Assembly (NCBI GenBank): GCA_963720265.1 | Contig: CAVRET010000001.1 | Coordinates: forward strand, 455,113-519,112 | Source of the DNA: an uncultured bacterium | GTDB taxonomy: Bacteria > Patescibacteriota > Saccharimonadia > UBA4664 | Reading direction: 5' to 3' | Length of the DNA stretch: 64,000 nt | In this document: positions 1-64,000 of the stretch, piece by piece | Position numbering within the stretch: position 1 is the stretch's first letter | How the letters are laid out: each line of letters starts with the position of its first letter | Position numbers and translations under genes: made by a program | Notes under the pieces: model-generated | What the model saw: only the letters and a program-made list of their open reading frames with translations | The model's database searches: none | What the model was told of the DNA's origin: nothing

Positions 1-418
1 GCAGTTTTGTCCCGGTCTGGTGCTGCCACTCCCGTTCCTCGGCGTACTCGATGTATTGCTCGAGACGCTGCTTGTGTACTGAGGGTGGCGTTTGGTCTTG
101 GCAGATGTCGATGAAGTATTGGGCCGATCGGTTGTTGTCGTCCAAAATTTTGATGTAAGCGTCCGGAAGCGGGTCGGGCAGAAATGTGTACTCGCGCAGT
201 TCGCTTTGGGTGAAGAATTGCAGCCTGGGACTGAATCGCTTGGATAGCTGAATATTTACCTCACCAAGGCTCAGGCATCGCTGAATGAATGGTCGCTTGG
301 CCTTGCGGTCATTGTAAATGGCGTGCAGGATTCTGCGATCGGTACCGGGTTTGTGGAGTTTAAGGTAAATGATCGCCTGAGGCAGCAAGAAGTACGAGGC
401 CGGACGTCCGGCTAGACA
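1..418 (-). other. Partial ORF or gene remnant running off the window edge. Stop-free frame from 418 down to 1, no ATG or GTG; first possible start is a TTG at 388-386 with no obvious RBS. Function unknown.
   Basis: Manual translation of the reverse complement gives ...YFLLPQAIIYLKLHKPGTDRRILHAIYNDRKAKRPFIQRCLSLGEVNIQ...QRLEQYIEYAEEREWQHQTGTKL with no stop over ~139 codons. It lies immediately 3' of tRNA-Leu on the same strand. Confidence 0.3.
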
Positions 419-499
419 TCAAATGTGGAACACCAAATATTGCTCAAATACCAGGGATAAACGAGCTATTTAAACTAGCTCATTCTGAAAATGTTTCAT

Positions 500-585
500 T
501 GGTGCGGATGAAAGGACTCGAACCTTCACGCCTTGTGGGGCACCAGCTCCTAAGGCTGGCGTGTCTACCATTCCACCACATCCGC
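500..585 (-). tRNA. tRNA-Leu, anticodon UAG, type II with long variable arm, CCA encoded
   Basis: Reverse complement reads GCGGATG..CCAGC-CTTAGGA-GCTGG..long variable arm..GGTTCGAGTCC..CATCCGCACCA. It has a 7-bp acceptor stem, 5-bp anticodon stem, 7-nt loop with TAG central, and a GTTCGAGTC T-loop. Confidence 0.85.
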
Positions 586-732
586 ACGGTGGGTACATTA
601 TACCGGAAAAGCTCACGTGGCGGATTACCACGTTCAAAGGGAGGTCGCTGCCACAACGAGTACAGCGAAACCGATGCGGACACAATAGTGGCGGGCAATC
701 ATTCGGGAGCGTGATGTGATTAATACTTGTGC

Positions 733-1332
733 TTATTTTAGCAGTTCAGGACACGACGGGGTTGTCGATGAGTTGTGTGCAACGTAGAAACTCAATGCGG
801 TGCCGCCATAGATTTTGGCTTTGACGAGCTGGGCTTGTTGCAGTACAGGGCTGGAGCGGCGGCTGGTATGCGAGACGACGAGTACTCCGCCGGGCAATAA
901 GAAATTGGCCAAGCGGTTCAGTACATCGGAGTCGAGCCGGGAGTACGGCGGGTCGGCAATAATGAGATTGTAACGGCCGAGCGGCCGAGCGTTGGCGGCA
1001 TTTGGTTGATTTGCCGGTAGTGCAAGCCAAGTTTCCACTGTCATGACGTGTAAAAGATAGCCCCAGCTGAGTTTGAGCTCGTTTATGCTGCGCTCAATGA
1101 TCCGGGCGACGTGCTGGTTGGCCTCAATGGCGTCAACCAGGCCGGCACCGCGTGAGAGTGCTTCAAATCCGGCGGCGCCCGAGCCGGCATAGGCGTCCAA
1201 CACCACAAAGCCGTCCGGACTACCAATTACATCGAAGACAGCGGCGCGAACCTTGTTGGATAGCGGCCTAACCGAGCGTGTGCCCGGCTGCTCAAAGCGG
1301 CTGCCGTGCAAGTCGCCGGCCAGGATTCTCAC
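733..1332 (-). CDS. rsmD: 16S rRNA (guanine966-N2)-methyltransferase RsmD
   Basis: 199-aa ORF; the N6-adenine/N2-guanine MTase motifs (VLDAYAGSGAAGFEALSRGA, DPPY) fit the RsmD family. Start overlaps the upstream gene by 4 nt (ATGA). Confidence 0.8.
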   Translation of the reverse strand: MRILAGDLHGSRFEQPGTRSVRPLSNKVRAAVFDVIGSPDGFVVLDAYAGSGAAGFEALSRGAGLVDAIEANQHVARIIERSINELKLSWGYLLHVMTVETWLALPANQPNAANARPLGRYNLIIADPPYSRLDSDVLNRLANFLLPGGVLVVSHTSRRSSPVLQQAQLVKAKIYGGTALSFYVAHNSSTTPSCPELLK

Positions 1333-2180
1333 GCCGGCGCCTGGCCCACGTCGATGACCAACTTTTGGCCGGCTTCGAGCAATGCCAGGAGCCAGATTGT
1401 GCCAATCGCCCTGGCAACCTGCGGTGCGAGCCGGTTTTTGACCGTGACCGCAAGGTCGTTGGTCCAGCCCCGTTCATAGAAGCGGTTGTACAGATTGAGC
1501 GCTGCCACGGCCCTGGCTTCGGCTTTAAAATATTCGACTGGCCCAAGCTCTCGCGCTCGTACGAGTTCATGCTCAGAAAACTCTGGTTTGATCGGAAATA
1601 AGAGAAGAGCGAATGCAATGCCCATCTCGAAGTTCATGTGAGTGGTCATATGGCCCTTGGCGCCCCAGATTGCCCAATTTTTTTTCAGTAAGGCCGATGC
1701 CTTGCTGGTGTCGCCGGCTTTGACGTCGTCGGCCGCAAGTTCGGCCGCCTCGGCAATTTTTTGCTCGAGCGGAAAGTGGTGGGCCGGTGTTAAGCCGTCG
1801 GCGACATAGTGAGCTAGCCATGAGGCCTCGAAAGCCGAGCGAATGAGGTCGCCTGTGAGCAGGGTCTGCACGAGCGCCGTGTAGTGGCTATCGATGCGCG
1901 CGGGAATTGCTCCAGTGTCTGCGACTGGGTCGTACTGGTGATTGGGGTTGGGGCCGTGACTGACTTCATGCCGTACCGGCAGGCCCTTGGGACGTAGGCC
2001 CACTTTGGTGTTGAGGCCGTCCGGGCCGTTGTAGCCTTCAAAGTGCAGTAGTTGTTTGAGATTAGGAAAACTACCGGGCGGCAAGTAGGGTCCGATCATG
2101 TGGTAGGCTGCCGCATCGAGCCGCTGGTGGAGGCCGACCCGTTTGACAACCCGTTTTGATGTAATGAATCCAGCGTACAT
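1329..2180 (-). CDS. Hypothetical protein; the His-rich segment (ASWLAHYVADGLTPAHH) weakly resembles zinc-dependent phospholipase C / P1-nuclease-like folds.
   Basis: 283-aa ORF translationally coupled between recG and rsmD. No confident family assignment from sequence alone. Confidence 0.45.
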   Translation of the reverse strand: MYAGFITSKRVVKRVGLHQRLDAAAYHMIGPYLPPGSFPNLKQLLHFEGYNGPDGLNTKVGLRPKGLPVRHEVSHGPNPNHQYDPVADTGAIPARIDSHYTALVQTLLTGDLIRSAFEASWLAHYVADGLTPAHHFPLEQKIAEAAELAADDVKAGDTSKASALLKKNWAIWGAKGHMTTHMNFEMGIAFALLLFPIKPEFSEHELVRARELGPVEYFKAEARAVAALNLYNRFYERGWTNDLAVTVKNRLAPQVARAIGTIWLLALLEAGQKLVIDVGQAPA

Positions 2181-2182
2181 AG

Positions 2183-4243
2183 TTAATCGAGCGAGGTGAC
2201 GGCTTTGAGCGCATTCACACGGGCTGCTACCTGAGGATATTTTACCATAGCGGCCGGATCAGATAGGAAAGAGAGGGCAAATTTGCGCACATTGGCCAGG
2301 AATTTGACGTCTGAGAGATCGGCCAGTTGGAGGTTGAGCGTGCCATGTTGGCGGCGGCCGTAGATTTCGCCCGGGCCGCGTAGTTCGAGATCGATTTGGG
2401 CCAGACGGAACCCATCTTGGGTTTTTTCAAGCGCACGCAGACGATCGACCGTGCCGGGAGCAGCCGATTCGGCGAGCACAAAACAAAATGAGGGCTGATC
2501 GCTGCGGCCAACGCGGCCACGCAGCTGGTGGAGCGCCGCCAGCCCAAAGCGTTCGGCGCCGTCGATGAGCATAACCGTGGCGTTTGGGATATCAATGCCG
2601 ACTTCAATAACGCTTGTTGCTATGAGAACGTCGAGCCGGCCATCCGCTAGCTGCTCCATCACGGCCTGCTTTTCGGCTGGTTTCAGGCGGCCGTGAAGAA
2701 GACCAAGGCGCCGGTTTTTAAGCGGACCCTTGCTTAATCGTTCGTATTCGGCCGTAACCGACTTGGCACCGAGCTGGTCAGACGGATCAATCAGGGGACA
2801 GACAATAAAGGCCTGATGTCCGGCATCGATCTGTTGATTTATAAATTCGTAAGCTTGGGCGCGGTGTTTAGCGTCGAGCACACGAGTGGTAATGGGCTGA
2901 CGGCCCGGCGGCAAGCCGGCTATGACCGAGATATCAAGGTCGCCGTAGACAGTAAGCTGAAGTGTGCGCGGGATGGGTGTAGCTGTGAGTGAAAGCAAGT
3001 GCGGCAAGCGGCCGGACTTGGCCTTGAGCGTACTACGCTGATTTACTCCAAATCGGTGCTGTTCGTCGACAATAACGAGACCCAGGTTCGAAAATGTAAC
3101 GTCAGCCGACAGGAGCGCTTGCGTTCCGATGACCAACAATGGGCCGCCTTGGCTCAAACGTTCGCCGACAACCCGGCGCTCGGATGCGGGTTGGCCGCCG
3201 AGCACGAGCACTGCTTCGCAGCCGAGTTTCGCGAGCAACGGAGCAAGTCTCGCGGCGTGTTGGCGTGCCAGTACTTCGGTCGGAACCATCAGCGCAGTCT
3301 GGTAGCTGGCCTGCATTGCCATAACCGCCGCCATGACAGCCACTACGGTTTTGCCTGAGCCGACATCCCCTTCGAGCAGGCGGTTCATTGGCTGGTCCTT
3401 GGCCAGGTCCTGGAAAATTTCCCAGGCGGCCTGTTTTTGCTCGGGCGTGAGCTCAAAGTCCAACGATTGCACAAACTTTCTGGCTACATCGACCTGAAAC
3501 GCCACACCTGGGGCGGTCTCGGTCTTGATCTCATGCTTTATAACAAGGCTGGCTAGTACCAGGAACCAGACTTCCTCAAAGGCCAGCCGGTGACGGGCCT
3601 TGGCAAGCGATGCCTCAGTGCTGGGTGAATGGATTTCGCGCAAGGCTTTGGCTCGAGGCATGAGTTTGGCCTGCTTTACCAGTTCGGGCGGCAGGGTTTC
3701 GTCGATAGTGTCGACGAGCGGCAGAAGCGGCTCTATGAGGGCGCGCAATTGTTTGCTGGAAAGCCCCTCGGTTTCCGGGTAGATCGGCACGATGCGCGCG
3801 GTGTCACGGGGGCTGCGATCAGGCCCGAGAACTTCAATGGCCGGCGACTGGAGAGCGAGATCGGCATTTTTAAATTTGAGCTGGCCGGACACGAGTACGG
3901 GAGCTCCGGGTGACAGCGATTTCGCAAGCCACGGCTGATTAAACCAAATAGCTTTTACTGTGCCGGTATTGTCGGAGATGATGGCTTCGGTGAGGTGCAG
4001 CTTGCGAGCTCTGGCATAGCGGCTCGCCACGCGTTCAATCTCGCCTTTAAACGTAACATTGCCCGGCCGCATCAGCCGAATTGGGATAATGTGTGAGAAA
4101 TCGTCGTAGCGGCGGGGGAAATGATTAACGAGGTCGCCGGCCGTAGTAAGGCCGAGGCGCTCAAGCTTTTGGGCTACAGATGGGCCCACGCCCTTGAGCG
4201 AGCCGATTGGCCGTTGCTGCCAGTCATAATCCGATTTCTCCAT
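2183..4243 (-). CDS. recG: ATP-dependent DNA helicase RecG
   Basis: 686-aa ORF with an N-terminal wedge/OB region, Walker A GDVGSGKT, DEQH box (VIVDEQHRFG) and the C-terminal helicase motifs typical of RecG. Confidence 0.9.
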   Translation of the reverse strand: MEKSDYDWQQRPIGSLKGVGPSVAQKLERLGLTTAGDLVNHFPRRYDDFSHIIPIRLMRPGNVTFKGEIERVASRYARARKLHLTEAIISDNTGTVKAIWFNQPWLAKSLSPGAPVLVSGQLKFKNADLALQSPAIEVLGPDRSPRDTARIVPIYPETEGLSSKQLRALIEPLLPLVDTIDETLPPELVKQAKLMPRAKALREIHSPSTEASLAKARHRLAFEEVWFLVLASLVIKHEIKTETAPGVAFQVDVARKFVQSLDFELTPEQKQAAWEIFQDLAKDQPMNRLLEGDVGSGKTVVAVMAAVMAMQASYQTALMVPTEVLARQHAARLAPLLAKLGCEAVLVLGGQPASERRVVGERLSQGGPLLVIGTQALLSADVTFSNLGLVIVDEQHRFGVNQRSTLKAKSGRLPHLLSLTATPIPRTLQLTVYGDLDISVIAGLPPGRQPITTRVLDAKHRAQAYEFINQQIDAGHQAFIVCPLIDPSDQLGAKSVTAEYERLSKGPLKNRRLGLLHGRLKPAEKQAVMEQLADGRLDVLIATSVIEVGIDIPNATVMLIDGAERFGLAALHQLRGRVGRSDQPSFCFVLAESAAPGTVDRLRALEKTQDGFRLAQIDLELRGPGEIYGRRQHGTLNLQLADLSDVKFLANVRKFALSFLSDPAAMVKYPQVAARVNALKAVTSLD

Positions 4244-4394
4244 CAGACTAGTGTAACAAATTGGCTGGCGTATTTTTTAGAACTCGTCTAAGCCTTGAAC
4301 GGTGAGTTCAAAACTTGGACGAGCCTCCCCGCGCTGCAGGCGGCAGCGCGGGGAGTTCCCCTTGTTTCTTTCGGCTCGGGTTGCCGTTCTAGTA

Positions 4395-5594
4395 TCACCG
4401 CCAGCGGATCTTGGCGCCCACGTACCAGGGAGGCACTTCACCGTTCTGAAGCGGTCCGGTGCCGTGCCGGGTGAATGGTTTTTCATCCTGGGCGGGAGCG
4501 CTACTGGCACGGCGTTTGGCGCCGGCCCGCTTCTTGATTCGGATCTCAAGGTTGCCGCCGTAGATACCGCGCACTGCTACCTTGCCGTCGACCGTGAGCT
4601 CGCACATGAGCTCGATACCATGATCGAGTGTCGGTATCTGCGTGGCCGCCTGATAATCGGCGAGCCGCATCCGGATGGTACCGGTTGGTACCTGCTCCTC
4701 GCCGTCGGGGCGAAGGCTGTAGGCTACCGGCAGCGACAGGCTAGCCTTGGGCGTCACGACGACGATCTTATCGGGCGAGAGCGCCAGGCCCGGATCGCGG
4801 AACATCCAGTCCGGCGCGAAATTGTTGCGGTCGAGCGCCAGGTTTACCGCATCGACGTCGCACAGGTTGGCGGCATTGGCGGCGCCGAGTCTGTCAGCAT
4901 AGAATGCCGCCAGCGACCCATCGGTGATGAGTTCGATGATCTCGTGGCCGCCCGACCTGATCCAGAGCTGGACTTGGAGGGTCCGAATCTGGTTATTGAA
5001 AAAGGTATCGCGGTGGTAGATCGACCCGTTCAGGAGTTCTCGCACTACCACGCCGATGAACGCGCCTTCAATCTCGGCAATGAGATTGCGCACGCGCCGG
5101 AGGCAAGCCGTTGCCTCCGGGTAGCCCGTGGGCCTCCAGTGGTCATACAGCCTGGCCACCACCCTACGAGCCTGCTCGAGAGCGGCGTCAAGTTCGCTCA
5201 CGCACACGTGGCGGGTTCGGAGCGTACTTGCCTGTGCTGCGAGCTCGGCCAGATCGGCGGCCAGCGTGTCGTAGTTCTCGACACGCCTTTGCCGTTTGGC
5301 ATGCTCGGTGTAGTGATACTGAAGGCTCGACGCTACGGGAGTGTCGCAAACTTCTTCGCCAGCTGCATCGACCACCACATAGGTGCGCCTCCAGATGGAG
5401 ACGGCTGGATCGATTTCGATTGCGATCAGGTCGTCTGGATGGGCGACCAGCATCGGCGGCACGATGGTCCGTGCGCACAGCCCATAGTCATCCTCATAGC
5501 GTACATGTACCAGGTGTCCGCGGACCTCGACCGAAAAAGCCGACGGCAGCGTGTTGACATCTCCCACGGCAAACCCCTTCCGCTGATTTTTCAA
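4395..5594 (-). CDS. Hypothetical protein (399 aa), function unknown
   Basis: Long ORF with balanced amino-acid composition on the minus strand. The overlapping plus-strand ORF 4302..5636 is Arg-rich and antisense-like. No recognisable family motif. Confidence 0.5.
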   Translation of the reverse strand: MKNQRKGFAVGDVNTLPSAFSVEVRGHLVHVRYEDDYGLCARTIVPPMLVAHPDDLIAIEIDPAVSIWRRTYVVVDAAGEEVCDTPVASSLQYHYTEHAKRQRRVENYDTLAADLAELAAQASTLRTRHVCVSELDAALEQARRVVARLYDHWRPTGYPEATACLRRVRNLIAEIEGAFIGVVVRELLNGSIYHRDTFFNNQIRTLQVQLWIRSGGHEIIELITDGSLAAFYADRLGAANAANLCDVDAVNLALDRNNFAPDWMFRDPGLALSPDKIVVVTPKASLSLPVAYSLRPDGEEQVPTGTIRMRLADYQAATQIPTLDHGIELMCELTVDGKVAVRGIYGGNLEIRIKKRAGAKRRASSAPAQDEKPFTRHGTGPLQNGEVPPWYVGAKIRWR

Positions 5595-5624
5595 TCGGAT
5601 TCTAAATTTATTAGCTGTCCTGCG

Positions 5625-6815
5625 TTAATTGACTAGCTTGTAGAATTCGGTTTTTCCAATGTTGATCTCGTCGCCGGGCTTCACGGCTTGCGCCGGGTCG
5701 GTCACAGTTTCGCCGTTTAAGCGGATGCCGTTTTGCTCTATAAGTGTGCGGACCTGGTTGCGCGAGAGTTTAATCCCCTGCTCCACCAGCAGATCGATGA
5801 GAACGGCCGGCTTTTTGTCGACTTTGAGCTCTTTGATCATATCCTTGGTGGGGCCCAGGTGATCACGGAAGGTGGCGTTCCAGGATTCCTCGGCTTTAAG
5901 GGCTGCTGTGTCCCCATGGTAGAGGCGCACGATTTCGCGCGCGAGCGAGGCCTTGGAGTCGCGCGGGTTGGCGCCTTCGGCCAGGGTTTTTACCAGGCCG
6001 TCAATGGTTTCGAGCGGAATATCGGTGCAGAGCTTGTAGTAGGGAGCGATGAGGTTGTCCGGAACGCTCATGACTTTACCGTACATATCGATGGGCGCGT
6101 CGGTGACGCCGACGTAGTTGTCGAGTGACTTGGACATTTTTTTGACGCCATCGAGGCCAACCAGCAGGTCCAGGGTAAAAACGATCTGTGGGCGCTGGCC
6201 GAGTTTCTTTTGCAGTGCACGGCCGGCCATGAGGTTAAAGAGTTGATCCGAGCCACCAAATTCGACGTCGGCTTCGAGCGCCACTGAGTCGTAGGCTTGC
6301 ATGAGCGGATAGAGCACCTCGTGCAGGGCCAGCTCGTGGCCCTCGCTCAAGCGCTTTTTGAAGTCATCACGTTCGATGGTTTGAGCAACCGAAACGTTTG
6401 AAGCCAAATTGAGCAAATCAGCAAAGCTCAGCTTGGCCAGCCATTCGGAGTTATAGCGGATTTCGGCTTTCTTAACATCCAGGAGGAGGTCAACCTGATC
6501 GAGATAGGTTTTAACATTTTCGGCAATGTCCTTGTCGGACAGCATCGGCCGGGTCTTGTCGCGCCCGGACGGGTCCCCTACTTTCGTGGTGTAGTCGCCG
6601 ATGAGAAAGATGACGGTATGGCCAAGCTCTTGGAATTTGCGGAGTTTGTGAAGTACGAGTGCATGACCAATGTGGAGATCCGGCCGTGTGGGATCGACGC
6701 CAAATTTGATCCGCAGCTTGTGCTTTTTGCCGGTGAGGGCGGCTTCAAGTTCTTCGCGGCCAATAATTTGGTCAACGCCGCGGGTGAGGAGATCGGTGAG
6801 ATCGGATTTGTCCAT
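5625..6815 (-). CDS. tyrS: Tyrosine--tRNA ligase
   Basis: 396 aa with class I aaRS HIGH (PDLHIGH), KMSKS (KKMSKS), and a C-terminal S4-like domain. Confidence 0.9.
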   Translation of the reverse strand: MDKSDLTDLLTRGVDQIIGREELEAALTGKKHKLRIKFGVDPTRPDLHIGHALVLHKLRKFQELGHTVIFLIGDYTTKVGDPSGRDKTRPMLSDKDIAENVKTYLDQVDLLLDVKKAEIRYNSEWLAKLSFADLLNLASNVSVAQTIERDDFKKRLSEGHELALHEVLYPLMQAYDSVALEADVEFGGSDQLFNLMAGRALQKKLGQRPQIVFTLDLLVGLDGVKKMSKSLDNYVGVTDAPIDMYGKVMSVPDNLIAPYYKLCTDIPLETIDGLVKTLAEGANPRDSKASLAREIVRLYHGDTAALKAEESWNATFRDHLGPTKDMIKELKVDKKPAVLIDLLVEQGIKLSRNQVRTLIEQNGIRLNGETVTDPAQAVKPGDEINIGKTEFYKLVN

Positions 6816-6870
6816 ATGCCGCTAAGTGTAGCAGAGGGAGCAAAGATTTTTTAGTGGGGAGATGATTATG

Positions 6871-7789
6871 AACCTGAGTCTCAAAACCCCCACATCAGCT
6901 GGTAGCTGAGCAGAATGCGGACATAGTGAACGAAGTAGCCCATGACACTTCGCGGAAATGAGCTGACGAGGTTCAAATGTTCTTTTAGGTAGTCAAAGGT
7001 GCATTCAACCTTGGGCCGCCTGCGAAGCAGGAGGCCCTGCCAGCTGGCCATGGGCTGCTTCTGGTTGCGTCGAGCGGGAGCCAGTATGTAGGTCTGGTGC
7101 AGATCCCACATCTTCTTGCTCATGACTTTGGCCAGGTAACCACCGTCACCCACGGCAATGACAGTTGCGTCGTTGACCAAATGTGGTATTTGCTGCGAGT
7201 CACTCTCATTGGCCGGCGTAAACCAGATGGCGCACAGACTGCCGTTGGCGGCGCAGCTGGCATGGAGCTTAAAACCAAAATGCCACCCTTGGTGGTTCAT
7301 ACCAAAGTCGGCCACTCCTTGGGCGACTTTGTGCCGGTCGGCCCGGACTAGCTTGCAGACCTCAAGCATGGTTGAGTCCATGAAGACGAGAGGCGCGTCC
7401 TTGACCAACAACTGGTCGAGCATGATGAGCATCTGAGGCAGAGCCAGGTGGCATTTACGGACCCACGATTGGTAACTGGGCAAGTGGAACCGGCGGTAAT
7501 AATACGTTTGGGACCAGATATATACACCCTTGAGGGTGCGTTGCGGGGCTACCAGGCAGCTAAATACCAGTAGGGCAACGCACTCATTTTGGTGCAAGAT
7601 GACGGGGCGGCCGCCCAGGGGATTTGCCGGCTGCCTCGGAAAGAAGCTATCTACCACCTCAACCAGTTTGACGATATGATGAGCACGTAAAAGACGCATT
7701 TGCTATTTCCTTGTTTGTTTTTGTCGACGTAACAAGGACAGCCTAGCGTCTTTTTACTTTGGTGGTCCAGGGGTTTTGAGACTCAGGTT
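6871..7789 (-). mobile_element. Insertion sequence, IS5/IS982-like, ~919 bp, with perfect 20-bp terminal inverted repeats AACCTGAGTCTCAAAACCCC and a 4-bp target-site duplication TATG (6867-6870 and 7790-7793)
   Basis: Left end 6871-6890 equals the reverse complement of right end 7770-7789. The flanking TATG direct repeats are seen directly. Encloses a single DDE transposase ORF. Confidence 0.8.
6881..7699 (-). CDS. DDE transposase of IS5/IS982-like family
   Basis: 272-aa ORF entirely inside the IS, with the stop codon inside the left IR. Contains a DDE_Tnp_1-like signature including ...VIAVGDGGYLAK... (the D-x-G-Y motif). Confidence 0.7.
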   Translation of the reverse strand: MRLLRAHHIVKLVEVVDSFFPRQPANPLGGRPVILHQNECVALLVFSCLVAPQRTLKGVYIWSQTYYYRRFHLPSYQSWVRKCHLALPQMLIMLDQLLVKDAPLVFMDSTMLEVCKLVRADRHKVAQGVADFGMNHQGWHFGFKLHASCAANGSLCAIWFTPANESDSQQIPHLVNDATVIAVGDGGYLAKVMSKKMWDLHQTYILAPARRNQKQPMASWQGLLLRRRPKVECTFDYLKEHLNLVSSFPRSVMGYFVHYVRILLSYQLMWGF

Positions 7790-7853
7790 TATGAGTGTTG
7801 AGTTTATCCTGTTTTTCTTGTATAATTTTCTTTCAACAATTCACTGAGATCCG

Positions 7854-8276
7854 GTGGATTGTGAGTTCCGAGAGGAGCATGGAGCAATGGAGGCTGACAA
7901 GGTCAATCCCGCTGTTCTTAGGCGACGCGATATCCCCGGTTCAGGCTGGCTGGTTCAAGAAAGCCTGCTGAACGCGATAAGAGAAAATGGTTCTGCCGCC
8001 GTGAGGTTGGGTGCTGATGGCCCAATCCTTATCCTCACGAGTCCAATGGACCACCGTTCGGGAAAGGTCGTTCAGGCTAAAGTAGATGTAGGTGGCGCGC
8101 TCGATTGCTCGGACTACGATCAGCTTACGATCCGCAGGACCAGCGATATGCTGCCCGGTGCGCCGGTGGCATTCTGGACAGGCGAGGTGATTTCCGGCCA
8201 GGACCTCAAGTGTGCGCTCGTCCTGGTTTCGCATGGCGTGTATTACCTCTACCCGCTTTTGACGGAGGTGGCTTGA
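7854..8276 (+). CDS. Hypothetical protein (140 aa)
   Basis: Plus-strand ORF with balanced composition downstream of an AT-rich promoter-like region with an extended -10 (TTGTATAAT at ~7828-7836). The overlapping minus ORF 7941..8282 is Arg-rich. Weak call. Confidence 0.3.
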   Translation: MDCEFREEHGAMEADKVNPAVLRRRDIPGSGWLVQESLLNAIRENGSAAVRLGADGPILILTSPMDHRSGKVVQAKVDVGGALDCSDYDQLTIRRTSDMLPGAPVAFWTGEVISGQDLKCALVLVSHGVYYLYPLLTEVA

Positions 8277-8417
8277 GCGCACCGCTTATTACCCGACTAT
8301 CGTGACGGGGGAGTGGCGGGTGAGAGCGCCTCAAATCGGGACAATGGCGCTCGACATTATGAGCTCGGGGTTCAATGGGCTGTTGCGGCCGTTTGGTCGC
8401 AACAGCCCATCGTTGTT

Positions 8418-8966
8418 TTACGGTAGTTTGGCATATAACAACACCAGTAGCAGCGCCGCCCAAACGACTTCGGTAATGAGCCCGGGCGGTTCTTGGTACC
8501 ATTGGATGCCGCCCTCTTTGCTCGAGCCCAGGAAACTGCGCAGAGGACGGTAGCCGGGCACATAGCGTTCCATGGTGCGCCGGGAAAAGAAGGCCTCCGG
8601 GATCCAAATAAAATCGGGCGCCCCGGCGCTCACCGCCCCAATAACAATGTTTGCGGTGCGCTGCGGCCAGGCGATGCAGGCAGCAATAGTTACGATGGTG
8701 GCACCGGCGAAATCAATCGAGCCAATGGCCATAAACAGCGGCGTACCAGGGTCCATATCGGCGCCGTTGCCAAAGTGCGGCAGTGCGTCCTGCACCAAAT
8801 GGGATGCAACGCCGGCAGCGGCTAGCTCGACGGGGTTATCGATTGTTAGGCCAAGCAAAATGCCGGTGAGAGCGTGGTTTGTAAGAAGCATGAGCGTATT
8901 GTACCCCATGGAAAGCGCAAGAAATTTTGGCATTTTCTCAGCCAGGCGGTGATATAATGCGCTCAT
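8418..8966 (-). CDS. Membrane-bound metal-dependent hydrolase-like protein (YdjM/DUF457-like); true start probably downstream of 8966
   Basis: Polytopic membrane protein with conserved His residues (TNHALTG..., HLVQDALPHFG) typical of LexA-regulated YdjM-like proteins. Confidence 0.45.
   Translation of the reverse strand: MSALYHRLAEKMPKFLALSMGYNTLMLLTNHALTGILLGLTIDNPVELAAAGVASHLVQDALPHFGNGADMDPGTPLFMAIGSIDFAGATIVTIAACIAWPQRTANIVIGAVSAGAPDFIWIPEAFFSRRTMERYVPGYRPLRSFLGSSKEGGIQWYQEPPGLITEVVWAALLLVLLYAKLP
8950..8958 (+). promoter_or_regulatory. Extended -10 element TGATATAAT located 7 nt upstream of the PBP ATG; candidate leaderless promoter
   Basis: Sequence ggTGATATAATgcgctcATG seen directly; the spacing would place the TSS at or next to the start codon. 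Confidence 0.3.
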
Positions 8967-11946
8967 GCCTCAACGTCGTGTTCGCAACGTCCGCACCGCG
9001 CGTAAGCCGGCTGCGCCAATCGGGGATCAACACACCGGGTGGCGGGGCATTGGCGGTCACGTCAAGCGTTTCTTTTTGTCGTTTACGCCCAAAAACTTTA
9101 AAAGCTACTGGATAAGCCGGGCTGGCCTTGGACGGCTGGGCAAGTTGATTGGCGCATTCTTTTTGTGTATCCTGCTAGTTTTTTTGTGGTACGCCAAGGA
9201 CCTGCCGACGCCAGGTAAAATTAATGCCCGCATTACTGCCGGCACGACTAAATTTTATGACTCAAGCGGCCAGCATTTACTGTACGAAGTGTACGGTGAT
9301 CAAAACCGCGATGTTATTAGCTTTAGCAATATTCCGGCCAACGCGCGCGATGCCACGATTGCGATCGAGGATAAGAATTTTTACAAGGAGGGCTCGTTTA
9401 GCACGCTGGGAATTTTGCGGGCGGCGTTTGTGGATATAACGCACCACGGCCTTTATCAGGGCGGTTCGACCATTACCCAGCAGTATGTAAAGAACGCGCT
9501 TCTTGATCCGACTGACCGGAGTTTTTCGCGCAAGATCAAGGAGTTGATATTGTCGCTTGAGATTGGTCAGTTTTATTCCAAGGACGACATTTTGTCGTTG
9601 TATTTGAACGAGATTCCATACGGTAATAATGCTTATGGCATTGAGAGTGCCTGCAAGACGTTCTTCCCGCAAGACATTAATAAGGCGTCGACGGACCAAT
9701 TGTGCGCGCCCCAACTTGACCTTGGCCAGGCGGCACTGCTGGCCGCGATCTTAAATGCTCCAACGTATTATTCGCCATACGGCGAGAACACTCCGGAGTT
9801 GCTCGACCGCCAGCACACGGTGCTTGATCTCATGGCAGCACAAGGTTATATCTCGCAGGACCAGGCCGATGCTGCCAAATGGGACCAAACTAAACTGCTG
9901 GCTGAGCGCAACCCCAACCAGGATTTGTATGCGAATCTGGATCCGCGCATGGCGAGCTTCGTGCTGTACGCGCAGGATTACCTAGAGAACAAATATGGGG
10001 CCACGACTGTCACTGAAGGTGGGCTCAAGGTTATTACCACCCTTGATTATCAGAAGCAGATCGATGCCTACAATGCAATTCAGCAAGGCATGCCAAATGT
10101 TCGCGCCTTGGGCGGTTCAAACGCCGCCTTTGTGGCGGCTGACCCCAATAGTGGGCACGTGCTTGTCATGCTCGGCTCGTATGATTTTGATGATCCTAAT
10201 TTCGGCAACTACAACGTTGCACTAGCTGACCGTCAACCGGGCTCAAGCTTTAAGCCGATTGTGTACGCCACGCTGTTTGACACCAACGCCAATGCGCCGT
10301 GTGCGAAGAATCGGTCGTGCCCAACCTATGGGCCAGGCACGACAATGTACGATGTGCCAACCAACTTTGGCACGACCGCTGATCCCTATGAGCCGCACAA
10401 CTTCAACGAAAAGACATACGGGACTATAACCATTCGCCAGGCGCTGGCCGGCTCGCTTAACATTCCGGCCGTGAAGGCACTGGCGATGGCGGGCATTGGT
10501 CCGTCGCTGCAGACCGCGCAACGGCTTGGTATTACAACGCTCGGTACTGATGCCAATAATTACGGGTTATCACTGGTGCTGGGTTCGGGCGGGGTCGAAC
10601 TTAACCAGATGACCAACGCGTATGAATCGTTTGCCAACGGAGGCGAACACTACGACGCCACACCGATCCTGAAGGTCTATGACTCGAAGGGCAACGTGAT
10701 GCTCGACAACACTACTCCGCCCAAGCCGACTCAGGCGCTTGACCCGCAGGTCGCGTATTTGATTAACAACATGCTCGATGACAACAATGCTAAGCAGTAC
10801 ATTTTCGGAAATTTGCTAGCCGTGAAAAATAATTGTGGCGACAACTCGAGCACCAATTGTGTGCATGTGGCAGTTAAGACCGGGACGACCGATGATGTGC
10901 GTGATGCCTGGACCATCGGCTACACGAAAAATCTGGTGGCCGGCGTGTGGGCCGGCAACAACGACAATACGCCGATGACTCTTGAAGCAGCTGACATTTC
11001 TGCACCGATTTGGGAAGACTTTATGAATACAGAGCTTAACGGTGACCCCTCTAAGGCCCCTGCGTGGGTGGCGCCGTCCGGTATTAAGACCGTTACGCTT
11101 GATAAGGCGACTGGCCGCGAGGTAACTGCCGGCACAACCAGCAAAACGACTGATATTTTCCCGAGTTGGTACACGCCGATGTCGGCAACCAACGGCCAGA
11201 CCGCTGAGATCGACACAGTGTCGGGCTTGCTGGCGACCAATTGCACGCCGCCGCTCGCCAGGCAGGAAGTTTACTCCAGCGCGATTCAACCGGAGATAAC
11301 CGAGCAGCAGAATCCAGAGCAATATCAGAATTGGCTCGTGGCTCTGCAGCATGCCGGTTATGATACCAGCGGCACGGTGTTGCCGACCGGCAGTGATGAT
11401 GTTCACCATTGCGATGACGTGCAGCCCACTGTCTCAATTTCGGGGGCGGACGGCGGCGGGCCGTATAATCTCAATATTCAGGTCACATCCGGGACCTTCA
11501 CGGCTAACAAGCTTGAGGTCGACTTTGATAGTCAGGTCATTTCGACGCAAACGATTAACGGGTCGGGTGTTTACCAAGTAGCGTACACGCCCACTGATAG
11601 CGGAACTCATACCTTTAAAGCGATCGTGACCGATGCTGGGCTATACCAGTCAACGGCTACGCAAACGGTCAATGTTACGGACACCGGCGGAGGAAATGGT
11701 ACTACACAGGGCTTTAGCGGCGTGTCTCCGACCGATGGGAGTCAGCTGTCATCGAACACGATTAACTTTAGCTGGACAACTGACCCAGGGGCCAACTTCT
11801 ACTCGTTATACGTTGACGGCCAATTGCGCGCCACTACATCCGGCACGAGTCACACGCTTTCCCTTGGTTCAGGCAATCACACCTGGTATGTGCAAGACGA
11901 CCAGGGCAATCAGACGCAGACGGAAAGTTTCCAGATCAGTCCGTAG
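8965..11946 (+). CDS. Class A penicillin-binding protein (PBP1A-type transglycosylase/transpeptidase) with C-terminal Ig/FN3-like repeats
   Basis: GT51 motifs (EDKNFY, GGSTITQQ), transpeptidase SxxK (SSFKP), SxN (SLN), KTG (KTGTT); N-terminal TM anchor; C-terminal ~250-aa beta-rich extension. The start may be later (TTG near 9140). Confidence 0.85.
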   Translation: MPQRRVRNVRTARKPAAPIGDQHTGWRGIGGHVKRFFLSFTPKNFKSYWISRAGLGRLGKLIGAFFLCILLVFLWYAKDLPTPGKINARITAGTTKFYDSSGQHLLYEVYGDQNRDVISFSNIPANARDATIAIEDKNFYKEGSFSTLGILRAAFVDITHHGLYQGGSTITQQYVKNALLDPTDRSFSRKIKELILSLEIGQFYSKDDILSLYLNEIPYGNNAYGIESACKTFFPQDINKASTDQLCAPQLDLGQAALLAAILNAPTYYSPYGENTPELLDRQHTVLDLMAAQGYISQDQADAAKWDQTKLLAERNPNQDLYANLDPRMASFVLYAQDYLENKYGATTVTEGGLKVITTLDYQKQIDAYNAIQQGMPNVRALGGSNAAFVAADPNSGHVLVMLGSYDFDDPNFGNYNVALADRQPGSSFKPIVYATLFDTNANAPCAKNRSCPTYGPGTTMYDVPTNFGTTADPYEPHNFNEKTYGTITIRQALAGSLNIPAVKALAMAGIGPSLQTAQRLGITTLGTDANNYGLSLVLGSGGVELNQMTNAYESFANGGEHYDATPILKVYDSKGNVMLDNTTPPKPTQALDPQVAYLINNMLDDNNAKQYIFGNLLAVKNNCGDNSSTNCVHVAVKTGTTDDVRDAWTIGYTKNLVAGVWAGNNDNTPMTLEAADISAPIWEDFMNTELNGDPSKAPAWVAPSGIKTVTLDKATGREVTAGTTSKTTDIFPSWYTPMSATNGQTAEIDTVSGLLATNCTPPLARQEVYSSAIQPEITEQQNPEQYQNWLVALQHAGYDTSGTVLPTGSDDVHHCDDVQPTVSISGADGGGPYNLNIQVTSGTFTANKLEVDFDSQVISTQTINGSGVYQVAYTPTDSGTHTFKAIVTDAGLYQSTATQTVNVTDTGGGNGTTQGFSGVSPTDGSQLSSNTINFSWTTDPGANFYSLYVDGQLRATTSGTSHTLSLGSGNHTWYVQDDQGNQTQTESFQISP

Positions 11947-13171
11947 ATTTCGCTGGACGCTGCGGGTAGTGAGGACGTTGGTTGTTGCGGCCGTTTGGTG
12001 AACCGTCCGAGCTGGCATTTGGCCGACGGGGCGAGTTCGCCTCCTCGGCGTTGGTAGCGGCAATAAGGCGGTTTTCGATGGCGGCCTGCGAGTTACCAGC
12101 ATTCACGGCGTTGCCGGCGGTATTCGGCCGGTTCGGTCCACGGTGATGAGCAGGACGGCCTGAGCGGTCAGCAGGCTGTCGATCCGAGACTTGCCGGTCA
12201 GCATGCTGGACCGGCTTCGGGGCCGGCGTTGCAGGCTGTGCCGGAGCAACAGGGGCTTGCGTCGGCGGTGTAGACGGCAAAGGCGTGATGGGGGCCTGGG
12301 CTACTGGTGTAGCATTACGCGGAACAGCAAAAATCATCTTACCGGCAACCGTCTGGAACACTCGAGTAACCTCGGTTGCGACCTCTTGTCCGATGAGCTT
12401 ATCGCCGTTTTCGACAACGATCATGGTGCCGTCCGCCAGATACCCGACACCTTGGTGGCGCTCCTTGCCCGGCTGCACCACCCGCACTACCAACTCTTCA
12501 CCCGGCAGCACGACCGGACGGATGGCATTGGATAGTTCATTAACGTTTAGTACGCGCACGCCCTGAATTTGGGCGACGCGGTTGAGGTTGTAGTCGGTTG
12601 TGAGTACGTTGCAGCCGAATTTTTGCGCCAGGGCCACCAGCTTGGCGTCGACTTCGCGAATTTTGGGCACATCATCTTCAATAATCTCAACCTCAACGTC
12701 CGGCAGCTCACGCAAGGTGTTGAGAACATCGAGTCCGCGACGACCGCGGCCCCGGCGCATGGCGTCTTCGGAGTCGGCGATATTTTGGAGCTCTGCCAGG
12801 ACAAACCTGGGCACTGCCAAGCGGCCGGGGATAAACCCGGCGGTGGCGATATCGGCAATACGGCCGTCGATAATGGCCGAGGTATCAACCAGAATTCGGG
12901 GTAGCGATGAAGCCGGCTGCTCAGCGGTGGCAGCCGCTGGTTCGGGTTGCACTAATTCAGCGGGTGGTTGCGGCGCCGGCGGCGGCTGGATTGGCTGGGG
13001 CGATTGCGTCGACGGTACGGGGCGTTTTGGTCGAAACTGGTTTACCAAGGCGGCTGCGGCCACAACAATAGCTACAACTGAAACAATGAGTGTTACTGAC
13101 ATTATAATAATTCCTTTATTACCTAGACTTGCGCGGCGGATTTGCGAGCGCCGCAATGGCTGATCGGACAT
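11936..13171 (-). CDS. PIN/TRAM domain-containing membrane protein (YacL-like)
   Basis: N-terminal TM, Pro-rich linker, PIN-like core (ILVDTSAIIDGRI), TRAM-like C-terminal region followed by a long Pro/Ala/Asn-rich low-complexity tail. It is the gene following radA on the same strand, in the Bacillus radA-(disA)-yacL order. Confidence 0.7.
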   Translation of the reverse strand: MSDQPLRRSQIRRASLGNKGIIIMSVTLIVSVVAIVVAAAALVNQFRPKRPVPSTQSPQPIQPPPAPQPPAELVQPEPAAATAEQPASSLPRILVDTSAIIDGRIADIATAGFIPGRLAVPRFVLAELQNIADSEDAMRRGRGRRGLDVLNTLRELPDVEVEIIEDDVPKIREVDAKLVALAQKFGCNVLTTDYNLNRVAQIQGVRVLNVNELSNAIRPVVLPGEELVVRVVQPGKERHQGVGYLADGTMIVVENGDKLIGQEVATEVTRVFQTVAGKMIFAVPRNATPVAQAPITPLPSTPPTQAPVAPAQPATPAPKPVQHADRQVSDRQPADRSGRPAHHRGPNRPNTAGNAVNAGNSQAAIENRLIAATNAEEANSPRRPNASSDGSPNGRNNQRPHYPQRPAKSTD

Positions 13172-14477
13172 CGGTTACGGCCGTAAGTTCGCTGGCAGCC
13201 CCTCTCGACGGCCCAAGGGCCGATCGCAAACCAAGCTTTTTAGCCTCGGACAGGCGCCTAGCCGCTTGGGGGACTGAGCGGATTTCACCGCTTAGGCCGA
13301 CTTCGCCAAAAGCCACGAGATCGGCCGGGACATTCAGGTCTTTGAAGGCCGATGCGATGGATAAAATAATTGCCAAATCGGCGGCCGGTTCAGTAACCTT
13401 GAGTCCGCCAACTACATTAACATAAATGTCTGAGGAACTCAAATTTAGCCCGGCGCGCTTAGTGAGAACGGCTACGAGAAGGTTTAGGCGGTTAAGATCA
13501 AACCCGACCGCCGTGCGCTTGGGGTAGCCAAATGCGCTGGTTGCCACGAGCGCCTGTACCTCAATAAGGAGCGGCCGGGTGCCCTCTAGCGTTGCGAGTA
13601 CGACCGAACCCGGCCCCGGCCGGCGCTCGGCCAGTAGTGCGGCGGACGGGTTGGAAACGGGGGCCAGGCCCTGTTCGCCCATTTCGAAAATGCCTACCTC
13701 GCTCGTGGAGCCAAAACGGTTTTTAATGCCACGTAGAGCCTTAAATGCACCGTAGCGCTCGCCCTCCAGATACAGTACGACATCGACCAGGTGTTCGAGA
13801 ATTTTGGGCCCGGCAATATTACCCTCCTTGGTAACATGGCCGATGATGAGCGTGATTGTGTTAGTGCGCTTGGCGACCGATTGCAGTATTTGAGCGCCGG
13901 CCGTGATTTGCCCAACCGTGCCAGGTGAGCCGGTGAGGGCGGCCGTTGCCATAGTTTGGATTGAATCAATAATGACCAGCTCATAGCTCCCCTCCTCGAT
14001 GGTTGCAGCGACGGCGTCAATATTGGTGGTCGCGAGCAAATCCAGAGAACTTGTCGCCAGGCCAAGTCGCTCGGCACGGAGCTTAATTTGGGCCGTACTC
14101 TCTTCACCGCTGACATACAACACGCGGCCTGAGCCGGCTAATCGAGCAGCAATCTGCAATACCAGTGTACTTTTGCCAATGCCGGGGTCGCCGGAGAGCA
14201 AAATGACCGAGCCCGGCACCAGCCCGCCTCCCAACACTTGGTCGACTTCGCCGATGCCACTTGGCAAGCGCGGCAACTTGGCCGTGGCGACGGCTGCGAG
14301 CTGTGTCGGCTTGAGCGCAGCCGTGGCCGTACGTTTCGATCCGGGTGCGCTTATGGCCGGTGCTACAATTTCCTCAACTAGCGAGTTCCAGGACCCGCAC
14401 TGTTCGCATTTACCCATCCAGCGGACATAACTCGCCCCGCACGACTGACAGGTAAACCGGGTGATAGTTTTTGGCAT
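13119..14477 (-). CDS. radA: DNA repair protein RadA/Sms
   Basis: N-terminal C4 zinc finger (CQSCGASYVRWMGKCEQCGSWN), Walker A GDPGIGKST, KNRFG motif, and C-terminal Lon-protease-like domain. Confidence 0.9.
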   Translation of the reverse strand: MPKTITRFTCQSCGASYVRWMGKCEQCGSWNSLVEEIVAPAISAPGSKRTATAALKPTQLAAVATAKLPRLPSGIGEVDQVLGGGLVPGSVILLSGDPGIGKSTLVLQIAARLAGSGRVLYVSGEESTAQIKLRAERLGLATSSLDLLATTNIDAVAATIEEGSYELVIIDSIQTMATAALTGSPGTVGQITAGAQILQSVAKRTNTITLIIGHVTKEGNIAGPKILEHLVDVVLYLEGERYGAFKALRGIKNRFGSTSEVGIFEMGEQGLAPVSNPSAALLAERRPGPGSVVLATLEGTRPLLIEVQALVATSAFGYPKRTAVGFDLNRLNLLVAVLTKRAGLNLSSSDIYVNVVGGLKVTEPAADLAIILSIASAFKDLNVPADLVAFGEVGLSGEIRSVPQAARRLSEAKKLGLRSALGPSRGAASELTAVTDVRSAIAALANPPRKSR

Positions 14478-14544
14478 GTGATTAACCTAACAATCGATCT
14501 AGGATCATTATATCGAACAAAAACCAAACGTGCAAGATGTACTG

Positions 14545-15297
14545 CTATTGGCGACCTAGAAGCATGCCACCATTGACATGCAAAAACTGGCCAGTAACGA
14601 AGGCGGCGGCCGGCGAACATAGATATGCGACTGCGGGTGCGATGTCTTCCGGCGTTCCAGCTCGGCCGAGCGGCGTCTGCTTAACGAATTCGTCAACATC
14701 GGCGGGAGGCCAAGGTGCGGTAATGCCAGTCTCAGCAATAAAGCCGGGCACGACTACGTTGGCCGTGATTCTTTTAGGACCCATTTCTTTGGCTAGCGCA
14801 AAGACCAAGCCACTTAGGCCGGCTTTGGCTGCGGCATAGCCGAGACCGCCGGGCCGGCCGCTACCGGTAAAGGCCGCGGCCGAACCAATAAAAATGATGC
14901 GGCCGCCTGGACTTGTGATGTGTGGAGCGGCGGCCTGGGTAAGCAGGAAACTGCTTGTCAGATTTACTGCCACAAGTTCATCCCAACGTGAAGCCGCTTC
15001 TTCGTAGGCCAGGTCGGTTGTAATCGGCTTCGGGTAGCCGGCGGCATTGATGAGCACGTCAATATGTCCGTGAGCGGCCACCACCCGGTCGACGGCCTGC
15101 TTGAGCTCTTGAGGCCGGCTTACATCGACCACGCCGGTTATGATTCGACCTCGACTGTCGCTATTTAGGCTCTTCAGGTGTTCCGGATTGCGACCCCAGG
15201 CGATCACGCGGTCGCCAGCCTCATCGAATTGCTCGGCAATCGCACGGCCAATGCCATGGCTGCCTCCGGCGATTAATACGATACGCGGAACTGTCAT
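14545..15297 (-). CDS. SDR family oxidoreductase (FabG-like short-chain dehydrogenase)
   Basis: Gly-rich NAD(P)-binding motif LIAGGSHGIGRAIA and the downstream SDR catalytic region. Start chosen at the internal ATG (MTVPRIVLIAGGS), which overlaps the upstream gene stop (ATGA). Confidence 0.8.
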   Translation of the reverse strand: MTVPRIVLIAGGSHGIGRAIAEQFDEAGDRVIAWGRNPEHLKSLNSDSRGRIITGVVDVSRPQELKQAVDRVVAAHGHIDVLINAAGYPKPITTDLAYEEAASRWDELVAVNLTSSFLLTQAAAPHITSPGGRIIFIGSAAAFTGSGRPGGLGYAAAKAGLSGLVFALAKEMGPKRITANVVVPGFIAETGITAPWPPADVDEFVKQTPLGRAGTPEDIAPAVAYLCSPAAAFVTGQFLHVNGGMLLGRQ

Positions 15298-15647
15298 GAT
15301 GCCTCTCGACTGGTATTGGCCTGGCCCCAGATTGAACGTGGCGGCGCTGATGGCACTATGTAAAACGAATAGGCACATTCGATGGCGTGTTTATTAAAAA
15401 TGTTCCCCAATTCTTTCATAACAGCCGCGTGGTAGTCCGCCATTAGTTTATCGCTCCATTCGCCGAAGTCACGGAAGCGCATTTCGATATGAATCTCATT
15501 AGCATTGAACGAGTAGGTTGTTTGGACTGCACGCAGTTCAATCTTGGAGCTGAGCTGCTTATTCGTTAGGGAGGCGAGGCTGTGTGCGATGTCCTCCAGA
15601 ACCTCCTCGGGGAACGGGCGGGTTTGATATAAAACCATCACAGGCAT
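15294..15647 (-). CDS. Hypothetical protein, possibly tautomerase-superfamily-like (Pro immediately after the initiator Met)
   Basis: 117-aa ORF beginning MPVMVLYQTRPFPEEV..., translationally coupled to the SDR gene. Function not assignable. Confidence 0.4.
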   Translation of the reverse strand: MPVMVLYQTRPFPEEVLEDIAHSLASLTNKQLSSKIELRAVQTTYSFNANEIHIEMRFRDFGEWSDKLMADYHAAVMKELGNIFNKHAIECAYSFYIVPSAPPRSIWGQANTSREAS

Positions 15648-15658
15648 CGTGGCCTCTC

Positions 15659-16135
15659 CTACTTGTCCTTGCCCCAAGGCAAATGGTATTTATTCGATGG
15701 GCCGTCGTAGCCGTCGAACAGATAGAAGTCAGAGACCGTAACTTGGTAGAAACGGCCACCGTCAGGCCGGACGGCGTCGGCTATGAGGTCCGGTCGGTCG
15801 CCGAACCGAGCGCAATAGAGCTTGTAGGCCGGATGGTTGGCATCTATTGGCTCAAGCTCTTTGGCCAGGCCTTCGAAATAGACGCCGCGCACCTTTTGCC
15901 CGAGATGATGCTGAGTGACCATGTTGCCGGCCACATGCGGGTTGGCGGAGATTTCTTGGCTGTGACGGCGTTGGGGCGTGGAGCACCAGTATAAGTTGAG
16001 GCCGTCGTCGTAGGCAAAGTGGACCTCGCAGATCCAGGGCTTGTTGCCAGTACAGGTTGCGAGCGACATGTGAATGACTTGCGGAAGGTATTTTCTAATG
16101 GTAGCTTCGACGTTCATGTGCTCATGATACACCAA
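15659..16135 (-). CDS. Pyridoxamine 5'-phosphate oxidase family (FMN/F420-binding split-barrel) protein
   Basis: 158 aa, with sequence features of the PNPOx-like split-barrel fold. Confidence 0.65.
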   Translation of the reverse strand: MVYHEHMNVEATIRKYLPQVIHMSLATCTGNKPWICEVHFAYDDGLNLYWCSTPQRRHSQEISANPHVAGNMVTQHHLGQKVRGVYFEGLAKELEPIDANHPAYKLYCARFGDRPDLIADAVRPDGGRFYQVTVSDFYLFDGYDGPSNKYHLPWGKDK

Positions 16136-16177
16136 ACCCCGGCGGATCCGGGGTTTGGGTACGGCTGTAAGACGCTA

Positions 16178-18724
16178 TTATTCGGCGGGCGACGTAGAAG
16201 CCGGGGACTCGGTTTCGGCTTCGTCGACGGCCGACTCAACAGGGGTGGTGGTTCGCTGTGCGGCGGTTAGCGCCAATTCGTCGCCGCGGCGGGTCACGGT
16301 AATGTTGTCGCCGGCTTTGAAACGGCCGTCGAGCAGACCGGTTGCCAGCGGATCCTCGATGAGATCCTGGATGGCACGGCGCATAGGCCGGGCGCCTTGC
16401 TTCATATCGTAGCCCTTTTCCATCAGCAGCGTGCGGGCCGAAGGCGTAACGCGCAGTTTGAGCTCAGTGTCGTCGAGGCGCTTGGACAGTTCACCTATCT
16501 GGAGGGATAGGATTTTCTTGATGTCGTTTTGCGACAGGGTCTTGAATACGATCTGGGCGTCAATGCGGTTGAGGAACTCAGGCCGAAATTGTTTCTTAAG
16601 GTCCTCGAGCACTTTTTGTTTAACCTTGTCGTGCTCAGCCTCAAGCATTTTCTCTTCCCCGGCGGTTTCGGTCCGGAAGCCGAGCTGGACTTCTTTGTGC
16701 ATGTCCGAGGCGCCAACGTTACTGGTCATGATTACGACCGTGTTGCGGAAATCAACGCGGCGGCCTTTGGCGTCAGTGACATATCCGTCTTCGAGAATTT
16801 GCAGCAACATATTGAACACATCGGGGTGGGCTTTTTCGAGCTCGTCGAAGAGAATGAGGCTGTAGGGCTTGCGGCGGACCTGCTCGGTGAGCTGGCCGCC
16901 TTCGTCAAAGCCGACATAACCGGCAGGTGCTCCGACGAGCCGGGCGACGTTGTGCTTTTCCATGAATTCAGACATGTCGATCTTAATCATGGCATCGCGG
17001 TCGTGGAACAATTCTTCTGAGAGAACGCGGGCGAGCTCGGTTTTACCAACACCGGTGGGCCCGAGGAAAATGAAGCTGCCGATCGGCTGGCGTTCGTCGG
17101 CAATGCCGGTGCGAGAGCGTCGGATAGCCCTGGCAATGGCGGTCACGGCCTCATCTTGGCCGACGACGCGGCGCGCCAACGACTCCTCGAGCTTTATGAG
17201 ACTTTCGACTTCAGTCTTGATTAGGCGCGTGACGGGGATGCCGGTCATGAGGGATACAACGGCGGCAATGTCTTCGGGCGTGATCTTGATGGCGGCATCG
17301 GCGGCACCGTCGCGAATCTTCATTTGGGCGAGGCGGGATTGGAGCTGAGATTCACGCGTCTTGAGACGAGCGGCGAGTTCGAAATCTTGATCAAAGACGG
17401 CATTTTCAATGTCGTCGCGAATTTCCGAGACCTGCTTGCCGAGATTGCGCACTGTTTTGGACGAGCCTCCGCGCTTAATGCGGGCGAGCGAGGCGGCTTC
17501 GTCAATGAGATCAATGGCCTTGTCAGGCAGGAAGCGATCCGCCACGTAGCGCTTGGCAAGTTTGGAAGCTGACTCAATCGCCTCGTCGGTAATCTCAACG
17601 CGGTGATGCTCCTCATAGCGGGGGCGCAGCCCGCGCAACACGGCAATTGTTTCATCAACGCTGGTTTCGGGCACCTGCACAGGCTGGAAGCGACGCTCAA
17701 GCGCGGCGTCTTTTTCAATGTGTTTGCGGTATTCCTCAAGGGTGGTTGCGCCAATGACCTGAATTTCACCGCGGCTCAAAGCCGGCTTTAAAATGTTGGC
17801 CGCATCGATGGCGCCTTCGGCTGCACCGGCACCGACGACTGTGTGGAGCTCATCAATAAAGAGAATGATCTCCGGGCTGGCCTTGGCTTCATCGAGAATT
17901 TTTTTGAGACGCTCTTCAAACTCGCCGCGGTACTTGGTACCGGCGATGACTGAGGCGAGGTCGAGCATAATGAGGCGCTTGCTCTGCAGCATCTCCGGCA
18001 CTTCTTCGGCCACGATGCGCTGCGCCAGGCCTTCCGCAATAGCGGTCTTTCCGACACCGGGCTCACCAATGAGCACAGGGTTATTTTTCGTCCGCCGGCC
18101 GAGAATAGAAATGACACGGCCGATTTGGACCTCGCGGCCAACCATGGGGTCAAGCGCAGAATCCCGGGCCTTGGCCGTTAGGTCAATGCCAAAGTGGTCA
18201 AGCGCCGGAGTCTTGGACTTACCGCCGGGTTTGCCGGTGCGGGTGCTCTGGCGCTCCTCTTCGGCGTAAAAGTATTGTTGGTTGCCGAGATAGCCTTCGA
18301 GTTCGGCCCGAATGACGGCCGGATCGACTTGCAAATCGTTTTTGAGCAAGCTGATGGCGCGGGCACTTTTTTCGCTCAGGATAGCAAATAAGATGTGCTC
18401 GGTGCCACAATATGGTTGGCCGAATTCTTTGGCCACACGTAGTGAATATGTAAGTGTTCGCTTGGCGGTCTCGGAAGCGCCTTTGTAGCCGGTGCCGGCC
18501 AATTGCGGCGAAAAGCTCAATACGAGCTGGGCTTTTTCAAATGTGACGCCGACGTTTTTTAGAATTTTGGCTCCAATGGAGCTGTCCTGTTGTAGGACGC
18601 CAAGCAAAATGTGCTCGGTGCCAACGTAGCTTGAACCCATCTGGTTGGCGATGACCTCGGCATTCTCCAAACTACGCTTGGCGTTTTCAGTAAACCGATC
18701 GAACTGTGAACTAAAATCGGCCAT
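16178..18724 (-). CDS. clpC: ATP-dependent Clp protease ATP-binding subunit ClpC
   Basis: Two Clp_N repeats, two AAA+ modules ([16 protein letters not shown]), UVR-like motif between D1 and D2. Start set at [11 protein letters not shown] (ATG 18724). The longer ORF to 18976 has an implausible N-terminus. Confidence 0.9.
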
Positions 18725-18812
18725 TTGTGAAGTGTCCTTTCTCTTACCCTCCCACGCTGGAGCCGATGCGTCAAGAGTTGGAAAGGTGACGGTCCAGGCG
18801 AGATATGCATTT

Positions 18813-18840
18813 AGTATAGCAGCGCTGGCACTCAATGCAA
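18813..18840 (-). promoter_or_regulatory. Candidate sigma70-type promoter for clpC (-35 TTGCAT, 16-nt spacer, -10 TATACT on the minus strand)
   Basis: Seen in the reverse complement ~90 nt upstream of the clpC ATG. No CtsR heptad repeat was recognisable. Confidence 0.3.
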
Positions 18841-19084
18841 GAGAGTGCCAATTTTGCCACCACCAAGCTTTTGAATGATTTTTCGGCAGGGTGCTAAAGC
18901 CGGGCGCGAAGACCCAGAGAGCTGCTTGAGACTTATGTTGCCGTACAATTCCAGGAATTGGCTGAGAGCAAAGCACCTATGCGGATAATGATTGATTTCG
19001 CCGCACAACAGGCACAAACTCACAACTATAGAGTGTCCGGAACAAAGAGCCGGACCTTTGGTAGGGAAGAGAGGAGCAGTGGGT

Positions 19085-19246
19085 ATGTCAGGAGTGCATG
19101 CAGGGGTAGATCTCCTAGGTATGGGTGCGCGTGAGCGGCACGAGTTGCTCGCGGGAAACAGCGCGACATCAAGCGCGCTGCGCGAAAGTGCCAAAAGGGG
19201 TGCGCTCAACTACATTCCGCTGTCGTCGTTCCAGGCGCGGGTCTGA
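19085..19246 (+). CDS. Small protein P1 (53 aa): MSGVHAGVDLLGMGARERHELLAGNSATSSALRESAKRGALNYIPLSSFQARV
   Basis: ATG preceded by GAGAGGAG (Shine-Dalgarno-like). A paralog of the next ORF: same length, 20/53 identical residues with no gaps, and shared C-terminal LSSFxAR[VI]. Confidence 0.5.
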   Translation: MSGVHAGVDLLGMGARERHELLAGNSATSSALRESAKRGALNYIPLSSFQARV

Positions 19247-19268
19247 GGCTCGAGGAAAGGGATAGGCA

Positions 19269-19430
19269 ATGCCGGTCGTACAGGTCGGTGCCTCGCTCGC
19301 GGACATGAGTCCCAGAGCTAGGCACCAGTGGCTTGCCAGTAGTGCGCCCGTGGCGGTGGCTGCGCGAAGGCGTGCCCGTCAACAAGCACAGGGGAAGGTA
19401 GCCCTATCATCCTTCAACGCTCGCATCTAG
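19269..19430 (+). CDS. Small protein P2 (53 aa): MPVVQVGASLADMSPRARHQWLASSAPVAVAARRRARQQAQGKVALSSFNARI
   Basis: ATG preceded by GAGGAAAGGG, 22 nt after the P1 stop. Conserved residues relative to P1 are encoded by different synonymous codons (cgt/aga, cgg/agg, ctg/cta, tcg/tca), indicating selection at the protein level. Confidence 0.5.
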   Translation: MPVVQVGASLADMSPRARHQWLASSAPVAVAARRRARQQAQGKVALSSFNARI

Positions 19431-19442
19431 GAGAGGTGAACT

Positions 19443-19471
19443 GGGCTCCACCGCTCGCAGCAGTGGAGCCC
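19443..19471. terminator. GC-rich hairpin (9-bp perfect stem GGGCTCCAC/GTGGAGCCC, 11-nt loop) in the 47-nt gap between convergent P2 and the HExxH gene; candidate bidirectional terminator with no U-tract
   Basis: Seen directly in sequence. Confidence 0.35.
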
Positions 19472-19477
19472 AGGGGC

Positions 19478-21301
19478 CTATGTGACTACCTTTCCGAACC
19501 AGGAGATCAGCGCGTCCAGGCCAGGGCGGTGACCCTGCTTGCGCAGCGTGTTCATGAGGCAGAACATCTCCGGTAGATGCTGTTCCAGAATTCGCGCCCG
19601 CCTGGTCCAAGCCTGATCCTGGCTGCGCCTTGCGCTCAGCAACAGACCGATCCAGGCAGTTCGCTCGGTTGGGTCGAGATAGATGCCTTGGCAATACAAC
19701 GCCAAGGCATTGTCATACTCGCCGCGCGCGAAGCAATCATCTGCCGGGATGGGTTCAAGCCCATATCCCGTTGACTCGATCTGGGCGGCCCGCTCAAGGA
19801 GACCAACCAAGAACAGCGATTGCGCCCGCTCTTCCGGCTTGACCGCTTCCGCTTCGAGTACAAAGCGCAGCACGGTCGGGTTCTGCTCTGCGAGGTACGC
19901 GGATACGGCCGCTTCGATGTCTGCGGGCATAAAGCGCCGGTTGCGCAGTTGCCACATGGTTTCGTTGCACAGGTTGACGTCGTTTGCCGCAGCTTGCACT
20001 GCCGGTGACGCCGTGATTTCGATGGACTGCAGTGTCGTGATCGTTGCCTGAATGAAAACGGTCCAGGCTGGGCCGAGATGGCCGCGGGCCAAGAGCTCCG
20101 TCGCGGTATTGATGGTGGGTTCGTACCACCTCGCGAGATCGGCGGCGGCGGACGCGTGGTACCTGGCGGGACCATGTTCAAGTAGACCATGCCAGAAGCT
20201 GATCTGAACCGCAAAGGCCAGCACGCCATGCAATACTCCAAGCGTGGGCCGGGGATCGTCGCGCCACGGCGCGAACATTGTGGCCCTGCTTTCGTTTGGC
20301 GGGTAGACCCTGAGAAGTTCGTTGAGCAGCCCATGCTCGGTCTCGTGAAGCATGAGCCGCGCCAGGGTTACGGCATCAGGAGGTTCGGTCAGTGCCATGC
20401 CCCCGGGGCAGTCATCGATGGTAGAACTGCGCTCATCTCCTTCGTTTACCGGCTCGATGGGTGTCAGGCTAATAAGCAACCTTTTCACCCGCTCGAATCC
20501 GACCGGATCGCAGGCGGCGAGTATCTGACATGCCTCTGCAAAGAGAGCTTGCCAATGACCTGCATTGGTGATGCGTGCCCACTCGGCCGGCGGGTGAACA
20601 TTTCTGTACTGGTCCAGGTCATCGAGAACGACCTCATACCCGCTCGCCGGATCCTGAAGTCGTATGAACGACAGCCACGGAGGCTCGCTGGTGAGACTTG
20701 ATGCGAGCCTGACGTGATGATCGGCTTCAGCCAGGTCGAGTGCGACGCCGTCGCTTGACAGCCGCACCAAGCGGTCAGGCTCATCAGCCTCCATGATCGT
20801 GACGAGCCCTAGTGTCGGCAGAACGAGCGCGCCATTACGGACTGGTACCGGGAGATCGAAGGCCATCTGGGCACGGATGGCCATGGCGGCCAGCAGCGAA
20901 TTGAGGTGGCCGGCCATGAGTGTGAAATCTGGAGACTCCGTTTCTCTCGGGTCGTCGATTGCCCTGAGGATTTGGTTGGCCCAGTGCAGCGAAGTGGGCT
21001 GGCCGTAGAAGTATTCGTACATCAGCTCGGGGAAATCTTCCCCCAGCTTGATGAACAGCTCAACAGCCATGTCCATGCTCAGGCTTGCCGCTTGCGGCAA
21101 ATGAGGAAGCTCGACTACGACAACGCCGAGCTGGTGAACAGCATGCTGCAACCTGATCCTGCGAATTGCTTCGAGCAGGCCCGTCGCTTGGGCATTGGCT
21201 GTGCGAAAGTGTGACAGATACGGTTCGAGCGGTGAGACAACACCGTCGTCGGCTCCCATCTTAGGCCTTCCTGTTTGAGGTGCTTCCTTTGCTGGTTGCA
21301 A
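19478..21301 (-). CDS. HExxH-motif (zincin-like) putative metallopeptidase or peptide-modifying protein with C-terminal TPR-like repeats
   Basis: 607-aa ORF with LMLHETEHGLLNEL (HExxH plus nearby acidic and His residues) and C-terminal helical repeats (ALALYCQGIYLDPTERTAWIGLLLS). No other family motif recognised. Confidence 0.55.
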   Translation of the reverse strand: MQPAKEAPQTGRPKMGADDGVVSPLEPYLSHFRTANAQATGLLEAIRRIRLQHAVHQLGVVVVELPHLPQAASLSMDMAVELFIKLGEDFPELMYEYFYGQPTSLHWANQILRAIDDPRETESPDFTLMAGHLNSLLAAMAIRAQMAFDLPVPVRNGALVLPTLGLVTIMEADEPDRLVRLSSDGVALDLAEADHHVRLASSLTSEPPWLSFIRLQDPASGYEVVLDDLDQYRNVHPPAEWARITNAGHWQALFAEACQILAACDPVGFERVKRLLISLTPIEPVNEGDERSSTIDDCPGGMALTEPPDAVTLARLMLHETEHGLLNELLRVYPPNESRATMFAPWRDDPRPTLGVLHGVLAFAVQISFWHGLLEHGPARYHASAAADLARWYEPTINTATELLARGHLGPAWTVFIQATITTLQSIEITASPAVQAAANDVNLCNETMWQLRNRRFMPADIEAAVSAYLAEQNPTVLRFVLEAEAVKPEERAQSLFLVGLLERAAQIESTGYGLEPIPADDCFARGEYDNALALYCQGIYLDPTERTAWIGLLLSARRSQDQAWTRRARILEQHLPEMFCLMNTLRKQGHRPGLDALISWFGKVVT

Positions 21302-21360
21302 GGTTTAGGGCCTATTGTAAGGATTTAACCTGCCCGACTCAATTACTGACTAGTTTTTCA

Positions 21361-22620
21361 TCATTCAGGTTGAGGCGTGTCGAGGTCTTCTTGGCCGGAC
21401 AACGGATCGGTTTGATGCTCGGGTTCGTCATCATCCGTATTGGCAACGGCGTTGACCGTTTCAATGAGCGACGATTCAAGGTCGCGGCGACCGGCGCTGG
21501 GGCCAACGATGCTGGTGGCAGCATCGGCCGTGGCTTCCACGCGCGATTCGTCGGCCGAGACGATATCGATATTCCAGCCGGTGAGTTTGGCGGCCAGGCG
21601 AACGTTTTGGCCCTGCTTGCCAATCGCCAAGCTGAGTTGATCTTCGGGTACGCGCACGACAGCCTTCTTGTCGGCTTCGTTCAGATTAACGTTAACAACC
21701 TTGGTTGGGCTGAGAGCATTGGCGATGTAGGATTCCGGGTCGTCGGCAAAGGGAATGATGTCAATTTTTTCTTCGCCGAGGTCACTCATAACGGCTTGCA
21801 CACGGGAGCCGCGGCCGCCGACGAAGGTGCCGACCGCGTCGACACCAGGGGCGTGTGATTGTACCGCTACTTTGGAGCGGACGCCGGCCTCGCGGGCGAT
21901 ATTGATGATCTCAACCGTGCCGGCCTCAATTTCGGGTACCTCGAGCTCAAACAGATGGCGCACCATGTTGGGGTGGGCACGCGAGAGAACGATTTGCGGG
22001 CCGCGGGCAGTTTGCTCCACACGCACCACGTAGACTTTAAGGCGCTGGCCGGTGTAGTAGCGCTCATTGGGGATTTGCTCGCTGGCAAACAAAACACCAG
22101 TAGCCTTACCGAGATCCACGTACACAACATTGCCTTCGGCGCGCTGAACGCTGGCGGACAGTACGAGCCCTTCCTTGTCCTTGTATTCGGTGAAGACGAT
22201 CTCACGCTCGGCTTCGCGCAGGCGTTGGATAATCACTTGCTTGGCGGTTTGGGCGGCAACCCGGCCGAAGTCTTCGGGGAAGACTTCCATCTCGACCATA
22301 TAAGGCTCGTCTTCGGTGCCGACCTTGGCGTTTTTATCGAGTTTTTTGGCGTCTTTTAGATTGATGTAGAGATGCTCGTTATCGATTTCTTGATCATCCG
22401 GCACAACGGTTTTGGATACAAACAAGCGCACGTCGCCCGATTCTTGATCGAGCACGGCGCGAGCTTCTTGATCTTTATCGGAATAATCTTTCTTGTAGGC
22501 GGCGGCTAAAGCGGCCTCAACCGCTTCTATCACGATATCGCGGGGCAAATTTTTTTCTTCTGAAATGAGATTAATGGCGGCTAAAAAGTTCGTTTGCATA
22601 CGTTCGGACTCCTTATTCAA
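21361..22620 (-). CDS. nusA: Transcription termination/antitermination factor NusA
   Basis: N-terminal NusA domain, S1 and two KH domains (GKQGQNVRLAAKLTGWNIDI), acidic C-terminal tail. Confidence 0.9.
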   Translation of the reverse strand: MNKESERMQTNFLAAINLISEEKNLPRDIVIEAVEAALAAAYKKDYSDKDQEARAVLDQESGDVRLFVSKTVVPDDQEIDNEHLYINLKDAKKLDKNAKVGTEDEPYMVEMEVFPEDFGRVAAQTAKQVIIQRLREAEREIVFTEYKDKEGLVLSASVQRAEGNVVYVDLGKATGVLFASEQIPNERYYTGQRLKVYVVRVEQTARGPQIVLSRAHPNMVRHLFELEVPEIEAGTVEIINIAREAGVRSKVAVQSHAPGVDAVGTFVGGRGSRVQAVMSDLGEEKIDIIPFADDPESYIANALSPTKVVNVNLNEADKKAVVRVPEDQLSLAIGKQGQNVRLAAKLTGWNIDIVSADESRVEATADAATSIVGPSAGRRDLESSLIETVNAVANTDDDEPEHQTDPLSGQEDLDTPQPE

Positions 22621-22739
22621 TTGTTATTTAGTTGTATAAAAAGGCCGGCTGCGCGCCGACTCTTGGCCACTATTATATACAATTGTGGTCGTGGTGCAAG
22701 TTTGGGGCACAGTGCCCCGGTGGCCGGTGCACCGGGGCA

Positions 22740-23480
22740 CTACAGCAGCGGAAACCTTTGGAGGATTTCCTGCAATGCTTGGGTTATGTTCTGAAGTTGG
22801 CCCCGGCTTTTGCAATGGCTCAGTAGGACGCCGGCGATGCGGCGCAAAGCGGGATGTCCCCTGATGTAATCGCTCGCGGCATCATATGAGCCAAGCATCG
22901 CGTTGGCTCGGTCGAGCGCCACAAAAGCAGCCGCCAGCTCTTCCGGAGCGCTGCATTCCGCAAGCAGTACTTCCGCAAGAAACGCGAGTCTGGGTTCACG
23001 GCGGATAGCGGTTCGGGCGTGGCTATGGTGACGAGTAATGCGGTCGCGCCTCTCCTGGTTGGCGTTGATCCGATCCTTGGTCTTGGTGAAAGTACTGACT
23101 GCAAGCGTGCGAATAGCTGAGTCCCACAGCAGCTCGCTGAGTTCAGGCGGAATTACGAGTACCACTCGCTGATGCTCCAATGGCAGGTGCAGACGATGGT
23201 TACGGCTCGCCATGACGAACTCTTCCCGCTCATTCTCGAGATTACTACCACCATCAGGCATGATCAGTTCAATGAGCCATTCGCCGTACTGGCCTTTTCC
23301 GAAATCGACTTTTTTGCCGGCGCACAAGACGAGTGCTGCCGCGAGAACAGCCAGTCTTCGGAAACCACGGGGCCTGCGAGACAGTTGTCCAAACCACGCC
23401 CTGAGGGCGTCATCGCTTTCAAATGCGCGTCGCAGTGCCGCGAGCTCAGCCTCAGTTGGCACCATTCGAGCCGGCTTCAT
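22740..23480 (-). CDS. Hypothetical protein (246 aa)
   Basis: ORF upstream of nusA where rimP is normally found; no RimP features. Function unknown. Confidence 0.45.
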   Translation of the reverse strand: MKPARMVPTEAELAALRRAFESDDALRAWFGQLSRRPRGFRRLAVLAAALVLCAGKKVDFGKGQYGEWLIELIMPDGGSNLENEREEFVMASRNHRLHLPLEHQRVVLVIPPELSELLWDSAIRTLAVSTFTKTKDRINANQERRDRITRHHSHARTAIRREPRLAFLAEVLLAECSAPEELAAAFVALDRANAMLGSYDAASDYIRGHPALRRIAGVLLSHCKSRGQLQNITQALQEILQRFPLL

Positions 23481-23629
23481 GTGCTTCCCTCCCCTCTTTC
23501 GTCGGGCATGTCGGGATTGATATACTTAACTACTTATTTGTGTTTATGTAAAGCCATGATCAAGCGCTCATGGTTGCCGGAGCCGAGCACTGCAGGCTAC
23601 AATTGATAAAGTATTTTGAGGAGGAAGGC

Positions 23630-25129
23630 ATGCCAAAAACCATTGATAAAGCCTTTCTCGCGCTTCCGCTCGATCGGCTCGCCGAAGTGGCCCTGAGTGA
23701 GATTCGCGAGGCTGGAGCAAGTTACGGAGATTTTCGGCTCGAGCGGCTAAAAGGCCAGAATATTAACGTGCGCGACATGAGTGTCGAACGGGTGTCCAAC
23801 AGCGACGTGGTGGGTTACGCCGTGCGCGTGGTACATGGCGGGAGCTGGGGGTTTGGATCGAGTTACAACCTGTCGCCCGCGGCCGTAAAGGCGACGGTAC
23901 ACGAGGCTGTGGCAGTGGCAAAAACGCTGTCGGCGCTGAACGCTGAGCCGGTGGTAATGGCAGCGGAGCCCACGCATACCGGTTTGTATGTGTCGAGCTA
24001 TGAGGTGAACCCGTTTGATGTGGCGGACGCCGACAAGACCGGCTTTATGCTTGAGGTCAATAAAGAGGTGCTGGCCGGCGGCGCCGACCACGTGGAGTTT
24101 GGCGTTCAGGAGGCGTTGGAGAATAAGTTTTTTGCATCTACCGAGGGCACCAAGACGACTCAGCAGCGGGTGCGAGTGCAGGGTAATTTTGATGCGGTCA
24201 AGATTGACCCGGCAACGGGTGCATTTGAAACCATGCGGAGTTTAGGCGCGCCGGTGGGCCGGGGCTGGGAATACATGCAAACCGGCTACGACTACATGAA
24301 GGCGGCACAAGAAATCCCGGGGCTATTGGCTGCCAAGATGAAATCGGAATCGGTGAAGCCGGGACGGTACGATCTGGTGCTGGATCCGACCAATATGTTT
24401 TTAACGATCCACGAATCGATTGGGCACGCAACCGAGTTTGACCGGGTGCTGGGGTATGAAGCCAACTACGCCGGCACCTCGTTTGCAACACTCGATAAAT
24501 TGAACAAACTGCAATACGGCTCGAAAATTATGCACGTGACGGCTGACCGTACGGCCGAGCATGGGCTGGCCACGATCGGCTGGGATGACGAAGGGGTGGA
24601 GGCTCAGCAATGGGATCTTATTTACGGCGGGTTGCTACGCGGGTATCAACTGAATCGGCAGATGGCGCTCAAGCTGGGGTTGAAGCGTTCGAACGGTTGC
24701 GCCTTCGCGGATTCGCCGGGGCATGTGCCCATCCAGCGCATGGCGAACGTGAGTTTGCAGCCGGCAAAAGAAGAGGTTTCGACCGAGGACCTCATTAGCC
24801 GGGTGGAGAACGGGATCTACATCGTGGGCGATAAGAGTTGGTCGATTGATATGCAGCGCTACAATTTCCAGTTTACCGGCCAGCAGCTGTATGAGATTAA
24901 GAACGGCAAAATCGTGGGCCAACTCAAGGACGTTGCTTATCAGGGTATTACGACCGAGTTTTGGAACAGCATGGAGGCCGTCGGCGGGGCTAAAACCTAC
25001 CGGTTGGGCGGCGCGTTTAACTGCGGCAAGGGGCAGCCGGGCCAGGTGGCGCCGGTATCCCATGGATGTCCGTCCGCGCTATTTCGTAACATTAACATCT
25101 TGAACACGGTACAGGAGGGCGCCAAATGA
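23630..25129 (+). CDS. tldD: Metalloprotease TldD
   Basis: TldD/PmbA family sequence. Start placed at the ATG preceded by GAGGAGGAAGGC (MPKTIDKAF...); the ORF track begins 60 nt earlier. Confidence 0.85.
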   Translation: MPKTIDKAFLALPLDRLAEVALSEIREAGASYGDFRLERLKGQNINVRDMSVERVSNSDVVGYAVRVVHGGSWGFGSSYNLSPAAVKATVHEAVAVAKTLSALNAEPVVMAAEPTHTGLYVSSYEVNPFDVADADKTGFMLEVNKEVLAGGADHVEFGVQEALENKFFASTEGTKTTQQRVRVQGNFDAVKIDPATGAFETMRSLGAPVGRGWEYMQTGYDYMKAAQEIPGLLAAKMKSESVKPGRYDLVLDPTNMFLTIHESIGHATEFDRVLGYEANYAGTSFATLDKLNKLQYGSKIMHVTADRTAEHGLATIGWDDEGVEAQQWDLIYGGLLRGYQLNRQMALKLGLKRSNGCAFADSPGHVPIQRMANVSLQPAKEEVSTEDLISRVENGIYIVGDKSWSIDMQRYNFQFTGQQLYEIKNGKIVGQLKDVAYQGITTEFWNSMEAVGGAKTYRLGGAFNCGKGQPGQVAPVSHGCPSALFRNINILNTVQEGAK

Positions 25130-26493
25130 AGCCGACCGAGCTGGTAGACAATGTATTACAACTGTCGAAAGCCGATGATTGCATTGTGATTGTCGAGGAG
25201 CTGCGCAGTGTAAACGTGCGGTTTGCCAATAACACTACGACAACGAACGGCGCCGCGCACGACCTCACCTTGATCATTTTAGCGATTAAGAACAAGCGTG
25301 TGGGCATGGTGCAGCGCAGCTATGTTGATCCCAAGGGGCTGGAGGCGCTGGTGCGCGAGGCAGAGGCAAACTGCGAGTATCAGCAGCCGGCCGAGGATTA
25401 CTTTTCAGTGGAGACCGGTGATACGACGCCGGCCGACTGGGACAAGGCTGTCGTGACAACGGATGTGAGCGTATTTGCCGGCTTGGCGAAGGAGCTCGCG
25501 GCCGCGTTTAAGCAAGCCGAATCCGACGACCAGCGATTGTTTGGCTATGCTGAGCACAATGCGGCTACGTTGTGGCTAGCCAATTCCAGGGGCCTCAAGC
25601 GCCGGAACGATCAGCTGCGCGGCCAAATTGAGATTACAGCCAAGACAGCTGACTTCAGCTCGTCGGCCTGGACCGGGCAAGCCACCCGCGATTTTTCCGA
25701 TGTTGACCTGGGCGCAATGGTGGCCCGACTGCGCGAGCGGCTCGAGTGGAGCAAAACCAAGCTTGATCTGCCGGCGGGTGCCTACGACACCTTGCTCGAG
25801 CCATCAGCTGTGGCGGATCTCATGGTCTACGCCTACTGGACGGCGGCGGCGCGCGATGCTGCGGAGGGTCGGACCGTGTTTAGCGAAGCCGCTGGCAAGA
25901 CCAAGGTGGGTGAACGGCTGGCGCCACCGAATATTACGCTGTACTCCGACCCGGCCGAGCCGAATTTGAACGTTCCGGACTTTGAAATCGCCGGTGCTTC
26001 CAGTTCGTACCAATCGGTGTTCGACAACGGGGTTACGATGTCCAAAACCGCCTGGGTTGAAAACGGCGTGCTGCGGCATCTTATTACATCGCGTTACTGG
26101 GCTGACAAGGCCGGCGAGCAGGCGACGCCGTTTATCGACAACCTCGTCATGACAACCGGCGACAACCGTTCAATCAATGACCTCATTAAGGGCGTGAAGC
26201 GAGGTTTACTCGTGACGTGCCTGTGGTATATCCGTGAGGTTGACCCCCAGCGACTGCTGCTCACCGGACTGACGCGTGACGGCATCTTCCTGATCGAAGA
26301 CGGCAAGGTGAAAGGTGCGGTAAATAACTTCCGCTTTAACATGAGTCCGGTGGCAATGCTTGGGCAGATTGCCGAAGCCGGCGCGACCGGCCCGACCCTG
26401 GCGCGCGAATTTGGCGATTACTTCACGTTTACCAAGATGCCGCCGCTCGTGATCCACAACTTCAATATGAGCTCGGTGTCCCAAGCGACCTAG
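25126..26493 (+). CDS. pmbA: Metalloprotease PmbA/TldE
   Basis: 455 aa, TldD/PmbA family, translationally coupled to tldD (ATGA overlap). Confidence 0.8.
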   Translation: MKPTELVDNVLQLSKADDCIVIVEELRSVNVRFANNTTTTNGAAHDLTLIILAIKNKRVGMVQRSYVDPKGLEALVREAEANCEYQQPAEDYFSVETGDTTPADWDKAVVTTDVSVFAGLAKELAAAFKQAESDDQRLFGYAEHNAATLWLANSRGLKRRNDQLRGQIEITAKTADFSSSAWTGQATRDFSDVDLGAMVARLRERLEWSKTKLDLPAGAYDTLLEPSAVADLMVYAYWTAAARDAAEGRTVFSEAAGKTKVGERLAPPNITLYSDPAEPNLNVPDFEIAGASSSYQSVFDNGVTMSKTAWVENGVLRHLITSRYWADKAGEQATPFIDNLVMTTGDNRSINDLIKGVKRGLLVTCLWYIREVDPQRLLLTGLTRDGIFLIEDGKVKGAVNNFRFNMSPVAMLGQIAEAGATGPTLAREFGDYFTFTKMPPLVIHNFNMSSVSQAT

Positions 26494-26547
26494 TCGAGGG
26501 CGTTTTCGATTATTTCTATGGTGGGCTGGTCGAGCGGACCGGTCAGC

Positions 26548-27180
26548 TTACGTGGTCAGTGTGGCCGCGATAAGCTGGACCGGTTTAAAGCTTCTACGAT
26601 GGAGCGGCGTTAGGCCCTCACGTGCTAAGACTGTTTGGTGCAGCTGCGTGCCATAGCCTTTGTTGGCGGCGAAATTATAGGCCGGATAGTGCGCATTCTG
26701 CTCGATCATGTACTGATCGCGCGCGACCTTGGCGATAATCGAGGCGGCAGCGATGCTCAGAGAGAGTTGGTCGCCCTTAATAATGGCTTGCGAATAACAA
26801 TGGCCTGCGAGATAGTTGTGACTTCCGTCGAGCAAAACGGCATCGTACGGGTGGCGTAAATCGGCCAGCGCTCGCAAGCCCGATTCTTTCACTGCCCAGC
26901 TCAGGCCGTGTTCGTCAAGCTCGGCGGCTTCGACCCAGCCAAGGCCGATGGCAACGGCCCGTTGCCGAATGAGGCCGTCTAGACTCGCGCGCTGCTTGGC
27001 CGTGAGTAACTTGGAGTCGGTGACACCGGTGAGACGTGAGCGTAGCGGCAAAATTACCGCGCCGGCCACCACCGGGCCGGCCCAACAGCCACGGCCGACC
27101 TCATCAATGCCTGCCACCAGTGCATGCCCGCCTGCAATCAGGGTAAGGGCATGCTTGTGGGTTGGTGCGGCAACCTTCAT
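26548..27180 (-). CDS. rnhB: Ribonuclease HII
   Basis: 210 aa with N-terminal active site GIDEVGRGCWAGPVVAGAV and DSK motif. Confidence 0.85.
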   Translation of the reverse strand: MKVAAPTHKHALTLIAGGHALVAGIDEVGRGCWAGPVVAGAVILPLRSRLTGVTDSKLLTAKQRASLDGLIRQRAVAIGLGWVEAAELDEHGLSWAVKESGLRALADLRHPYDAVLLDGSHNYLAGHCYSQAIIKGDQLSLSIAAASIIAKVARDQYMIEQNAHYPAYNFAANKGYGTQLHQTVLAREGLTPLHRRSFKPVQLIAATLTT

Positions 27181-27239
27181 GGTTTTGATTGTAGTACAGT
27201 CCTATACCCAGGTGCTGCCACCTGTTCATGGGAATGCGC

Positions 27240-27521
27240 TCAACCCGTTATGCAGGATTGAGCGTCGGCGCGGACCAGTCGGATAGCGTCCGCCACGAGG
27301 CCGCTTACCAGCGACTCGGGGCGGTGCTCCTCCCTTTCCAACACGTGGATGTTCCCGTACTCGGGCCACGTGTCGGCCATAGCCGCGTCACACGAGCGCA
27401 TGCACGTGTAAAACGGCTCCGGGTGATCGCCGTTGCCGACGACTCGGAGCAGGTGCACTACAAAGTACTGCACCCTCGGGTCCCAGGACTTCGAAGCCCT
27501 GGAGTGTACGGACGCGACCAC
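27240..27521 (-). CDS. Doubtful small ORF (93 aa); the start lies inside a strong inverted repeat
   Basis: ORF track only. The region may be non-coding. Confidence 0.2.
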   Translation of the reverse strand: MVASVHSRASKSWDPRVQYFVVHLLRVVGNGDHPEPFYTCMRSCDAAMADTWPEYGNIHVLEREEHRPESLVSGLVADAIRLVRADAQSCITG

Positions 27522-27546
27522 GCTCGGCGTGATCGCGTCCGTACAC
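27504..27546. repeat. Perfect 13-bp inverted repeat GTGTACGGACGCG-N17-CGCGTCCGTACAC
   Basis: Seen directly; GC-rich stem, no U-tract on either strand. Confidence 0.6.
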
Positions 27547-27668
27547 CAGCCCGGCAGGGCCGATCCCGTAGAAAGCCATTGCTGGCCTCCCTCCTCCGGC
27601 TTGTGCCGGTACTCGCAACCACCCCTGTGGCGGTTGAGCGTTATATATAATGGTAAATTTTCTATATT

Positions 27669-28535
27669 ATGTCAAGAGTTTGGATTTCGCCACTTCGCGG
27701 TTATGATTGTCTTATGCAAGAGCATGCAGAACACGCGCATAATCCTGATGCGGCGCCCGAGCGAGCGGACGAGAGTGCCATACTCACATTTAACCTTTTG
27801 GGCGACAGACTGGCGGGCAGCGAAATTGTCAGTGAGCCGGGTGCGCCGTCACGCCGTGAAGCATACTACCAGCTTGACGACGGGAGATTGGTGCGGGTTG
27901 AATCCACTAATGTTCCCGATACCCCTCCCGAATCCACATCTGTTACCGTTGATTTGGCTGAAGTTGGTCCCGGTGTCAATCCATGGTTTATCAAGCAGCG
28001 TTATGTTGAACAAGACGGCCATATGAGCAAATTCACTGGTGACCGTTCTGCGCCTGAGCAGCAACAAGCCACCGGTGGCGGTCCGCACGCGCCAGCTGAT
28101 CACCCATCTAATCTTGATGAAGCAACGAACGTTGATGCTATACAACAGCGCTATGATGCGCTGTTGGGCATCGAGCGTGAAGATGATTTAAACAGCACCC
28201 AGGCGCGTGCCGACCTAGCCAGCGCAAACGCGCCGGCGGAGGACGACCCAGAAGATGCCGAGGCAGATCCACGTTTTGCAGCGTTCCAGCCCAGACAAAA
28301 TGTGGATGCATTCGCGGTTGAGGCCGAGAGGGATGTGCGCCGAGGTGAACTAGTTGAATTAGGCACGCATCACGGAATTTACGAGCCAGACGGAAGCGAG
28401 ACGGTTTATCAGCATGATGTTCGCGAGGTCAATGAAGCGCTCGGCAGCCTCGGTCCGGAACAGCGTATCAGCCCGGACGAGTACCGCGCGGTTTTGGGTC
28501 GAGGTTCAAACCTTGGACCTAGGAACGTTTCCTAG
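27669..28535 (+). CDS. Hypothetical acidic, low-complexity protein (288 aa)
   Basis: Only long ORF in this interval, and D/E/P-rich. It is preceded by an AT-rich TATATATAAT element. It converges on rplS. Confidence 0.4.
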   Translation: MSRVWISPLRGYDCLMQEHAEHAHNPDAAPERADESAILTFNLLGDRLAGSEIVSEPGAPSRREAYYQLDDGRLVRVESTNVPDTPPESTSVTVDLAEVGPGVNPWFIKQRYVEQDGHMSKFTGDRSAPEQQQATGGGPHAPADHPSNLDEATNVDAIQQRYDALLGIEREDDLNSTQARADLASANAPAEDDPEDAEADPRFAAFQPRQNVDAFAVEAERDVRRGELVELGTHHGIYEPDGSETVYQHDVREVNEALGSLGPEQRISPDEYRAVLGRGSNLGPRNVS

Positions 28536-28537
28536 GC

Positions 28538-29173
28538 TTACGACTGGACGGCTTTGCCTTCACCGGGTTCGGCGCGGTCTAAGCCTTCAGCGATTTCTTC
28601 CTCGGCCGGCTCTTGGGTCTGACCGGATTCGTGCTCGCCGGACTCGTCGGTATCGATTTCATCGTGATCCTCGTCCGCGTCGGCGGCCTCCCCGTTTTCC
28701 TCTTTTTCGACTTCGCTCAAAGGCTCGGCGTCGTTGAGGGCGTCTTCGTTCTCTTCGGCATCAATGGTTTCATCAGCGTCATCGGTCGCGACCGCAGAAG
28801 CCGAAACATCATTGGCGGCGGCGCGATCAAACGCAACTTCCTGCAGGCGGGCAGACTTGCCACGGCGCTCGCGGAGGAAGCTTAAGAAATTACGGCGGAC
28901 CCTGGCCCGGCGCATAATCTGGACCTGCAGCACATTAGGCGAATGGAGCAAAAAGGTTTTCTCCACGCCCACACCTGAAGCAATGCGGCGCACGGTAATG
29001 CAGGCCGACACCTCGTTCATACGGTGGCGGCGGATCACCACACCTTCGAAGACCTGGGTGCGCTGCTTGTTTCCTTCCACGATACGCTGATGAACGCGCA
29101 CGGTGTCACCGCTTTGGACTTTGGCCAGAGCGGGCTTGCGGTAGCGCTGTTCAAGTTGTGCCATCGGTGTCAT
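28538..29173 (-). CDS. rplS: 50S ribosomal protein L19 with ~95-aa acidic C-terminal extension
   Basis: N-terminal ~115 aa is canonical L19 (MTPMAQLEQRYRKP...VGVEKTFLLHSPNV...RRAR). The C-terminal tail is D/E-rich (DDADETIDAEENEDALNDAEPLSEVEKEENGEAADADEDHDEIDTDESGEHESG...). Confidence 0.85.
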   Translation of the reverse strand: MTPMAQLEQRYRKPALAKVQSGDTVRVHQRIVEGNKQRTQVFEGVVIRRHRMNEVSACITVRRIASGVGVEKTFLLHSPNVLQVQIMRRARVRRNFLSFLRERRGKSARLQEVAFDRAAANDVSASAVATDDADETIDAEENEDALNDAEPLSEVEKEENGEAADADEDHDEIDTDESGEHESGQTQEPAEEEIAEGLDRAEPGEGKAVQS

Positions 29174-29249
29174 AACCTCAGTAGGTTAGCATAATTCCTG
29201 ATAATGGGCAATAGGCTAGGCGGCCGGGGCACATGCACCCGGCCGCCTG

Positions 29250-30026
29250 TCAATTGACGCATTTCCCGGCCCCTGATTGCTTTACCACGGCAGTGACGAA
29301 GTGCGACATTCTGAGCGTACCGCCGTGCCAGATTAGGTTGTCGATGTCCCCGGGCTTAAAGGCCTTGACCGCTTGGGTCGACGAGCCGTATACCGTGTTG
29401 CCGATGCGGAGCGGATCCAGAACGAACAGCCCCTTAGAGGTGTCGATTTCGCCAATAGGGTCACCCCAGTCATCTTCGCCAACGTAGGCCTTGCAGACCA
29501 CTACACTTAGGGCGGTATGCGGGTGCGTGTTGGCCCAGTGCCATTGCGAGATACCCAACCCGATCGCGGACAGTACAATGGCTGTCGGGACGAGCCAGGC
29601 AAGGGTACCGATAACGCCCGCCATCACTTCCTGGAGCCGACGCCTGACAATATGCTCGGCCTTTCTGGCCGCAGCCTTCGCGGCGCCATCGGCGCGCGCA
29701 GCTTGAATTTTGCGCTCGGCCTCGATAATCAAGGCGGTGATCTCGGGGACCGCGGCTGCGGCGGCCTGGACTTGCGCTTCATCACGCCGCGCTGCCCGGT
29801 TGAGGGCAGCCTGCTTGCGCCTGAGCGCTTGCTTTAGACTGCCGGCCTCGAGTGCGTCGTCGCGCTTTCGGCGTTCGGCCAGAAATTTGCGGCCGTCGAT
29901 GGCAGCCTTCACTCTGACCTCGATATAGCTGCCAAAGAGCTTGCGAAACCGCCAAGCAACTGCCATTAGAGTGACTGCCAGAACGCTGAGCGGTACTCCT
30001 ATGAGCGGGTCACCGGCTATGCCCAT
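29250..30026 (-). CDS. Hypothetical membrane protein with central Ala/Arg-rich coiled-coil-like segment and conserved C-terminal domain
   Basis: 258 aa; two predicted TM helices flank the A/R/K/Q-rich helical region. A GC-rich hairpin (29219-29248) follows the stop. Confidence 0.45.
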   Translation of the reverse strand: MGIAGDPLIGVPLSVLAVTLMAVAWRFRKLFGSYIEVRVKAAIDGRKFLAERRKRDDALEAGSLKQALRRKQAALNRAARRDEAQVQAAAAAVPEITALIIEAERKIQAARADGAAKAAARKAEHIVRRRLQEVMAGVIGTLAWLVPTAIVLSAIGLGISQWHWANTHPHTALSVVVCKAYVGEDDWGDPIGEIDTSKGLFVLDPLRIGNTVYGSSTQAVKAFKPGDIDNLIWHGGTLRMSHFVTAVVKQSGAGKCVN

Positions 30027-30195
30027 TGCGCCTCCCCTCGTGGACGGGTGCGGTTGCGTGATAGCTATTATAATTGCCCAACTTGCGACCGGCTAGCGCT
30101 GCCCGATTTCGTCTTTAAACGAGAAACGACTCGGGCAAGATGCCCAAGCCGCTTGAGCCGACGGCCGTGGTGCCGCCGGCTGTGCAGCACACGTG

Positions 30196-30753
30196 CTACC
30201 TTCTTCTCCTAAGTCCAACAATGAAAGCCACCCACATGACGGTATATACCAGAACATAGCCGGAATTACCGTTTTGACTGGGCTGTAGCATAGCGCCATA
30301 CACAAGCATGGATATGACGCCCCCGACGAGGACACTCCCGATCAGGACCGTGGCGGCCGCTCTGACCAGTTCGCTTGATCCTCGGGTTGTTACGGCCATA
30401 CCGGGTGCAGCCATTGCAGGTACTGCAGCACTTGAGGCTGGTGGAATCAGGTCCGGGCACAACCGAGCCGTTAGATCTCGGAGAAGCAAGGAGCTCAGAT
30501 CCTCGCGTGTCGCGCTTCGAATTATGCGCACAGCTGAATTGAGTTCGCGCACGGCGCCAGCATCGTCGCTATCCCTATGGGCGAAGTCGGCGGCGCGCAG
30601 GAACGCCTCAACCTGCTCGAGATCTTTGCCATACAGCATTCTGTCGGGCGGCCTGTCGTCGGCCTTGAGGGTTTTGATACCCGCCTCAATGCCTTCCAGT
30701 ACGATCAGGATGCGCTGACCGTCGGTCTCGGCTATGGGACGATTGGTGGTCAC
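30196..30753 (-). CDS. Hypothetical protein with C-terminal transmembrane segments
   Basis: 185-aa ORF whose hydrophobic C-terminus is ...LIGSVLVGGVISMLVYGAMLQ...VMWVAFIVGLRRRR. Confidence 0.4.
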   Translation of the reverse strand: MTTNRPIAETDGQRILIVLEGIEAGIKTLKADDRPPDRMLYGKDLEQVEAFLRAADFAHRDSDDAGAVRELNSAVRIIRSATREDLSSLLLRDLTARLCPDLIPPASSAAVPAMAAPGMAVTTRGSSELVRAAATVLIGSVLVGGVISMLVYGAMLQPSQNGNSGYVLVYTVMWVAFIVGLRRRR

Positions 30754-30831
30754 TCAACATTCGCCTCGATCCGCGTAAAGGTGCTCGGTTAGGTTTCTAT
30801 ATTATGACTGAATTGTTACTACCTGTAAAGT

Positions 30832-33800
30832 CTAGGTACGAGAAATTTGGCTCTCACCAACGAGAGCTGCGAGTTGGCTTAGGAGCTCATCGGTGATGGT
30901 AATACGAAACGGCAGGCGGATTTTCTTGGGCTGGTCAGTCCCTAGTAAGAGGTAGGCCTGGTCCGGGCCGTCGTGGGCCGAGAGAATGCGCTTGAGCTCG
31001 TGTAGGAGCTCGGCGTTGTTAAGGTCGGCCAGGCGCAAGGTAATGATGCCGGGTGTGACCACCGTGCCAGGGGCAGGGGCGGGCGCAGGCTTTGGCAGCA
31101 TGGCCTTACGTGGCAGGTGAACGGACTCGGATGGGCTGCTGGTTTTGGGTGCAGGGCGCTGGGCAGCTTGGGCGCGCGCAAGATTGTAGTCGGCGATACG
31201 AGCTGAATCCACCATTACTTTGGGCTCTGAAGTGAGGCGGCCGTCGCGATCTTTGGCCGAGATCTTGCCAGCGGCAATAATGACGTTGTCGGTCTCATAG
31301 ACCTCCGGGGAAGCCTCATAGGCCTTGGGGAAGACAATGAGCTCGGTGACGCCGGATTTGTCTTCCAGGCCGACAAAAGCCATGGTGGCGCCGTTTTTGG
31401 TGGTGATTTTACGCACCATGGTAATAAGGCCACCGACGCGCACGACTTTGCCGTCGCCTTCAGGCGTGATGCGGCTTAAGGCCTGGGTTTGGCCGGATAG
31501 GTAGCTCTCGTAGTCGTCGAGCGGATGCCTGCTCAGGTAGAGGCCAAGCAATTCGCGTTCCCAGCCGAGTTGCTCGCGGTTTGAGGTGGGCTGGGGCGGC
31601 GAATCGAGGCGCAGGGCCGGGGCGCTGTCTTCGGCTCCCAGACTGCCAAAGATGTCAATCTGGCCGGACAGAGCGTTTTTTTGCGACTTGGCGGCATAGG
31701 CGGTAATGGTGTCGAGATTAAAGAGCAACTGGCCGCGGTCGTTTGCAATGAGATTGTCAAAGGCACCGCATTTGGCCAGGGATTCCCAAACTTTTTTGTT
31801 GCACTCACGGGCGCTGACCCGTTTGGCAAAATCTTCAACGCTAGTGAACCGGCCGTCCTCGCGGGCGAGCAGGATAGCTTCGATCGGTCCGGAGCCAATA
31901 TTTTTTACCGCTGACAGCCCAAACCGAATGCTGGTTTTATCCGGTGCAACAGAAAACTCAAGCACGGATTCGTTGACATCCGGCGGTAAGACCGTAATGC
32001 CCAGCCGCTGGCACTCGGCTACTTCAATAGCGATGCGGTCAATGTTGCCGTAGTCGCTGGTGAGCAATGCTGCCATAAAGGCTGAGGGGTAATGGGCCTT
32101 GAGGTAGGCAGTTTGGTAGGCGATAAGCGCGTAGCAGGCCGAGTGGGCCTTGTTGAAGCAGTAGGCGGCAAAGGCTTCGAGTTGCTCCCACAGCTCTTCC
32201 ATGAGCGCGCGGTCGGCACCCACGGTTTGAATGGCGCCCTCGATGAAGTCGTTTTTGATTTTGGCCATGAGCTTGGGGTCTTTCTTGCCAATGGCCTTGC
32301 GCAAGGTGTCGGCCTGGCCGCCGGTGAAGCCGCACATCTCCTTGGAGATCTGCATGACCTGTTCCTGGGTGACCATAACGCCGTAGGTGGACTTGAGGGC
32401 GTTTTCCATGGCCGGGTGGAGGTACTCGATTTTTTTGCGACCGTGCTTGCGCTCAATGAAGTCGTCAATCCACTGAATAGGACCGGGGCGGTAGAGCGCC
32501 ACCATGGAGATAATGTCATCGAACACCGTGGGCTCAAGTTCGCGCAAATAACGCTTCATCCCGGCTGATTCAACCTGGAACACGCCGGTGGTGTCGCCGC
32601 GCGACAGCAGCGCGAAGGTAGCGGCGTCATCGAGCGGGATGGTAGCGATATCAATGGTTTGGCCATAGACCTCGCGCACGAGCTTTAAGGTGTCATTGAT
32701 AATGGTGAGGTTAGACAGACCCAGGAAATCCATTTTGAGCAGGCCGAGTTCTTCGACCGCATGGAGTTCGAATTGCGTGCAAATGCCGCCTTTTTGGGCG
32801 CGCTGGAGCGGGGCATAGTTTACGACCGGTTCGGGCGCAATCACGACACCGGCGGCGTGAATGCCGTTTGAGCGAATCGTACCCTCGAGGCGGGTGGCCT
32901 GATCGATGAGAGTTTTGGCGCGGGGGTTGGTACCAGTATTCTTTAACCAGCTCGGGATCGGGCGTCTGCTCGCCGCCTTTACCTGGTTGAATACCAGCCG
33001 ACACGGCTAGCGGCACGTGGCGACCCTGGACCGGCATAGGCACGAGTTTGGCAATGCGGTCGACCTCGTCGTAGCTCATGCCCAGTACGCGGCCGGTGTC
33101 GCGCACCGAGTTTCTGGCCGCCATGGTGCCGAAGGTAATGATTTGCGCCACGCGTTCGGCACCATATTTCTCAGTTACATAATCGATAACCTCGCCGCGG
33201 CGAGTGTCTTGGATATCAATATCAATATCAGGCATGGAGACGCGGTCGGGGTTTAAGAAGCGCTCAAACAGCAAATCGTACTTAATGGGGTCGAGGTCGG
33301 TGATGTTCATAACGTAGGCCACAATGGAGCCGGCCGCACTCCCCGCCCTGGGCCGAAGATAATGCCCTGGTTTTTGCCCCAGTTTATGAAGTCGGCGGTA
33401 ATCAGGAAGTAGCCGTCGTATCCCATTTTGGCAATGACCCCGAGCTCGTATTCGAGCCGTTCGACGGCAGCGTGATCAACGAGTTTTCTGGCCTTGTCTT
33501 CCGTAATGTGAGCAATGTCTTCCTTGGGAATGCCGCCGTAGCGCCAGGCCAGGCCTTGCCAGCAGAGATGATGCAAGTATTCGCGCTCGGCTTTGAATTC
33601 CTTGGGGACCTCGAACGTAGGGATGAGAATGCGGCCGAGCTCGATCTCGACGTTGCAGCGCTCAGCGATTTTAACCGTATTTGCAAGTGCCTCAGGTACA
33701 TGGGCAAAGCGTTCAGCGATTTCCTCTGGGCTTGAGACATAGAGGTCCATTTCCATTTTCATGCGATTGGGGTCGGACAGCTCTTTGCCGGTCTGGACGC

Positions 33801-34524
33801 ACAGCAAAATCTCGTGAGCTTCGCGCTCCTCGGGACGCGAATAGTGCGAGTCGGCCGTGACGACAAGTGGAATGCCGGTTTTGCGTGAGAGCTCGATTTT
33901 GGCTGCATTAAGCTTTTTTTGCATATCCCATTGATGCTCGTGAGCCTGTAGCTCGAGGAAGTAATTACCCCGGCCGAAGGTTTCATCGTACCAGCGGGCG
34001 ACGTTTTCGGCCTCAGCCAGATTGCCGGATTCAATATGGCCAGCTACTTCTCCACCGGCACAGGCGGAGAGTGCAATGAGCCCTTCGTGATATTTAGCCA
34101 GCAGCTCACGGTCGACGCGCGGCTTGTAGTAGTAGCCTTCGAGCTGGGCAATGGTGACAAGCCGCATAAGGTTGTGGAAGCCGGCCGTTGTTTCGGCGAG
34201 CAGTATGAGGTGATAGGGGTTGGCATCCTGGCGCCCGGCTTTGTCGAGGTGGGTGCGCGGCGCCACGTAGGTTTCGACACCAATGATGGGTTTGATATCC
34301 CTTTTCCCCGCCTCTTTGTAAAACTCAATGGCGCCGGACAGCGTACCGTGGTCGGTGAGCGCCACGGCTGTCATGCCAAGCTCGGCCACGCGGTCGAGCA
34401 TGCGGGGGACTTTTTGCAGCCCGTCGAGGAGCGAGTAGTGGCTGTGGTTGTGTAAGTGGACAAATCCCGGCTTGGTACCGGCTTTTGGCACAACTTCAAC
34501 CTTCCCCTCGCTCACTTCGGGCAC
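30832..34524 (-). pseudogene. dnaE: DNA polymerase III alpha subunit DnaE, interrupted by two apparent frameshifts. One is a 1-nt deletion in the GPGRGSAAGS motif near 33329-33334. The other is a +1/-2 indel at a C5/G5 run near 32922-32932.
   Basis: Three consecutive ORFs (33307..34524 PHP domain; 32711..33322; 30832..32844) translate to contiguous DnaE sequence when frames are switched. The conserved GPGRGS reads GPGRG-V in frame, and [21 protein letters not shown] is encoded out of frame relative to the upstream EYW. Confidence 0.75.
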
Positions 34525-34630
34525 ACTTCCCTCCTCTGACGTTCACCTATAATTTTACCATGGCCGGCACTCCCCATTGTCCTTGACCTTAGTGTCGCAC
34601 TGTTTTATTCTTGCCTAACCCAATCGCCGA

Positions 34631-35251
34631 GTGTTTGGTGAGGCTAAGATGGATCTGGCTCCTTATGTGCGATACGAGCTGATTCCTTGGCTCGAGACCG
34701 CACTCATTGGCGCAGTTGGACTAGGCGCCGGTATCTGGTTTTTCATAACCGACAAGCATCAGAAGCAGCACATCACAAGTCTGAGCAGTGACAGAATCAA
34801 CTTGGAGGTTCGGCTCCACTGGAGAGATTACCTGTGGCCCGCGGCGATTGACGCGTGCGTTGCGTCTCCGTGCCTGGAGGGGGTCGCGTTCAGGTCGATT
34901 CCGGCAATATTTGTGCAGACCCACCAGTTTCGGTGGGCACTGGCAACCGGGCTAGGTCTGTTCTTTCTCTATCTGAGCTGGAACCGGGATTGCCGTCAGA
35001 GCGCGCATTTCAGCCGCACTGCCGCGTTGCTTGGGCTCATCACGCTCGCGGCGACACTCGAGACCGGGCTTTTGATCTCGGGCGTTGCGGTTGGCGCGCT
35101 GTACTACCTGGTCCCAACCTGGAAAGAATGGCGCAAGGCAAAACTTGCGTCGTCGAACCAGATTCGCCCGGTATGCCTGTGGCTGCGCGACATGAACGGC
35201 AAATACCATGGCGTCCTACTCGGCGGAGACTCCGAAAGACCGGGAGAGTAG
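34631..35251 (+). CDS. Hypothetical polytopic membrane protein
   Basis: 206-aa ORF with several hydrophobic helices. Confidence 0.35.
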   Translation: MFGEAKMDLAPYVRYELIPWLETALIGAVGLGAGIWFFITDKHQKQHITSLSSDRINLEVRLHWRDYLWPAAIDACVASPCLEGVAFRSIPAIFVQTHQFRWALATGLGLFFLYLSWNRDCRQSAHFSRTAALLGLITLAATLETGLLISGVAVGALYYLVPTWKEWRKAKLASSNQIRPVCLWLRDMNGKYHGVLLGGDSERPGE

Positions 35252-35330
35252 AAAAATGGAGGCCGTCAGGCACGGGGATTACCGCCGCCTGGCGGCCCTC
35301 GTGCTGTTTACGGCCGGGCGATGCGGCCAA

Positions 35331-35960
35331 CTAGTTATTGAGCGGGGTAAAGCTTAGCAGATAGGTCTTACCAACGCCTACAGCCGCGGCCGTACAATCG
35401 GCCTCCAATTGATAGTAGCGGCCATTTGCAACGGCGAAAAGCTCCTGCGTGGCGGCATCGGTGTGCTCAATGACGGTGGCACCGTGTACGTTAATGACTG
35501 GATCTTGGTTGTCATTCGAGATCGTGCGCAGCCAGGCTTCCGCGCTGCTTATGCGCGTGGGATTAGGAATGAGACCGTCGAACGCCTGTATGCCGCAGCT
35601 CACGAGTCCGGAGGCAGACGATGGGCCGGCGTCGGTGAGCGTGGTGTTACACTCGACCGAGGTGTAGCCGACGTCGCTTGCGCCGCCGATTGATTCGAGC
35701 AGGCCGTAGGCGTTTTGCTGTGGCGTCGCGATCGTGTTTTGGCACGGCAGGTTCACTTCGAAGCCCTGGCCTGCTATCACATCCTCGTGCCACGGTGACG
35801 GCGCCGGAGCTGACGTCTGACCCGCGGTCGTACGGCTTGCGAGTTTTGCCCCGGTAAAGGGGTGAGTTAAGACATAGCCAGCGCAAATGGCTGCCGTTAC
35901 GACAATGGCAGCAATCAGGGCCTTCGTTATACCGTTCGATTTTCGGCTTTTTGAAGTCAT
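35331..35960 (-). CDS. Hypothetical secreted or membrane-anchored protein
   Basis: N-terminal TM/signal anchor (ALIAAIVVTAAICAGYV), Cys-containing extracytoplasmic domain. Start set at MTSKSRKS. Confidence 0.4.
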   Translation of the reverse strand: MTSKSRKSNGITKALIAAIVVTAAICAGYVLTHPFTGAKLASRTTAGQTSAPAPSPWHEDVIAGQGFEVNLPCQNTIATPQQNAYGLLESIGGASDVGYTSVECNTTLTDAGPSSASGLVSCGIQAFDGLIPNPTRISSAEAWLRTISNDNQDPVINVHGATVIEHTDAATQELFAVANGRYYQLEADCTAAAVGVGKTYLLSFTPLNN

Positions 35961-36009
35961 CGGCAGATTATGCCAAGAACGAGGGCAGAAATCAAGTCGC
36001 ACCGTTTGC

Positions 36010-36324
36010 TCAGGGCTGGTGGTTGTGCGTCGTGTAACCCTCGATCGTTTGGCCGGCCTGGGTGAACCAATGGCCGATCATGGGAATGTGGCCGAGCGCA
36101 ACGAGCAGCGCCACCAGTAAGGCGGCGCCGATGGTCGCCCCCACAACCCCGCCAAGCCCGGCAAAGACCCCGCGGATGAACGAACTCCAGACTTGGCGGC
36201 GTGTATTGTGCAGCAGCGCTACGTATTCTTTAACCAGCGCTTCTTCGACAGCCCGGCCGAGACGCTCATAATTGGCGGCTTCAGACTTGGCGACCTCTGT
36301 CTTTGCGGCCGGCTTCGCGTCCAC
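36010..36324 (-). CDS. Small membrane protein (104 aa), stress-protein-like
   Basis: Charged N-terminus then a Gly/Ala-rich TM segment. First of three small genes in tandem. Confidence 0.4.
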   Translation of the reverse strand: MDAKPAAKTEVAKSEAANYERLGRAVEEALVKEYVALLHNTRRQVWSSFIRGVFAGLGGVVGATIGAALLVALLVALGHIPMIGHWFTQAGQTIEGYTTHNHQP

Positions 36325-36326
36325 GA

Positions 36327-36827
36327 TTAGCTTTTGTCGTCACTCGAGAATTTTTGACCGGCTGAGCGGGCGAGATGGCGGGTAGTGCGTTCAAGCTCAG
36401 ACATGACGTCGGCGCCTTCGGCCAGCAATTGCTTCACCTGCTTGAGTGCAAGGTCCTTGGTTTGGGCACCGCTGGCGGCGAGGTTGGAAGCGGAGATGCG
36501 CAGGTCTTGTTTCAAAATTTCCGCCCGGCGGATGAGTTCCTGGCTTTCTTCTCTAGCTTCGCCGGTGAGTTCTTTGGCAGCCTCGCGCAAGCTATCAACC
36601 CGACCGCTCATTTCATCGCTCATGTTCTCGAGCCGGATCATAAAGTCCTTATATGTACCTTTGACTTTGCCCTTAATGTCGGCGCGGGTTTCCTTGCCGC
36701 TCTTGGGAGCGAGCAGGACACCGGCAGCGGCGCCGACTAAAGCCCCGATTAATGTCCCCCTCCAAAACGATCGTCTCATAGCATTTATCCTTTCCTTGTT
36801 GTCGTCGTCATTACTCATCTGACCCAT
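36327..36827 (-). CDS. YtxH-like (DUF948-type) general stress protein
   Basis: N-terminal TM (LIGALVGAAAGVLLAPKSGKETR) followed by a long amphipathic helical region. Start placed at an internal Met. Confidence 0.45.
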   Translation of the reverse strand: MGQMSNDDDNKERINAMRRSFWRGTLIGALVGAAAGVLLAPKSGKETRADIKGKVKGTYKDFMIRLENMSDEMSGRVDSLREAAKELTGEAREESQELIRRAEILKQDLRISASNLAASGAQTKDLALKQVKQLLAEGADVMSELERTTRHLARSAGQKFSSDDKS

Positions 36828-37089
36828 GCTTTCTCTCCTTCTTTGGCTTGCCGACAAACCGCCTGACCAACGCCGCCATAATCGACGACGCGGCCACGGG
36901 GGCAAGTCGCTGTGAAATAGTGGCGGCAAGATCGGAGATGTTCTCGGTCGCACGCTCCGCGCGCTGGGCGACTCGGCGCACGTTCTGAACCACAGCAATA
37001 AGCAGGCTTACGAGCACGATACTGAGTATTAGTAGGACAATCATGCCTACCGATAACAGGATTACCAAGGTCTGATCGACTGACGTCAC
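36811..37089 (-). CDS. DUF948-like small membrane protein
   Basis: N-terminal TM helix and a charged helical tail (VQNVRRVAQRAERATENISDLAATISQR). Confidence 0.4.
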   Translation of the reverse strand: MTSVDQTLVILLSVGMIVLLILSIVLVSLLIAVVQNVRRVAQRAERATENISDLAATISQRLAPVAASSIMAALVRRFVGKPKKERKHGSDE

Positions 37090-37159
37090 CTAGTTCATCT
37101 GCCTCTTGTTACTTCTTCTAAAATACTTGTTCATTTTAGCAGGCGCAAGGCACCCGTGG

Positions 37160-37819
37160 TCATTGGTCGTTTTCACGAGAGGTTAATTCACGGCGAGCAG
37201 CACGCTTGGTGGCAGCGGCAGCGGTAGCGGCTTTGGCGGCGCGTTTGGCAACTTTGGCTACCCTCTTCATTGGGCTGACATCATGTGAGCGGCGGATAAC
37301 CACCCATTCTTTGCGCTCGATGACCGAGTTGGGAATGACGTGCAACACACCTTTGTCGTCGCGTAGACGGGTGCGACGGGCGTCCATGTGGGCAATAACG
37401 CCAAGCGTAGGCGTTTCGCCGGCAATGACTTCGTCCCCAATGTTGAAATCGGGATCTCTGGCCAGGAAAATGCCGGCTATGATATCGGAGACAAGCGTGG
37501 AGCCACCGGCCGCCATGGCGAGACCTAATGCTGCCACCGAGCCGGTGAAGAAGTAGATAACACCAGAAAAGCCAAGCTCACCCAGCAAGGCAATAGACAG
37601 GAAGATCCACATCACGGTTTCGATAATACCGGCCAGTACATCGCGCAGACCCGGCGGCATGTGGGTGAGCCGCATCATGAGCTTAAATACCCGGATGGAC
37701 AGGCGAATGATGACAATGCCCAGGAGCAGATCAAAGAGCGTCGCCGGTAGACGTGGGGTAATATAATTGACCGCGTTAATAACGTGAGCGGTGAAGGTGG
37801 ACGAGAGTTGGAAATTCAT
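37160..37819 (-). CDS. Mechanosensitive ion channel family protein (MscS-like)
   Basis: TM helices followed by the MscS beta-domain signature (...DPDFNIGDEVIAGETPTLGVIAHMDARRTRLRDDKGVLHVIPNSVI...), basic C-terminus. Confidence 0.7.
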   Translation of the reverse strand: MNFQLSSTFTAHVINAVNYITPRLPATLFDLLLGIVIIRLSIRVFKLMMRLTHMPPGLRDVLAGIIETVMWIFLSIALLGELGFSGVIYFFTGSVAALGLAMAAGGSTLVSDIIAGIFLARDPDFNIGDEVIAGETPTLGVIAHMDARRTRLRDDKGVLHVIPNSVIERKEWVVIRRSHDVSPMKRVAKVAKRAAKAATAAAATKRAARRELTSRENDQ

Positions 37820-37910
37820 AAATACTAACGATTGCGCAATAAGCTTGCGGCTATTTTAGCACGAGCGGCTGAGTATTACTTGAGCTCACCTTTCATACGG
37901 CCTCGCCGGG

Positions 37911-38414
37911 TCATAAGAATAGTTCAACCCACTTGGGTGCACTGGGCGTATATTTTTCCGGATTATGGTCAAGCTCTTGCCGCAGCCGATCCCCAGGAAC
38001 CCAGGCTATTTGGGCCACTTCGGCTTCACGGATGGTGAATTTTTCCAGCGGCCAGTCGGACTCGGCCGTAAACCACTGGACAAAGAATTGGCGTCCGTCG
38101 TCGCCGTTTATGAGCACCTTTGGTCCAAGCTGAAAAATAGCGCCGGTGAGGCCAACTTCTTCCTCGGCCTCTTTGTAGATGTTTTGCTCGTACGTTTCCC
38201 CTGGCTCAACAGTACCGGCGGCGGCCGGGCCCCATTTCCCAGGGTTATTGCTTTTCGTGAAAGCGCGCCGCGCCATTAGAATTTCACCCTTGGAATTTGT
38301 GAGCCAGAGTGAGGCTACGCGGTAAACGTCGCCGTGCGTTAGCTCGCGGCGTGGCTTCGAGCCAATGACCTGATCATGTTCATCGACAGTTGTTGCGAGT
38401 TCGTCTGCCGCCAT
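37911..38414 (-). CDS. NUDIX hydrolase
   Basis: Nudix box GTVEPGETYEQNIYKEAEEEVGL; the last gene of the gat operon (shares the stop/start position with gatB). Confidence 0.7.
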   Translation of the reverse strand: MAADELATTVDEHDQVIGSKPRRELTHGDVYRVASLWLTNSKGEILMARRAFTKSNNPGKWGPAAAGTVEPGETYEQNIYKEAEEEVGLTGAIFQLGPKVLINGDDGRQFFVQWFTAESDWPLEKFTIREAEVAQIAWVPGDRLRQELDHNPEKYTPSAPKWVELFL

Positions 38415-39865
38415 TATTTTCCGAGCCGCTCCTTGAGAAGCTTTGTGATGAGGGGCGGGTTGCCTTTGCCTTGGGTGGCCTTCATGGCGGCGCCAACGAG
38501 CGCGCCGAGAGCCCTAGCGTTGCCGGCTTTGTAATCTGCGGCCGCGGCTGGATTGGCAGCCAGAACGTCGTCGACTACCTTGGCGAGCTCATTAACGTTT
38601 GATTCCTGGATGAGGTTCATTTCGCGGGCAAGTTCGGCTGGATCATGGTCGTAATGGGGTTCGGCGCGGAGCTTGGCGAGTAGCTCGCGGGAGTTGGTGG
38701 AGCTGAGTTCGGATTTTGCAGCCATGTCGGCGACACGATTTAAGATCTCGGGTGTCAGATGCGATTCGGGGCCGTGTTCTTCGCGCTGTTTAATCTCCGG
38801 CCCGGTGAGCCAGGTAAAGACGAAACGCGCGTGCTTGGGTTCAAGTCTGTGGGCCTTAAACCAGAGCTTGGCAAGTTCCGGCTCAGCCACCAGTACTTCG
38901 GCCTCCTTGTGGGCGATTTTGGCCTCGATGAGAAGTTTGCGTAAGTCATTGGGCAGGAAATCAAAGTCACCGGCGGCATCGGCCATGGCTTTCGGGATTA
39001 CCAGCGGGGGTAAGTCGGGTTCCGGGAAGTAGCGGTATTCATCGGCATCTTCTTTGGAGCGCATGGCGTAGGTTTTTTGCTTGGCCTCGTTCCAGCCGCG
39101 GGTTTCCTGGCGGATTTTTTCGCCTTTTTCGACCGCTTCGATTTGGCGCTGCGTCTCGTATTCAATGGCGCGCTCGACGTTGCGAAAACTGTTGAGATTC
39201 TTGGTCTCGGTGCGGGTACCAAAGGGTAGCCCTGGCTTGTGGACGCTGACGTTTACATCAAAGCGCATGTTGCCGTAATAGAGATCCGCATCCGAGGCGC
39301 CGGTGTAGCGGGCCAGGTTGTGCAGCTCCTGGGCGTAGGCTTTGGCTTCGGCGGCACTGCGCATGTCGGGCTCGGAGACGATTTCGAGCAGCGGAGTTTC
39401 GGCGCGGTTGAGGTCAACCAGCGAGTAATCCGCGCCGTCCGGGTGGGTGAGCTTACCGGCGTCGCCTTCGAGGTGGGCGCGGGTGATGCCGACGCGCATG
39501 GTTTTGCCCTCCACCGGGAATTCGACCCAGCCGTTCGGCACGATAGGCTCGTCGAACTGGGTGATTTGGTAGCCTTTGGGGAGGTCGGGGTAGAAATAGT
39601 TCTTGCGATCAAATTTGGTGTGAAGCTTTTCCGGATATGTGGCGTTTAGGGCTTTTCCAAGCTGTAATGCCAGCTCGACCGCGCGTTTGTTGAGTACTGG
39701 TAAGGCGCCCGGCTGACCGGTGCAGATTTCGCAAACGTGGGTGTTGGGCTCGGCGTCTCGCGAATCGTTGTCGCATGAGCAAAACAACTTGGATTTGGTC
39801 GCGAGCTGCACGTGCGTTTCCAGGCCGATGACTACTTCATATTGGTCCCGCAATTTCGTATCCAT
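38414..39865 (-). CDS. gatB: Asp-tRNA(Asn)/Glu-tRNA(Gln) amidotransferase subunit B
   Basis: 483 aa with the conserved GatB N-terminus (LETHVQL..., CSCDND) and C-terminal YqeY-like domain. Confidence 0.9.
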   Translation of the reverse strand: MDTKLRDQYEVVIGLETHVQLATKSKLFCSCDNDSRDAEPNTHVCEICTGQPGALPVLNKRAVELALQLGKALNATYPEKLHTKFDRKNYFYPDLPKGYQITQFDEPIVPNGWVEFPVEGKTMRVGITRAHLEGDAGKLTHPDGADYSLVDLNRAETPLLEIVSEPDMRSAAEAKAYAQELHNLARYTGASDADLYYGNMRFDVNVSVHKPGLPFGTRTETKNLNSFRNVERAIEYETQRQIEAVEKGEKIRQETRGWNEAKQKTYAMRSKEDADEYRYFPEPDLPPLVIPKAMADAAGDFDFLPNDLRKLLIEAKIAHKEAEVLVAEPELAKLWFKAHRLEPKHARFVFTWLTGPEIKQREEHGPESHLTPEILNRVADMAAKSELSSTNSRELLAKLRAEPHYDHDPAELAREMNLIQESNVNELAKVVDDVLAANPAAAADYKAGNARALGALVGAAMKATQGKGNPPLITKLLKERLGK

Positions 39866-40287
39866 TACAACGTAAACTCCTTGATTTTCCAGGGCCGTTC
39901 GTTCAAGTCAGAGAATCGGATCCACTTGGGCGTCACTTTAAAATACATGATCCCCGGTTCGTGCTCCCATTTTTTGGCTCGAGGGTTTTTAGCGAAGTAG
40001 ACCTGCTTGCACTGGTCTAACTCGTCGCCGCTCAGTTCCGCGGCTGTGCCTTCGAGTTGAACAGTTATGTTTTTATCCCAGCCAATAACAAGTGCGACAC
40101 GCGGATCACGTTTCAGGTTGGCATTTTTACGTGAAGTAGCGTAGCAATCGATAATTATCTCCAGGTTTGGCGTGCTCGCGAACTCGACCACGGCGGCTTG
40201 GGGTCGGCCATCTTCGGCCAGTGTTGAGATGGTCATGATGACTGTTTTTTCAACCAATTCCTGGACCATGTGGAGTTCGGGGTTCAT
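39865..40287 (-). CDS. Pyridoxamine 5'-phosphate oxidase family (split-barrel) protein
   Basis: 140-aa PNPOx-like ORF; GC noticeably lower (~50%) than the window average. Confidence 0.6.
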   Translation of the reverse strand: MNPELHMVQELVEKTVIMTISTLAEDGRPQAAVVEFASTPNLEIIIDCYATSRKNANLKRDPRVALVIGWDKNITVQLEGTAAELSGDELDQCKQVYFAKNPRAKKWEHEPGIMYFKVTPKWIRFSDLNERPWKIKEFTL

Positions 40288-40288
40288 G

Positions 40289-40672
40289 TCATAGATTCTC
40301 GTCGATGAATTTCTTGAGCGCCAACAAATCTTGTTGTGTGTGGTCGTAAAAATGGGTTCTTATTCCGACCGACTCAGCACTTTTGACCGCTTCAGGATTG
40401 TGCTCAAAGTAGACAACGTCTGCTGGCTTCAGGCCAAAATGACTCAGCATTTTTTCGAAGTATTCGGGATCAGTTTTCTCCGGATTGTGCCGCAACGTGA
40501 AGATTTCGTACGGACACCTCTCCAGGTGGAATTCTTTGAATTGCTCGTCATTGGCACCGGTTAAGACTATTTTCTCGTTGGGATAGCTTTCAAGCAGCTT
40601 GTGCATTTCCTCGAAAACAGTCCCGTCTTCCAAAATTACACCATTTATGGCATCGACTAGGATTGTTTTCAT
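40289..40672 (-). CDS. Small HAD-like hydrolase-family protein (tentative)
   Basis: 127-aa ORF beginning MKTILVDAINGV... (a degenerate DxD-like start). GC ~47%, the lowest in the window. Confidence 0.4.
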   Translation of the reverse strand: MKTILVDAINGVILEDGTVFEEMHKLLESYPNEKIVLTGANDEQFKEFHLERCPYEIFTLRHNPEKTDPEYFEKMLSHFGLKPADVVYFEHNPEAVKSAESVGIRTHFYDHTQQDLLALKKFIDENL

Positions 40673-41148
40673 AGCACGACCCCGTGTGGCACGACCTGGC
40701 GTTCGTTGCCAAAGTTGGCGGAATCGAAATAGCCGACCTCAGTTGGCGTGATTTTAACAAATTTCCAGTGGGCGGCGGACCCGAGGTAAGCGGCCAACTC
40801 GGATGGTATGCCGGGGATTTCGGGAGAACGATCGTAGTAGATGCGGTGGGCGGCCGCGACCTGCTCGTCGGGCAAGAGCGTTGCCTGACCGCTGGCTTGC
40901 AGCCCGATAACATCGCCGATCGGAGACTGGCCGGTACTGAATATGGCGATCGCTACTTCAGGGTTGGTCTTGAGGTTTTGCATATGGCGCGACTCGGGTT
41001 GCGAGATGAAATAGAAGTTGAGGGCGTTGTCGTACACAAAATAGACCGGATTGCTCCATGGGCCTTTGGCGCCAGCGGTTGCGAGGGCCATAAATTGGGT
41101 GGCGTCGAGGGCCGTTTTGACATGTACTGGCCAGTTGAATGATTTCAT
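40669..41148 (-). CDS. Pyridoxamine 5'-phosphate oxidase-like FMN-binding family protein
   Basis: 159-aa split-barrel-like ORF, translationally coupled (ATGA overlaps at both ends). Confidence 0.5.
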   Translation of the reverse strand: MKSFNWPVHVKTALDATQFMALATAGAKGPWSNPVYFVYDNALNFYFISQPESRHMQNLKTNPEVAIAIFSTGQSPIGDVIGLQASGQATLLPDEQVAAAHRIYYDRSPEIPGIPSELAAYLGSAAHWKFVKITPTEVGYFDSANFGNERQVVPHGVVL

Positions 41149-41615
41149 AACGCTCCCAAGGCTTTAAGACCGGTCTCGAAATCGGAGATAGCTTCTTTGG
41201 CTTGACTTGGTACCAGGTCGAAGCCAACTTCGTGCGCTAGGGCATTACGCAGCTTGTGTGCGCGCCAGATGTGGTCGTAGACCTCGCGGTCGGCGAAGCG
41301 CGAACGGGCAGCTTTGAGGCGGTCGCCCATGCTGTCACCTGCAACACCTTGTTGGCGCATGATGTGATCGAACAACTTGTCGGCTTCGTTTATGGCTTGG
41401 CGCATGCCGTTTCCTCCACTCGCCGCCATGGCCTCAATGGTCGCCCAGCGGGTGAAAATTTGTTCGCGGTTTAGGGGTTCAATGCCGTGGGCTCTGGCAG
41501 TGGCGTGGCGCCTTTTGGCCCGGCGGCGCTTGGGGTCGCCGGCGACCAGCGCCAACACCAGTACACCGCCAACGACTGCCAGTAGTAAAAAGGAAAAAAC
41601 CGCAGACGGGCTCAT
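41145..41615 (-). CDS. Hypothetical membrane-anchored protein
   Basis: 156 aa, N-terminal TM helix then a basic stretch (KRRRAKRRHA). Overlaps the gatA stop by 4 nt. Confidence 0.4.
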   Translation of the reverse strand: MSPSAVFSFLLLAVVGGVLVLALVAGDPKRRRAKRRHATARAHGIEPLNREQIFTRWATIEAMAASGGNGMRQAINEADKLFDHIMRQQGVAGDSMGDRLKAARSRFADREVYDHIWRAHKLRNALAHEVGFDLVPSQAKEAISDFETGLKALGAL

Positions 41616-43066
41616 TCTTTCACCGTGCCTTTGGCGTGTTCGATGAGGCCTTCGACAGCACAGGCGGCGGCCAGGAGCTTTCGTTCGGCCCGTTGCGGTG
41701 CCATCAGTTGGAGCCCGATCGGCAGCACACCGATTTTGCCAAATGGGATGGAAATGGCCGGAATACCAACGAGGTTGGCGGCCACCGTCATGATATCTTC
41801 AAGGTAGAGAGCAAGGGGGTCGCCGGATTTGGCGCCGAGTTTAAAGGCCGAAGACGGCGACGTTGGTCCGAGCAGCAGGTCGTATTTTTTAAAGGCGTCG
41901 TTGAATTGCTCGATGAGCTTGGTGCGGACCTTCTGTGCCCGCTTGTAATAAGCATCGTAATAGCCGCTTGAGAGCACGTAGGTGCCGATCATTATGCGGC
42001 GCTTGGCTTCAGGCCCAAAGCCTTCGGCGCGGGATAGGAAGTAGGTGTCTTCGAGGCTCTTGGCGTTTGGTGAACTGTAGCCGTAGCGCACGCCGTCGTA
42101 GCGCGCGAGGTTGGAGCTAATTTCGGCCGGAACCAAAATGTAGTAGGCGGCCAGCGCCTGCTCGGTGGCGGGCACACTCACCTCTTCAACGATTGCACCG
42201 TGCTTTTTAAGCAAGGCAGCGGTGGCTTCGAGTTGGGATTTGATCTCGGGGTCCAAGCCTTCGCCTAAATATTCTTTAATAAGGCCGATCTTGAGGCCGG
42301 CAAGGTGGCTATGCGTAATTGCATACCCTTCCGGGTCGCGGGGGGTGGTGGTGGCGTCGGACGGATGCGGGCCGGCGAAACAATCGAGCACCAGGCCGGC
42401 GTCGGCCACCGTGCGGGTGAGCGGGCCCATGACGTCGGTGGAGCTGGCCATAGCAACGACGCCGGTACGCGGACTGAGACCGTAGGTGGGCTTGAGCCCA
42501 ACCACGCCGCAGAGCGCGGCCGGCTGGCGAATGGAACCGCCAGTATCGGAGCCAATGGCAAATGCCACTTGGCCGAGCGCCACGCTGGCTGCTGATCCAC
42601 CGGAGCTGCCGCCGGGCACACGTTCGGAATCTGCCGGGTTTTTGGTTGGGCCAAAGTCGGAGTTTTCGGTGGAGGTGCCGTGAGCAAAGGCGTCGAGGTT
42701 GGACTTGGCGACCAGTACTGCACCCGCTTGCATGAGGCGTACTATGACCGGGCCCTGGTACGGCGCTGTAAACGGCTCGAGAATATGGCTGGCGGCCGTA
42801 GTGTGTGTGCCAAATGTGAGGTAGTTATCCTTAGCCGCAAACGGCAATCCAGCCAGTGGCAGGTGCTCGCCGGCTTTGACCCGCTTATCGACCGCACGCG
42901 CGTGCTCGAGCGCATCAGGGTTGATCTCTAGCATGGTATGGAATTCCTCGGTGGCTCCCATGCGGTCGAGGCTAGCCTGGGTAAGTTCAACGGCACTTAG
43001 ACGGCCGGCCTGGACGTCGGCCGCGAGCTCTGCTAGCGGGCGGGTGAGGTCGGCAAGTTTAGCCAT
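41612..43066 (-). CDS. gatA: Glutamyl-tRNA(Gln)/Asp-tRNA(Asn) amidotransferase subunit A
   Basis: Amidase signature region (GGSSGGSAASVALG), 484 aa. Confidence 0.9.
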   Translation of the reverse strand: MAKLADLTRPLAELAADVQAGRLSAVELTQASLDRMGATEEFHTMLEINPDALEHARAVDKRVKAGEHLPLAGLPFAAKDNYLTFGTHTTAASHILEPFTAPYQGPVIVRLMQAGAVLVAKSNLDAFAHGTSTENSDFGPTKNPADSERVPGGSSGGSAASVALGQVAFAIGSDTGGSIRQPAALCGVVGLKPTYGLSPRTGVVAMASSTDVMGPLTRTVADAGLVLDCFAGPHPSDATTTPRDPEGYAITHSHLAGLKIGLIKEYLGEGLDPEIKSQLEATAALLKKHGAIVEEVSVPATEQALAAYYILVPAEISSNLARYDGVRYGYSSPNAKSLEDTYFLSRAEGFGPEAKRRIMIGTYVLSSGYYDAYYKRAQKVRTKLIEQFNDAFKKYDLLLGPTSPSSAFKLGAKSGDPLALYLEDIMTVAANLVGIPAISIPFGKIGVLPIGLQLMAPQRAERKLLAAACAVEGLIEHAKGTVKE

Positions 43067-43352
43067 TGAGTACTCGTTTTACCAAGATGTAGCCGTCTTT
43101 GTGGGCTGGAGCGCCGGCTAGCAACTGCTCGCGTGACAGCCCCGGGCGAACTTCGTCTTCGCGCCAGACGTCTTCCAGACCAGTAACTTGATCAGTTGGG
43201 GGCGTATCTGAAATGTCGACCTTTTGCAGCTGACCAACAAACGTTAAAATGCGGCCGATTTCCTCAGTCATGGCTTCGGCCTCATGCTCATTTAGGCCGA
43301 TGCGCGCGAGCCGGGCAATGCGCTCAACTTCTTCCACACTAATCTTTGACAT
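43059..43352 (-). CDS. gatC: Asp/Glu-tRNA amidotransferase subunit C
   Basis: MSKISVEEVERIARLARIGL...; a small protein overlapping the gatA start. The longer ORF to 43388 adds an implausible N-terminus. Confidence 0.8.
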   Translation of the reverse strand: MSKISVEEVERIARLARIGLNEHEAEAMTEEIGRILTFVGQLQKVDISDTPPTDQVTGLEDVWREDEVRPGLSREQLLAGAPAHKDGYILVKRVLNG

Positions 43353-43444
43353 GGGGTTAGTATAGGGCGAAATGAGGCTGCCTGCCAAGTCGCGTGGGCG
43401 TAAGGGGTGATTTTGACAGAAGGGCTTGTGCGTGAGATTCTAAT

Positions 43445-43753
43445 GTGACCCACAATCTTCTTCCCGAGGGGGGAGCGTACATCATGAGCACTGCTGAAGC
43501 GCAGACAGGCACCGCAGGCCAGAGCGGCCCGACGGTCAGCGATCACCGCAACCGGCTTGACGAGTTCCTGACGCTGAAGGTGGTACTCGCCTTCTGCATT
43601 CTGGTCGTGGCGGGGCTCCTTGCCGGGGCTCTTGAAATGAACCAGCGTTATTTCGCGAACCTGCTGATCTTCTTCCTGGCGATATTGGTCGTCGCGATTG
43701 CAGGCGCCGCCTTTGTCATCGAATTCGATATCCATCGACGACAACGAACATAA
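43445..43753 (+). CDS. Small hydrophobic protein with two predicted TM helices
   Basis: 102-aa ORF (possibly starting at an internal Met) followed immediately by a strong intrinsic terminator. Confidence 0.35.
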   Translation: MTHNLLPEGGAYIMSTAEAQTGTAGQSGPTVSDHRNRLDEFLTLKVVLAFCILVVAGLLAGALEMNQRYFANLLIFFLAILVVAIAGAAFVIEFDIHRRQRT

Positions 43754-43762
43754 CGACGCGAT

Positions 43763-43810
43763 GTTTCGTAGGGCTCCGGCCTGGGGAGCCCTACGAAACA
43801 TTATTTTTTG
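43763..43810. terminator. Rho-independent terminator: 15-bp stem GTTTCGTAGGGCTCC/GGAGCCCTACGAAAC, 6-nt loop, followed by ATTATTTTTTG
   Basis: Seen directly. It serves the plus-strand small gene; the stem is symmetric, so it may also terminate the convergent minus-strand gene. Confidence 0.8.
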
Positions 43811-43818
43811 TCGGCTGA

Positions 43819-44220
43819 TTATGAGGGCGTGATGGTGAGCCGGAGCTTGCGGGTCTTGGGCCCGTCGAGCTCAATGAGAACGAGGTGTTGCCAGGTGCCG
43901 ACCATGAGTTTGCCGGCCTGAACCGGCAGCGACACCGACGGCCCTATAACTGAGGCCAGAAAATGGTCGGGCGCGTGCTCGGGGTCGTGCGGGTGCCGCC
44001 ACGGCCTCATGGGGATCATGAGGTCGAGCGCGTCGAGCAAGTCGCGGTCGGTGCCGGGGTCGAGGTTGGCGGTGGTGACGGCACAGGCTGAATGCAGTAC
44101 GGTCAACGTAGCCAGGCCGGTAGTGCGGGCCGGGATGAGACTTTGAACCTGATCAGTCAGGTCAATTACCTGCTTCCTGCCTTGGGTTTTGACAGATAAA
44201 TCCACTGTTATTCCATGCAA
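43819..44220 (-). CDS. YjbQ/UPF0047-family protein (secondary thiamine-phosphate synthase-like)
   Basis: ...LHGITVDLSVKTQGRKQVIDLTDQV... matches the YjbQ N-terminal core. No ATG is in frame near it; a TTG start near 44220 is likely. The track ORF to 44346 adds an Arg-rich extension that overlaps the next gene. Confidence 0.5.
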   Translation of the reverse strand: MHGITVDLSVKTQGRKQVIDLTDQVQSLIPARTTGLATLTVLHSACAVTTANLDPGTDRDLLDALDLMIPMRPWRHPHDPEHAPDHFLASVIGPSVSLPVQAGKLMVGTWQHLVLIELDGPKTRKLRLTITPS

Positions 44221-44633
44221 TACATTGGACAGGCAATTTGTGAAGCGGAGGTCCCTTGGACATGCCCGCCGCAAGGCGCGCACGTGGGGTGTGGCACGGG
44301 TTGGACCGTGGGCTGCGGCGTGGGCGTGAGAACCGGTGAAGGCCAAGGCGTAGGACTCGGTACCGGATACATGATGCTCGACGGGGTCGGCGGTAGTATG
44401 CTGTTGCCCTGCGGCGCTGTGGTCTGTGACGAGGCCGGGACACCAGCCTGTGCGCCTGCTTGTAACTCAGCCGGCGACTGAGGGGACTGGTTTTGCGACA
44501 GTGTGGCCTGCGTCTGGCTCGCCGTTACTTGCATAGTCGGGGTAGCGCCCGGCACTCGTCCCGGTGGCCAAATAAGTGTACCGGCCGCAATAACGACAAT
44601 TACCGTACTAGTCGCGATCTGAATGATTCGCTT
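44208..44633 (-). CDS. Secreted/anchored Pro/Thr/Gln-rich protein with Cys-containing C-terminus
   Basis: Start at MKRIIQIATSTVIVVIAAGT (signal/TM), then low-complexity P/T/S/Q repeats. Confidence 0.35.
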   Translation of the reverse strand, partial: KRIIQIATSTVIVVIAAGTLIWPPGRVPGATPTMQVTASQTQATLSQNQSPQSPAELQAGAQAGVPASSQTTAPQGNSILPPTPSSIMYPVPSPTPWPSPVLTPTPQPTVQPVPHPTCAPCGGHVQGTSASQIACPMYCME

Positions 44634-44709
44634 CATGCTTCCACCTAATATCACCGTTAGCATAACGCGCGGGCACTACACCAATCAAGCGTTAGGATAT
44701 CGGGCAGTA

Positions 44710-45114
44710 TTAGTGGGCCAAGATGGCGCCGGCCAACACGATGCCGACCAGGTGATAGCCTTGGTCAATGACGTAGAGTTTCTTAGAGCCGCTTTGAAAT
44801 ACGTTGTTGATAAGAGCCGTGGTGCCAACGAAGCCAACCCACAACTTGAGCCCTAAGTAGCCGCCGCGCATAGCCATACCGGTGGTGCCGGTGGCATTAA
44901 CGAGGTAAGCCTCGACGCACACCAGTACGACGATGGCGAGCAGGGTGGTGAGCATAGAACCGGCAGCCATGTTCATCTCCGACTGCTTTTTCTTAACTTC
45001 TTTTTGCCACTGTTTCATGAATGCGACCGGTGAATACCAGACCGCGCCGAGGGCAAAGTAGACCACTACGGCGAGCAACACCCACCATACCGAGATGCCA
45101 AAAACCATCATCAT
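44710..45114 (-). CDS. DUF1761-like integral membrane protein
   Basis: 134 aa with four hydrophobic helices. Confidence 0.45.
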   Translation of the reverse strand: MMMVFGISVWWVLLAVVVYFALGAVWYSPVAFMKQWQKEVKKKQSEMNMAAGSMLTTLLAIVVLVCVEAYLVNATGTTGMAMRGGYLGLKLWVGFVGTTALINNVFQSGSKKLYVIDQGYHLVGIVLAGAILAH

Positions 45115-45170
45115 GTTTGACCTTATTTATGGCTTAACGATAACACCATAGCGGATAAACACAAGCGTAA

Positions 45171-45758
45171 TCAGGCGGGAACCGCGGTAGTACGGCCGGC
45201 TGCCAGCGTAGCGGTCCACCAGGCAAGCTCGGTGAGGGTGGTGGCGAGGGCCTGGTGCGGTCCGTAGGCGTCGGGATCGCCGAGGTAGCGGCCGCTCTCG
45301 TCAAAATTGTCGCGCGCACCGAGAATAGCGACCGCCTCGGGCACAACCGCGGCCTTACTTTCAATCAGAATAGGCTTGAGCATTTCGGCCGCGCGGGCGC
45401 CACCGACCGTGCCGTAGCTGACGATCGCGACCGGCTTTTTGGCTAGTTGATAATCAACGTAATCGATGGCGTTTTTGAGCGCGCCGGGGATGGCGTGGTT
45501 GTATTCCGGCGTAACAATAATTAAGCCGTCGGCTTCAGCCAGTTTACCCAGCCAGCGGCCGAGCACACCCTGCGGCTTACGGTTTGGGTTGAAGCGCGGG
45601 CTGGCCGCTTCATCAAAATTGGGTAGATTGTACTCCGTCAGGTCGAGGAGTTCGGCGTCAAATTCCGGACGTTTCGCGACTTCCGCCATCACCCACTTGG
45701 TAACGCGATCCCCCAAGCGGCCGGGCCGGATACTCACTTCAATGACTTTGATCTTCAT
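45171..45758 (-). CDS. NAD(P)H-dependent FMN reductase family protein
   Basis: MKIKVIEVSIRPGRLGDRVTKWV... has the flavodoxin-like fold signature of NADPH-dependent FMN reductases. Transcribed divergently from hxlR. Confidence 0.7.
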   Translation of the reverse strand: MKIKVIEVSIRPGRLGDRVTKWVMAEVAKRPEFDAELLDLTEYNLPNFDEAASPRFNPNRKPQGVLGRWLGKLAEADGLIIVTPEYNHAIPGALKNAIDYVDYQLAKKPVAIVSYGTVGGARAAEMLKPILIESKAAVVPEAVAILGARDNFDESGRYLGDPDAYGPHQALATTLTELAWWTATLAAGRTTAVPA

Positions 45759-45794
45759 GTTGACTCCTTTGAATTTCACTATTTTTAGTATAGT

Positions 45795-45826
45795 ACTTTA
45801 CTTTAAAAAGTAAAGTGTAGTATAAT
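45795..45826. promoter_or_regulatory. Palindromic operator ACTTTACTT-TAAAA-AGTAAAGT (45795-45816) followed by -10 TATAAT (45821-45826) within a 53-bp divergent intergenic region; candidate HxlR autoregulatory site and leaderless promoters
   Basis: Seen directly. The hxlR ATG (45833) is 7 nt after the -10. On the other strand the reverse complement carries TATACT. Confidence 0.4.
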
Positions 45827-45832
45827 GACAAC

Positions 45833-46165
45833 ATGAAATCGCTAGCCCAGCAAGGTACAGAAGCACAAGAACTGTGCGGCATCACGCGGACGCTCGAGGT
45901 TATCGGCGCCAAGTGGACCGTGCTGATTGTGCGCGACTTGCTGGAGCGGCCGCGTCGCTTTAGCGAGCTCGAACATTCGCTGACCGGTATTTCGCCGCGC
46001 ACCCTGGCCCAACGGCTGCGCGAGCTTGAGCGCTGTGATGTACTCGCCAGGGACTGCAGCGCGGGCGAGGCCCACCCAGTGTACCGGTTAACCGATAAGG
46101 GCCGGACACTTTCGGCAATTTTAGATCGCATGCGCGAATGGGGCGAGGCCGAGGTCCTGGCCTAG
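45833..46165 (+). CDS. HxlR-family winged-helix transcriptional regulator
   Basis: CGITRTLEVIGAKWTVLIVRDLLERPRRFSELEHSLTGISPRTLAQRLRELERCDVL is a canonical HxlR/MarR-like HTH. Confidence 0.8.
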   Translation: MKSLAQQGTEAQELCGITRTLEVIGAKWTVLIVRDLLERPRRFSELEHSLTGISPRTLAQRLRELERCDVLARDCSAGEAHPVYRLTDKGRTLSAILDRMREWGEAEVLA

Positions 46166-46179
46166 TGGGCACGAGTATG

Positions 46180-46818
46180 CGTACCGCGGTTGTGACCGGC
46201 GCAAGCCAGGGACTCGGTAAAGTTGTGGCTGAGCATTTGGCCCGGGCCGGATGGAGCACACACGGTACTGGGCGGTCTCCACGCCCAAGCGATTTGTTTG
46301 AGTCGGTAGCGTATCATCAGTTTGACGCATCGGACATGGCGGCGTGCGAGCGCTTTTGGAATGAACTTTCGCCAAAACTTAGTGGCGCTGCCGTATGTTT
46401 GGTGAACAATGCCGGCGGTTATGTCAGCGGCGGTCTGCTGGAAGGTGACGCGCGCGATTACCAGACCATGATGGATAGTACATATTTTACGAGCGTGTAT
46501 ATGACGAGGGCGATGGCTGAGCAAGTGCCTAAGGCGCGGATTATTAATATAGTGTCGACGAGCGCGCTGGCAGCCCATGCCAGTAATTCGGCGTATGGTG
46601 CGGCCAAAGCGGCGCAGATGCATTTTTTCCAGGCCTTGCAACAGGAATTTAAGCCTGAGCGATATCAAATTACCAATTTATATCCGAGCGACATTGCTTC
46701 GCGGGAGCCCAATCCGCAGGCCATGGATCCGGCTGACGTGGCGCGATTCATCCGTGGCCTAGCGGAAGACGAGTCGAGCTATTATTTGACCGACGTGACG
46801 TTATACCCGCGCCGATAA
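46180..46818 (+). CDS. SDR family oxidoreductase
   Basis: MRTAVVTGASQGLGKVV (TGxxxGxG) and the catalytic YxxxK region (AYGAAKAA). Confidence 0.75.
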   Translation, partial: RTAVVTGASQGLGKVVAEHLARAGWSTHGTGRSPRPSDLFESVAYHQFDASDMAACERFWNELSPKLSGAAVCLVNNAGGYVSGGLLEGDARDYQTMMDSTYFTSVYMTRAMAEQVPKARIINIVSTSALAAHASNSAYGAAKAAQMHFFQALQQEFKPERYQITNLYPSDIASREPNPQAMDPADVARFIRGLAEDESSYYLTDVTLYPRR

Positions 46819-47340
46819 CTAGGCTGCGAGGGCCTTCCGAATAGTGTCCCAACGGCGGGTGGTGAGGACTTTGCCGTAGGTTTTTTCAAGCAAGTCCATG
46901 AGGGTCAGCGTGGAGACGGTGGTGGCGACAGCACTGCATATTTCGAGATCTGAGGTACTGGTGATAGTGATGCCGGACGCCGGTGGCAGCACGAGGCTTG
47001 GCGGCGGTGAGCTGGCGAAAAACGTGACGTTGAGCCTCGCATCGGCCGGTGCTCCTTGAAACGGCCCCGCGTCGGCCAAGGCCTGGAGCTCGGCCAATGA
47101 GCGGACTATAACCGGTATTGCAAAGCCAAACCGCTCTTTTAGGGCGGATTCCAGTTCGGCTACGAGTGCGTCGGCGTGTACTTCATGGGCCGTGAAGATG
47201 ACATTGCCGGATCCAAGCAAGGTCTTTACATCTTGATAGCCCATGGCCTCGAACGAGCTCGCAAGCTGAGGCATGGAAACGCGCCGCTGCCCGACATTAA
47301 TGCCTCGCAGCAGGACCAGGTAGCGGTCCGGCGAAGGCAT
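46819..47340 (-). CDS. DUF1697 domain protein
   Basis: MPSPDRYLVLLRGINVGQRRVSMPQL... is characteristic of DUF1697. Confidence 0.6.
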   Translation of the reverse strand: MPSPDRYLVLLRGINVGQRRVSMPQLASSFEAMGYQDVKTLLGSGNVIFTAHEVHADALVAELESALKERFGFAIPVIVRSLAELQALADAGPFQGAPADARLNVTFFASSPPPSLVLPPASGITITSTSDLEICSAVATTVSTLTLMDLLEKTYGKVLTTRRWDTIRKALAA

Positions 47341-47342
47341 GG

Positions 47343-47759
47343 CTACTCGGCCGCGTGTTCCAGTACGAAAACGGGGATTTCGCGAGAGGTTTTGCTTTTG
47401 TAGTCGAGAAATTGCGGGTACTGGGCGGCGTGTTGGTTAAATAAGCGCTCGCGCTCGGCGCCGGTAGCTTCGGTGGCTCGGGCCGGGAACTTGTCGGTCC
47501 CCACTTCAACGGTAACTTCGGGATGCGCCTTTAGGTTATAGTACCAAGCCGGATTGTCGGGCGCGCCGCCTTTGGACGCGACTATAACCAAGTTGTCTGC
47601 GTCCGTGGTATACGCCAGCGGCTTGGTAAACGGCCGGCCGGATTTCGCACCAAGGCCCGAGACTAACAGCAGTTTAAGATGCTCAAAGTAGCCCCCGACA
47701 TGGCCTTTGTTGGCACGAAATTCATCAATTACGTTGGCGTTTGGGTCGGTGGTGGCCAT
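47343..47759 (-). CDS. Deazaflavin (F420H2)-dependent nitroreductase family protein (Ddn/DUF385-like)
   Basis: 138 aa; IDEFRANKGHVGGYFE...LLLVSGLGAKSGRP...NPAWYYNL matches the Ddn-like split-barrel family. Confidence 0.65.
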   Translation of the reverse strand: MATTDPNANVIDEFRANKGHVGGYFEHLKLLLVSGLGAKSGRPFTKPLAYTTDADNLVIVASKGGAPDNPAWYYNLKAHPEVTVEVGTDKFPARATEATGAERERLFNQHAAQYPQFLDYKSKTSREIPVFVLEHAAE

Positions 47760-47797
47760 GGCTAGTCTCCGTTATAACTATACAAAGTATAGCATGT

Positions 47798-48307
47798 TTA
47801 TTCTTGAAAACGCTGGGCGGTGAATTTCCAAACCTGTATCGCCTCATCCGGCGCGATGCCGGCTTTTTCGCGAGTAATGGCGATTTGGTCTTCAGCGGTT
47901 TCAACCCCCGGAAGGTCCGGCAGCAATACGCCTTGGCGGCCGTCGTCACTCGCAACCACGACGCCATACTGCACGGGGTTAACCGTCAGTGGGTTGGGCT
48001 CAGGCGTCAGCGGGCTGAGTACGTCGACGCTAATGTGCAGGTCCGGCAGCTCGGCCGCCTGGACTGGAGTAAACCGGTTGTCGCGGGTGGCAGCGCTGAC
48101 GGCGTTGGCCGCAGCTTCGGTGGCGACGTTGGCCGTGGTGGGCTCGATGGTGCCGATACAGCCGCGGAGCGAGCCGTCGCTACGTTCGAGTGTTACAAAA
48201 ACCCCGGCGCGGTAATTTACCTCGGGCGGCACACTGTCTAACGTGAAGTTTTGGCCGGTTGTCAGAAAAGTTTCGATGGCCTGCCGGGCCAGCGCGGGCA
48301 GATTCAT
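47798..48307 (-). CDS. AMMECR1 domain protein (AmmeMemoRadiSam system protein A-like)
   Basis: ...LRGCIGT... with a conserved Cys, 169 aa. Confidence 0.7.
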   Translation of the reverse strand: MNLPALARQAIETFLTTGQNFTLDSVPPEVNYRAGVFVTLERSDGSLRGCIGTIEPTTANVATEAAANAVSAATRDNRFTPVQAAELPDLHISVDVLSPLTPEPNPLTVNPVQYGVVVASDDGRQGVLLPDLPGVETAEDQIAITREKAGIAPDEAIQVWKFTAQRFQE

Positions 48308-48939
48308 GCGGTGGCCTGCTGCTGTGCTGTCGGTCTGAAGGTCGCCACCAGGTAGCCGACGCCGAACGGTCCTTCATACGAGCGGACCTGTGGCTCAAAC
48401 TCTGTATCCCGAAGCGCACCGAGTAAGAACAAAATCGAACGCAGTCCGCACTCAGCGCCGTGCTCAAGTGTGGCCGGGTCGAGGTTAAGGAGGGCTGCAT
48501 CGTCGTGGTCACGGACGGCCCGCACAATGAGCTCGTCGAGCTTTGGCCCGGCCGGGTCAAACCCATACGGCCCATCAGATCTCAGGACATGGGATAGATC
48601 GCCGGATGCCACAATGGCGGTTCGCTGTGACGATAGGCGTATTTGCTCGCCGCGGCGGCGGCCAAGTTCGTAATAATAATCATATGACGGCTCGGTGACC
48701 AGGATTTGCTCAATCGGCAGGTCGTTCGGCAGATGCGGGCTCACGTAATACAGCGGCACTTCAAAGCCGTGGCCCTCGTGCGGCGAGATAACAATAAGCT
48801 CCTCCGGCCGACTCGCGCCCAGCTCTTCGGCTGCGGTCGTAAGGGCTGCAATGGTAGCAACTACCTGCTTCGTGTCGTCCTTGCCGATTGCGGGGATGAT
48901 GACCGGCGGGTGGGGTGAAATAAGACCGAATACGAGCAT
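48304..48939 (-). CDS. Memo1-like/AmmeMemoRadiSam system protein B-like (extradiol dioxygenase class III-like), shorter than is typical
   Basis: His-containing Memo-like N-terminal motifs (ISPHPP..., VISPHEGHG). 211 aa, translationally coupled to the AMMECR1 gene. Confidence 0.55.
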   Translation of the reverse strand: MLVFGLISPHPPVIIPAIGKDDTKQVVATIAALTTAAEELGASRPEELIVISPHEGHGFEVPLYYVSPHLPNDLPIEQILVTEPSYDYYYELGRRRGEQIRLSSQRTAIVASGDLSHVLRSDGPYGFDPAGPKLDELIVRAVRDHDDAALLNLDPATLEHGAECGLRSILFLLGALRDTEFEPQVRSYEGPFGVGYLVATFRPTAQQQATA

Positions 48940-49030
48940 GAGTCCATTATACGGCTAATTGACATGTACGCTCTTATCTGTTATCATGTATAACTAGTCG
49001 TTTCCAACTAACAGGTTTCCGATCCAAGAA

Positions 49031-49555
49031 ATGGGGTGGGAAGTGCGACTCGATGAGAAGCAGGCGACGCGCGGGTCAGTCAGCGCCGAGCAGGCCGTTG
49101 TGAACGCACTTGATGCTGCCGGCGGTCTCATCACCGGTGACCCGCTGGTGTTCTATGACCAGTTGTCCGCGCACACCGGCATCGATACCAGGCGCCTGGC
49201 CGCGGCAGTCGACCGTCTTCATGCGAAGCGTAAGATCTGGAAGCTCCTGGCCTACTCAACTCCCCAAAACCGAGGCCCAAAACCGCCGCGATACGTGGCC
49301 GGCCTCGTTGACCGGAAGGGCAGCCGGCGCCCGGATCGCGACGTCAGTCATCTGGGATACTTCGAGCCCAAGTTATCCCGGCCGTTCTGGCCTAATTCAG
49401 AACATCTGGCGCAACTGAGCGCCCCGACGAACGTGTCGGGGCGCTTGCCATATCTAGCTGCTGGAACCGGTCGGTGCATTGACGAGGGCCGTATTTTACA
49501 GCATAATTTGTTATCCCAGGGTCCATCTCGGCGGCGCCGCGTCGCCGAGCAGTAG
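49031..49555 (+). CDS. Hypothetical protein
   Basis: 174-aa ORF, no family assignment. Confidence 0.3.
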   Translation: MGWEVRLDEKQATRGSVSAEQAVVNALDAAGGLITGDPLVFYDQLSAHTGIDTRRLAAAVDRLHAKRKIWKLLAYSTPQNRGPKPPRYVAGLVDRKGSRRPDRDVSHLGYFEPKLSRPFWPNSEHLAQLSAPTNVSGRLPYLAAGTGRCIDEGRILQHNLLSQGPSRRRRVAEQ

Positions 49556-49571
49556 CTTGAGGGGAGAACTC

Positions 49572-50099
49572 ATGGGAGCGGTCGAGATTTTGATTGGCGC
49601 AGCATCGGCGATTTTTAGCTTTATGGTGCCGGTGCGACTCAACAAGTACCCGTATGAGGAGCCGAGCCTGCAGCACACCAGGATGTCGATGCGCGAGGTG
49701 AACCACGTTATGCTCATCGGAGCGCTGTCGATGCTGTTGAATCTCCTGCTGGTTTTGGGTGCGTTCCTAGTTTCGCGTGACAGCTGGGTCTTCCATGGGA
49801 CGCTTTTGGGGCTTGGCTTTTTGACCTGCTTCCTCAGCGCCGTCGGTATTGGCCTTGGGGTCAAACCGAGACCGGTTGGTCAACAGTGGTGGCCAATACG
49901 GCGGGTGATGCCTGCGGTAAGCGCGGCTTGGGCGTTTCTTAGGTGGGTGGCGCCGCCGACCTGGAGGCTGGTTTGCCAATTGGGACCGCCGGCGAAATTC
50001 GTGTGGGATCCAATTTGGCGGCGGCTGTTGCGCCGGCCCACCTACCCGGTCCGCAGGTGGCTTCGGAGAGTTCGGAACTACCGCCGGAGGGCGCTATGA
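49572..50099 (+). CDS. Hypothetical membrane protein with Arg/Trp-rich C-terminus
   Basis: Internal start MGAVEILIGAAS; three TM helices. Confidence 0.35.
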   Translation: MGAVEILIGAASAIFSFMVPVRLNKYPYEEPSLQHTRMSMREVNHVMLIGALSMLLNLLLVLGAFLVSRDSWVFHGTLLGLGFLTCFLSAVGIGLGVKPRPVGQQWWPIRRVMPAVSAAWAFLRWVAPPTWRLVCQLGPPAKFVWDPIWRRLLRRPTYPVRRWLRRVRNYRRRAL

Positions 50100-50213
50100 T
50101 GGGCCGGGCGATGTGGCCGGTGTTGCTTGCAAGCGTGCAGGCGACACCGGCCATTGGCATGTTTGCGCCTTTGTGGACTGGTTTTTATATAACGGTTATG
50201 CTTAACTTGCGCT

Positions 50214-51137
50214 ATGACAAAGACAAAAACTACCCCAACCCCAAAAACGCATCATTACATTCGGACGCCGCTGGCCGCACTGTTTGGTACGTTGGCTTTG
50301 CTGTTAGTGTCGGCCGGCATTTTGGTAGTTTGGGCTGACCGCACGCTAACTGATACGCCAACCTACGTGCAGGCCGTCGGGCCGGTGCTCGCGAGACCTT
50401 CGGTGCAGGATTTTGTGGCCGATCAGGTAACCAACCAGCTTCTGAACTCAGCACCGACCGCGGATCTGGCAAGCGCATTGTTGCCGGCAGACGAAACGGC
50501 CGGCCAGACGCCTGAACAGCTTCAGACTTTACTCAAGCCAAAAATTCATGCCGATGTAGTGCAGATTTTGCAATCGCCGCAAATTCAGGCAGCCTGGAAA
50601 TCGACTAACAAACAAGCGCATACGCAGTTTATTAACCAGCTTAACGCCAATGCCTCGCAGGTCACGCTTAACCTGGGACCGTTTGTGGACGCGGTGCTGG
50701 CGCAGCTTAAACAGTCTCAGCTCGCACCAGTTGCGAACCAGATTAATTTGCAGCCGAGTAATGCCATGGTTACGCTCAAGGGCGCACCGCTGGAGCGTAT
50801 TCACGATGGTTACCATTGGCTTACGACCGGCACCTTGCTGATTGTGTTGCTGGCGATCTTGTTGGCGGCGGCGAGTATTGCGATTTCGGTACATCATGCC
50901 AAGACATTGCGGCGGATGCTCATTAGTACCGGGGTCTCGGCGCTGCTGGTAGCAGGCTTGATCGCGCTGCCTTCCGTCGTGCGACCTGGCGGTAATGCGC
51001 GAGGGAGTGCGGCGGCATTCGCACTGGCCGAAACACTGCTCCATGGCCTGCAAGTGGCCTGCTTAATATTGGGATTTGTGTGCATTACGCTCGCACTGGC
51101 TAGCAAGTTGTACGAGCATTTTCGCAAGCACGCGTAA
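50214..51137 (+). CDS. Hypothetical membrane protein (N-terminal TM, large periplasmic/extracellular region, C-terminal multi-TM)
   Basis: 307-aa ORF. Confidence 0.45.
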   Translation: MTKTKTTPTPKTHHYIRTPLAALFGTLALLLVSAGILVVWADRTLTDTPTYVQAVGPVLARPSVQDFVADQVTNQLLNSAPTADLASALLPADETAGQTPEQLQTLLKPKIHADVVQILQSPQIQAAWKSTNKQAHTQFINQLNANASQVTLNLGPFVDAVLAQLKQSQLAPVANQINLQPSNAMVTLKGAPLERIHDGYHWLTTGTLLIVLLAILLAAASIAISVHHAKTLRRMLISTGVSALLVAGLIALPSVVRPGGNARGSAAAFALAETLLHGLQVACLILGFVCITLALASKLYEHFRKHA

Positions 51138-51143
51138 TACGCT

Positions 51144-52832
51144 TTAGAGGTTGTAGTTGGTCTTGAGGTAACCATCGTAACTCGACCGGCGTAGGCGGAA
51201 GAGCACGAAGGCGACCCCGCCCCCAACCAGGCCGATGAGGAGGAAGATCAGTGCCAGGGCGCTCCAGGGGAAGCCGGCGGATGCCGTAGCCAGCACCAGC
51301 ACTGAGTTGGACGTGGTAGAGCTGAAGGCAACGGTCGTCGATTTGGCGGTAACCGGGCTGCTGCTGACGGCTGTGAGGCTGCCGTTGTTGTCAGCCGTGA
51401 AAACGGCGGGCGCAGTCAGGCCTTTGAGATGGTTTTTTATTTGCAGAGACCAGCTCAACGGTGCTGCGAAGGTGAGAATTTGATTGCCGCCTGCGTCTTT
51501 GCAAACCAGTTGGTACGGACCTAGGGCAATACGCTTGGTTTTGGCAGCCGTGACCTTGACGGAATTTGCGGCCACGGAGCAGTTGGCTGTGCCGGAGATG
51601 GCGGCGCTCGGAACTGTAACTGAGGCGAGGCCGTCGGAGCTCGTATAGGTGGATGCGCCGGAACTTGAGGTATTGCCCACAAATGCCGGCGTGGTGGCAT
51701 CGGCGAAGGCATAACCTGAAATATTGCCGTCGGTATTTACAGCCGAGACCCGGTAGTAGTAATGAATGCCGAAATCGACGCCGGTATCGGAATAGGAGGT
51801 GGATGTAATGTCGTTCGCGACGAGAGCCCATGTGCTTTGGTCGACAGATCGCTCGAGGGTGTAGGTATTGGAGTCCGCGTTGCCGTTGGCATTCCACGAT
51901 AGCGTAACCACAGCATTGGAGCCGGTAACTTGAGCTACGAAATTGGTCGGGGTCTCAGGTACTGCCGCTGCCTGGTTGTCCGAGCCGCCGGAACCGAAAA
52001 TACTATTGAACGCACTGCTAAAGGCGTCGCTACTGCCGCCGGAGCCGCTACCTGAGCCGCCCGAACTGCTGCCGGTATCGCTGCCTCCGCCGGAGCCACC
52101 TGAACCACCGCCTGAGCCGCCCGAGCCGCCACCACTGCCACTGCCGGGATTTGGTGTAGGTGTGGGGGTACTGCCCCCACCACCGCCGGGATTGGGCGTT
52201 GGCGTGGGGGTTGCCTTTGGCGTGGGGTTGGGGGTGGGATTGGGCGTTGGTGTAGGAGTCTGCGGTGGCCCGGTATAGGAAGACTGATACCAGTCGTATT
52301 GAGGGAACACGCTACAGGCCGCGATTTGCAGCTGAGCGCCGCTGGTCGACGCGTTCGTGTCGTCCAAACACTTCCCGGATTGCTGGCCTACTAAGTTATT
52401 CCCTGACCAGTACCAGAGCTGGTTGGCACCGCCGGTGCACTGGTACAGGTCAACTAGTGTACCGGCGGCGATACCACTTCCTTGGACGTCGAGACAGTAC
52501 CCCTGATCTGTCACAGTGCCGTCCGGGCTGTATGCCCATTGTTGGTCGACCTCGCCGTTACACGCCTCAACGTCAACTTTGGCGCCGTTAGAGGTTATGT
52601 TATTAACATCAGTTAAGCAGTAGTTGCTGATGGCAGAAGTAATTTCCGGCGTGGCCGCATGTGTGCCCTGGCGGACATAAATGCCAACGGCTGTGAATAT
52701 CAGCAAAAAAGCAGCCGCGGTCAAGGTGTTGAGCGACCGACGGCTGATTACGCCAAAATCATAGAGCCTGGGCGCATGTCCGGCGACGGCCGGGCCCGAA
52801 TGCGGCTTTTTGGCTTGGCCGAAGTTGATCAT
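51144..52832 (-). CDS. Surface protein: ricin-B-like lectin (QxW repeats), Pro/Thr and Gly/Ser linker, fibronectin type III domain, C-terminal TM anchor
   Basis: QxW motifs (VDQQWAY, ANQLWYW, QYDWYQ), PTPTPNPTP.../GSGGGSGGSGGG low-complexity, an FN3-like region (YYYRVSAVNTDGN), and C-terminal WSALALIFLLIGLVGGGVAFVLFRLRR. Confidence 0.55.
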   Translation of the reverse strand: MINFGQAKKPHSGPAVAGHAPRLYDFGVISRRSLNTLTAAAFLLIFTAVGIYVRQGTHAATPEITSAISNYCLTDVNNITSNGAKVDVEACNGEVDQQWAYSPDGTVTDQGYCLDVQGSGIAAGTLVDLYQCTGGANQLWYWSGNNLVGQQSGKCLDDTNASTSGAQLQIAACSVFPQYDWYQSSYTGPPQTPTPTPNPTPNPTPKATPTPTPNPGGGGGSTPTPTPNPGSGSGGGSGGSGGGSGGSGGGSDTGSSSGGSGSGSGGSSDAFSSAFNSIFGSGGSDNQAAAVPETPTNFVAQVTGSNAVVTLSWNANGNADSNTYTLERSVDQSTWALVANDITSTSYSDTGVDFGIHYYYRVSAVNTDGNISGYAFADATTPAFVGNTSSSGASTYTSSDGLASVTVPSAAISGTANCSVAANSVKVTAAKTKRIALGPYQLVCKDAGGNQILTFAAPLSWSLQIKNHLKGLTAPAVFTADNNGSLTAVSSSPVTAKSTTVAFSSTTSNSVLVLATASAGFPWSALALIFLLIGLVGGGVAFVLFRLRRSSYDGYLKTNYNL

Positions 52833-52975
52833 ACATAAGCATTTTACATCTTTCGATGCTGAAATGTCATAATGGCGCGGGATCGGACTGGGAGCAAAAA
52901 ATAATTTCGTTGCGATCTTCATCGCGGCGCAGCCTGGGGCTGCGCCGCGATGAAGCGTCGTCTGCGTGCCGGAGC

Positions 52976-53537
52976 TCAGACCCCGGCCATCTCCGGCTTG
53001 GCGATGGCGCGCGCGCTAACGGCAGGCGGCAGCCGCTCGAACACGAGCTCGCGTTCGCCGACGCCTTCGACGGGGATCGTCAGGACCACCTGGCCATCTG
53101 TGATGTCATACGTGCCTGCAGGCTGGTCGGGACGGCCGCAGTCGAGGTTCTCGGCCGCAACGTAGCCTCCGGGACACCTCCAGTCCGGATTGAGCTCAGG
53201 AATGCCGCCGGCGACGATGGTCAACACCCCGGCATTCACTGCGATAGCGATGCTCGCCTCGCCGTCTCCTGCGACGGTCGTGAACTCCGCACTGTCGATG
53301 ATCGTGAACTCGGCGCTGTTCAGAATCCAGCAGGCGAAGAAGGGGTCGGCCGGAGGCTCCGCGGGCCTCGACCGCACCGCCAGCCCCCAGGGCGAACTTT
53401 ATGTCGTGTGTGGGGTCGCGCTGGATCATCGTGACGAGGCCCTCCACGAGCAGGCCTTTGAGTGCGGCCACGATACCCGGAGCCGTTTTCGGCGTGATCT
53501 GGCCGCTCGACGGGAAGGTAGCGCTACTGATTGTCAT
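52976..53537 (-). pseudogene. Hypothetical gene apparently split by a frameshift (N-terminal part in ORF 53196..53537, C-terminal part in ORF 52976..53377) and containing a ~24-bp internal tandem duplication (53281-53335)
   Basis: Two overlapping minus-strand ORFs each have a plausible half and an Arg-rich nonsense half. The direct repeat TCGTGAACTCnGCnCTGT... encodes AEFTIIDSAEFTTV. Confidence 0.3.
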
Positions 53538-53635
53538 TCTGCGTAGACCTCCAGGGTCACGTAGGTTGCAGTTGCGTTGAATATTATAAATTATTATCTA
53601 ATATATGTCAATATAGGCGAAACGTGCATGGCTTT

Positions 53636-54040
53636 TTACTCGCGGTAGGCCTGTTTTAAGGTGAGGTGGGCGAGATAAAAGCTGGCTGCGGCCAGCGGCA
53701 GCTCGAGCAGGAGAGCCGCCGCTATGGCCTGGGCGAGTTCAGGGCCCGGACGCGCGCTCATAACATCGAACCAAGCGTCCATGACGAGCAGTCCGCCGGT
53801 GAGTGTAGCGGCCATCACGATCCAGAGCGATTTCTTGAGTGCCGCCAGGCCGGTGGACAGCAGGCAGACCACCAGCGCCGCGTCCACGCCGAGCCAAATC
53901 ACGTCCCAGTGCCTGACCACGTGGTGCGCCCTGAGTGTGTCGTACAAAAATAATGTCCACGGCACGAGGATGATCGCGGCGGTGATATATATCGTGGCCG
54001 CCCAGGTGGGGATATGAAAATGAAGCTTGGGACGACGCAT
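53636..54040 (-). CDS. Hypothetical membrane protein (4 TM)
   Basis: 134-aa hydrophobic ORF. Confidence 0.4.
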   Translation of the reverse strand: MRRPKLHFHIPTWAATIYITAAIILVPWTLFLYDTLRAHHVVRHWDVIWLGVDAALVVCLLSTGLAALKKSLWIVMAATLTGGLLVMDAWFDVMSARPGPELAQAIAAALLLELPLAAASFYLAHLTLKQAYRE

Positions 54041-54119
54041 AGTTCTAGTTTACCCCCGTAAGCTGAGAATTTGGCCGTTTCGCTTATGCTGTCTGGTTGC
54101 AATTTGTTACTATTATATT

Positions 54120-54452
54120 GTGATGCCCAACGGCCTGGACCATATTGATCGCTATGTATATCGCTACCTGTTTGCGGCCGTGGTGGTGCTGCTAACTTCC
54201 GGTACGGTGTTTTTCCATTACGTTGAAAAACTGCGGTGGCTGGACGCTTATTATTTTTGTGTCGTCACGCTGAGTACCGTTGGCTACGGTGACATCGTGC
54301 CAAAAACTGATCTTGGCAAATTTGGCGATACCATTTATATCATGTTGGGAGTGGGTGTGCTGACCACCTTTATTTCGGCTACCGTCAGACGGCGGGGCGA
54401 CCGGATGCGGGCGAAATTGGGCGTGCAGGGTACCGGCCAAAAATCGCCCTGA
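54120..54452 (+). CDS. Two-TM potassium channel family protein (selectivity filter TVGYGD)
   Basis: ...YFCVVTLSTVGYGDIVP... Start set at internal MPNGLDH. Confidence 0.65.
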   Translation: MMPNGLDHIDRYVYRYLFAAVVVLLTSGTVFFHYVEKLRWLDAYYFCVVTLSTVGYGDIVPKTDLGKFGDTIYIMLGVGVLTTFISATVRRRGDRMRAKLGVQGTGQKSP

Positions 54453-54490
54453 TTTGTTTTTCTTTGCTAGTTATGCTGTAATCGTTATGT

Positions 54491-54517
54491 CCGTCGGAGG
54501 TAACCGGCGGTTTTTGG
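54491..54517 (+). terminator. Intrinsic terminator CCGTCGG-AGGTAA-CCGGCGG followed by TTTTTGG
   Basis: Seen directly, 39 nt after the K+ channel stop; 7-bp stem with one G-U pair. Confidence 0.55.
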
Positions 54518-54579
54518 TTTGGCACCAAGGTTGCCAGCCCGCCATCTGGCGTTCAGAATAGTCATATCTTGGAGTTTGC

Positions 54580-55131
54580 ATGTATTGCAGTAATTGCGGA
54601 TTAAAGTTACACAAAACTGACCATTATTGTCCAAAGTGCGGGACTGCGGTGGTGGCACCGGCCGAGCGCAAGCACCAGCAACTGCAGCACGATCATCTGC
54701 CGCACACACGTGAGCACAGCACGCCGGTGGGGCGGCGGATCGCGGTGGTGTTGTACGTGCTGGCGTATTTGGCGGCGGTGGCCGCGGGCGTCGAGGTTGG
54801 ACTGACCGTTCATCAGGCGCTGTCGGCACCCAATCCGCAGGCGAGCTATGTAACGTGCCGTGACAGCGTAAGAGTGCCATATAAAACACTCGGCATTCGT
54901 AACCCAACGAGCGATCCCGGGCACGACGCGATAATGATTGATTTGGCCTGCCATAACTTGGGCGGCAACTCATACACCAATGTTGTGCGCAACGGCTCCA
55001 AGTGGTCGGCCTGGGAATACGGCCTAGCCGTGTTTGCGGGCGGCGCGATTTTGATTGAACTTATTAAGGGTACTCTGGTGTACCTGGTGAAAGGCTATTT
55101 CCCCGGGCCTGGAACGTTAAACCGGCGCTAA
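54580..55131 (+). CDS. Zinc-ribbon (CxxC...CxxC) domain membrane protein
   Basis: MYCSNCGLKLHKTDHYCPKCG N-terminus, central TM, C-terminal TM. Confidence 0.5.
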   Translation: MYCSNCGLKLHKTDHYCPKCGTAVVAPAERKHQQLQHDHLPHTREHSTPVGRRIAVVLYVLAYLAAVAAGVEVGLTVHQALSAPNPQASYVTCRDSVRVPYKTLGIRNPTSDPGHDAIMIDLACHNLGGNSYTNVVRNGSKWSAWEYGLAVFAGGAILIELIKGTLVYLVKGYFPGPGTLNRR

Positions 55132-55277
55132 GACTAAGGCTTGTGACAACTTAACGTGCCGGTGACTCGGTACTGCAACTACGAGCTGTACCGGGTTTTA
55201 GTTTTGTGGTTTAATGAGTCGATTCTGCCCAATCCGGGTGGATGTAAGGATTCGCGACCTGAGGGAGTTGAGCGTGC

Positions 55278-56336
55278 GTGATTTCCGATAGTACACCGCG
55301 CGAGATATGCGCATGGACGGTCAGTCGGCTTAAGGGGTACCAGCGCCAATACATCATGCTCATTACCAGCACGGTCTGGGCGAGTTCTGTACTGGAGATC
55401 GCCCTTGTTATTGAGCGGTCGATTGAGCAGCCGGGCGGCCGTGAGGCGTGGATGGCCTATGCCGACCAGCCTAGGTTGGTGGATGCACTGCTGGCAGCTG
55501 AGAGAGAGCTTCTCGAAGCGGTTAAGGTGTATTTTAGACTGGCGCCGCAACCGAGCGCGTTCAGATTTAATCGCGTGCCACAGAACCTGGCCGAGGTGTT
55601 GCCGCAGATTAAGGCCGAGGCCGCCGTTGGCGGCGCTATTTTCCGGGTTTTGTCCGCGCTCGGGTCGATTCACGCCTACGGCAGCGATGAGGAACGCGAT
55701 CTCCATGACCTGTTCGTCCGCTACGGGCGGGCGGTCGACCTGGAAGTGCGGCTCAATTTGGCCTGGGCGATGCGTCAGGTTGTCGCTGATCTTTGGCAAA
55801 CTTTGTGCTATATGGCTTGGGGAAAGTACGAATTCGCGGCGCCGGCCGAGACTAGGCTGCCGGAATGGCCCAACCTCAATCCACGTGACCCCGAGCGCTG
55901 CCGGCAACTAGCAGCTCATGCCATGTCGACGCTCCAGATCATCGAGCTTTTCACCTCGGCCGGCGACACATTCCTTATCCACGAAGACTGCGAGGCCTGC
56001 CATACCGGCCATCAAGAGCAACGTGACGATTGCACTCGGCGCGGGCTGGCGGTTGCCAGGGCGGTGGCGGACTTCATCGCTGACCTTGACAGCCGGGAGG
56101 ACCAAGTATTACGGCTCTATTCCAGGACGCAGGCGGCTTTCCAGGAATGGAGCCGTCTGCGTACATGCCGGGCGGCCTTGATCCGTGGGACCAAGGCCGC
56201 CGTGTCGGGCCGCGTGCTGCCGGGTTTGTTGCCCGCTGTAAGCGGGACGGACGGACTTCTCGGGCCAGTTCTTCGCGAACGATCTGGCGGATTTCGGCCC
56301 GCTTGGCCCAATGCCGTGTGGCCACCACAACGATGA
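55278..56336 (+). CDS. Hypothetical protein (C-terminal boundary uncertain)
   Basis: 352-aa ORF with balanced composition. The overlapping minus ORF 55179..55907 is Arg-rich antisense-like. The last ~60 codons overlap the convergent membrane gene. Confidence 0.4.
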   Translation: MISDSTPREICAWTVSRLKGYQRQYIMLITSTVWASSVLEIALVIERSIEQPGGREAWMAYADQPRLVDALLAAERELLEAVKVYFRLAPQPSAFRFNRVPQNLAEVLPQIKAEAAVGGAIFRVLSALGSIHAYGSDEERDLHDLFVRYGRAVDLEVRLNLAWAMRQVVADLWQTLCYMAWGKYEFAAPAETRLPEWPNLNPRDPERCRQLAAHAMSTLQIIELFTSAGDTFLIHEDCEACHTGHQEQRDDCTRRGLAVARAVADFIADLDSREDQVLRLYSRTQAAFQEWSRLRTCRAALIRGTKAAVSGRVLPGLLPAVSGTDGLLGPVLRERSGGFRPAWPNAVWPPQR

Positions 56337-56766
56337 ACCCGAACAGAGCCAGCAATGCGCAGACGAAGGCGGAGTCGGCCGCCAACCTAGCGGCGTGCAA
56401 TTCGGCCGGCACATTGGCGACTGAATTTATGACATCGACGGCCGGTTTGGTAAAACTGCTGAAGATGCCCGGCGCACTGATGTGTAGGCTCCCGCGCTCG
56501 TCGGGCGGGAGCCACCTGAGATCGCTAAAGTGCAGTAGCGAGCAGACTGCCACGGTAAGTGATGTGAAGGCCAGCGCGAGGGCACCGTTTCGTATCCCGA
56601 GCGACCATTCGGGTTTGGCTATGCCCTTTCTGCGCGCCCGCAGGTACGGACCCGCGGCAGCCAGCACTGTTACGAGTGGGATGAGCCAGATGCGTGATTG
56701 CGCTACAAGCCATGACCAGTTGTTGAGCTGCTCCAACGCCCATTGCACTTGCCGCATATGCTCCAT
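56074..56766 (-). CDS. Hypothetical membrane protein (C-terminal boundary uncertain)
   Basis: Hydrophobic N-terminal two thirds; the Arg/Pro-rich tail is probably read-through. Confidence 0.35.
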   Translation of the reverse strand: MEHMRQVQWALEQLNNWSWLVAQSRIWLIPLVTVLAAAGPYLRARRKGIAKPEWSLGIRNGALALAFTSLTVAVCSLLHFSDLRWLPPDERGSLHISAPGIFSSFTKPAVDVINSVANVPAELHAARLAADSAFVCALLALFGFIVVVATRHWAKRAEIRQIVREELAREVRPSRLQRATNPAARGPTRRPWSHGSRPPGMYADGSIPGKPPASWNRAVILGPPGCQGQR

Positions 56767-56873
56767 CGCCCCTCCTAGATTCGCGAATGCGTGGGTGATA
56801 GCATTTTAGGGGTAGTGAGGCGATCTGTTAAGGTCAAGAGTTATGATATGATCGGTTTGTACCCTTAATAATT

Positions 56874-57016
56874 AAAGATCTATCAAGAGTGCGGCGAGGG
56901 ACCTAGCCCTGCGACCCGCCGGCAACCTGCGGAACTCGCAAGGTGCCACATCTAGCCCGGACCCGGGAAGATAGCATTTATGCGCCTTTCTTGCCGGATG
57001 TCCGGGAGAAAGGTTT
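56874..57016 (+). promoter_or_regulatory. SAM-I (S-box) riboswitch with terminator-type expression platform, directly upstream of metK
   Basis: The S-box core motifs are present: ATCAAGAGtGCGGCGAGGGAC...GCCC...CCCGCCGGCAACC...GGTGCCA...AAGATAG. The P1 closing helix is CTATC/GATAG. Then comes the hairpin CCTTTCTTGCCGGATGTCCGGGAGAAAGG followed by TTTTTT and, at 57020, the ATG. Confidence 0.8.
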
Positions 57017-57019
57017 TTT

Positions 57020-58177
57020 ATGTCATACCAAATGTTTGCCTCTGAGTCGGTGTGCGCCGGACACCCGGATAAACTGTGCGACCAGATTTCGGATGCGATT
57101 GTGGATGCACTGTTGGAGCAGGACCCACTGGCCCGAGCCGCCGTAGAGGCGGCTGTGACCCGAAACCGGGTGATGCTGCTTGGCGAGGTGTCAACGCGGG
57201 CGGCGGTAGATTACGAGGCGGTGGCGAGGGCGGAGATTCGCAGGCTCGGGTATACGAACCCTATGATCGGCTTTGATGACAAGGCCCAGATTGATGTGTA
57301 TATCGGCACCCAGTCAACTGAGATTGCAGCTGGAGTGGACGCCGATGGGGCCGGTGACCAAGGGATGATGTTTGGCTATGCCTGCCATGAAACCCCTGAA
57401 TATATGCCGCTTGCGATCATGTTGGCACACCGGCTGACACGAACGCTTGATGCGGCCCGGGAGTCGGGTGATTTACCTTATTTGCGGCCGGACGGCAAGG
57501 CGCAGACGGTAGTACGCTACGAGAATGAACGGCCGGTGGAGGTTGTGCACGTCACGATCGCTGCACCGCATGATGAAGCGGTGCTGCTTGAGACGGTGAG
57601 ACGCGATGTATACACACAGGTAGTGCAGCCGGCTCTGGCGGCGTACGGCTTTCACTTAGCACAGCGGAATTTGGTCGTCAACGGCACCGGAGTGTGGCAC
57701 GCGCCGGGGCCGGCGAGCGACGCTGGACTGACTGGGCGAAAAGTGGTGGTTGATGGTTACGGCGGTGTCGCCCGGGTGGGCGGCGGCGCCTTTAGCGGCA
57801 AAGATCCCACCAAGGTCGACCGTTCAGCGGCGTACGCCGCGAGGTATTTGGCCAAAAATATCGTGGCAGCCGGCCTGGCCGAGCGGGCCGAGGTAGCGCT
57901 CGCGTATGTGATTGGGCAGGCGCGGCCGGTCATGCAGACGGTTGAGACATTCGGGACCGAGGCCGTGCCATTATCCGAGATACAGGTGTTTATGGACAGC
58001 CTGCTCGATACGTCTGTGGCCGGAATTGTGACAGGTCTTAATTTGCGCCGGCCGATGTACCGGAATACGGCAGCGTATGGACATTTCGGGCGGACGGAAT
58101 TTCCGTGGGAGGCCGTTGTTAAAGATATAGGCAAGGAGTCGGACGGTGCGCCTGCCGGCATTCGGGTTTTGCGCTAA
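57020..58177 (+). CDS. metK: S-adenosylmethionine synthetase
   Basis: GAGDQGMMFGYA, GGGAFSGKDPTKVDRS, 385 aa. Confidence 0.9.
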   Translation: MSYQMFASESVCAGHPDKLCDQISDAIVDALLEQDPLARAAVEAAVTRNRVMLLGEVSTRAAVDYEAVARAEIRRLGYTNPMIGFDDKAQIDVYIGTQSTEIAAGVDADGAGDQGMMFGYACHETPEYMPLAIMLAHRLTRTLDAARESGDLPYLRPDGKAQTVVRYENERPVEVVHVTIAAPHDEAVLLETVRRDVYTQVVQPALAAYGFHLAQRNLVVNGTGVWHAPGPASDAGLTGRKVVVDGYGGVARVGGGAFSGKDPTKVDRSAAYAARYLAKNIVAAGLAERAEVALAYVIGQARPVMQTVETFGTEAVPLSEIQVFMDSLLDTSVAGIVTGLNLRRPMYRNTAAYGHFGRTEFPWEAVVKDIGKESDGAPAGIRVLR

Positions 58178-59016
58178 GCTACGGTCACACCGCTGAGGTC
58201 AGCTTTGGCGCCCTTGAGCAGGGCGTAGGTGATTTTGTCCATGGTGGCGCCGTCGAAATTGGCATCTTTGACCTCGGAGTGGTGGAACGAAAGATTGATC
58301 AGGTTAGCGCCTTTAAACATGGCGCGCTTGAGCGAAGTCGTATTAAAAGCGATGGTATCGAGTGTTAGGCCCTCGAACGACAACCCGGACAGATCAGAGC
58401 TCGTGAACTCAGTTTTGATAAGCGTAGTACCGCTTAATGTCGCGCCCCGCAAGGCCGAGGACTTGAACGTGGCAGCGGTGAGATTAGCACCGGTGAAATT
58501 GGTGTTTTGGAGGTCGCTGCCGGCAAACGAAGCGCCCTCAAGATTGGCGTTCACAAACGATGTGTCCTTAAGTGCGGCAGCTCGGAATTTGGCGCGGCTA
58601 AGATTCGAGCGATCGAAGTTGGAACCTTTCAGCTGACTCATGCTGAAGTCGGCGCCAGACAAATCGGAATCACTGAGGTCGCTGGTAGCAAGATCAGCGG
58701 TGGCAAATTTGGAATGGCTTTTCTTGGCCAAACGCAAGGTCTGCCTGAGTGACCTCTTTGATTCCTCGGTTGGCGTCTGCGGTTCGGCGGCGGCACTCGC
58801 AGACTGATGCGGGACGTGCTCCATGATTTCGGTGACATTACCAAACGACTCAATTGTTGCCCGGTAGGCTTCGTCGTCGCTCATGCCCTGGGCCTTAAAA
58901 TCGGCGTACTTTGCTTCAAGGTTGCTTTGCAGCTCGAGCAATACGTCGGTACGCGACGGGAAGTTGCCGTAGGGCGAAAATTGCTGGGCTAAGAAGGTTT
59001 GTAATTGCTTTTCCAT
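58174..59016 (-). CDS. HAAS-like N-terminal helical domain fused to pentapeptide-repeat domain
   Basis: The N-terminus (...TDVLLELQSNLEAKYADFKAQGMSDDEAYRATIESFGNVTEIMEH) resembles PadR-associated HAAS/DUF1048-type modules. The C-terminus carries ~30 tandem A(D/N)LxG pentapeptide repeats. It is the gene following padR on the same strand. Confidence 0.6.
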   Translation of the reverse strand: MEKQLQTFLAQQFSPYGNFPSRTDVLLELQSNLEAKYADFKAQGMSDDEAYRATIESFGNVTEIMEHVPHQSASAAAEPQTPTEESKRSLRQTLRLAKKSHSKFATADLATSDLSDSDLSGADFSMSQLKGSNFDRSNLSRAKFRAAALKDTSFVNANLEGASFAGSDLQNTNFTGANLTAATFKSSALRGATLSGTTLIKTEFTSSDLSGLSFEGLTLDTIAFNTTSLKRAMFKGANLINLSFHHSEVKDANFDGATMDKITYALLKGAKADLSGVTVA

Positions 59017-59029
59017 GGTGACTCCTTGG

Positions 59030-59377
59030 TTAAATTAATTGATCCAATATGCGTTTGGCAAAATCCCAGTTGTTCTTGTTGGCAAGGTAGAGCTCGCGGC
59101 CGCTTGTAGTAATGTGGTAATACTTGCGGCGGCCGCCCTGCGACTCATCGCCCCAGTACGAGGTGATGTGGCCGTCGGTCTCAAGACGCTTGAGGCTTGA
59201 ATACATGGTGGCTTCTTTGAGCTCGTAGAGATTGTTCGAGCGCTCACCAATGAGCTTAGTGATCTCGTAGCCGTATTTATCGCCGCTTTGGAGCAAGCCC
59301 AGGATAATCGTGTCGGTGTGGCCGCGCAGGAGGTCTGATGATAGTTGGGAGTTGGTCATAATTGGAATGTATATCAT
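59030..59377 (-). CDS. PadR family transcriptional regulator
   Basis: ...GHTDTIILGLLQSGDKYGYEITKLI...YSSLKRLETDGHITSYW... is a canonical PadR winged helix. Confidence 0.8.
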   Translation of the reverse strand: MIYIPIMTNSQLSSDLLRGHTDTIILGLLQSGDKYGYEITKLIGERSNNLYELKEATMYSSLKRLETDGHITSYWGDESQGGRRKYYHITTSGRELYLANKNNWDFAKRILDQLI

Positions 59378-59497
59378 ATTACTATGACTGTCAAGGTATT
59401 GTGACTGATACTCTGCGTTAGGCCTAGTATTTATTCTTTGTTTTCCGTTATAATTTGATTAGTTCAACCTATTTGCTGCAAAATTGCAACTCGAGAG

Positions 59498-60388
59498 GTG
59501 AGAACGTTGAGAGCTAAACTAAGCGCTACAACAGCCGAGCTACACGCCTTGACCGAGCTGATGAGCAGGAGCTTCCTCGGCGAGGGAAAGTGGTCCATGG
59601 TCTGGAAAATGTTGGCCCGCAATGGCGCGCCGTATGCCGTCAAGGTCGTGAGAGATGACCTATCGGCTAATGAGGCCGAATCGGCGAGAAGATACCTGCT
59701 TCACGAGATGGGCGTTTTGGCCCGGCTGAGCGGCCGGGTGGAAGGAATCCCCAGTTACCGCGGCGGGTATCCGGGAGTGCCCGCGCTTTGCCTCGAATAT
59801 GTCGAGGGCTCGAGCCTCGCATTGCTGGACCTCCACAATGAGGTGGTCCCGGTAGACCAGGCATGCGACGTTGGCAAGGATGCCGCACGGATTCTGGCTG
59901 AGATTCACCGCTTGGGCGCGATTCACGGCGACATCGGGCTGAGCAATGTCATGTTGACGGATGACGGGCGAACCTTCCTGGTCGACTTCGGAGGCTGCCG
60001 TATCCTCCCTGACAGTGAGCTTTTGCGCATGTCCCACATGCCGGAGCTCGTACCCCAAGCCGCCAGGCTTTGCAAGGGGTCTCCGGCCTTCGCGAGTCCG
60101 GAACGGGCACTTGGGCGCCCGGTAGTCCCGCGGTCTGACGTTTACTCGCTGGCCGCGATGCTCTACGTGATGATGACCGGTCAGCCGGTGTTCGGCGGTG
60201 CGGATAAGCTGACGGTGTACGCTCGGCATATCGCCGCAGTACCCCGTCCGATTTCTGAGCTCATGGATATACCGGCGGAGCTCGCCGGGATCATCATGGC
60301 CTGTCTGAGAAAGCAGGCGAAGCGGCGCCCGTCGGCCGCTCAGCTGGCCCAAGCGTTGGCAGAGTGGGCGAGCGCAGAAGCGGCTTGA
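59498..60388 (+). CDS. Serine/threonine protein kinase-like protein (HGD variant of the catalytic loop)
   Basis: VAIK-like YAVKVV, catalytic loop IHGDIGLSNVML, DFG (VDFGGC), APE-like ASPE; non-ATG (TTG) start likely. Confidence 0.6.
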   Translation: MRTLRAKLSATTAELHALTELMSRSFLGEGKWSMVWKMLARNGAPYAVKVVRDDLSANEAESARRYLLHEMGVLARLSGRVEGIPSYRGGYPGVPALCLEYVEGSSLALLDLHNEVVPVDQACDVGKDAARILAEIHRLGAIHGDIGLSNVMLTDDGRTFLVDFGGCRILPDSELLRMSHMPELVPQAARLCKGSPAFASPERALGRPVVPRSDVYSLAAMLYVMMTGQPVFGGADKLTVYARHIAAVPRPISELMDIPAELAGIIMACLRKQAKRRPSAAQLAQALAEWASAEAA

Positions 60389-60533
60389 CGTCGGCTCGCC
60401 GGCGGAGGTTTTCTGCGAAATGGCCAGGTCCGGCACTCTCGTGCCGGACCTGGCCATTGGCTTATTGACAACCATGGCGCCCAGATGTGACACTGAGTTT
60501 TACTAACAAGTGTGGGCGGTAAAGGAGGATGTT

Positions 60534-60944
60534 ATGGCTGTACAAAACAATAACCCCACGAGCTGGGTGGGTTGGGTCTATTTCGCCAGCTTTATGATGA
60601 TTTTGCTCGGGGTTTTACAGGGTATATCGGGGCTAGCCGGCATTTTCCACGGCTCATATTATCTTGTGACCCAATCTCATCTGCTCGTGTTTGATTTCCG
60701 GACCTGGGGCTGGATCAACCTCATTCTTGGCGTCATCATTTTGATCGCCGGGTTTGAGCTCTTACGCGGCGCCGTGTGGGCGCGGATTGTGGGCGTGTTT
60801 TTGGCGATTTTGAGCTTCGCCGCCAACATGAGCTTTATTAACGCCTACCCGATTTGGTCGATTATCATGATGATTGTAGATGTGCTGATCATCTATGGGC
60901 TCAGCGTGCACGGCGGTGAGCTTAGGGACCGGAATCAGTATTAG
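60534..60944 (+). CDS. Hypothetical membrane protein (4 TM)
   Basis: Start at MAVQNNNPTSWVGWVYFASFMMILLG; hydrophobic helices. Confidence 0.45.
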   Translation: MAVQNNNPTSWVGWVYFASFMMILLGVLQGISGLAGIFHGSYYLVTQSHLLVFDFRTWGWINLILGVIILIAGFELLRGAVWARIVGVFLAILSFAANMSFINAYPIWSIIMMIVDVLIIYGLSVHGGELRDRNQY

Positions 60945-61499
60945 TTAATACACATATGGAATAAACATTTTGGTGCGCTGCTTGTAGCTTAAGTATTCGC
61001 GGCCAAGCTCAGTACCGAGAAATGCTTCTTCTTGATAGCTGGCATAGATGAAATAGGCTGCCATGACCGCAAACGCCACGATGAGCAGGTACGAGACAGC
61101 CAGGAAGGTGCCAATTCCCGCAAGTAGTATACCGGAATAGATTGGGTGGCGGATCCAGCGGTAGGGACCCTTGGTAATGAGTTGCGGCCGCGATGACTGC
61201 GTCATGGGCATACCCCATTGGCGTGCCAAATATGCCCTAGCCCAGAAGGCGATGCCAATACCAAGTACTGTCATGGCTGCACCCAGCCAGCGCACCACAC
61301 TGCTGGCATATGCGGGCTGGGTCCAGTTAGCATCGGTAATGTGTGCAGCACCAATTACCGCCACAACAATTAACAAACGTACCCAAGCGCCTCTGGCCAG
61401 GGCCCGCGGTGAACCCGGCTGTCTGGCCGCTATGGCCGCGATGAGCCAAGCCACCACAAATGCGATCCAGCATAAGCCGACGATGGTGCGTATGATCAT
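60945..61499 (-). CDS. Isoprenylcysteine carboxyl methyltransferase (ICMT)/phospholipid methyltransferase family membrane protein
   Basis: ...RHPIYSGILLAGIGTFLAVSYLL... and C-terminal EE..LG.EY; 184 aa. Confidence 0.65.
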   Translation of the reverse strand: MIIRTIVGLCWIAFVVAWLIAAIAARQPGSPRALARGAWVRLLIVVAVIGAAHITDANWTQPAYASSVVRWLGAAMTVLGIGIAFWARAYLARQWGMPMTQSSRPQLITKGPYRWIRHPIYSGILLAGIGTFLAVSYLLIVAFAVMAAYFIYASYQEEAFLGTELGREYLSYKQRTKMFIPYVY

Positions 61500-61514
61500 A
61501 CCGGTATTGTACGA

Positions 61515-62447
61515 CTAAAATCCGAAGGCTCGCCACCACCGTTGCTGCGGGACCCGCGGGTAGCCGCCCCCTGTGGTGTAAGGGCTCGTGGTGTCTCTTT
61601 GCCAGCGGCCAATGCCCTCGCCGTGCCGGTACCAGTGGCCGGAAGGCGACTGACCGGAAGTTGAACTAGCCGAGGTGCGCGTAACCGTGAAGCCCCCACC
61701 GCCTGAGCTCCCGGAGACTGACACAAGGGCGAGGCCTGCTTGGCTCGCCATAGTGTAGGACTGGGCGCCGGCCTGGCTTAGGTTTTCGGCAGTGCCATCG
61801 GTGGTCGTGCTCGCATTGGTGAAGGTGACGCTACCGAAATTATCGAGCGGTACCTGGCCGGCGCCGTCTGAGGGGTCTTCTTCGATCCATTCGGCTGAAG
61901 AATTGGTGGAGTTGTAATAGGTTTGGGTTTCAAAGCTTTGGCCAGTGGTTGTATCGGTCAGTTGAATAGTCCACAATCCGGATCCATCTTGGCTTAAGCC
62001 GGCCTGCATGTGGTCGCCGGGGTTTACGGATATGGTTTGGATGGTGGTTTCAGAGTCCGGCAAAAGCTCATAGAAGGCGGTGGATTGGGTAGAGCCGTCG
62101 GGATTTACCTGGTCTTGGGTGCCAACTTGGATGAGGTCAGTTGAATCCATACCGCCAATGCCGATCCAGGCGGCGTCGGCGGAATCAGGGTCTGCGCTTG
62201 ATGCCTGCGGCACGGTCCAGGCGCCGGATACAGCAGTGTAGTTGCTTCCGGTGACCGCGTAACCTGACCAGTTGGCCGTGGTATTTTCGAGACCGCCGCC
62301 TGTGGCGTTCGTTTGCGGCGCCGGCTGCGTACCGGCCGTTGATACAACCAGGCCCGACCCACCGGTCGAAACATGCACGCTGGGGAGCGCACCTTTTACC
62401 AGTACGGCTGATGCCACGAGACTTATGAGAAGGAGAACTTTTGCCAT
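61515..62447 (-). CDS. Secreted peptidase G1 (eqolisin/scytalidoglutamic peptidase A4)-like protein
   Basis: Signal peptide MAKVLLLISLVASAVLV; motifs NWSGYAV, AAWIGIGG, AEWIEEDP resemble the glutamic peptidase family; Ser/Thr/Gly-rich C-terminal region. Confidence 0.55.
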   Translation of the reverse strand: MAKVLLLISLVASAVLVKGALPSVHVSTGGSGLVVSTAGTQPAPQTNATGGGLENTTANWSGYAVTGSNYTAVSGAWTVPQASSADPDSADAAWIGIGGMDSTDLIQVGTQDQVNPDGSTQSTAFYELLPDSETTIQTISVNPGDHMQAGLSQDGSGLWTIQLTDTTTGQSFETQTYYNSTNSSAEWIEEDPSDGAGQVPLDNFGSVTFTNASTTTDGTAENLSQAGAQSYTMASQAGLALVSVSGSSGGGGFTVTRTSASSTSGQSPSGHWYRHGEGIGRWQRDTTSPYTTGGGYPRVPQQRWWRAFGF

Positions 62448-62611
62448 AGCGGCATAACTGTAAGCCGCTTAGCTTAAAACAAGCTGGGCAAGCAATATGC
62501 GAGTGCCATAGATAATTCGAGTAGGCCAACTCCGGCAAGCGAACGCCCCCGCCGGCAGGCAACACCAGCGGTGACGTTGCTTGCCGGGCGGGGGCGGGAT
62601 TGGGACGGGTG

Positions 62612-63511
62612 CTAGACCTCAAGATGCTCGCGCATTTGGGGCGCACTGTACCCGTGGTAGGCGTCGGTTCCTCCCATGTGGTCCACCATCACGCCGAACT
62701 TCATGGTCATATCGCCATCCGACGGCGGCCCGAAGTCGAACCCGACCATGGCCAGCCGTCCGCCGGCTCCCCAGGCACCCAACGCGGTGATTGTCGCGGT
62801 AACCTGCTGCGCTTGCTCAAACGGTACCCCGATGAACAAGAGGGCCGCCGCCTTGGCCTCTTCGAGCGAGATCATGAAGGGCAGCTCGTCGGCCGGTGGC
62901 GTGGTGGCCAGGCGCACCCAGCCAATGATGCGGCCGGTGCCGTCTTGGAGACGGGCAACCAGGAAGACGTCGTAATAGCTGCTTTCGGCCATTTCCACCT
63001 CGACGGACTGGTCCGACGCGGCGACGAACGACGGCATCTGGCCGAGGACCGTTTGCTGGCCTTCGCGACGGTCGACGTCGGCTTCCAGGCCTACGAAGTC
63101 CAGCCGCTTGGTTGTGAATGCCATCACCATGACATCAGGCGGGACATTTACTCCGGACGGCCATTGGCTGCGGTCGAGCACGCTTGCGACCAGTTTTGCC
63201 CCGGTGATATGGCCTGGCGCCACGGGAGTGGCCCTTCCATCTACCGTGAGAACAAGGAGCTGTCTGAGGTCGACGGGCTCAGGGTCCACTGCAAGCGCGT
63301 GGGTGCGGCGCTCGGCAGCGGCCACTTCGTCGGCTTGGCGCCTCGCCCTGACCGCAGCGGTCAGTTCAGCCACTACCTCTTCGGCAACGAGCTCGTCGAC
63401 GCCTTGGGTATGCACGGCGATGGCGCGGTCGGCTTGAGTTCCGTCGTGGCGGTCCCAGTCTTGCGACACCGGCACGAGCACCACCACACTGCCCGAGCCA
63501 CGGCTGAACAC
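62612..63511 (-). CDS. Hypothetical protein (299 aa)
   Basis: Balanced composition; the overlapping plus ORF 62600..63727 is His/Arg-rich and antisense-like. Followed by an imperfect GC-rich hairpin at ~62565-62605. Confidence 0.45.
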   Translation of the reverse strand: MFSRGSGSVVVLVPVSQDWDRHDGTQADRAIAVHTQGVDELVAEEVVAELTAAVRARRQADEVAAAERRTHALAVDPEPVDLRQLLVLTVDGRATPVAPGHITGAKLVASVLDRSQWPSGVNVPPDVMVMAFTTKRLDFVGLEADVDRREGQQTVLGQMPSFVAASDQSVEVEMAESSYYDVFLVARLQDGTGRIIGWVRLATTPPADELPFMISLEEAKAAALLFIGVPFEQAQQVTATITALGAWGAGGRLAMVGFDFGPPSDGDMTMKFGVMVDHMGGTDAYHGYSAPQMREHLEV

Positions 63512-63621
63512 CGGGCCCCAGAACCAGTGGTATCCGTCCGATGTCTCTCCAGGGGCTCGTATGTGGATGTTGATGAACGTATATACTTTACAACTTTTTT
63601 TATAAATTACAAGCTACAACA

Positions 63622-63650
63622 AAAACGGGCTTTTGGCGCCCGTTTTTGCG
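63622..63650. terminator. Bidirectional intrinsic terminator AAAACGGGC-TTTTGGC-GCCCGTTTT flanked by A- and T-runs
   Basis: Seen directly. It is downstream of the minus-strand HxlR-like gene ending at 63791. Confidence 0.6.
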
Positions 63651-63790
63651 CGATAGTCTTTGAGTTGGATAGGTTCCCGCACGTACTCAAAGTGTGTATT
63701 CCACCTCACACCGTTTTGACTATCTGACCAAGTTGTATCACCTGTCGGTTTCAGTTTCAAGATGGTTATGCATTATGCCGCTTGGGTCGG

Positions 63791-64000
63791 CTACTCCCTC
63801 ACCACCGCTAGTTTGCCGCCGTGACGTTCGGTCTTGAGTTTCCCCCATTCGGCTAGCGCTTCGAGCAGCGGCACGAGTGTGCGGCCTTCTTTGGTTAGCG
63901 AGTACTCGACCCGAGGCGGGACGGTGCGGTGATCGTGGCGGTCGACAAAGCCGTCATTTTGGAGCTCGCGCAAGGCTTTGACCAGCATCTTTTCGCTCGT
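63791..64000 (-). CDS. HxlR-family transcriptional regulator, partial (N-terminus beyond window end)
   Basis: ...MLVKALRELQNDGFVDRHDHRTVPPRVEYSLTKEGRTLVPLLEALAEWG is the HxlR wing and C-terminal helix. Confidence 0.55.
   Translation of the reverse strand, partial: TSEKMLVKALRELQNDGFVDRHDHRTVPPRVEYSLTKEGRTLVPLLEALAEWGKLKTERHGGKLAVVRE

Follow-up and report, generated by a model that had tools for sequence, protein, structure and literature searches.

A dnaE gene split by two single-base frameshifts in a Saccharimonadia genome, probably through local consensus indels

Introduction

Genes fragmented by indels are a described class of artefact in long-read or low-coverage metagenome-assembled genomes (MAGs) (IDEEL test; PMC9262707; proovframe, 10.1101/2021.08.23.457338; Kastor, PMC12007338). 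In long-read MAGs below ~40-fold coverage, consensus indels lead to frameshifted gene calls (PMC9262707), and the collapse of nearby allelic variants into one sequence (haplotype or strain collapse) likewise yields frameshifted ORFs (PMC8445201). Frame changes may also be genuine. Genes of the replication and translation machinery are decoded in two frames in dnaX (-1, tau/gamma) and prfB (+1), each with a defined, conserved slippery sequence and stimulator (stem-loop, internal SD or stop codon). Frameshift-disrupted ORFs also accumulate as pseudogenes in reductive genomes such as that of Mycobacterium leprae, where they carry multiple lesions under relaxed constraint and the essential, single-copy genes of replication escape such damage.

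The dnaE locus described here can be likened to each of these. As in the indel-fragmented MAG genes, a conserved essential gene is cut into adjacent overlapping ORFs by single-base indels, a second assembly does not show the same state, and a related MAG on a Flye-style contig (ena:ERZ25039517:contig_115960, 123,953 bp; L028) has its dnaE shattered by at least six frame changes. Unlike in those genes, the surrounding sequence is clean (the second assembly departs from it by 1 indel per ~43 kb), the one homopolymeric site of the two is short, and the errors are clustered in ~700 nt. As in haplotype or strain collapse (PMC8445201), the problem stretch lies between two de Bruijn contig ends, residue R298 (33633) next to one of these ends is naturally variable (K/R/G), and the second site, TA[C][T]GG, could represent synonymous TAC and TAT alleles written in tandem; no second haplotype was recovered, though, the two assemblies differ by indels only, and such a mechanism is only a possible one for this locus. 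The dnaE locus shares with dnaX and prfB a frame change within a replication or translation gene and has none of their signals; with the pseudogenes of M. leprae it shares disrupted ORFs, a small genome and a host-dependent lineage, whereas every invariant residue of this dnaE is kept.

Results

Three overlapping ORFs rebuild one DnaE

The window, i.e., the whole stretch of 64,000 nucleotides that was analysed, holds the following features in and around the gene.

30832..34524, minus strand: dnaE (DNA polymerase III alpha subunit), the whole gene if intact, 1230 aa upon repair of two single-base indels
33307..34524, minus strand: ORF1, 405 aa, spanning the PHP domain and the first part of the catalytic domain; it ends in GPGRG and is then out of frame
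33345..33633, minus strand: 289-nt dnaE stretch that no retrieved contig of the second (Logan) assembly covers, between the end of contig L024 (33634) and the start of contig L025 (33344)
33340..33344, minus strand: junction 1, GGGC-GGGG-A, lacking one base, the third of the Gly395 codon
32711..33322, minus strand: ORF2, 203 aa as listed, with an Arg-rich out-of-frame tail
32960..32962, minus strand: CCC, the codon of Pro522, which conservation supports as the correct reading in the window; CC in the Logan assembly
32932..32936, minus strand: junction 2, gaa-ta[C]-tgg-t with one base too many, as judged by family conservation and its absence from the Logan assembly
30832..32844, minus strand: ORF3, 670 aa as listed, in the same frame as ORF1

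The reading frames over the three ORFs are -2/-1/-2 and not one uninterrupted frame; ORF1 and ORF3 share a frame because their stop coordinates lie 2475 (3x825) apart. The true DnaE reading follows the ORF2 frame from ~33339 (SAAGS...) to ~32937 (...PELVKEY) and the ORF3 frame from ~32931, upstream of the first start codon available to that ORF. The two shifts are opposite in sign, with one base missing at junction 1 and one extra at junction 2, and an uninterrupted product of 1230 aa results once a G is inserted in the G-run and a base near 32930 is taken out. This product scores 1345 bits against NF005298 and 1312 bits against NF004226, two NCBIfam DnaE equivalogs with curated cut-offs of 1260 and 1002, and covers profile positions 3-1148 of 1151 in the equivalog comparison. 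The first-pass annotation had proposed that three consecutive minus-strand ORFs rebuild a full DnaE after two frame changes, and this reading is confirmed. The repaired product stayed below the cut-offs of the DnaE2/ImuC model NF004225 (632 bits, cut-off 939) and of the PolC models NF001688 (213, cut-off 873) and TIGR01405 (192, cut-off 1043). None of the intein families matched the repaired protein, which hit only Pol III families and, weakly, a PHP-related phosphatase family.

The gene occupies the orthologous syntenic position that is common to Saccharimonadia relatives. A single dnaE ORF was found in 129/129 relatives examined, including all eight genome loci and all of the best 120 database hits (1165-1263 aa). 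Against these 120 relatives, the three segments retain all 232 family-invariant columns (69+49+114, thus 49/49 in the ORF2 segment), and 439 of the 445 columns conserved at ≥95% are matched, with intact relatives mismatching at a median of 3 (range 0-30). No sign of relaxed constraint or of further lesions was detected in the dnaE segments, which have no internal stops and have lost no invariant residue. ORF1 is publicly deposited as a protein of its own (405 aa), encoded on an NCBI/ENA contig of 567,794 bp, and an intact relative (P0126, 1251 aa, single ORF) is hidden in the 90% cluster of ORF1 itself. Many other short DnaE fragments are found on long ENA/NCBI contigs.

Junction 1 lies in a short G-run

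At junction 1 the window has the string GGGAGTGCGG at 33343-33334. The residues G-P-G-R-G-S-A are invariant in 120/120 relatives, and the GPGRGSAAGS motif is regained by adding one base. The window has G4 here, while the intact reading requires GGGGG or GGGGA; the lost base belongs to the G4 run at 33341-33344 or to the A that follows at 33340. A 1-nt deletion in this motif had been reported at 33329-33334; the missing base is upheld, and its site is moved by ~7-10 nt to 33340-33344. This G4 is one of 273 G/C runs of at least four in the window.

Logan contig L025 begins exactly at 33344, the first G of the junction-1 run. An intact gene with the node GGGGAGTGCGG... requires G as the preceding base, and the window has C there. 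The start of L025 at the G-run may reflect a branch between G4 and G5 states. A scan of metagenome DNA for junction 1, with and without the extra base, gave 0 matches, and a protein search for fragments spanning the junction returned no near-identical fragment; what it brought to light was the shattered dnaE of L028.

Junction 2 is not a homopolymer

In the downstream frame, the window's codons 'acc aac ccc cgc gcc aaa' already encode TNPRAK, which places the extra base in C-TGGT (32932-32936). Without the C at 32936 the sequence reads gaa tat ggt acc aac ccc (E-Y-G-T-N-P), and the dropped base is at the wobble position of the Tyr codon. The residue before Pro at this point is Asn in 111/120 relatives, Ser in 9/120 and Gln in none. 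A repair within the nearby C5 run, giving ...EYWYQPRAK, was rejected, as it places Gln where the relatives have Asn (111/120) or Ser (9/120). The C5 run had been located accurately at 32922-32926 by the first-pass annotation, which had put the frameshift inside it; conservation and the Logan assembly instead place the extra C at 32936. With the context TA[C]TGG, junction 2 is not a homopolymer, and the idea that both frameshifts sit at short homopolymers thus holds for junction 1 (G4) only.

An independent assembly differs from the window at junction 2

The Logan assembly of run ERR11523669 is an independent 31-mer de Bruijn assembly (parameters in PMC12424806) of the same organism as the window. 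Five Logan contigs cover ~46.3 kb of the window with a total of three single-base indels and one mismatch. Outside dnaE, only one indel and one mismatch were found in ~43 kb; the other two of the three indels are at junction 2, 24 nt apart. The first is the C at 32936, which is missing from L025; the junction-2 lesion is therefore not reproduced in the independent assembly, which reads EYGTNPRAK, the repair that had been predicted beforehand from conservation. The second is CC for CCC at 32960, a frameshift of Logan's own at 24 nt from the junction. If indels arose at the background rate (1 per ~43 kb), at least two would fall in the 409 nt that separate the junctions with a Poisson probability of ~5e-5.

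All differences between the assemblies inside dnaE are indels, and 8.3 kb of comparison gave 0 mismatches. This is a signature of technical error, since natural polymorphism would be mostly substitutions. The CC...TA-TGG state written by Logan occurs in the reads at least twice, and at least one frameshifted molecule type is thus physically present in the data. At the one contig junction that was checked (L027/L024), the overlap is exactly 30 nt (k-1), which indicates that contigs there end at links of the graph, not where coverage stops. The contexts of the Logan contig ends have no common homopolymer signature. An intact copy of this exact dnaE was not recovered, the Logan version being frameshifted too. 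Exact look-up of the repaired full-length and partial products was negative, and so was the positive control (the 166-aa product of Logan itself), which makes the look-up uninformative.

The rest of the window is accurate

The ~15 syntenic neighbour genes of dnaE are all single-frame. The window is not generally error-prone, and the trouble is local to ~700 nt of dnaE. Clean neighbours and ~43 kb of near-identical sequence make 'random homopolymer error' too simple an explanation. No RNA gene, repeat or hairpin that accounts for the local trouble in dnaE was found, and the 64-kb window holds no second Pol III alpha or PolC.

Codon-usage scoring alone was unable to separate sense frames from their antisense shadows, and synteny tblastn together with a frameshift-aware Viterbi scan took its place. 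In the region at 49-51 kb, alternating frames resembled further frameshifts, a reading that was rejected, as Prodigal on the Logan contig predicts three normally spaced genes. The ORF pair at 52976..53537 is frameshift-like: a GGAGG and an ATG at 53537 are followed by an Arg-rich out-of-frame tail, and the coding signal changes frame at ~53325-53346. It had been cited as a third split gene in support of sequencing error, a use that was not validated, as the pair is identical in the window and Logan assemblies and has no homologues beyond itself. Separately, of 20 candidate ORFs that were scanned individually against Pfam, only four had matches; the two strong ones, SDR and UPF0047, span the whole of their profiles.

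Discussion

The two dnaE frameshifts are most likely consensus indel artefacts in a locally ambiguous stretch of ~700 nt. One base would have been lost at 33340-33344 and one gained at 32936, both as single-base consensus errors, where the reads over the ~700 nt from 33634 to 32936 may have been heterogeneous in indel state. The cause could be either recurrent read errors or closely related co-existing variants that were collapsed into one consensus. The source may be a long-read assembly. The first-pass annotation also regarded sequencing or assembly error as most likely, and the evidence favours this conclusion; of the reasoning behind it, the homopolymer argument applies to junction 1 only, and the third split gene lends it no validated support. 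A generic error model does not predict these sites, as the window is very accurate, the G4 run is short and junction 2 has no homopolymer.

The indels could instead be real and very recent, with dnaE inactivated or null alleles segregating and another polymerase gene elsewhere performing replication, which we regard as unlikely. Such a state would fit the observations that both assemblies are frameshifted in the dnaE stretch (though at different sites), that Logan's frameshifted state is in the reads at least twice, that the ORF pair at 52976-53537 is frameshift-like identically in both assemblies, and that in a window otherwise so accurate random error is a priori rare. It is opposed by the absence of relaxed constraint (232/232 invariant residues and no stops within segments), by the orthologous syntenic position with no second Pol III alpha or PolC in the window, and by the intact dnaE of 129/129 relatives examined. 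The assembly differences, as indels without substitutions, are also unlike natural polymorphism, and three independent null indels in 410 nt of an essential gene in one population are far less parsimonious than noisy reads. That this copy is decaying while another alpha subunit is encoded elsewhere is disfavoured by the pristine state of the gene and by its orthologous syntenic position. That a natural population of a Saccharimonadia episymbiont maintains several different frameshift alleles in its only dnaE is very improbable; if it did, replication would be carried out by another polymerase, or the frameshifts would be tolerated or corrected during expression.

Readings in which the split gene is still productive fare worse. 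Programmed ribosomal frameshifting, -1 at the G-run and +1 ~407 nt downstream, would give a full-length DnaE, since shifts of opposite sign restore the original frame, and a slip of the P-site tRNA-Gly from GGA to GGG at CGG-GGA would produce exactly GPGRG-SAAGS; that a replication gene can be frameshifted is known from E. coli dnaX. Yet junction 1 has no X XXY YYZ heptamer, permitting only that single-tRNA slip, and junction 2 has no slippery, hungry or stop codon context, with tRNA-Tyr and tRNA-Trp unable to re-pair in the +1 frame on UAC-UGG-U. The RNA downstream is not unusually structured (z relative to dinucleotide shuffles, +0.66 and +0.14; in two control segments, +1.38 and -0.50), the frame change is not conserved in the relatives examined, all of which are single-frame, and the junction-2 base is missing from the second assembly. 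Two inefficient shifts in series would also leave very little product. With slippery site, RNA structure and conservation all absent, the programmed frameshifting that had been listed as an alternative is contradicted, and we consider it extremely improbable. A polymerase that is truly split, with three separately translated polypeptides joined non-covalently or via inteins, would draw on a possible GTG or ATG start on each ORF, and intein-split dnaE occurs in cyanobacteria. The ORFs overlap in different frames, however, and separate translation would sever the invariant GPGRGSAAGS motif and lose ~29 conserved residues (TNPRAK...) upstream of the first ORF3 start codon. No intein family matched, the splits are single-base frame changes and the relatives are unsplit, which leaves this arrangement with a negligible probability.

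Local consensus error, the favoured explanation, has consequences for the use of such genomes. Accurate assemblies can hold locally clustered errors, and a frameshift is not proved real by a low global error rate or by the lack of a long homopolymer. In one 90%-identity protein cluster the 405-aa fragment now serves as representative, and it masks the intact 1251-aa relative in searches. Real breaks would be remarkable, as they would mean that a CPR bacterium has an essential single-copy replicative polymerase in an inactivated or recoded form. Most likely, this dnaE is an ordinary, single, orthologous gene of Saccharimonadia (TM7/Patescibacteria) that is intact in the living organism, and the public genome carries a falsely fragmented version that would score as a pseudogene or a missing marker.

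Three frame-split pieces of an ordinary dnaE

The first-pass annotation described three consecutive minus-strand ORFs that rebuild a full DnaE (Pol III alpha) after two frame changes, and we found them at the coordinates claimed:

33307..34524, minus strand: ORF1, 405 aa; reads to GPGRG, then out of frame until the stop at 33307
32711..33322, minus strand: ORF2, 203 aa; DnaE continuation in the second frame
30832..32844, minus strand: ORF3, 670 aa; DnaE reading begins well upstream of the first possible start codon

The stops of ORF1 and ORF3 are separated by 2475 (3x825) nt and the two are therefore in the same frame, so the two lesions, ~407 nt apart, are opposite in sign, with one base missing and one extra. 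In a computed repair, adding one G in the run at the first junction and removing one base at the second gave an uninterrupted 1230-aa protein. In profile searches two DnaE equivalog models scored this protein above their curated cut-offs, the DnaE2/ImuC and PolC models scored it below theirs, and no intein family matched. No second Pol III alpha or PolC was found within the 64-kb window. The nearest genomes are Saccharimonadia (TM7/Patescibacteria) MAGs with 64-75% protein identity; the top database match to the dnaE product shares 78% identity, and a 1251-aa JGI protein (P0126) shares 79%. The gene order flanking dnaE is common to the window and these relatives, which marks the window's gene as the orthologous copy. 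It is an ordinary dnaE; on the public NCBI/ENA source contig (567,794 bp), ORF1 and an ATG-started ORF2 are entered as separate proteins.

Exact positions of the indels

Inspecting both junctions base by base confirmed the frameshifts and required their positions to be corrected. G-P-G-R-G-S-A is invariant in 120 relatives and the remainder of the GPGRGSAAGS motif nearly so, which places the base lost at junction 1 in the third position of the Gly395 codon, within the G4 run 33341-33344 or at the A at 33340. At junction 2 the relatives read E-Y-x-[S/T/G/N/A]-N-P-R-A-K (Asn in 111/120, Ser in 9/120). TNPRAK is already encoded by the window's 'acc aac ccc cgc gcc aaa', so the extra base lies within C-TGGT (32932-32936) and not in the G5/C5 run 32922-32926 to which the shift had been assigned. 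A repair within that C5 run was rejected, as it would place Gln at the conserved Asn position. The extra base occupies the wobble position of a Tyr codon; TA[C][T]GG might combine the two alleles of a synonymous TAC/TAT variant side by side, a detail that is no more than suggestive.

Comparison with an independent assembly

Logan assemblies are built from 31-mers, discarding k-mers seen once and simplifying the graph with Minia3, and report contigs >150 bp linked to another contig (PMC12424806). A query with the small ORF at 52976-53377 matched its own product in the Logan assembly of run ERR11523669, from the same organism, in which five contigs cover ~46.3 kb of the window span.

Logan contigs matching the window, with their differences from it
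L023, window 63377-42975: 1 indel, 1 mismatch
L027, window 42109-39576: none
L024, window 39605-33634: none
L025, window 33344-25027: 2 indels
L026, window 16900-7789: none

In total there were three single-base indels and one mismatch. Outside dnaE (~42.9 kb) we found one indel, at 43468, and one A/C mismatch, at 43769. The 43468 site (C6 in the window, C5 in Logan) is intergenic, in the spacer that separates gatC from a small plus-strand ORF, and only one other G/C run in the window has a length of at least 6. The two indels inside dnaE both fall at junction 2, separated by 24 nt; against a background of 1 per ~43 kb, the Poisson chance of at least 2 indels in the 409 nt between the junctions is ~5e-5. 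The C at 32936 is absent in Logan, which reads gaa tat ggt acc aac ccc (EYGTNPRAK), one of the repairs predicted beforehand from conservation. At 32960-32962 Logan has CC where the window has CCC and thus carries a frameshift of its own; accordingly, its gene calls give a partial product of 166 aa and then the 670-aa ORF3. Judged by conservation, CC is the wrong state.

The overlap of L027 and L024 is exactly 30 nt (k-1), so the contig ends at that junction are graph links rather than coverage gaps. The first base of L025 is the first G of the junction-1 run. At this node (GGGGAGTGCGG...) the preceding base must be G in any intact gene whereas the window has C, and a branch is therefore the outcome expected of G4/G5 read heterogeneity; the evidence that the L025 start reflects such heterogeneity is strong but indirect. 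L024 ends at 33634, and the Arg298 codon opens with the following base; this residue varies K/R/G in the family, so some true micro-diversity may also be present.

Accuracy and other features of the window

About 15 conserved neighbour genes align to orthologues in one frame each, and dnaE is the only conserved gene compared in this way that switches frame (-2/-1/-2). In a frameshift-aware Viterbi scan over the window, just three places showed an unnatural change of frame on the same strand, namely the two dnaE junctions and ~53325-53346; the remaining boundaries were normal stop/start junctions. Alternating frames at 49-51 kb were rejected as frameshifts, three normally spaced genes being present there. 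The window contains 273 G/C runs of at least 4 and 40 of at least 5, and it is not generally error-ridden. No RNA gene, repeat or hairpin accounting for local difficulty was found in the dnaE locus.

The third switch falls in a small minus-strand gene (52976-53537) with a strong start (an AT-rich upstream stretch, GGAGG and ATG at 53537). From this ATG it runs into an Arg-rich tail, and a normal-looking continuation lies in a second frame (a 133-aa call from GTG 53377), with the coding signal changing frame close to runs of C4 and G5. The window and Logan agree throughout this region, and a search of 1.84 billion representatives returned no homologue of its product other than itself; either an orphan gene with a true frameshift or a systematic error could account for it.

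Further features of the window are:

500-585, minus strand: tRNA-Leu, the only tRNA in the window
15659-16135, minus strand: PNPOx_N (pyridoxamine 5'-phosphate oxidase-like) gene
39865-41148, minus strand: PNPOx_N pair flanking a hypothetical gene immediately downstream of gatB
~43400-44700: ~1.3 kb insertion relative to L005, a relative's locus where the gatC homologue adjoins a DUF1761-like gene
56877-56977, plus strand: SAM riboswitch (RF00162, 59.5 bits), directly upstream of metK
57020-58177, plus strand: metK (S-adenosylmethionine synthetase)
61515-62447, minus strand: Peptidase_A4 (PF01828) match, 310 aa, from the Logan gene table

The riboswitch-metK arrangement is ordinary. Within the insertion are small hypothetical ORFs and a YjbQ/UPF0047 gene whose Pfam domain is complete. 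The PNPOx_N genes are among several small paralogues in the window, and in L028, a contig of a related MAG, the domain is apparently fused to GatB in a single 653-aa call. Peptidase_A4, the family of glutamic peptidases (eqolisins), has been described mainly from fungi and is thus unusual for a Patescibacteria genome.

Origin of the dnaE frameshifts

The repaired protein keeps every residue that is invariant in the family (232/232 columns; 49/49 for the middle piece, which is out of frame). Of 445 columns with ≥95% conservation it agrees at 439, with only conservative changes at the other six; intact relatives differ at a median of 3 such columns (range 0-30). The gene is a single ORF in 8/8 related genome loci, in the best 120/120 database matches and in P0126. 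On this evidence dnaE is not decaying. A real, recent inactivation is accordingly unlikely: both assemblies are frameshifted in dnaE and Logan's state occurs at least 2 times in the reads, but several independent null indels without substitutions would be needed, in an orthologous, essential gene with no relaxed constraint seen. Programmed frameshifting, which had been listed as an alternative and would yield DnaE from the sequence as written, is contradicted and highly improbable. There is no slippery heptamer, tRNA re-pairing is impossible at UAC-UGG-U, downstream RNA structure is absent at the junctions (z = +0.66 and +0.14), the single-frame relatives do not conserve the shift, and Logan does not reproduce junction 2. 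Less credible still is a polymerase of three separately translated pieces, which would cut the invariant motif and lose ~29 conserved residues.

Across two assemblies of one read set, three different frameshifting indels fall within 410 nt of dnaE, each contradicted by the other assembly or coincident with a contig boundary, and that stretch has zero substitutions between the assemblies. In natural polymorphism substitutions would dominate; indels without them are characteristic of technical indel noise or of a mis-collapsed consensus. With the second assembly disagreeing at junction 2 and the gene otherwise flawless, the earlier proposal of sequencing or assembly error is favoured, and the dnaE frameshifts are most probably consensus artefacts, which would arise by either of these routes. 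Residual consensus indels are reported for long-read bins below ~40-fold coverage (PMC9262707), and the collapse of nearby allelic variants leads to frameshifts (PMC8445201).

Broken dnaE in public genomes of the clade

Contig L028 (ena:ERZ25039517:contig_115960; 123,953 bp, Flye-style name), from a related Saccharimonadia MAG, has the same dnaE neighbourhood as the window (gatB, MscS-like channel, DUF5665). Its dnaE (4901-8375) is likewise frame-broken: the frame changes six or more times within 3.4 kb, against two changes in the window, and at least 6 ORFs are called; one break, an AAG-GAG to AAGAG deletion, is ~8 nt from the position of the window's junction 2. L028 shows how common the artefact is in public genomes of this clade, and many further DnaE fragments of 120-270 aa are encoded on ENA/NCBI contigs of 90 kb to 1 Mb. 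The 405-aa fragment from the window's source contig represents a 90%-identity cluster including the intact 1251-aa JGI-metagenome DnaE, which is therefore invisible to representative-only searches. The practical lessons concern database hygiene, and that errors may cluster locally.

Follow-up and report, generated by a model that had tools for sequence, protein, structure and literature searches.

A predicted membrane-anchored HEPN-fold gene and a variable slot of small enzymes between gatA and gatB in Saccharibacteria

Organisms that lack the direct synthetases depend on the amidotransferase GatCAB alone for Gln-tRNA and Asn-tRNA, and the level of GatCAB sets translational fidelity. Its genes gatC, gatA and gatB are contiguous in most bacteria, as they are in the Firmicutes and other outgroups among our GatB-anchored loci, while several lineages in our sample have gatB far from gatA. 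In mycobacteria, the phosphofructokinase gene pfkA separates gatA from gatB, directly adjoining and in the same orientation, and the locus (gatC-gatA, then pfkA-gatB) has been described as a pair of operons containing a single metabolic gene (PMC7541841). The locus studied here shares with the mycobacterial one an unrelated gene between gatA and gatB, but differs in that the intervening genes number four and are joined by overlapping stop and start codons, that one of the four is conserved in the lineage, and that there is a variable slot. The first-pass annotation called this architecture unusual and undescribed, which these precedents show to be overstated.

In the cultivated Saccharibacterium Southlakia epibionticum ML1, a gene for a protein of 139 aa, SEML1_0535, shares 4 nt with gatA and 1 nt with gatB (Wang et al. 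2023, Cell; PMC10633639, Tables S1 and S2). The same study flags the gene as a member of a core, Patescibacteria-enriched family, gives Tn-seq calls of growth defect, growth defect and essential (GD/GD/ES), and assigns it a HEPN-type ECOD match (e1wtyA1, residues 26-135) and the predicted name DUF4145. It appears there as a hypothetical protein in the supplementary tables only, the main text being silent on it (PMC10633639). Our literature searches turned up no publication that connects HEPN with gat genes or treats the gat operon of Saccharibacteria.

In the window, by which we mean the whole stretch of 64,000 nucleotides analysed and which derives from a genome of Saccharibacteria (TM7), gatC, gatA, four small genes (O1 to O4), gatB and a NUDIX hydrolase gene run head to tail on the minus strand, as had been claimed. 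GatC (43059..43352; 97 aa from the ATG at 43352) scores 70 bits against PF02686 and 77.3 against TIGR00135 (cutoff 47.1), GatA (41612..43066; 484 aa) 447 bits against PF01425 and 519.3 against TIGR00132 (cutoff 481.1), and GatB (38414..39865; 483 aa) 377 bits against PF02934, with a match to PF02637, and 551.8 against NF004012 (cutoff 338), each being above the cutoff of its own equivalog model. The gatA stop (41612) and the gatB start (39865) are separated by 1746 nt and four genes, so gatCAB is non-contiguous here. O1 (41145..41615; 156 aa) encodes a transmembrane helix and a predicted HEPN-fold domain, O2 (40669..41148; 159 aa) a PNPOx-like split barrel of type A, O3 (40289..40672; 127 aa) a capless HAD-like protein, and O4 (39865..40287; 140 aa) a PNPOx-like split barrel of type B; the NUDIX hydrolase (37911..38414; 167 aa; PF00293, 63 bits) is IDI/YfcD-like. 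The earlier list of products, two split-barrel proteins and a degenerate HAD-like protein, agrees with the matches of O2 and O4 to PF01243 and of O3, with altered motifs, to TIGR01509, but its order was wrong: the HAD-like gene stands between the two PNPOx-like genes and does not follow them.

Read from the sequence, gatC and gatA overlap by 8 nt, and ATGA overlaps are found at gatA/O1, O1/O2 and O2/O3. Coupling by ATGA had been proposed for the inserted genes throughout and holds at these three junctions, whereas O3 and O4 are separated by a 1-nt spacer (TGAcATG) with no overlap, and O4/gatB and gatB/NUDIX overlap as TAATG. A consensus scan placed a candidate operon promoter at 43359..43388 on the minus strand (TTGGCA, an 18-nt spacer and TATACT; 10/12 consensus matches), whose end is 6 nt from the gatC ATG, and a transcript starting there may be leaderless. 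Promoter-like sites across the region are only slightly more than chance (6 against 3.3±1.7 expected), terminator-like sites number 10 against 9.3±3.4, and since no internal promoter or terminator stands out, the co-transcription proposed earlier stays a reasonable hypothesis. Judged by this geometry, the string from gatC to the NUDIX gene would be co-transcribed and translationally coupled.

We argue, with a probability of roughly 0.7, that the gat operon of Saccharibacteria has the form gatC, gatA, a gene for a transmembrane HEPN-fold protein, a cargo slot, gatB and a second slot, and that the genes between gatA and gatB form three layers that differ in age. The ancient layer would be O1, which has become fixed between these two genes throughout Saccharibacteria and behaves as an operon member. 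A GatB-anchored search found an O1 homologue at this place in 24 of about 27 Saccharibacteria-type loci, and an O1-anchored search of 80 metagenome loci found gatA upstream and gatB downstream in 58, one gat flank in 19 (the other side cut by a contig end in 10) and neither in 3. These counts contradict the first-pass view of a single four-gene insertion. The gene is not universal in Saccharibacteria (L078 and L019 are exceptions), and outside the clade of the window it directly abuts gatB. Its family comprises 1934 representatives at 50% identity.

The O1 protein has an N-terminal transmembrane helix (about residues 3-25), which a basic linker joins to a domain (about residues 50-156) that is, in the structure predicted with family representatives as homologues, a helical bundle of HEPN fold. 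The basic stretch after the helix makes a cytoplasmic location of this domain the most likely one. No curated HEPN sequence model matched O1 significantly and no Pfam family passed its threshold, some homologues having sub-threshold matches (E 0.01-0.06) to HEPN_RiboL-PSP, HEPN_Swt1, pEK499_p136 and HEPN_Cthe2314, and the O1 profile returned nothing meaningful from PDB sequences (RanGAP and S20 at E >0.01). Its motif H120-K-L-R123-N124-x3-H128 (R-N-x3-H) contains R123-N-A-L-A-H128, which conforms to Rx4-6H. The Rx4-6H motif is invariant in 59 close representatives and lost in about 11 of the 23 gatB-anchored homologues (about half being without the motif His), and is thus not a family-wide constant. 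A metagenome scan for O1 (12 closer sequences) was seeded on WxAHK[LV]RN, so that its count of 90 out of 103 with R and H intact is biased and gives no frequency.

Relatives of the HEPN fold include tRNA- and mRNA-cleaving nucleases. O1 differs from minimal HEPN proteins (AF0298/UPF0332; toxins of HEPN-MNT pairs such as SO_3166 and the Aphanizomenon HEPN toxin) by its N-terminal membrane anchor, its place inside a housekeeping operon and the lack of an adjacent partner: no MNT nucleotidyltransferase gene lies beside O1, whose neighbours are gatA and a PNPOx-like gene (gatB in most relatives). SEML1_0535 is like O1 in its place between gatA and gatB, its similar size and its HEPN-type assignment, and on position, size and fold it is likely the O1 counterpart. 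The window differs in its cargo slot, gatB following directly after SEML1_0535 in S. epibionticum. The Tn-seq phenotype of SEML1_0535 could be polar on gatB.

The second, clade-level layer would be the small enzymes at the O1-gatB junction, each locus carrying a subset of one order and the window having kept O2 and O4. A neighbour-joining tree of GatA and GatB groups the window with L090, L003, L001, L086, L002 and L004 at 100% bootstrap and pairs it with L090 at 100%. The slot holds O2-O3-O4 in the window, O2-histidine phosphatase-NUDIX-HD in L090, O4 in L094, O4-NUDIX in both L095 and L086, NUDIX in L001, a partial NUDIX gene in L002, histidine phosphatase-HD in L003, histidine phosphatase in L004, and HD in L096 (a metagenome locus outside the tree). 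One order fits the contents of these roughly ten relatives, namely the PNPOx-like gene of type A (O2), that of type B (O4), histidine phosphatase, NUDIX and HD, and no gene pair has a conflicting order among the compared slots. An O2 homologue with 62% identity stands directly after O1 in L090-L093, L090 being the closest relative, and O4 homologues with 64-70% identity stand between O1 and gatB or NUDIX in L086, L094 and L095; these identities are near those of the flanking genes (gatA 68-78%, gatB 69-74%, O1 49-72%). The colinearity in about ten genomes, together with the neighbour-joining tree, suggests an older array from which different lineages have lost different genes. The lineages with O4 (the window, L086, L094 and L095) are not sisters, which calls either for multiple losses or for recombination in the conserved flanks that passed the gene between relatives. 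The phylogenetic check proposed earlier for the PNPOx-like proteins gave a weak grouping for O4: the in-slot copies group at 68% bootstrap, and L086 falls outside the group.

O2 and O4 score 56.3 and 61.5 bits against PF01243 (PNPOx_N; gathering score 28.1), the general stress protein 26/PNPOx-like split-barrel family, and their size is typical of its single-domain FMN-binding members. They fall in none of the named subfamilies, both being below every NCBIfam cutoff (pdxH, F420-dependent PPOX classes, YhbP), with a best score of 58.7 against 79 for TIGR03618, and are probably flavin-binding split-barrel proteins. With a mutual identity of 25%, O2 and O4 were rejected as recent duplicates.

The third layer would be a lineage-specific step that placed O3 between O2 and O4, O3 being present in the gat operon only in the lineage of the window among the loci read. 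Its family has 2236 homologues, the best 120 of which are 67-77% identical and 127-147 aa long (nearly all 127-130), and D7, T38, K66, E90 and H91 are invariant in it. O3 is just over the cutoff of the HAD-IA phosphatase model TIGR01509 (33.6 against 29.4; YigB/YihX-like) and below the Pfam gathering scores for PF00702 and PF13419. It shares with HAD-IA phosphatases the nucleophilic Asp, the Thr of motif II (T38) and the Lys of motif III (K66), all three invariant. It differs from them in having no cap domain at 127 aa, an invariant Ile in place of the Asp+2 general acid/base, so that motif I (D7-A8-I9) is not DxD, and Glu-His (E90-H91) in place of the (D/E)D acidic pair of motif IV. We infer that O3, whose Patescibacteria family is very conserved, is a non-canonical HAD-like protein. 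The NUDIX gene that follows gatB likewise occurs in the window only, no homologue of it being found in 95 loci at E 1e-3; relatives have other genes or none between gatB and an MscS-like gene, which marks a second variable slot.

The low GC of the genes nearest gatB had been taken as a sign of horizontal acquisition. The dip is real, although the window has 57.2% GC and not about 60%, and O3, at 44.3%, lies below the 47-50% given for the pair. O3 and O4 (49.9%) have lower GC than any other gene in the window, lying about 3.7 and 2.1 sd under the mean of 66 ORFs (57.5%, sd 3.6), while O1 (59.0%) and O2 (56.7%) are native-like. A recent cassette comprising at least O3 and O4, possibly all four genes, could have entered the essential operon and left this mark, and the presence of O3 at the site in the lineage of the window only would fit it. 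So would the patchy distribution of the O3 and O4 families across Patescibacteria in accessory-looking contexts, and the relatives of O4 in DPANN archaea. We nevertheless regard a recent cassette as improbable. Amino-acid content combined with native codon usage predicts 48.3% GC for O3 and 52.1% for O4, amino-acid composition thus accounting for about 70% of the deficit in each. The synonymous-codon likelihoods of O3 and O4 (-1.18 and -1.13) are like those of native small genes (-1.13 to -1.17). Of the GC and codon-usage checks proposed earlier, the first shows atypical base composition and the second a native-like synonymous codon choice. O3-family genes lie 9-12 GC points below their host locus in all three other loci examined; the GC of O4 is well under its flanks in L086 and L094 and nearly equal in L095. 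Because amino-acid content explains most of the deficit, codon choice looks native and the O3 family has low GC elsewhere, the dip is weak evidence for transfer.

The surroundings of the cargo also argue against a recent cassette. Searches for flanking repeats gave chance-level matches of 10-16 nt only, no integrase, transposase or other mobility gene lies in the string, and positions 36000-45000 contain no Rfam RNA family. Synteny, named earlier as a check on horizontal transfer, divides the genes, and in part yields the shared arrangement that the first-pass annotation would have taken as a sign of ancestry: O1, O2 (in L090) and O4 (in L086, L094 and L095) stand at the same site in relatives, and recent transfer is largely refuted for these three, whereas O3 is absent there. 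For O3, which retains a residual deficit in GC3 and codon usage (44.3% GC where 48.3% is expected), an earlier acquisition from a Saccharibacterium of lower GC is conceivable. We would like to point out, as a caution, that a GC dip inside an operon can be mostly a matter of amino-acid composition and need not mark recent transfer.

The cargo enzymes could instead be functionally tied to GatCAB or tRNA charging, for example in by-product or cofactor handling, and be selected for co-expression. The same enzyme classes recur in the slot of many relatives and tight coupling is maintained, as such a tie would predict, but none of the cargo genes occurs throughout the clade and O1 abuts gatB outside it. 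Elsewhere, homologues of O3 have unrelated contexts, and neither these nor those of O4 adjoin gat genes; in other lineages the same junctions hold cargo of unrelated kinds (a restriction-modification system, a cyclophilin, MurI). GatCAB is not known to require a flavin. We consider a functional tie unlikely, and the kinds of enzyme in the slot (NUDIX, HD, histidine phosphatase, HAD and PNPOx) suggest nucleotide or cofactor housekeeping, not a direct role in transamidation. That mis-assembly joined unrelated low-GC DNA into the operon is hardly credible, for although the source is a metagenome assembly with a local GC dip, the reading frames are unbroken and overlap their neighbours at either end, O2 and O4 occupy the same site in relatives, and an independent Logan assembly of run ERR11523669, possibly built from the same reads as the source assembly, has the same gatA'-O1-O2-O3-O4-gatB' string at 100% protein identity.

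In the layered operon that we favour, a single transcript would start at the promoter-like site just upstream of gatC, and overlapping stop and start codons would couple translation along the string. Passenger genes in a small genome would thus draw their expression from a promoter that serves essential genes, with no signals of their own. The variable slot may show how promoter-poor, reduced genomes keep and shed accessory enzymes, by insertion into an essential operon.

The association of a HEPN-fold gene with gat genes is the more interesting lead. The near-obligate position of O1 between gatA and gatB, the large size of its family and the Tn-seq calls of its likely counterpart point beyond accidental hitch-hiking. 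We tentatively propose, as a possibility that is less probable than not, that the O1 family is a lineage-specific partner of GatCAB in Saccharibacteria, either a fourth subunit or tether that would hold the transamidation machinery at the membrane, or a tRNA-directed RNase or RNA-binding module that would monitor mischarged Glu-tRNAGln and Asp-tRNAAsn. The idea is directly testable, since a genetically tractable Saccharibacterium has a gene that agrees with O1 in position, size and fold. Kept in this operon across a whole lineage of ultrasmall episymbionts, O1 is a concrete candidate for a partner or regulator of indirect tRNA aminoacylation that has so far gone unrecognised.

The gat genes of the window lie in one unbroken minus-strand run of eight called genes: gatC (43059-43352), gatA (41612-43066), O1 (41145-41615, 156 aa), O2 (40669-41148, 159 aa), O3 (40289-40672, 127 aa), O4 (39865-40287, 140 aa), gatB (38414-39865) and, last in the string, an IDI/YfcD-like NUDIX gene (37911-38414). 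The three gat genes score above the cutoffs of NCBIfam equivalog models. O2 and O4, which are PNPOx-like proteins of types A and B, match PF01243 (PNPOx_N), the HAD-like O3 is barely over the cutoff of TIGR01509 (HAD-IA), and O1, a transmembrane helix with a HEPN-fold domain, matched no Pfam family. Reading of the sequence gave an 8-nt overlap at gatC/gatA, ATGA overlaps at gatA/O1, O1/O2 and O2/O3, a 1-nt spacer between O3 and O4, and TAATG overlaps at O4/gatB and gatB/NUDIX. The identical string is present in a second assembly, from a public run. The first-pass annotation had taken the string for a gatCAB operon split by an insertion of four genes, partly of lower GC, and had suggested horizontal acquisition. 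Its overlapping junctions and the GC dip at O3 and O4 were borne out by the sequence and by a comparison of 66 ORFs, with slight corrections to the gene order and GC figures. A third PNPOx-like gene (15659-16135, minus strand, 158 aa) is 28% identical to O2, so that at least three split-barrel paralogues lie inside 64 kb.

A promoter-like site (TTGGCA, 18-nt spacer, TATACT; 43350-43388, minus strand) ends 6 nt before the ATG of gatC, and the operon may be transcribed with little or no leader. A small plus-strand ORF for a two-helix membrane protein (43445-43812, 102 aa) diverges from gatC and is followed by the strongest terminator-like site of the region, a hairpin with an 18-bp stem and a T-run (43760-43812); this gene and hairpin are the predicted 5' boundary of the operon. 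Since promoter-like and terminator-like sites inside the gene string showed no excess over chance, we infer that its co-transcription and translational coupling are plausible.

The window was placed by a GatB-anchored scan with one genome per species. The best GatB matches (60-68% identity) came from MAGs labelled Saccharibacteria, Saccharimonadales or Patescibacteria and included a complete 1.32-Mb genome, which indicates that the window belongs to Saccharibacteria. In a neighbour-joining tree of GatA and GatB, the window pairs with locus L090 within a clade that includes L003, L001, L086, L002 and L004, both groupings having 100% bootstrap.

O1 is old, and it is part of the gat operon. The GatB-anchored search found its homologue between gatA and gatB in 24 Saccharibacteria-type loci, mostly abutting both, while gatCAB is contiguous in Firmicutes and other outgroups. 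An O1-anchored search of metagenome contigs found gatA upstream and gatB downstream at 58 of 80 O1 loci, a single gat flank at 19 (a contig end removes the other side in 10 of these) and neither gat gene at 3. The O1 family has 1934 representatives at 50% identity (E ≤ 0.001). In a structure predicted from 59 family members (pLDDT 92.4), a basic linker joins a transmembrane helix at the N-terminus to a helical domain. W57, D79, W117, H120, R123, N124 and H128 are invariant in the 59 sequences and form an R-N-x3-H motif among them. As the motif histidine is missing in about 11 of 23 gatB-anchored homologues, catalysis may not be what is conserved in O1. None of the curated HEPN models reached threshold for the family, with scattered matches below it.

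In the cultivated Saccharibacterium Southlakia epibionticum, the likely counterpart of O1, judged by position, size and fold, is SEML1_0535. It has 139 aa, shares 4 nt with gatA and 1 nt with gatB, is listed as a core family enriched in Patescibacteria, has a HEPN-type ECOD assignment with the predicted name DUF4145, and received Tn-seq calls of GD/GD/ES (PMC10633639 Tables S1, S2); the main text of that paper does not discuss it. These data are consistent with O1 as an old operon member, and the Tn-seq calls may stem from polarity on gatB.

The slot between O1 and gatB is filled in every member of the window's clade, and outside the clade this gap is mostly below 30 nt. The slot holds O2-O3-O4 in the window, O2-HisPhos-NUDIX-HD in L090, O4 in L094, O4-NUDIX in L095 and L086, NUDIX in L001, part of a NUDIX gene in L002, HisPhos-HD in L003, HisPhos in L004, and HD in L096, a metagenome locus outside the tree. 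The sets of all ten loci fit the single order O2 < O4 < HisPhos < NUDIX < HD with zero conflicts. Shared cargo genes are 62-70% identical, similar to the flanking gat genes, and the in-slot copies of O4 cluster weakly in the O4 tree. The simplest reading would be an older cargo array thinned through differential loss; cargo may also have been swapped among relatives via the conserved flanks.

Among the loci compared, O3 is the sole slot gene seen at the gat site in the window alone. Its family is very large and highly conserved (2236 matches; the top 120 share 67-77% identity, and almost all of them have 127-130 aa), and homologues elsewhere sit in unrelated accessory contexts. Of the HAD motif residues, O3 retains the nucleophilic Asp, Thr of motif II and Lys of motif III; the Asp+2 position is an invariant Ile, and the motif IV acidic pair is Glu-His. 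The proposed insertion is partly supported: O3 is particular to the window among these loci, O1 is an old operon member, and O2 and O4 occur in relatives' slots.

O3 (44.3% GC) and O4 (49.9%) are the lowest of the 66 ORFs (mean 57.5%, sd 3.6), yet amino acids with native codon usage predict 48.3% and 52.1%, so that amino-acid sequence accounts for roughly 70% of either deficit. Their synonymous-codon likelihoods resemble those of O1, gatC, the NUDIX gene and the MscS-like gene. Genes of the O3 family are 9-12 points under host-locus GC in the three other loci examined. Homologues of O4 have distinctly low GC in L086 and L094, and in L095 they do not. Neither repeats nor mobility genes nor RNA elements were found flanking the cargo. 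The dip is genuine, but it is a weak sign of recent transfer.

Several other features of these loci were observed. In the complete genome CP064960 (L002), GatA falls into two overlapping tblastn segments (5110-6517) and the slot NUDIX gene (7020-7331) matches over residues 47-150 only; sequencing errors may have shifted the frame here, or the genes may be genuine pseudogenes. In another Patescibacteria contig (L087, 4394-5423), an O4-type PNPOx gene directly follows the gene of an alpha/beta hydrolase of the Ser_hydrolase type. A hydrolase with 39% identity to it fills the gat slot of L052 (7378-7986), so that the same small genes are again neighbours in different genomes. Within Saccharibacteria, two loci depart from the O1 rule: in L078 the gene between gatA and gatB (7578-7994) encodes an unrelated hydrophobic protein of 138 aa, and in L019 gatB directly follows gatA (6617-9434). 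The junctions to both sides of O1 look generally permissive, since in other Saccharibacteria they carry genes of quite different kinds (L110 1847-4320; L157 453-1286; L166 1897-2619; L171 1103-1771; L125 616-1413; L161 3588-3923). Judged by eye, these encode a restriction-modification system, in which a Fic-like protein accompanies an apparent restriction enzyme and DNA methyltransferase, as well as a MurI-like racemase, a MazG-like protein and, between gatA and O1, cyclophilin-type isomerases. Downstream of gatB, before the MscS-like gene, is a second variable slot, which holds the NUDIX gene in the window, a 219-aa HAD in L002 (9475-10134) and unrelated proteins of no known kind in L001 (9631-10086) and L090 (7989-8528), and is empty in L003, L004 and L086.

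An interrupted gat operon is not new in itself, since mycobacteria have pfkA between gatA and gatB (PMC7541841) and gatB lies apart from gatA in several lineages among our GatB-anchored loci. In the searchable literature we found no description of a lineage-wide membrane-anchored HEPN-fold gene within the gat operon, nor of a colinear, decaying cargo array beside it. We regard the cargo genes as modestly interesting and the linkage of a HEPN-fold gene to gat as a worthwhile, testable lead.

Follow-up and report, generated by a model that had tools for sequence, protein, structure and literature searches.

A PadR regulator gene, a gene coding for a helical domain fused to pentapeptide repeats and a divergently transcribed Ser/Thr kinase gene lie side by side in a 64-kb stretch of DNA (the window), raising the question of which of the three act together. 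A first-pass annotation had suggested that all three may form one signalling unit. We found that the locus is an ordinary member of a described, widespread two-gene regulatory pair, consisting of a PadR repressor and a partner with a helical domain and pentapeptide repeats. It is best read as a two-gene operon, padR followed by the HAAS-like/pentapeptide-repeat gene, that belongs to the HAAS–PadR 'dyad' class of one-step signalling pairs (Table 1).

Table 1 Features of the padR locus, with positions in the window
Feature	Position	Strand	Basis or remark
HAAS-like/pentapeptide-repeat fusion gene, 280 aa, soluble	58174..59016	−	Profile matches, AF2 model, hydropathy
Pentapeptide β-helix, 32 repeats, ~8 coils, with conserved C-terminal cap helix FDGATMDKITYALLKG	58177..58704	−	PF13599, PF00805, Foldseek
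Linker, aa 67–104: disordered stretch, then basic helix 84–98	58705..58818	−	AF2 pLDDT 41–76
N-terminal helical domain, aa 1–66, perm_prefix_1/HAAS-like	58819..59016	−	
Shine–Dalgarno AAGGAG of the fusion gene	59022..59027	−	Within 13-nt gap 3' of padR stop; direct sequence reading
padR, LmrR-like PadR subfamily-2 repressor	59030..59359	−	PF03551, E = 1.4e-21; 109 aa from probable start ATG at 59359
padR promoter	59366..59394	−	−35 TTGACA 59394–59389; 17-bp spacer; −10 TACATT 59371–59366; promoter scan
Putative PadR operator, 19-bp imperfect palindrome TACCTTGACAGTCATAGTA	59380..59398	−	Overlaps −35; conserved across loci
Palindrome TGCAAAATTGCA (= TGCAAaaTTGCA)	59477..59488	+	Chance-level feature
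Atypical Hanks-type kinase, 293 aa from TTG at 59507	59507..60388; ORF from GTG 59498	+	Pkinase, E = 1.3e-26

The PadR protein has the subfamily-2 build (an N-terminal wHTH and a single C-terminal dimerisation helix in about 110 aa), and its PF03551 match of 77 bits clears the cut-off of 27. Over 104 residues it aligned without a gap to residues 3–106 of LmrR (3f8b; E = 4e-27), to which it was far nearer than to the LftR-like Bce3449 structure 4esb (E = 6.5e-8), and it keeps a Trp at the position of LmrR W96, a residue that reportedly forms the drug pocket. The mechanically called padR ORF (59030–59377, minus strand) is longer than the likely gene; translation probably starts at the downstream ATG, because homologous loci carry 109-aa calls and the spacing of −10, 6 nt and ATG is conserved. 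With this ATG only 6 nt past the −10 element, a leaderless mRNA is implied. The same promoter geometry was present in 51 of 59 related loci; the remaining eight, which are Firmicute-like, have a GGAGG leader instead.

The spacer between padR and the kinase gene (147 bp) is AT-rich, as annotated, with a GC content of 0.35 against 0.57 for the window. The putative operator within it is the single copy in 64 kb at up to three mismatches (0 expected). It was identical in all six loci of the first set, with A or T allowed at the centre, and stood at the same place with at most three mismatches in 59 of 67 related loci, among which positions 1–11 and 13–19 were nearly invariant. Operator and promoter have been kept across 59–69 loci, Firmicute-like ones included, while the partner proteins diverged to about 50% identity; among related loci no PadR residue was found to covary with an operator variant. 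The regulatory DNA site is, as far as conservation can tell, this putative 19-bp operator and not the TGCAA-aa-TTGCA palindrome singled out in the first-pass annotation. The palindrome is present but unconserved and at chance level: when the spacer was shuffled and inverted repeats with arms of at least 5 and loops of 0–10 were counted, the shuffled sequences averaged 2.07 repeats against three observed, and 33% of shuffles reached three. The near-invariant motif, TACCTTGACAGnCATAGTA-N8-TAYAMT in about 60 related loci (named relatives from Saccharimonadia to Bacillota), offers a ready binding-site hypothesis and reporter design; it differs from the PadR box of LmrR-type regulators, ATGT-N8-ACAT (quoted in PMC4517056).

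The partner gene follows padR after 13 bp that contain a Shine–Dalgarno sequence and neither a promoter nor a terminator. This tight linkage, which bears out the annotated gene order, recurred among relatives: of the 68 non-redundant loci that could be evaluated, 67 had PadR directly upstream of the partner (gaps 8–22 bp; lineages named Saccharimonadia, Dojkabacteria and Bacillota), and PadR adjoined the partner in all six annotated homologues that were looked up. A HAAS domain is expected always beside a stand-alone PadR-like wHTH gene, and this was the arrangement here and in those relatives.

The likeness of the partner's N terminus to HAAS/DUF1048 was only partly upheld. The N-terminal ~66 aa of the window copy matched no Pfam HAAS, DUF1048 or DUF1700 model even at E ≤ 10, a result that formally contradicts the assignment at the level of Pfam. 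It is overruled by a match to NCBIfam NF038403 (perm_prefix_1; E = 6.4e-13; score 48 bits, cut-off 30) and by the family, among whose N-terminal domains Pfam HAAS (PF22564) was the commonest match (15 of 33, best E = 1.3e-4). perm_prefix_1 is a model for the N-terminal domain found in permeases of the FtsX type, and the HAAS paper lists the architecture HAAS+MacB_PCD+FtsX (PMC11237479). A structural relationship to DUF1048 (PDB 2O3L) was not found when tested. AF2 models (pLDDT 91 for the full-length protein and 89.5 for the N-terminal domain) place helices at residues 2–16, 22–42, 47–57 and 61–65, with a break at an invariant G59. This Gly lines up with that of the published HAAS GxP motif, but family members have Val or Ile where the motif has Pro, giving G-(D/N)-(V/I). 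The domain is conserved from candidate-phyla-radiation lineages through Paenibacillus.

Beyond a linker of pI 10.4, the length of which varies across the family, residues 100–259 form 32 in-register pentapeptides with alternating central F and L, in line with the roughly 30 repeats first estimated. Tandem A(D/N)LXX repeats and a right-handed quadrilateral β-helix, the hallmarks of pentapeptide-repeat proteins, were both evident: PF13599 matched with E = 2.3e-32 (111 bits, cut-off 38) and PF00805 with E = 1.4e-24 (86 bits, cut-off 20), and the β-helix was modelled at pLDDT 93–99, with Foldseek matches to HetL, QnrB1, EfsQnr, AlbG, MfpA and Np275/276. Most of the invariant columns in the family alignment sit in the C-terminal motif. 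Ser and Thr are abundant in the protein, and its repeat domain carries almost no net charge (−2 in this copy; −0.4 on average in the family). No membrane segment was detected in the 280 aa (the Kyte–Doolittle 19-residue window peaks at 0.6), which agrees with the annotated soluble output.

The architecture had been called uncommon, a description that does not hold. The arrangement 'PadR-like-wHTH->HAAS+Pentapeptide' already appears in a table of Ravi et al. 2024, mSystems (PMC11237479; example AOH56696.1 from Bacillus muralis), and our searches returned 1,326 homologues and at least 489 metagenome loci; the locus alone therefore adds little. The closest relatives of the window protein (50–56% identity) come from MAGs named Saccharimonadia, Saccharibacteria or Dojkabacteria, and Firmicute members align with it over their full length at 30–38% identity. 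The sole recurrent downstream gene content was a DrrAB-like exporter, made up of an ABC ATPase and an ABC-2 permease, which followed the pair immediately in 24 of 67 related loci; the pair stands alone in about two-thirds of loci, the window included, and homologues of neither the ABC ATPase nor the ABC-2 permease were found in the 64 kb. One related locus also has a UvrA/DrrC-like ABC protein.

By analogy with Listeria LftR/LftS–LieAB, we consider it likely that the locus is an autorepressed LmrR-like PadR operon with the HAAS–pentapeptide partner as co-regulator, and that the divergent kinase is no component of it. A PadR dimer would bind the imperfect palindrome over its own −35 element and repress the operon, which in about one-third of relatives runs on into the DrrAB-like ABC-2 exporter. 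The second protein would be cytoplasmic. Its three/four-helix HAAS-like domain would contact PadR, and its β-helix would offer the surface at which a signal is sensed or docks; that signal is probably either a toxic compound or a target affected by a drug. We infer that a change of state would be relayed through the HAAS domain, releasing PadR and derepressing the operon. That neither an exporter nor a second operator copy was found in the window counts against this reading.

A different division of labour, which we consider unlikely, would make the pentapeptide protein chiefly an effector of the Qnr/MfpA/AlbG/McbG kind, and not a sensor: it would shield DNA gyrase or another target against a toxin; as part of this reading, PadR would be merely an autorepressed, drug-responsive regulator like LmrR, with the HAAS domain adding feedback or tethering. 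The retained drug-pocket Trp means that PadR could sense ligands unaided, and in about two-thirds of loci the pentapeptide protein is the operon's only non-regulatory product. Its fold matches those of the topoisomerase-protecting QnrB1, AlbG, MfpA and EfsQnr, yet equivalog scores fell well under the NCBIfam cut-offs (penta_rpt_Qnr, 62 bits against 240; MfpA, 43 against 360; HetL, 64 against 260), and the near-neutral repeat domain is not clearly DNA-mimic-like. The frequent coupling to a DrrAB-like exporter, and the UvrA/DrrC-like protein at one locus, would suit an effector. However, the HAAS domain is by published definition the signalling partner of PadR, for which a HAAS–PadR mechanism has been proposed (PMC11237479).

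It is also conceivable, though we hold it rather improbable, that the pair is a cross-phylum antibiotic-sensing cassette, with or without the DrrAB-like exporter, in which the β-helix reports a drug-poisoned target (DNA gyrase or topoisomerase) through the HAAS domain to the LmrR-like repressor without binding the drug. Saccharibacteria-like lineages have been described as epibionts of antibiotic-producing Actinobacteria. If true, such a cassette would explain the absence of direct ligand binding in the Listeria LftR/LftS paradigm and how common the cassette is in Saccharibacteria-like lineages, and the near-invariant operator would let one reporter address the whole family.

The original proposal, that PadR, the HAAS–pentapeptide protein and the divergent kinase form one signalling unit, now appears very improbable. 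In that model, the substrate of the kinase would be PadR or the Ser/Thr-rich repeat protein, or else the kinase gene would be co-regulated with the pair through TGCAA-aa-TTGCA in the common spacer. The divergent layout over an AT-rich spacer invites this idea, as does the form of the kinase, a bare catalytic domain that, lacking a sensor domain, would need a partner. Nevertheless, a kinase was found within ~4 kb in none of 86 related loci and in none of the six annotated neighbourhoods, and a sequence search with the kinase returned its own database record and a next best relative at only 34% identity; the link is unsupported on both counts. The palindrome, as noted, is at chance level, and the catalytic loop of the kinase is missing the HRD Arg as well as the Lys that its relatives have. 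The promoter scan called no plus-strand promoter in the spacer, and the one −10-like TATAAT that we could read there is ~50 bp away from the operator, which would keep the operator clear of a promoter of the kinase gene.

The kinase itself was correctly singled out as atypical. Its Pkinase match is clear (94 bits, cut-off 31.7), and it retains the VAIK Lys, the αC Glu, the catalytic Asp and Asn, DFG, SPE and the subdomain IX and XI residues. Its catalytic loop reads IHGDIGLSNVM where PknB has IHRDVKPANIM, confirming the annotated HGD in place of HRD and revealing a second change, Gly for the catalytic-loop Lys. Most of 120 kinase relatives carry HRDxKxxN, which together with VAIK, DFG and APE marks a canonical active Hanks-type kinase; the window kinase, with HGDIGLSN, lacks this signature and resembles the H-G-D-x-x-x-x-N loop of the APH type. 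It shares the Pkinase domain with PknB-type kinases but has neither extra domains nor close homologues. We judge that this kinase, with its degenerate catalytic loop, evolves independently beside the pair and is no part of the module. As an orphan, non-RD kinase without the catalytic-loop lysine, it is a curiosity.

Mere adjacency, with the N-terminal similarity reflecting a generic helical bundle and the second gene coding for a stand-alone pentapeptide-repeat protein of unrelated function, could appeal to the missing Pfam HAAS match of the window copy but is scarcely credible against the adjacency in 67 of 68 loci across lineages named Saccharimonadia, Dojkabacteria and Bacillota, a perm_prefix_1 score above the curated cut-off and an N-terminal domain kept from candidate-phyla-radiation lineages to Paenibacillus.

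The preferred reading, a PadR repressor with a HAAS–pentapeptide co-regulator, combines traits of several known systems. LmrR of Lactococcus lactis, the multidrug-binding repressor of lmrCD (PDB 3F8B/3F8C), is the gapless match with the W96-equivalent Trp and controls an ABC exporter and itself, as is proposed for the PadR of relatives with a downstream exporter; unlike the window PadR, it has no HAAS partner. Qnr, MfpA, AlbG and McbG share with the window protein a right-handed quadrilateral β-helix, a similar length and a C-terminal helix (AF2, Foldseek), whereas the window protein has an additional N-terminal HAAS domain, a near-neutral repeat domain and sub-cut-off scores. Exporter association is a further likeness to this group; McbG is associated with the McbEF exporter.

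In Listeria monocytogenes, the PadR protein LftR and the DUF1048 co-regulator LftS control the LieAB exporter (PMC4517056, PMC11970672). As proposed for the window, a PadR protein and a helical HAAS-superfamily co-regulator, here the small LftS, share one operon, and autorepression, which we propose for the window pair, is a feature of the Listeria system and has further precedent among PadR proteins (PMC6624303). LieAB is an antibiotic-induced ABC exporter of the daunorubicin-resistance type, and an exporter of this type comes straight after the pair in relatives of the window locus. LftS lacks a pentapeptide domain and lieAB is unlinked to lftRS, and the window itself has no exporter. Deleting only LftS gave no phenotype, and LieA was repressed independently of LftS (PMC4517056); even in the Listeria model, the co-regulator therefore plays a subtle part. 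The recurrent link to a DrrAB-like ABC-2 exporter ties the pentapeptide subtype to this drug-response paradigm.

The closest counterpart is the HAAS+Pentapeptide subtype of Ravi et al., with which the window shares the order of PadR then HAAS+Pentapeptide, a soluble intracellular output domain and an N-terminal helical domain beside a stand-alone short PadR. In the window branch, by contrast, GxP reads G-(D/N)-(V/I), the linker is longer and includes a basic helix, and padR is leaderless; the window copy was detected through NCBIfam perm_prefix_1 and not Pfam HAAS. That subtype was described as 'mostly in Firmicutes' (PMC11237479), whereas the closest relatives of the window copy are Saccharimonadia, Saccharibacteria and Dojkabacteria MAGs. 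The subtype is thus not confined to Firmicutes and is abundant, with a leaderless padR, in Saccharimonadia-like genomes of the candidate phyla radiation.

The first-pass annotation had proposed a signalling unit composed of padR, a HAAS-like/pentapeptide-repeat partner in an uncommon architecture, and a divergent kinase, with a palindrome in the intervening spacer. The sequence features themselves were confirmed, and the interpretation held up in part: the PadR pair proved real, but its supposed rarity, the kinase link and a role for the palindrome were not supported. In six homologues that we looked up (including that of Cohnella candidum), a PadR gene of 104–115 amino acids lay 9–14 bp upstream on the same strand, and a survey of 84 non-redundant loci placed PadR immediately upstream of the partner in 67 of the 68 that could be evaluated. 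In the window, the padR stop and the partner ATG are separated by 13 nt containing AAGGAG, and a scan of this junction found neither promoter nor terminator, making a predicted single transcript the default reading. GC3 of padR, partner and kinase resembles that of the remainder of the window, giving no sign of recent acquisition; a recent horizontal origin was accordingly rejected for both the pair and the kinase.

Features at the PadR locus and elsewhere in the window.
Feature	Position	Strand	Evidence
aKG-HExxH-type peptide beta-hydroxylase domain protein, 607 aa	19478-21301	-	TIGR04267, 7.9e-28
DNA polymerase III alpha-like ORF, 670 aa	30832-32844	-	
Second ORF, 405 aa	33307-34524	-	
SAM riboswitch	56877-56977	+	RF00162, 59.5 bits, E 2.9e-11
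metK	57020-58177	+	ORF
Partner gene, 280 aa, pentapeptide repeats	58174-59016	-	PF13599 2.3e-32; PF00805 1.4e-24 (Pfam)
Terminator-like hairpin	58208-58226	+	
padR ORF	59030-59377	-	PF03551 1.4e-21 (Pfam)
Putative operator	59380-59398	-	
Palindrome	59477-59488		
Kinase ORF	59498-60388	+	Pkinase 1.3e-26 (Pfam)
DUF7144 membrane protein, ICMT/PEMT-family methyltransferase, peptidase A4	60510-62447		

By model and family transitivity rather than by a direct Pfam match, the N-terminal domain of the partner is predicted to be HAAS-like. The absence of a HAAS/DUF1048 hit had been named beforehand as grounds for abandoning that assignment; a Pfam scan of the N-terminal 112 amino acids alone (E ≤ 10) indeed returned no HAAS, DUF1700 or DUF1048 match, a result outweighed by other evidence. 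Residues 22–67 score 48 bits (E 6.4e-13) with the NCBIfam model NF038403, 'permease prefix domain 1', whose cut-off is 30, and when 33 full-length homologues were aligned over their N-terminal domains and each domain was scanned singly against Pfam, HAAS (PF22564) was the commonest family, matching 15 of the 33 (best E 1.3e-4). AF2 predicts helices at residues 2–16, 22–42 and 47–57, a break at G59 and then a helix at 61–65 (pLDDT 91 full length, 89.5 for the domain only); G59 is invariant in 71 sequences, and where published HAAS domains carry a GxP motif this family has G-(D/N)-(V/I). A PDB sequence search with the domain profile yielded only spurious repeat and coiled-coil matches, and Foldseek found nothing significant in the PDB for the N-terminal model. 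Against a large protein database the profile recovered mostly short fragments that NCBI names 'permease prefix domain 1-containing protein', which shows fragment naming only and is no real survey of architecture; the 'permease prefix' label presumably stems from the HAAS+MacB_PCD+FtsX architecture.

The architecture is already known and not rare, contrary to the initial impression. A full-length search with the partner gave 1326 matches, the top ones 50–56% identical over their full length, several of them named Candidatus Saccharimonadia, Saccharibacteria, Chromulinivoraceae or Dojkabacteria, followed by likewise full-length proteins of Paenibacillus, Cohnella, Fictibacillus and other Bacillota at 30–38% identity. 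A genome-collection scan with the single partner protein found only four distant pentapeptide proteins; a metagenome scan with an alignment as the query, used in its place, found at least 489 encoding loci. The HAAS–PadR dyad was defined by Ravi et al. 2024 (PMC11237479), who also tabulated "PadR-like-wHTH->HAAS+Pentapeptide->" for Bacillus muralis.

A conserved element, TACCTTGACAG(n)CATAGTA, lies upstream of padR and is a putative PadR operator. It is unique in the window (0 expected), exact in 6/6 loci of the first set, present at the same position with three or fewer mismatches in 59 of 67 loci, and was recovered by pattern search in 69 non-redundant loci. The site is an imperfect palindrome, TAC..TGnC-A-GnCA..GTA, and a variant, TACCTTGACAGGCGAGGTA, is symmetric in its outer arms (TACCT/AGGTA). 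Almost no variation is seen at positions 1–11 and 13–19, even though identity among the partner proteins has dropped to ~50%; PadR itself retains ~73% pairwise identity (L007 5856-7572, L010, L012 and other related loci), paralleling the near-invariance of the operator. No further copies of note were found in the window or near exporters, and no PadR residue tracked the GCGAGG operator variant, so covariation lends no extra support to binding of the operator by PadR. The palindrome in the first-pass annotation, TGCAAAATTGCA, is present but unremarkable: the 147-bp spacer contains 3 inverted repeats (arms of at least 5, loops of 0–10) against a mean of 2.07 in shuffles of the spacer, one third of which reach that count.

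The putative operator overlaps a TTGACA −35 element, which 17 bp separate from a TAYAMT-type −10, and the padR ATG lies 6 nt past the −10 in 51 of 59 related loci (window 59359-59398(-); also fetched loci L006-L092). This spacing implies that padR mRNA is leaderless, as it appears to be, and sets the predicted padR start at 59359 (109 amino acids), in agreement with homologous gene calls. In 8 Firmicute-like loci a GGAGG leader is inserted, with promoter and operator unchanged.

The HGD loop that the first-pass annotation noted in the kinase was correct but understated, because the catalytic-loop lysine is missing as well. Aligned with PknB and 120 relatives, the kinase keeps the VAIK Lys, alphaC Glu, DFG, SPE and subdomain IX and XI residues, whereas its loop reads IHGDIGLSNVM in place of HRDxKxxN, without the RD arginine. 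The sequence HGDIGLSN resembles the HGDxxxxN motif of the aminoglycoside-phosphotransferase/choline-kinase type, and residues 140–169 match Pfam APH at 21.9 bits, just under the cut-off of 23.2. Two distant relatives (database records P0143 and P0144) share HGD and likewise lack the lysine. The only close database match is the kinase's own record, P0121 (293 amino acids from a TTG at 59507); apart from it, no relative above 34% identity was found among 5.8 billion sequences. A kinase occurred within ~4 kb in 0 of 86 related loci (phmmer E ≤ 1e-5), leaving adjacency as its sole tie to the PadR pair. Past the kinase lie genes for a DUF7144 membrane protein, an ICMT/PEMT-family methyltransferase and peptidase A4, none of them recurrent beside the PadR pair in other loci.

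The window is chromosomal and carries recG, a PBP1A-family gene, a ClpB/ClpA-family chaperone gene, gatA, gatB, radA and dnaE. The SAM riboswitch directly 5′ of metK is a classic S-box arrangement; metK converges on the pentapeptide gene with a 4-bp overlap (58174-58226 region), and the terminator-like hairpin 3′ of metK is embedded in the pentapeptide gene, at its 3′ end. The 670-aa polymerase ORF matches DNA polymerase III alpha models only in their C-terminal part (~519–1143), and a second, co-oriented ORF lies ~460 bp upstream; dnaE is possibly interrupted, frameshifted or split. The aKG-HExxH protein possibly belongs to a peptide-modification (RiPP-like) context.

Immediately downstream of the pair, an ABC ATPase and ABC-2 permease were found in 24 of 67 evaluable loci. 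This exporter is the sole recurrent downstream gene, the others occurring once or in very small clusters and in many cases in the opposite orientation; no ABC homologue was found in the 64-kb window. In one related locus, L009, the pair has divergent DrrAB-like ABC genes beside it (1536-2429(-), 685-1536(-)) and is followed by a 745-aa UvrA-like ABC protein (5284-7521(+)) with a faint UvrA_DNA-bind match, reminiscent of DrrC-type daunorubicin resistance.

Residues 100–259 of the partner form 32 in-register pentapeptides whose central residues alternate between Phe and Leu, modelled as a beta-helix (pLDDT 93–99) plus a C-terminal helix; no hydrophobic segment was found in the protein (top Kyte–Doolittle 19-residue window 0.6). 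The main rival to a regulatory role is that the pentapeptide protein is a protective effector like Qnr, MfpA or AlbG, with an LmrR-like PadR sensing drugs directly. The repeat domain matches the structures of HetL, QnrB1, AlbG, MfpA and Np275/276, and PadR aligns gaplessly to LmrR (3f8b, E 4e-27) with a Trp conserved at the position of LmrR W96; the partner scores far under the cut-offs of the Qnr, MfpA and HetL equivalog models. DNA mimicry is not favoured, as the repeat domain is near neutral (net charge −2 in the window copy, family mean −0.4).

We consider the sensor/co-regulator reading probable in its architecture-level claims; within it, the partner may act as sensor or as effector. PadR would repress its own operon at the operator overlapping the −35, the HAAS domain would contact PadR, the beta-helix may offer an intracellular sensing or docking surface, and repression of the operon, along with the exporter in loci that have one, would be lifted. 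The LftR-like protein Bce3449 (4esb, 6.5e-8) is much more distant from the window PadR than is LmrR. The closest experimental precedent for the proposed mechanism is in Listeria, where PadR repressors are autoregulatory (PMC6624303) and LftR (PadR) with LftS (DUF1048) controls the LieAB exporter (PMC4517056, PMC11970672).
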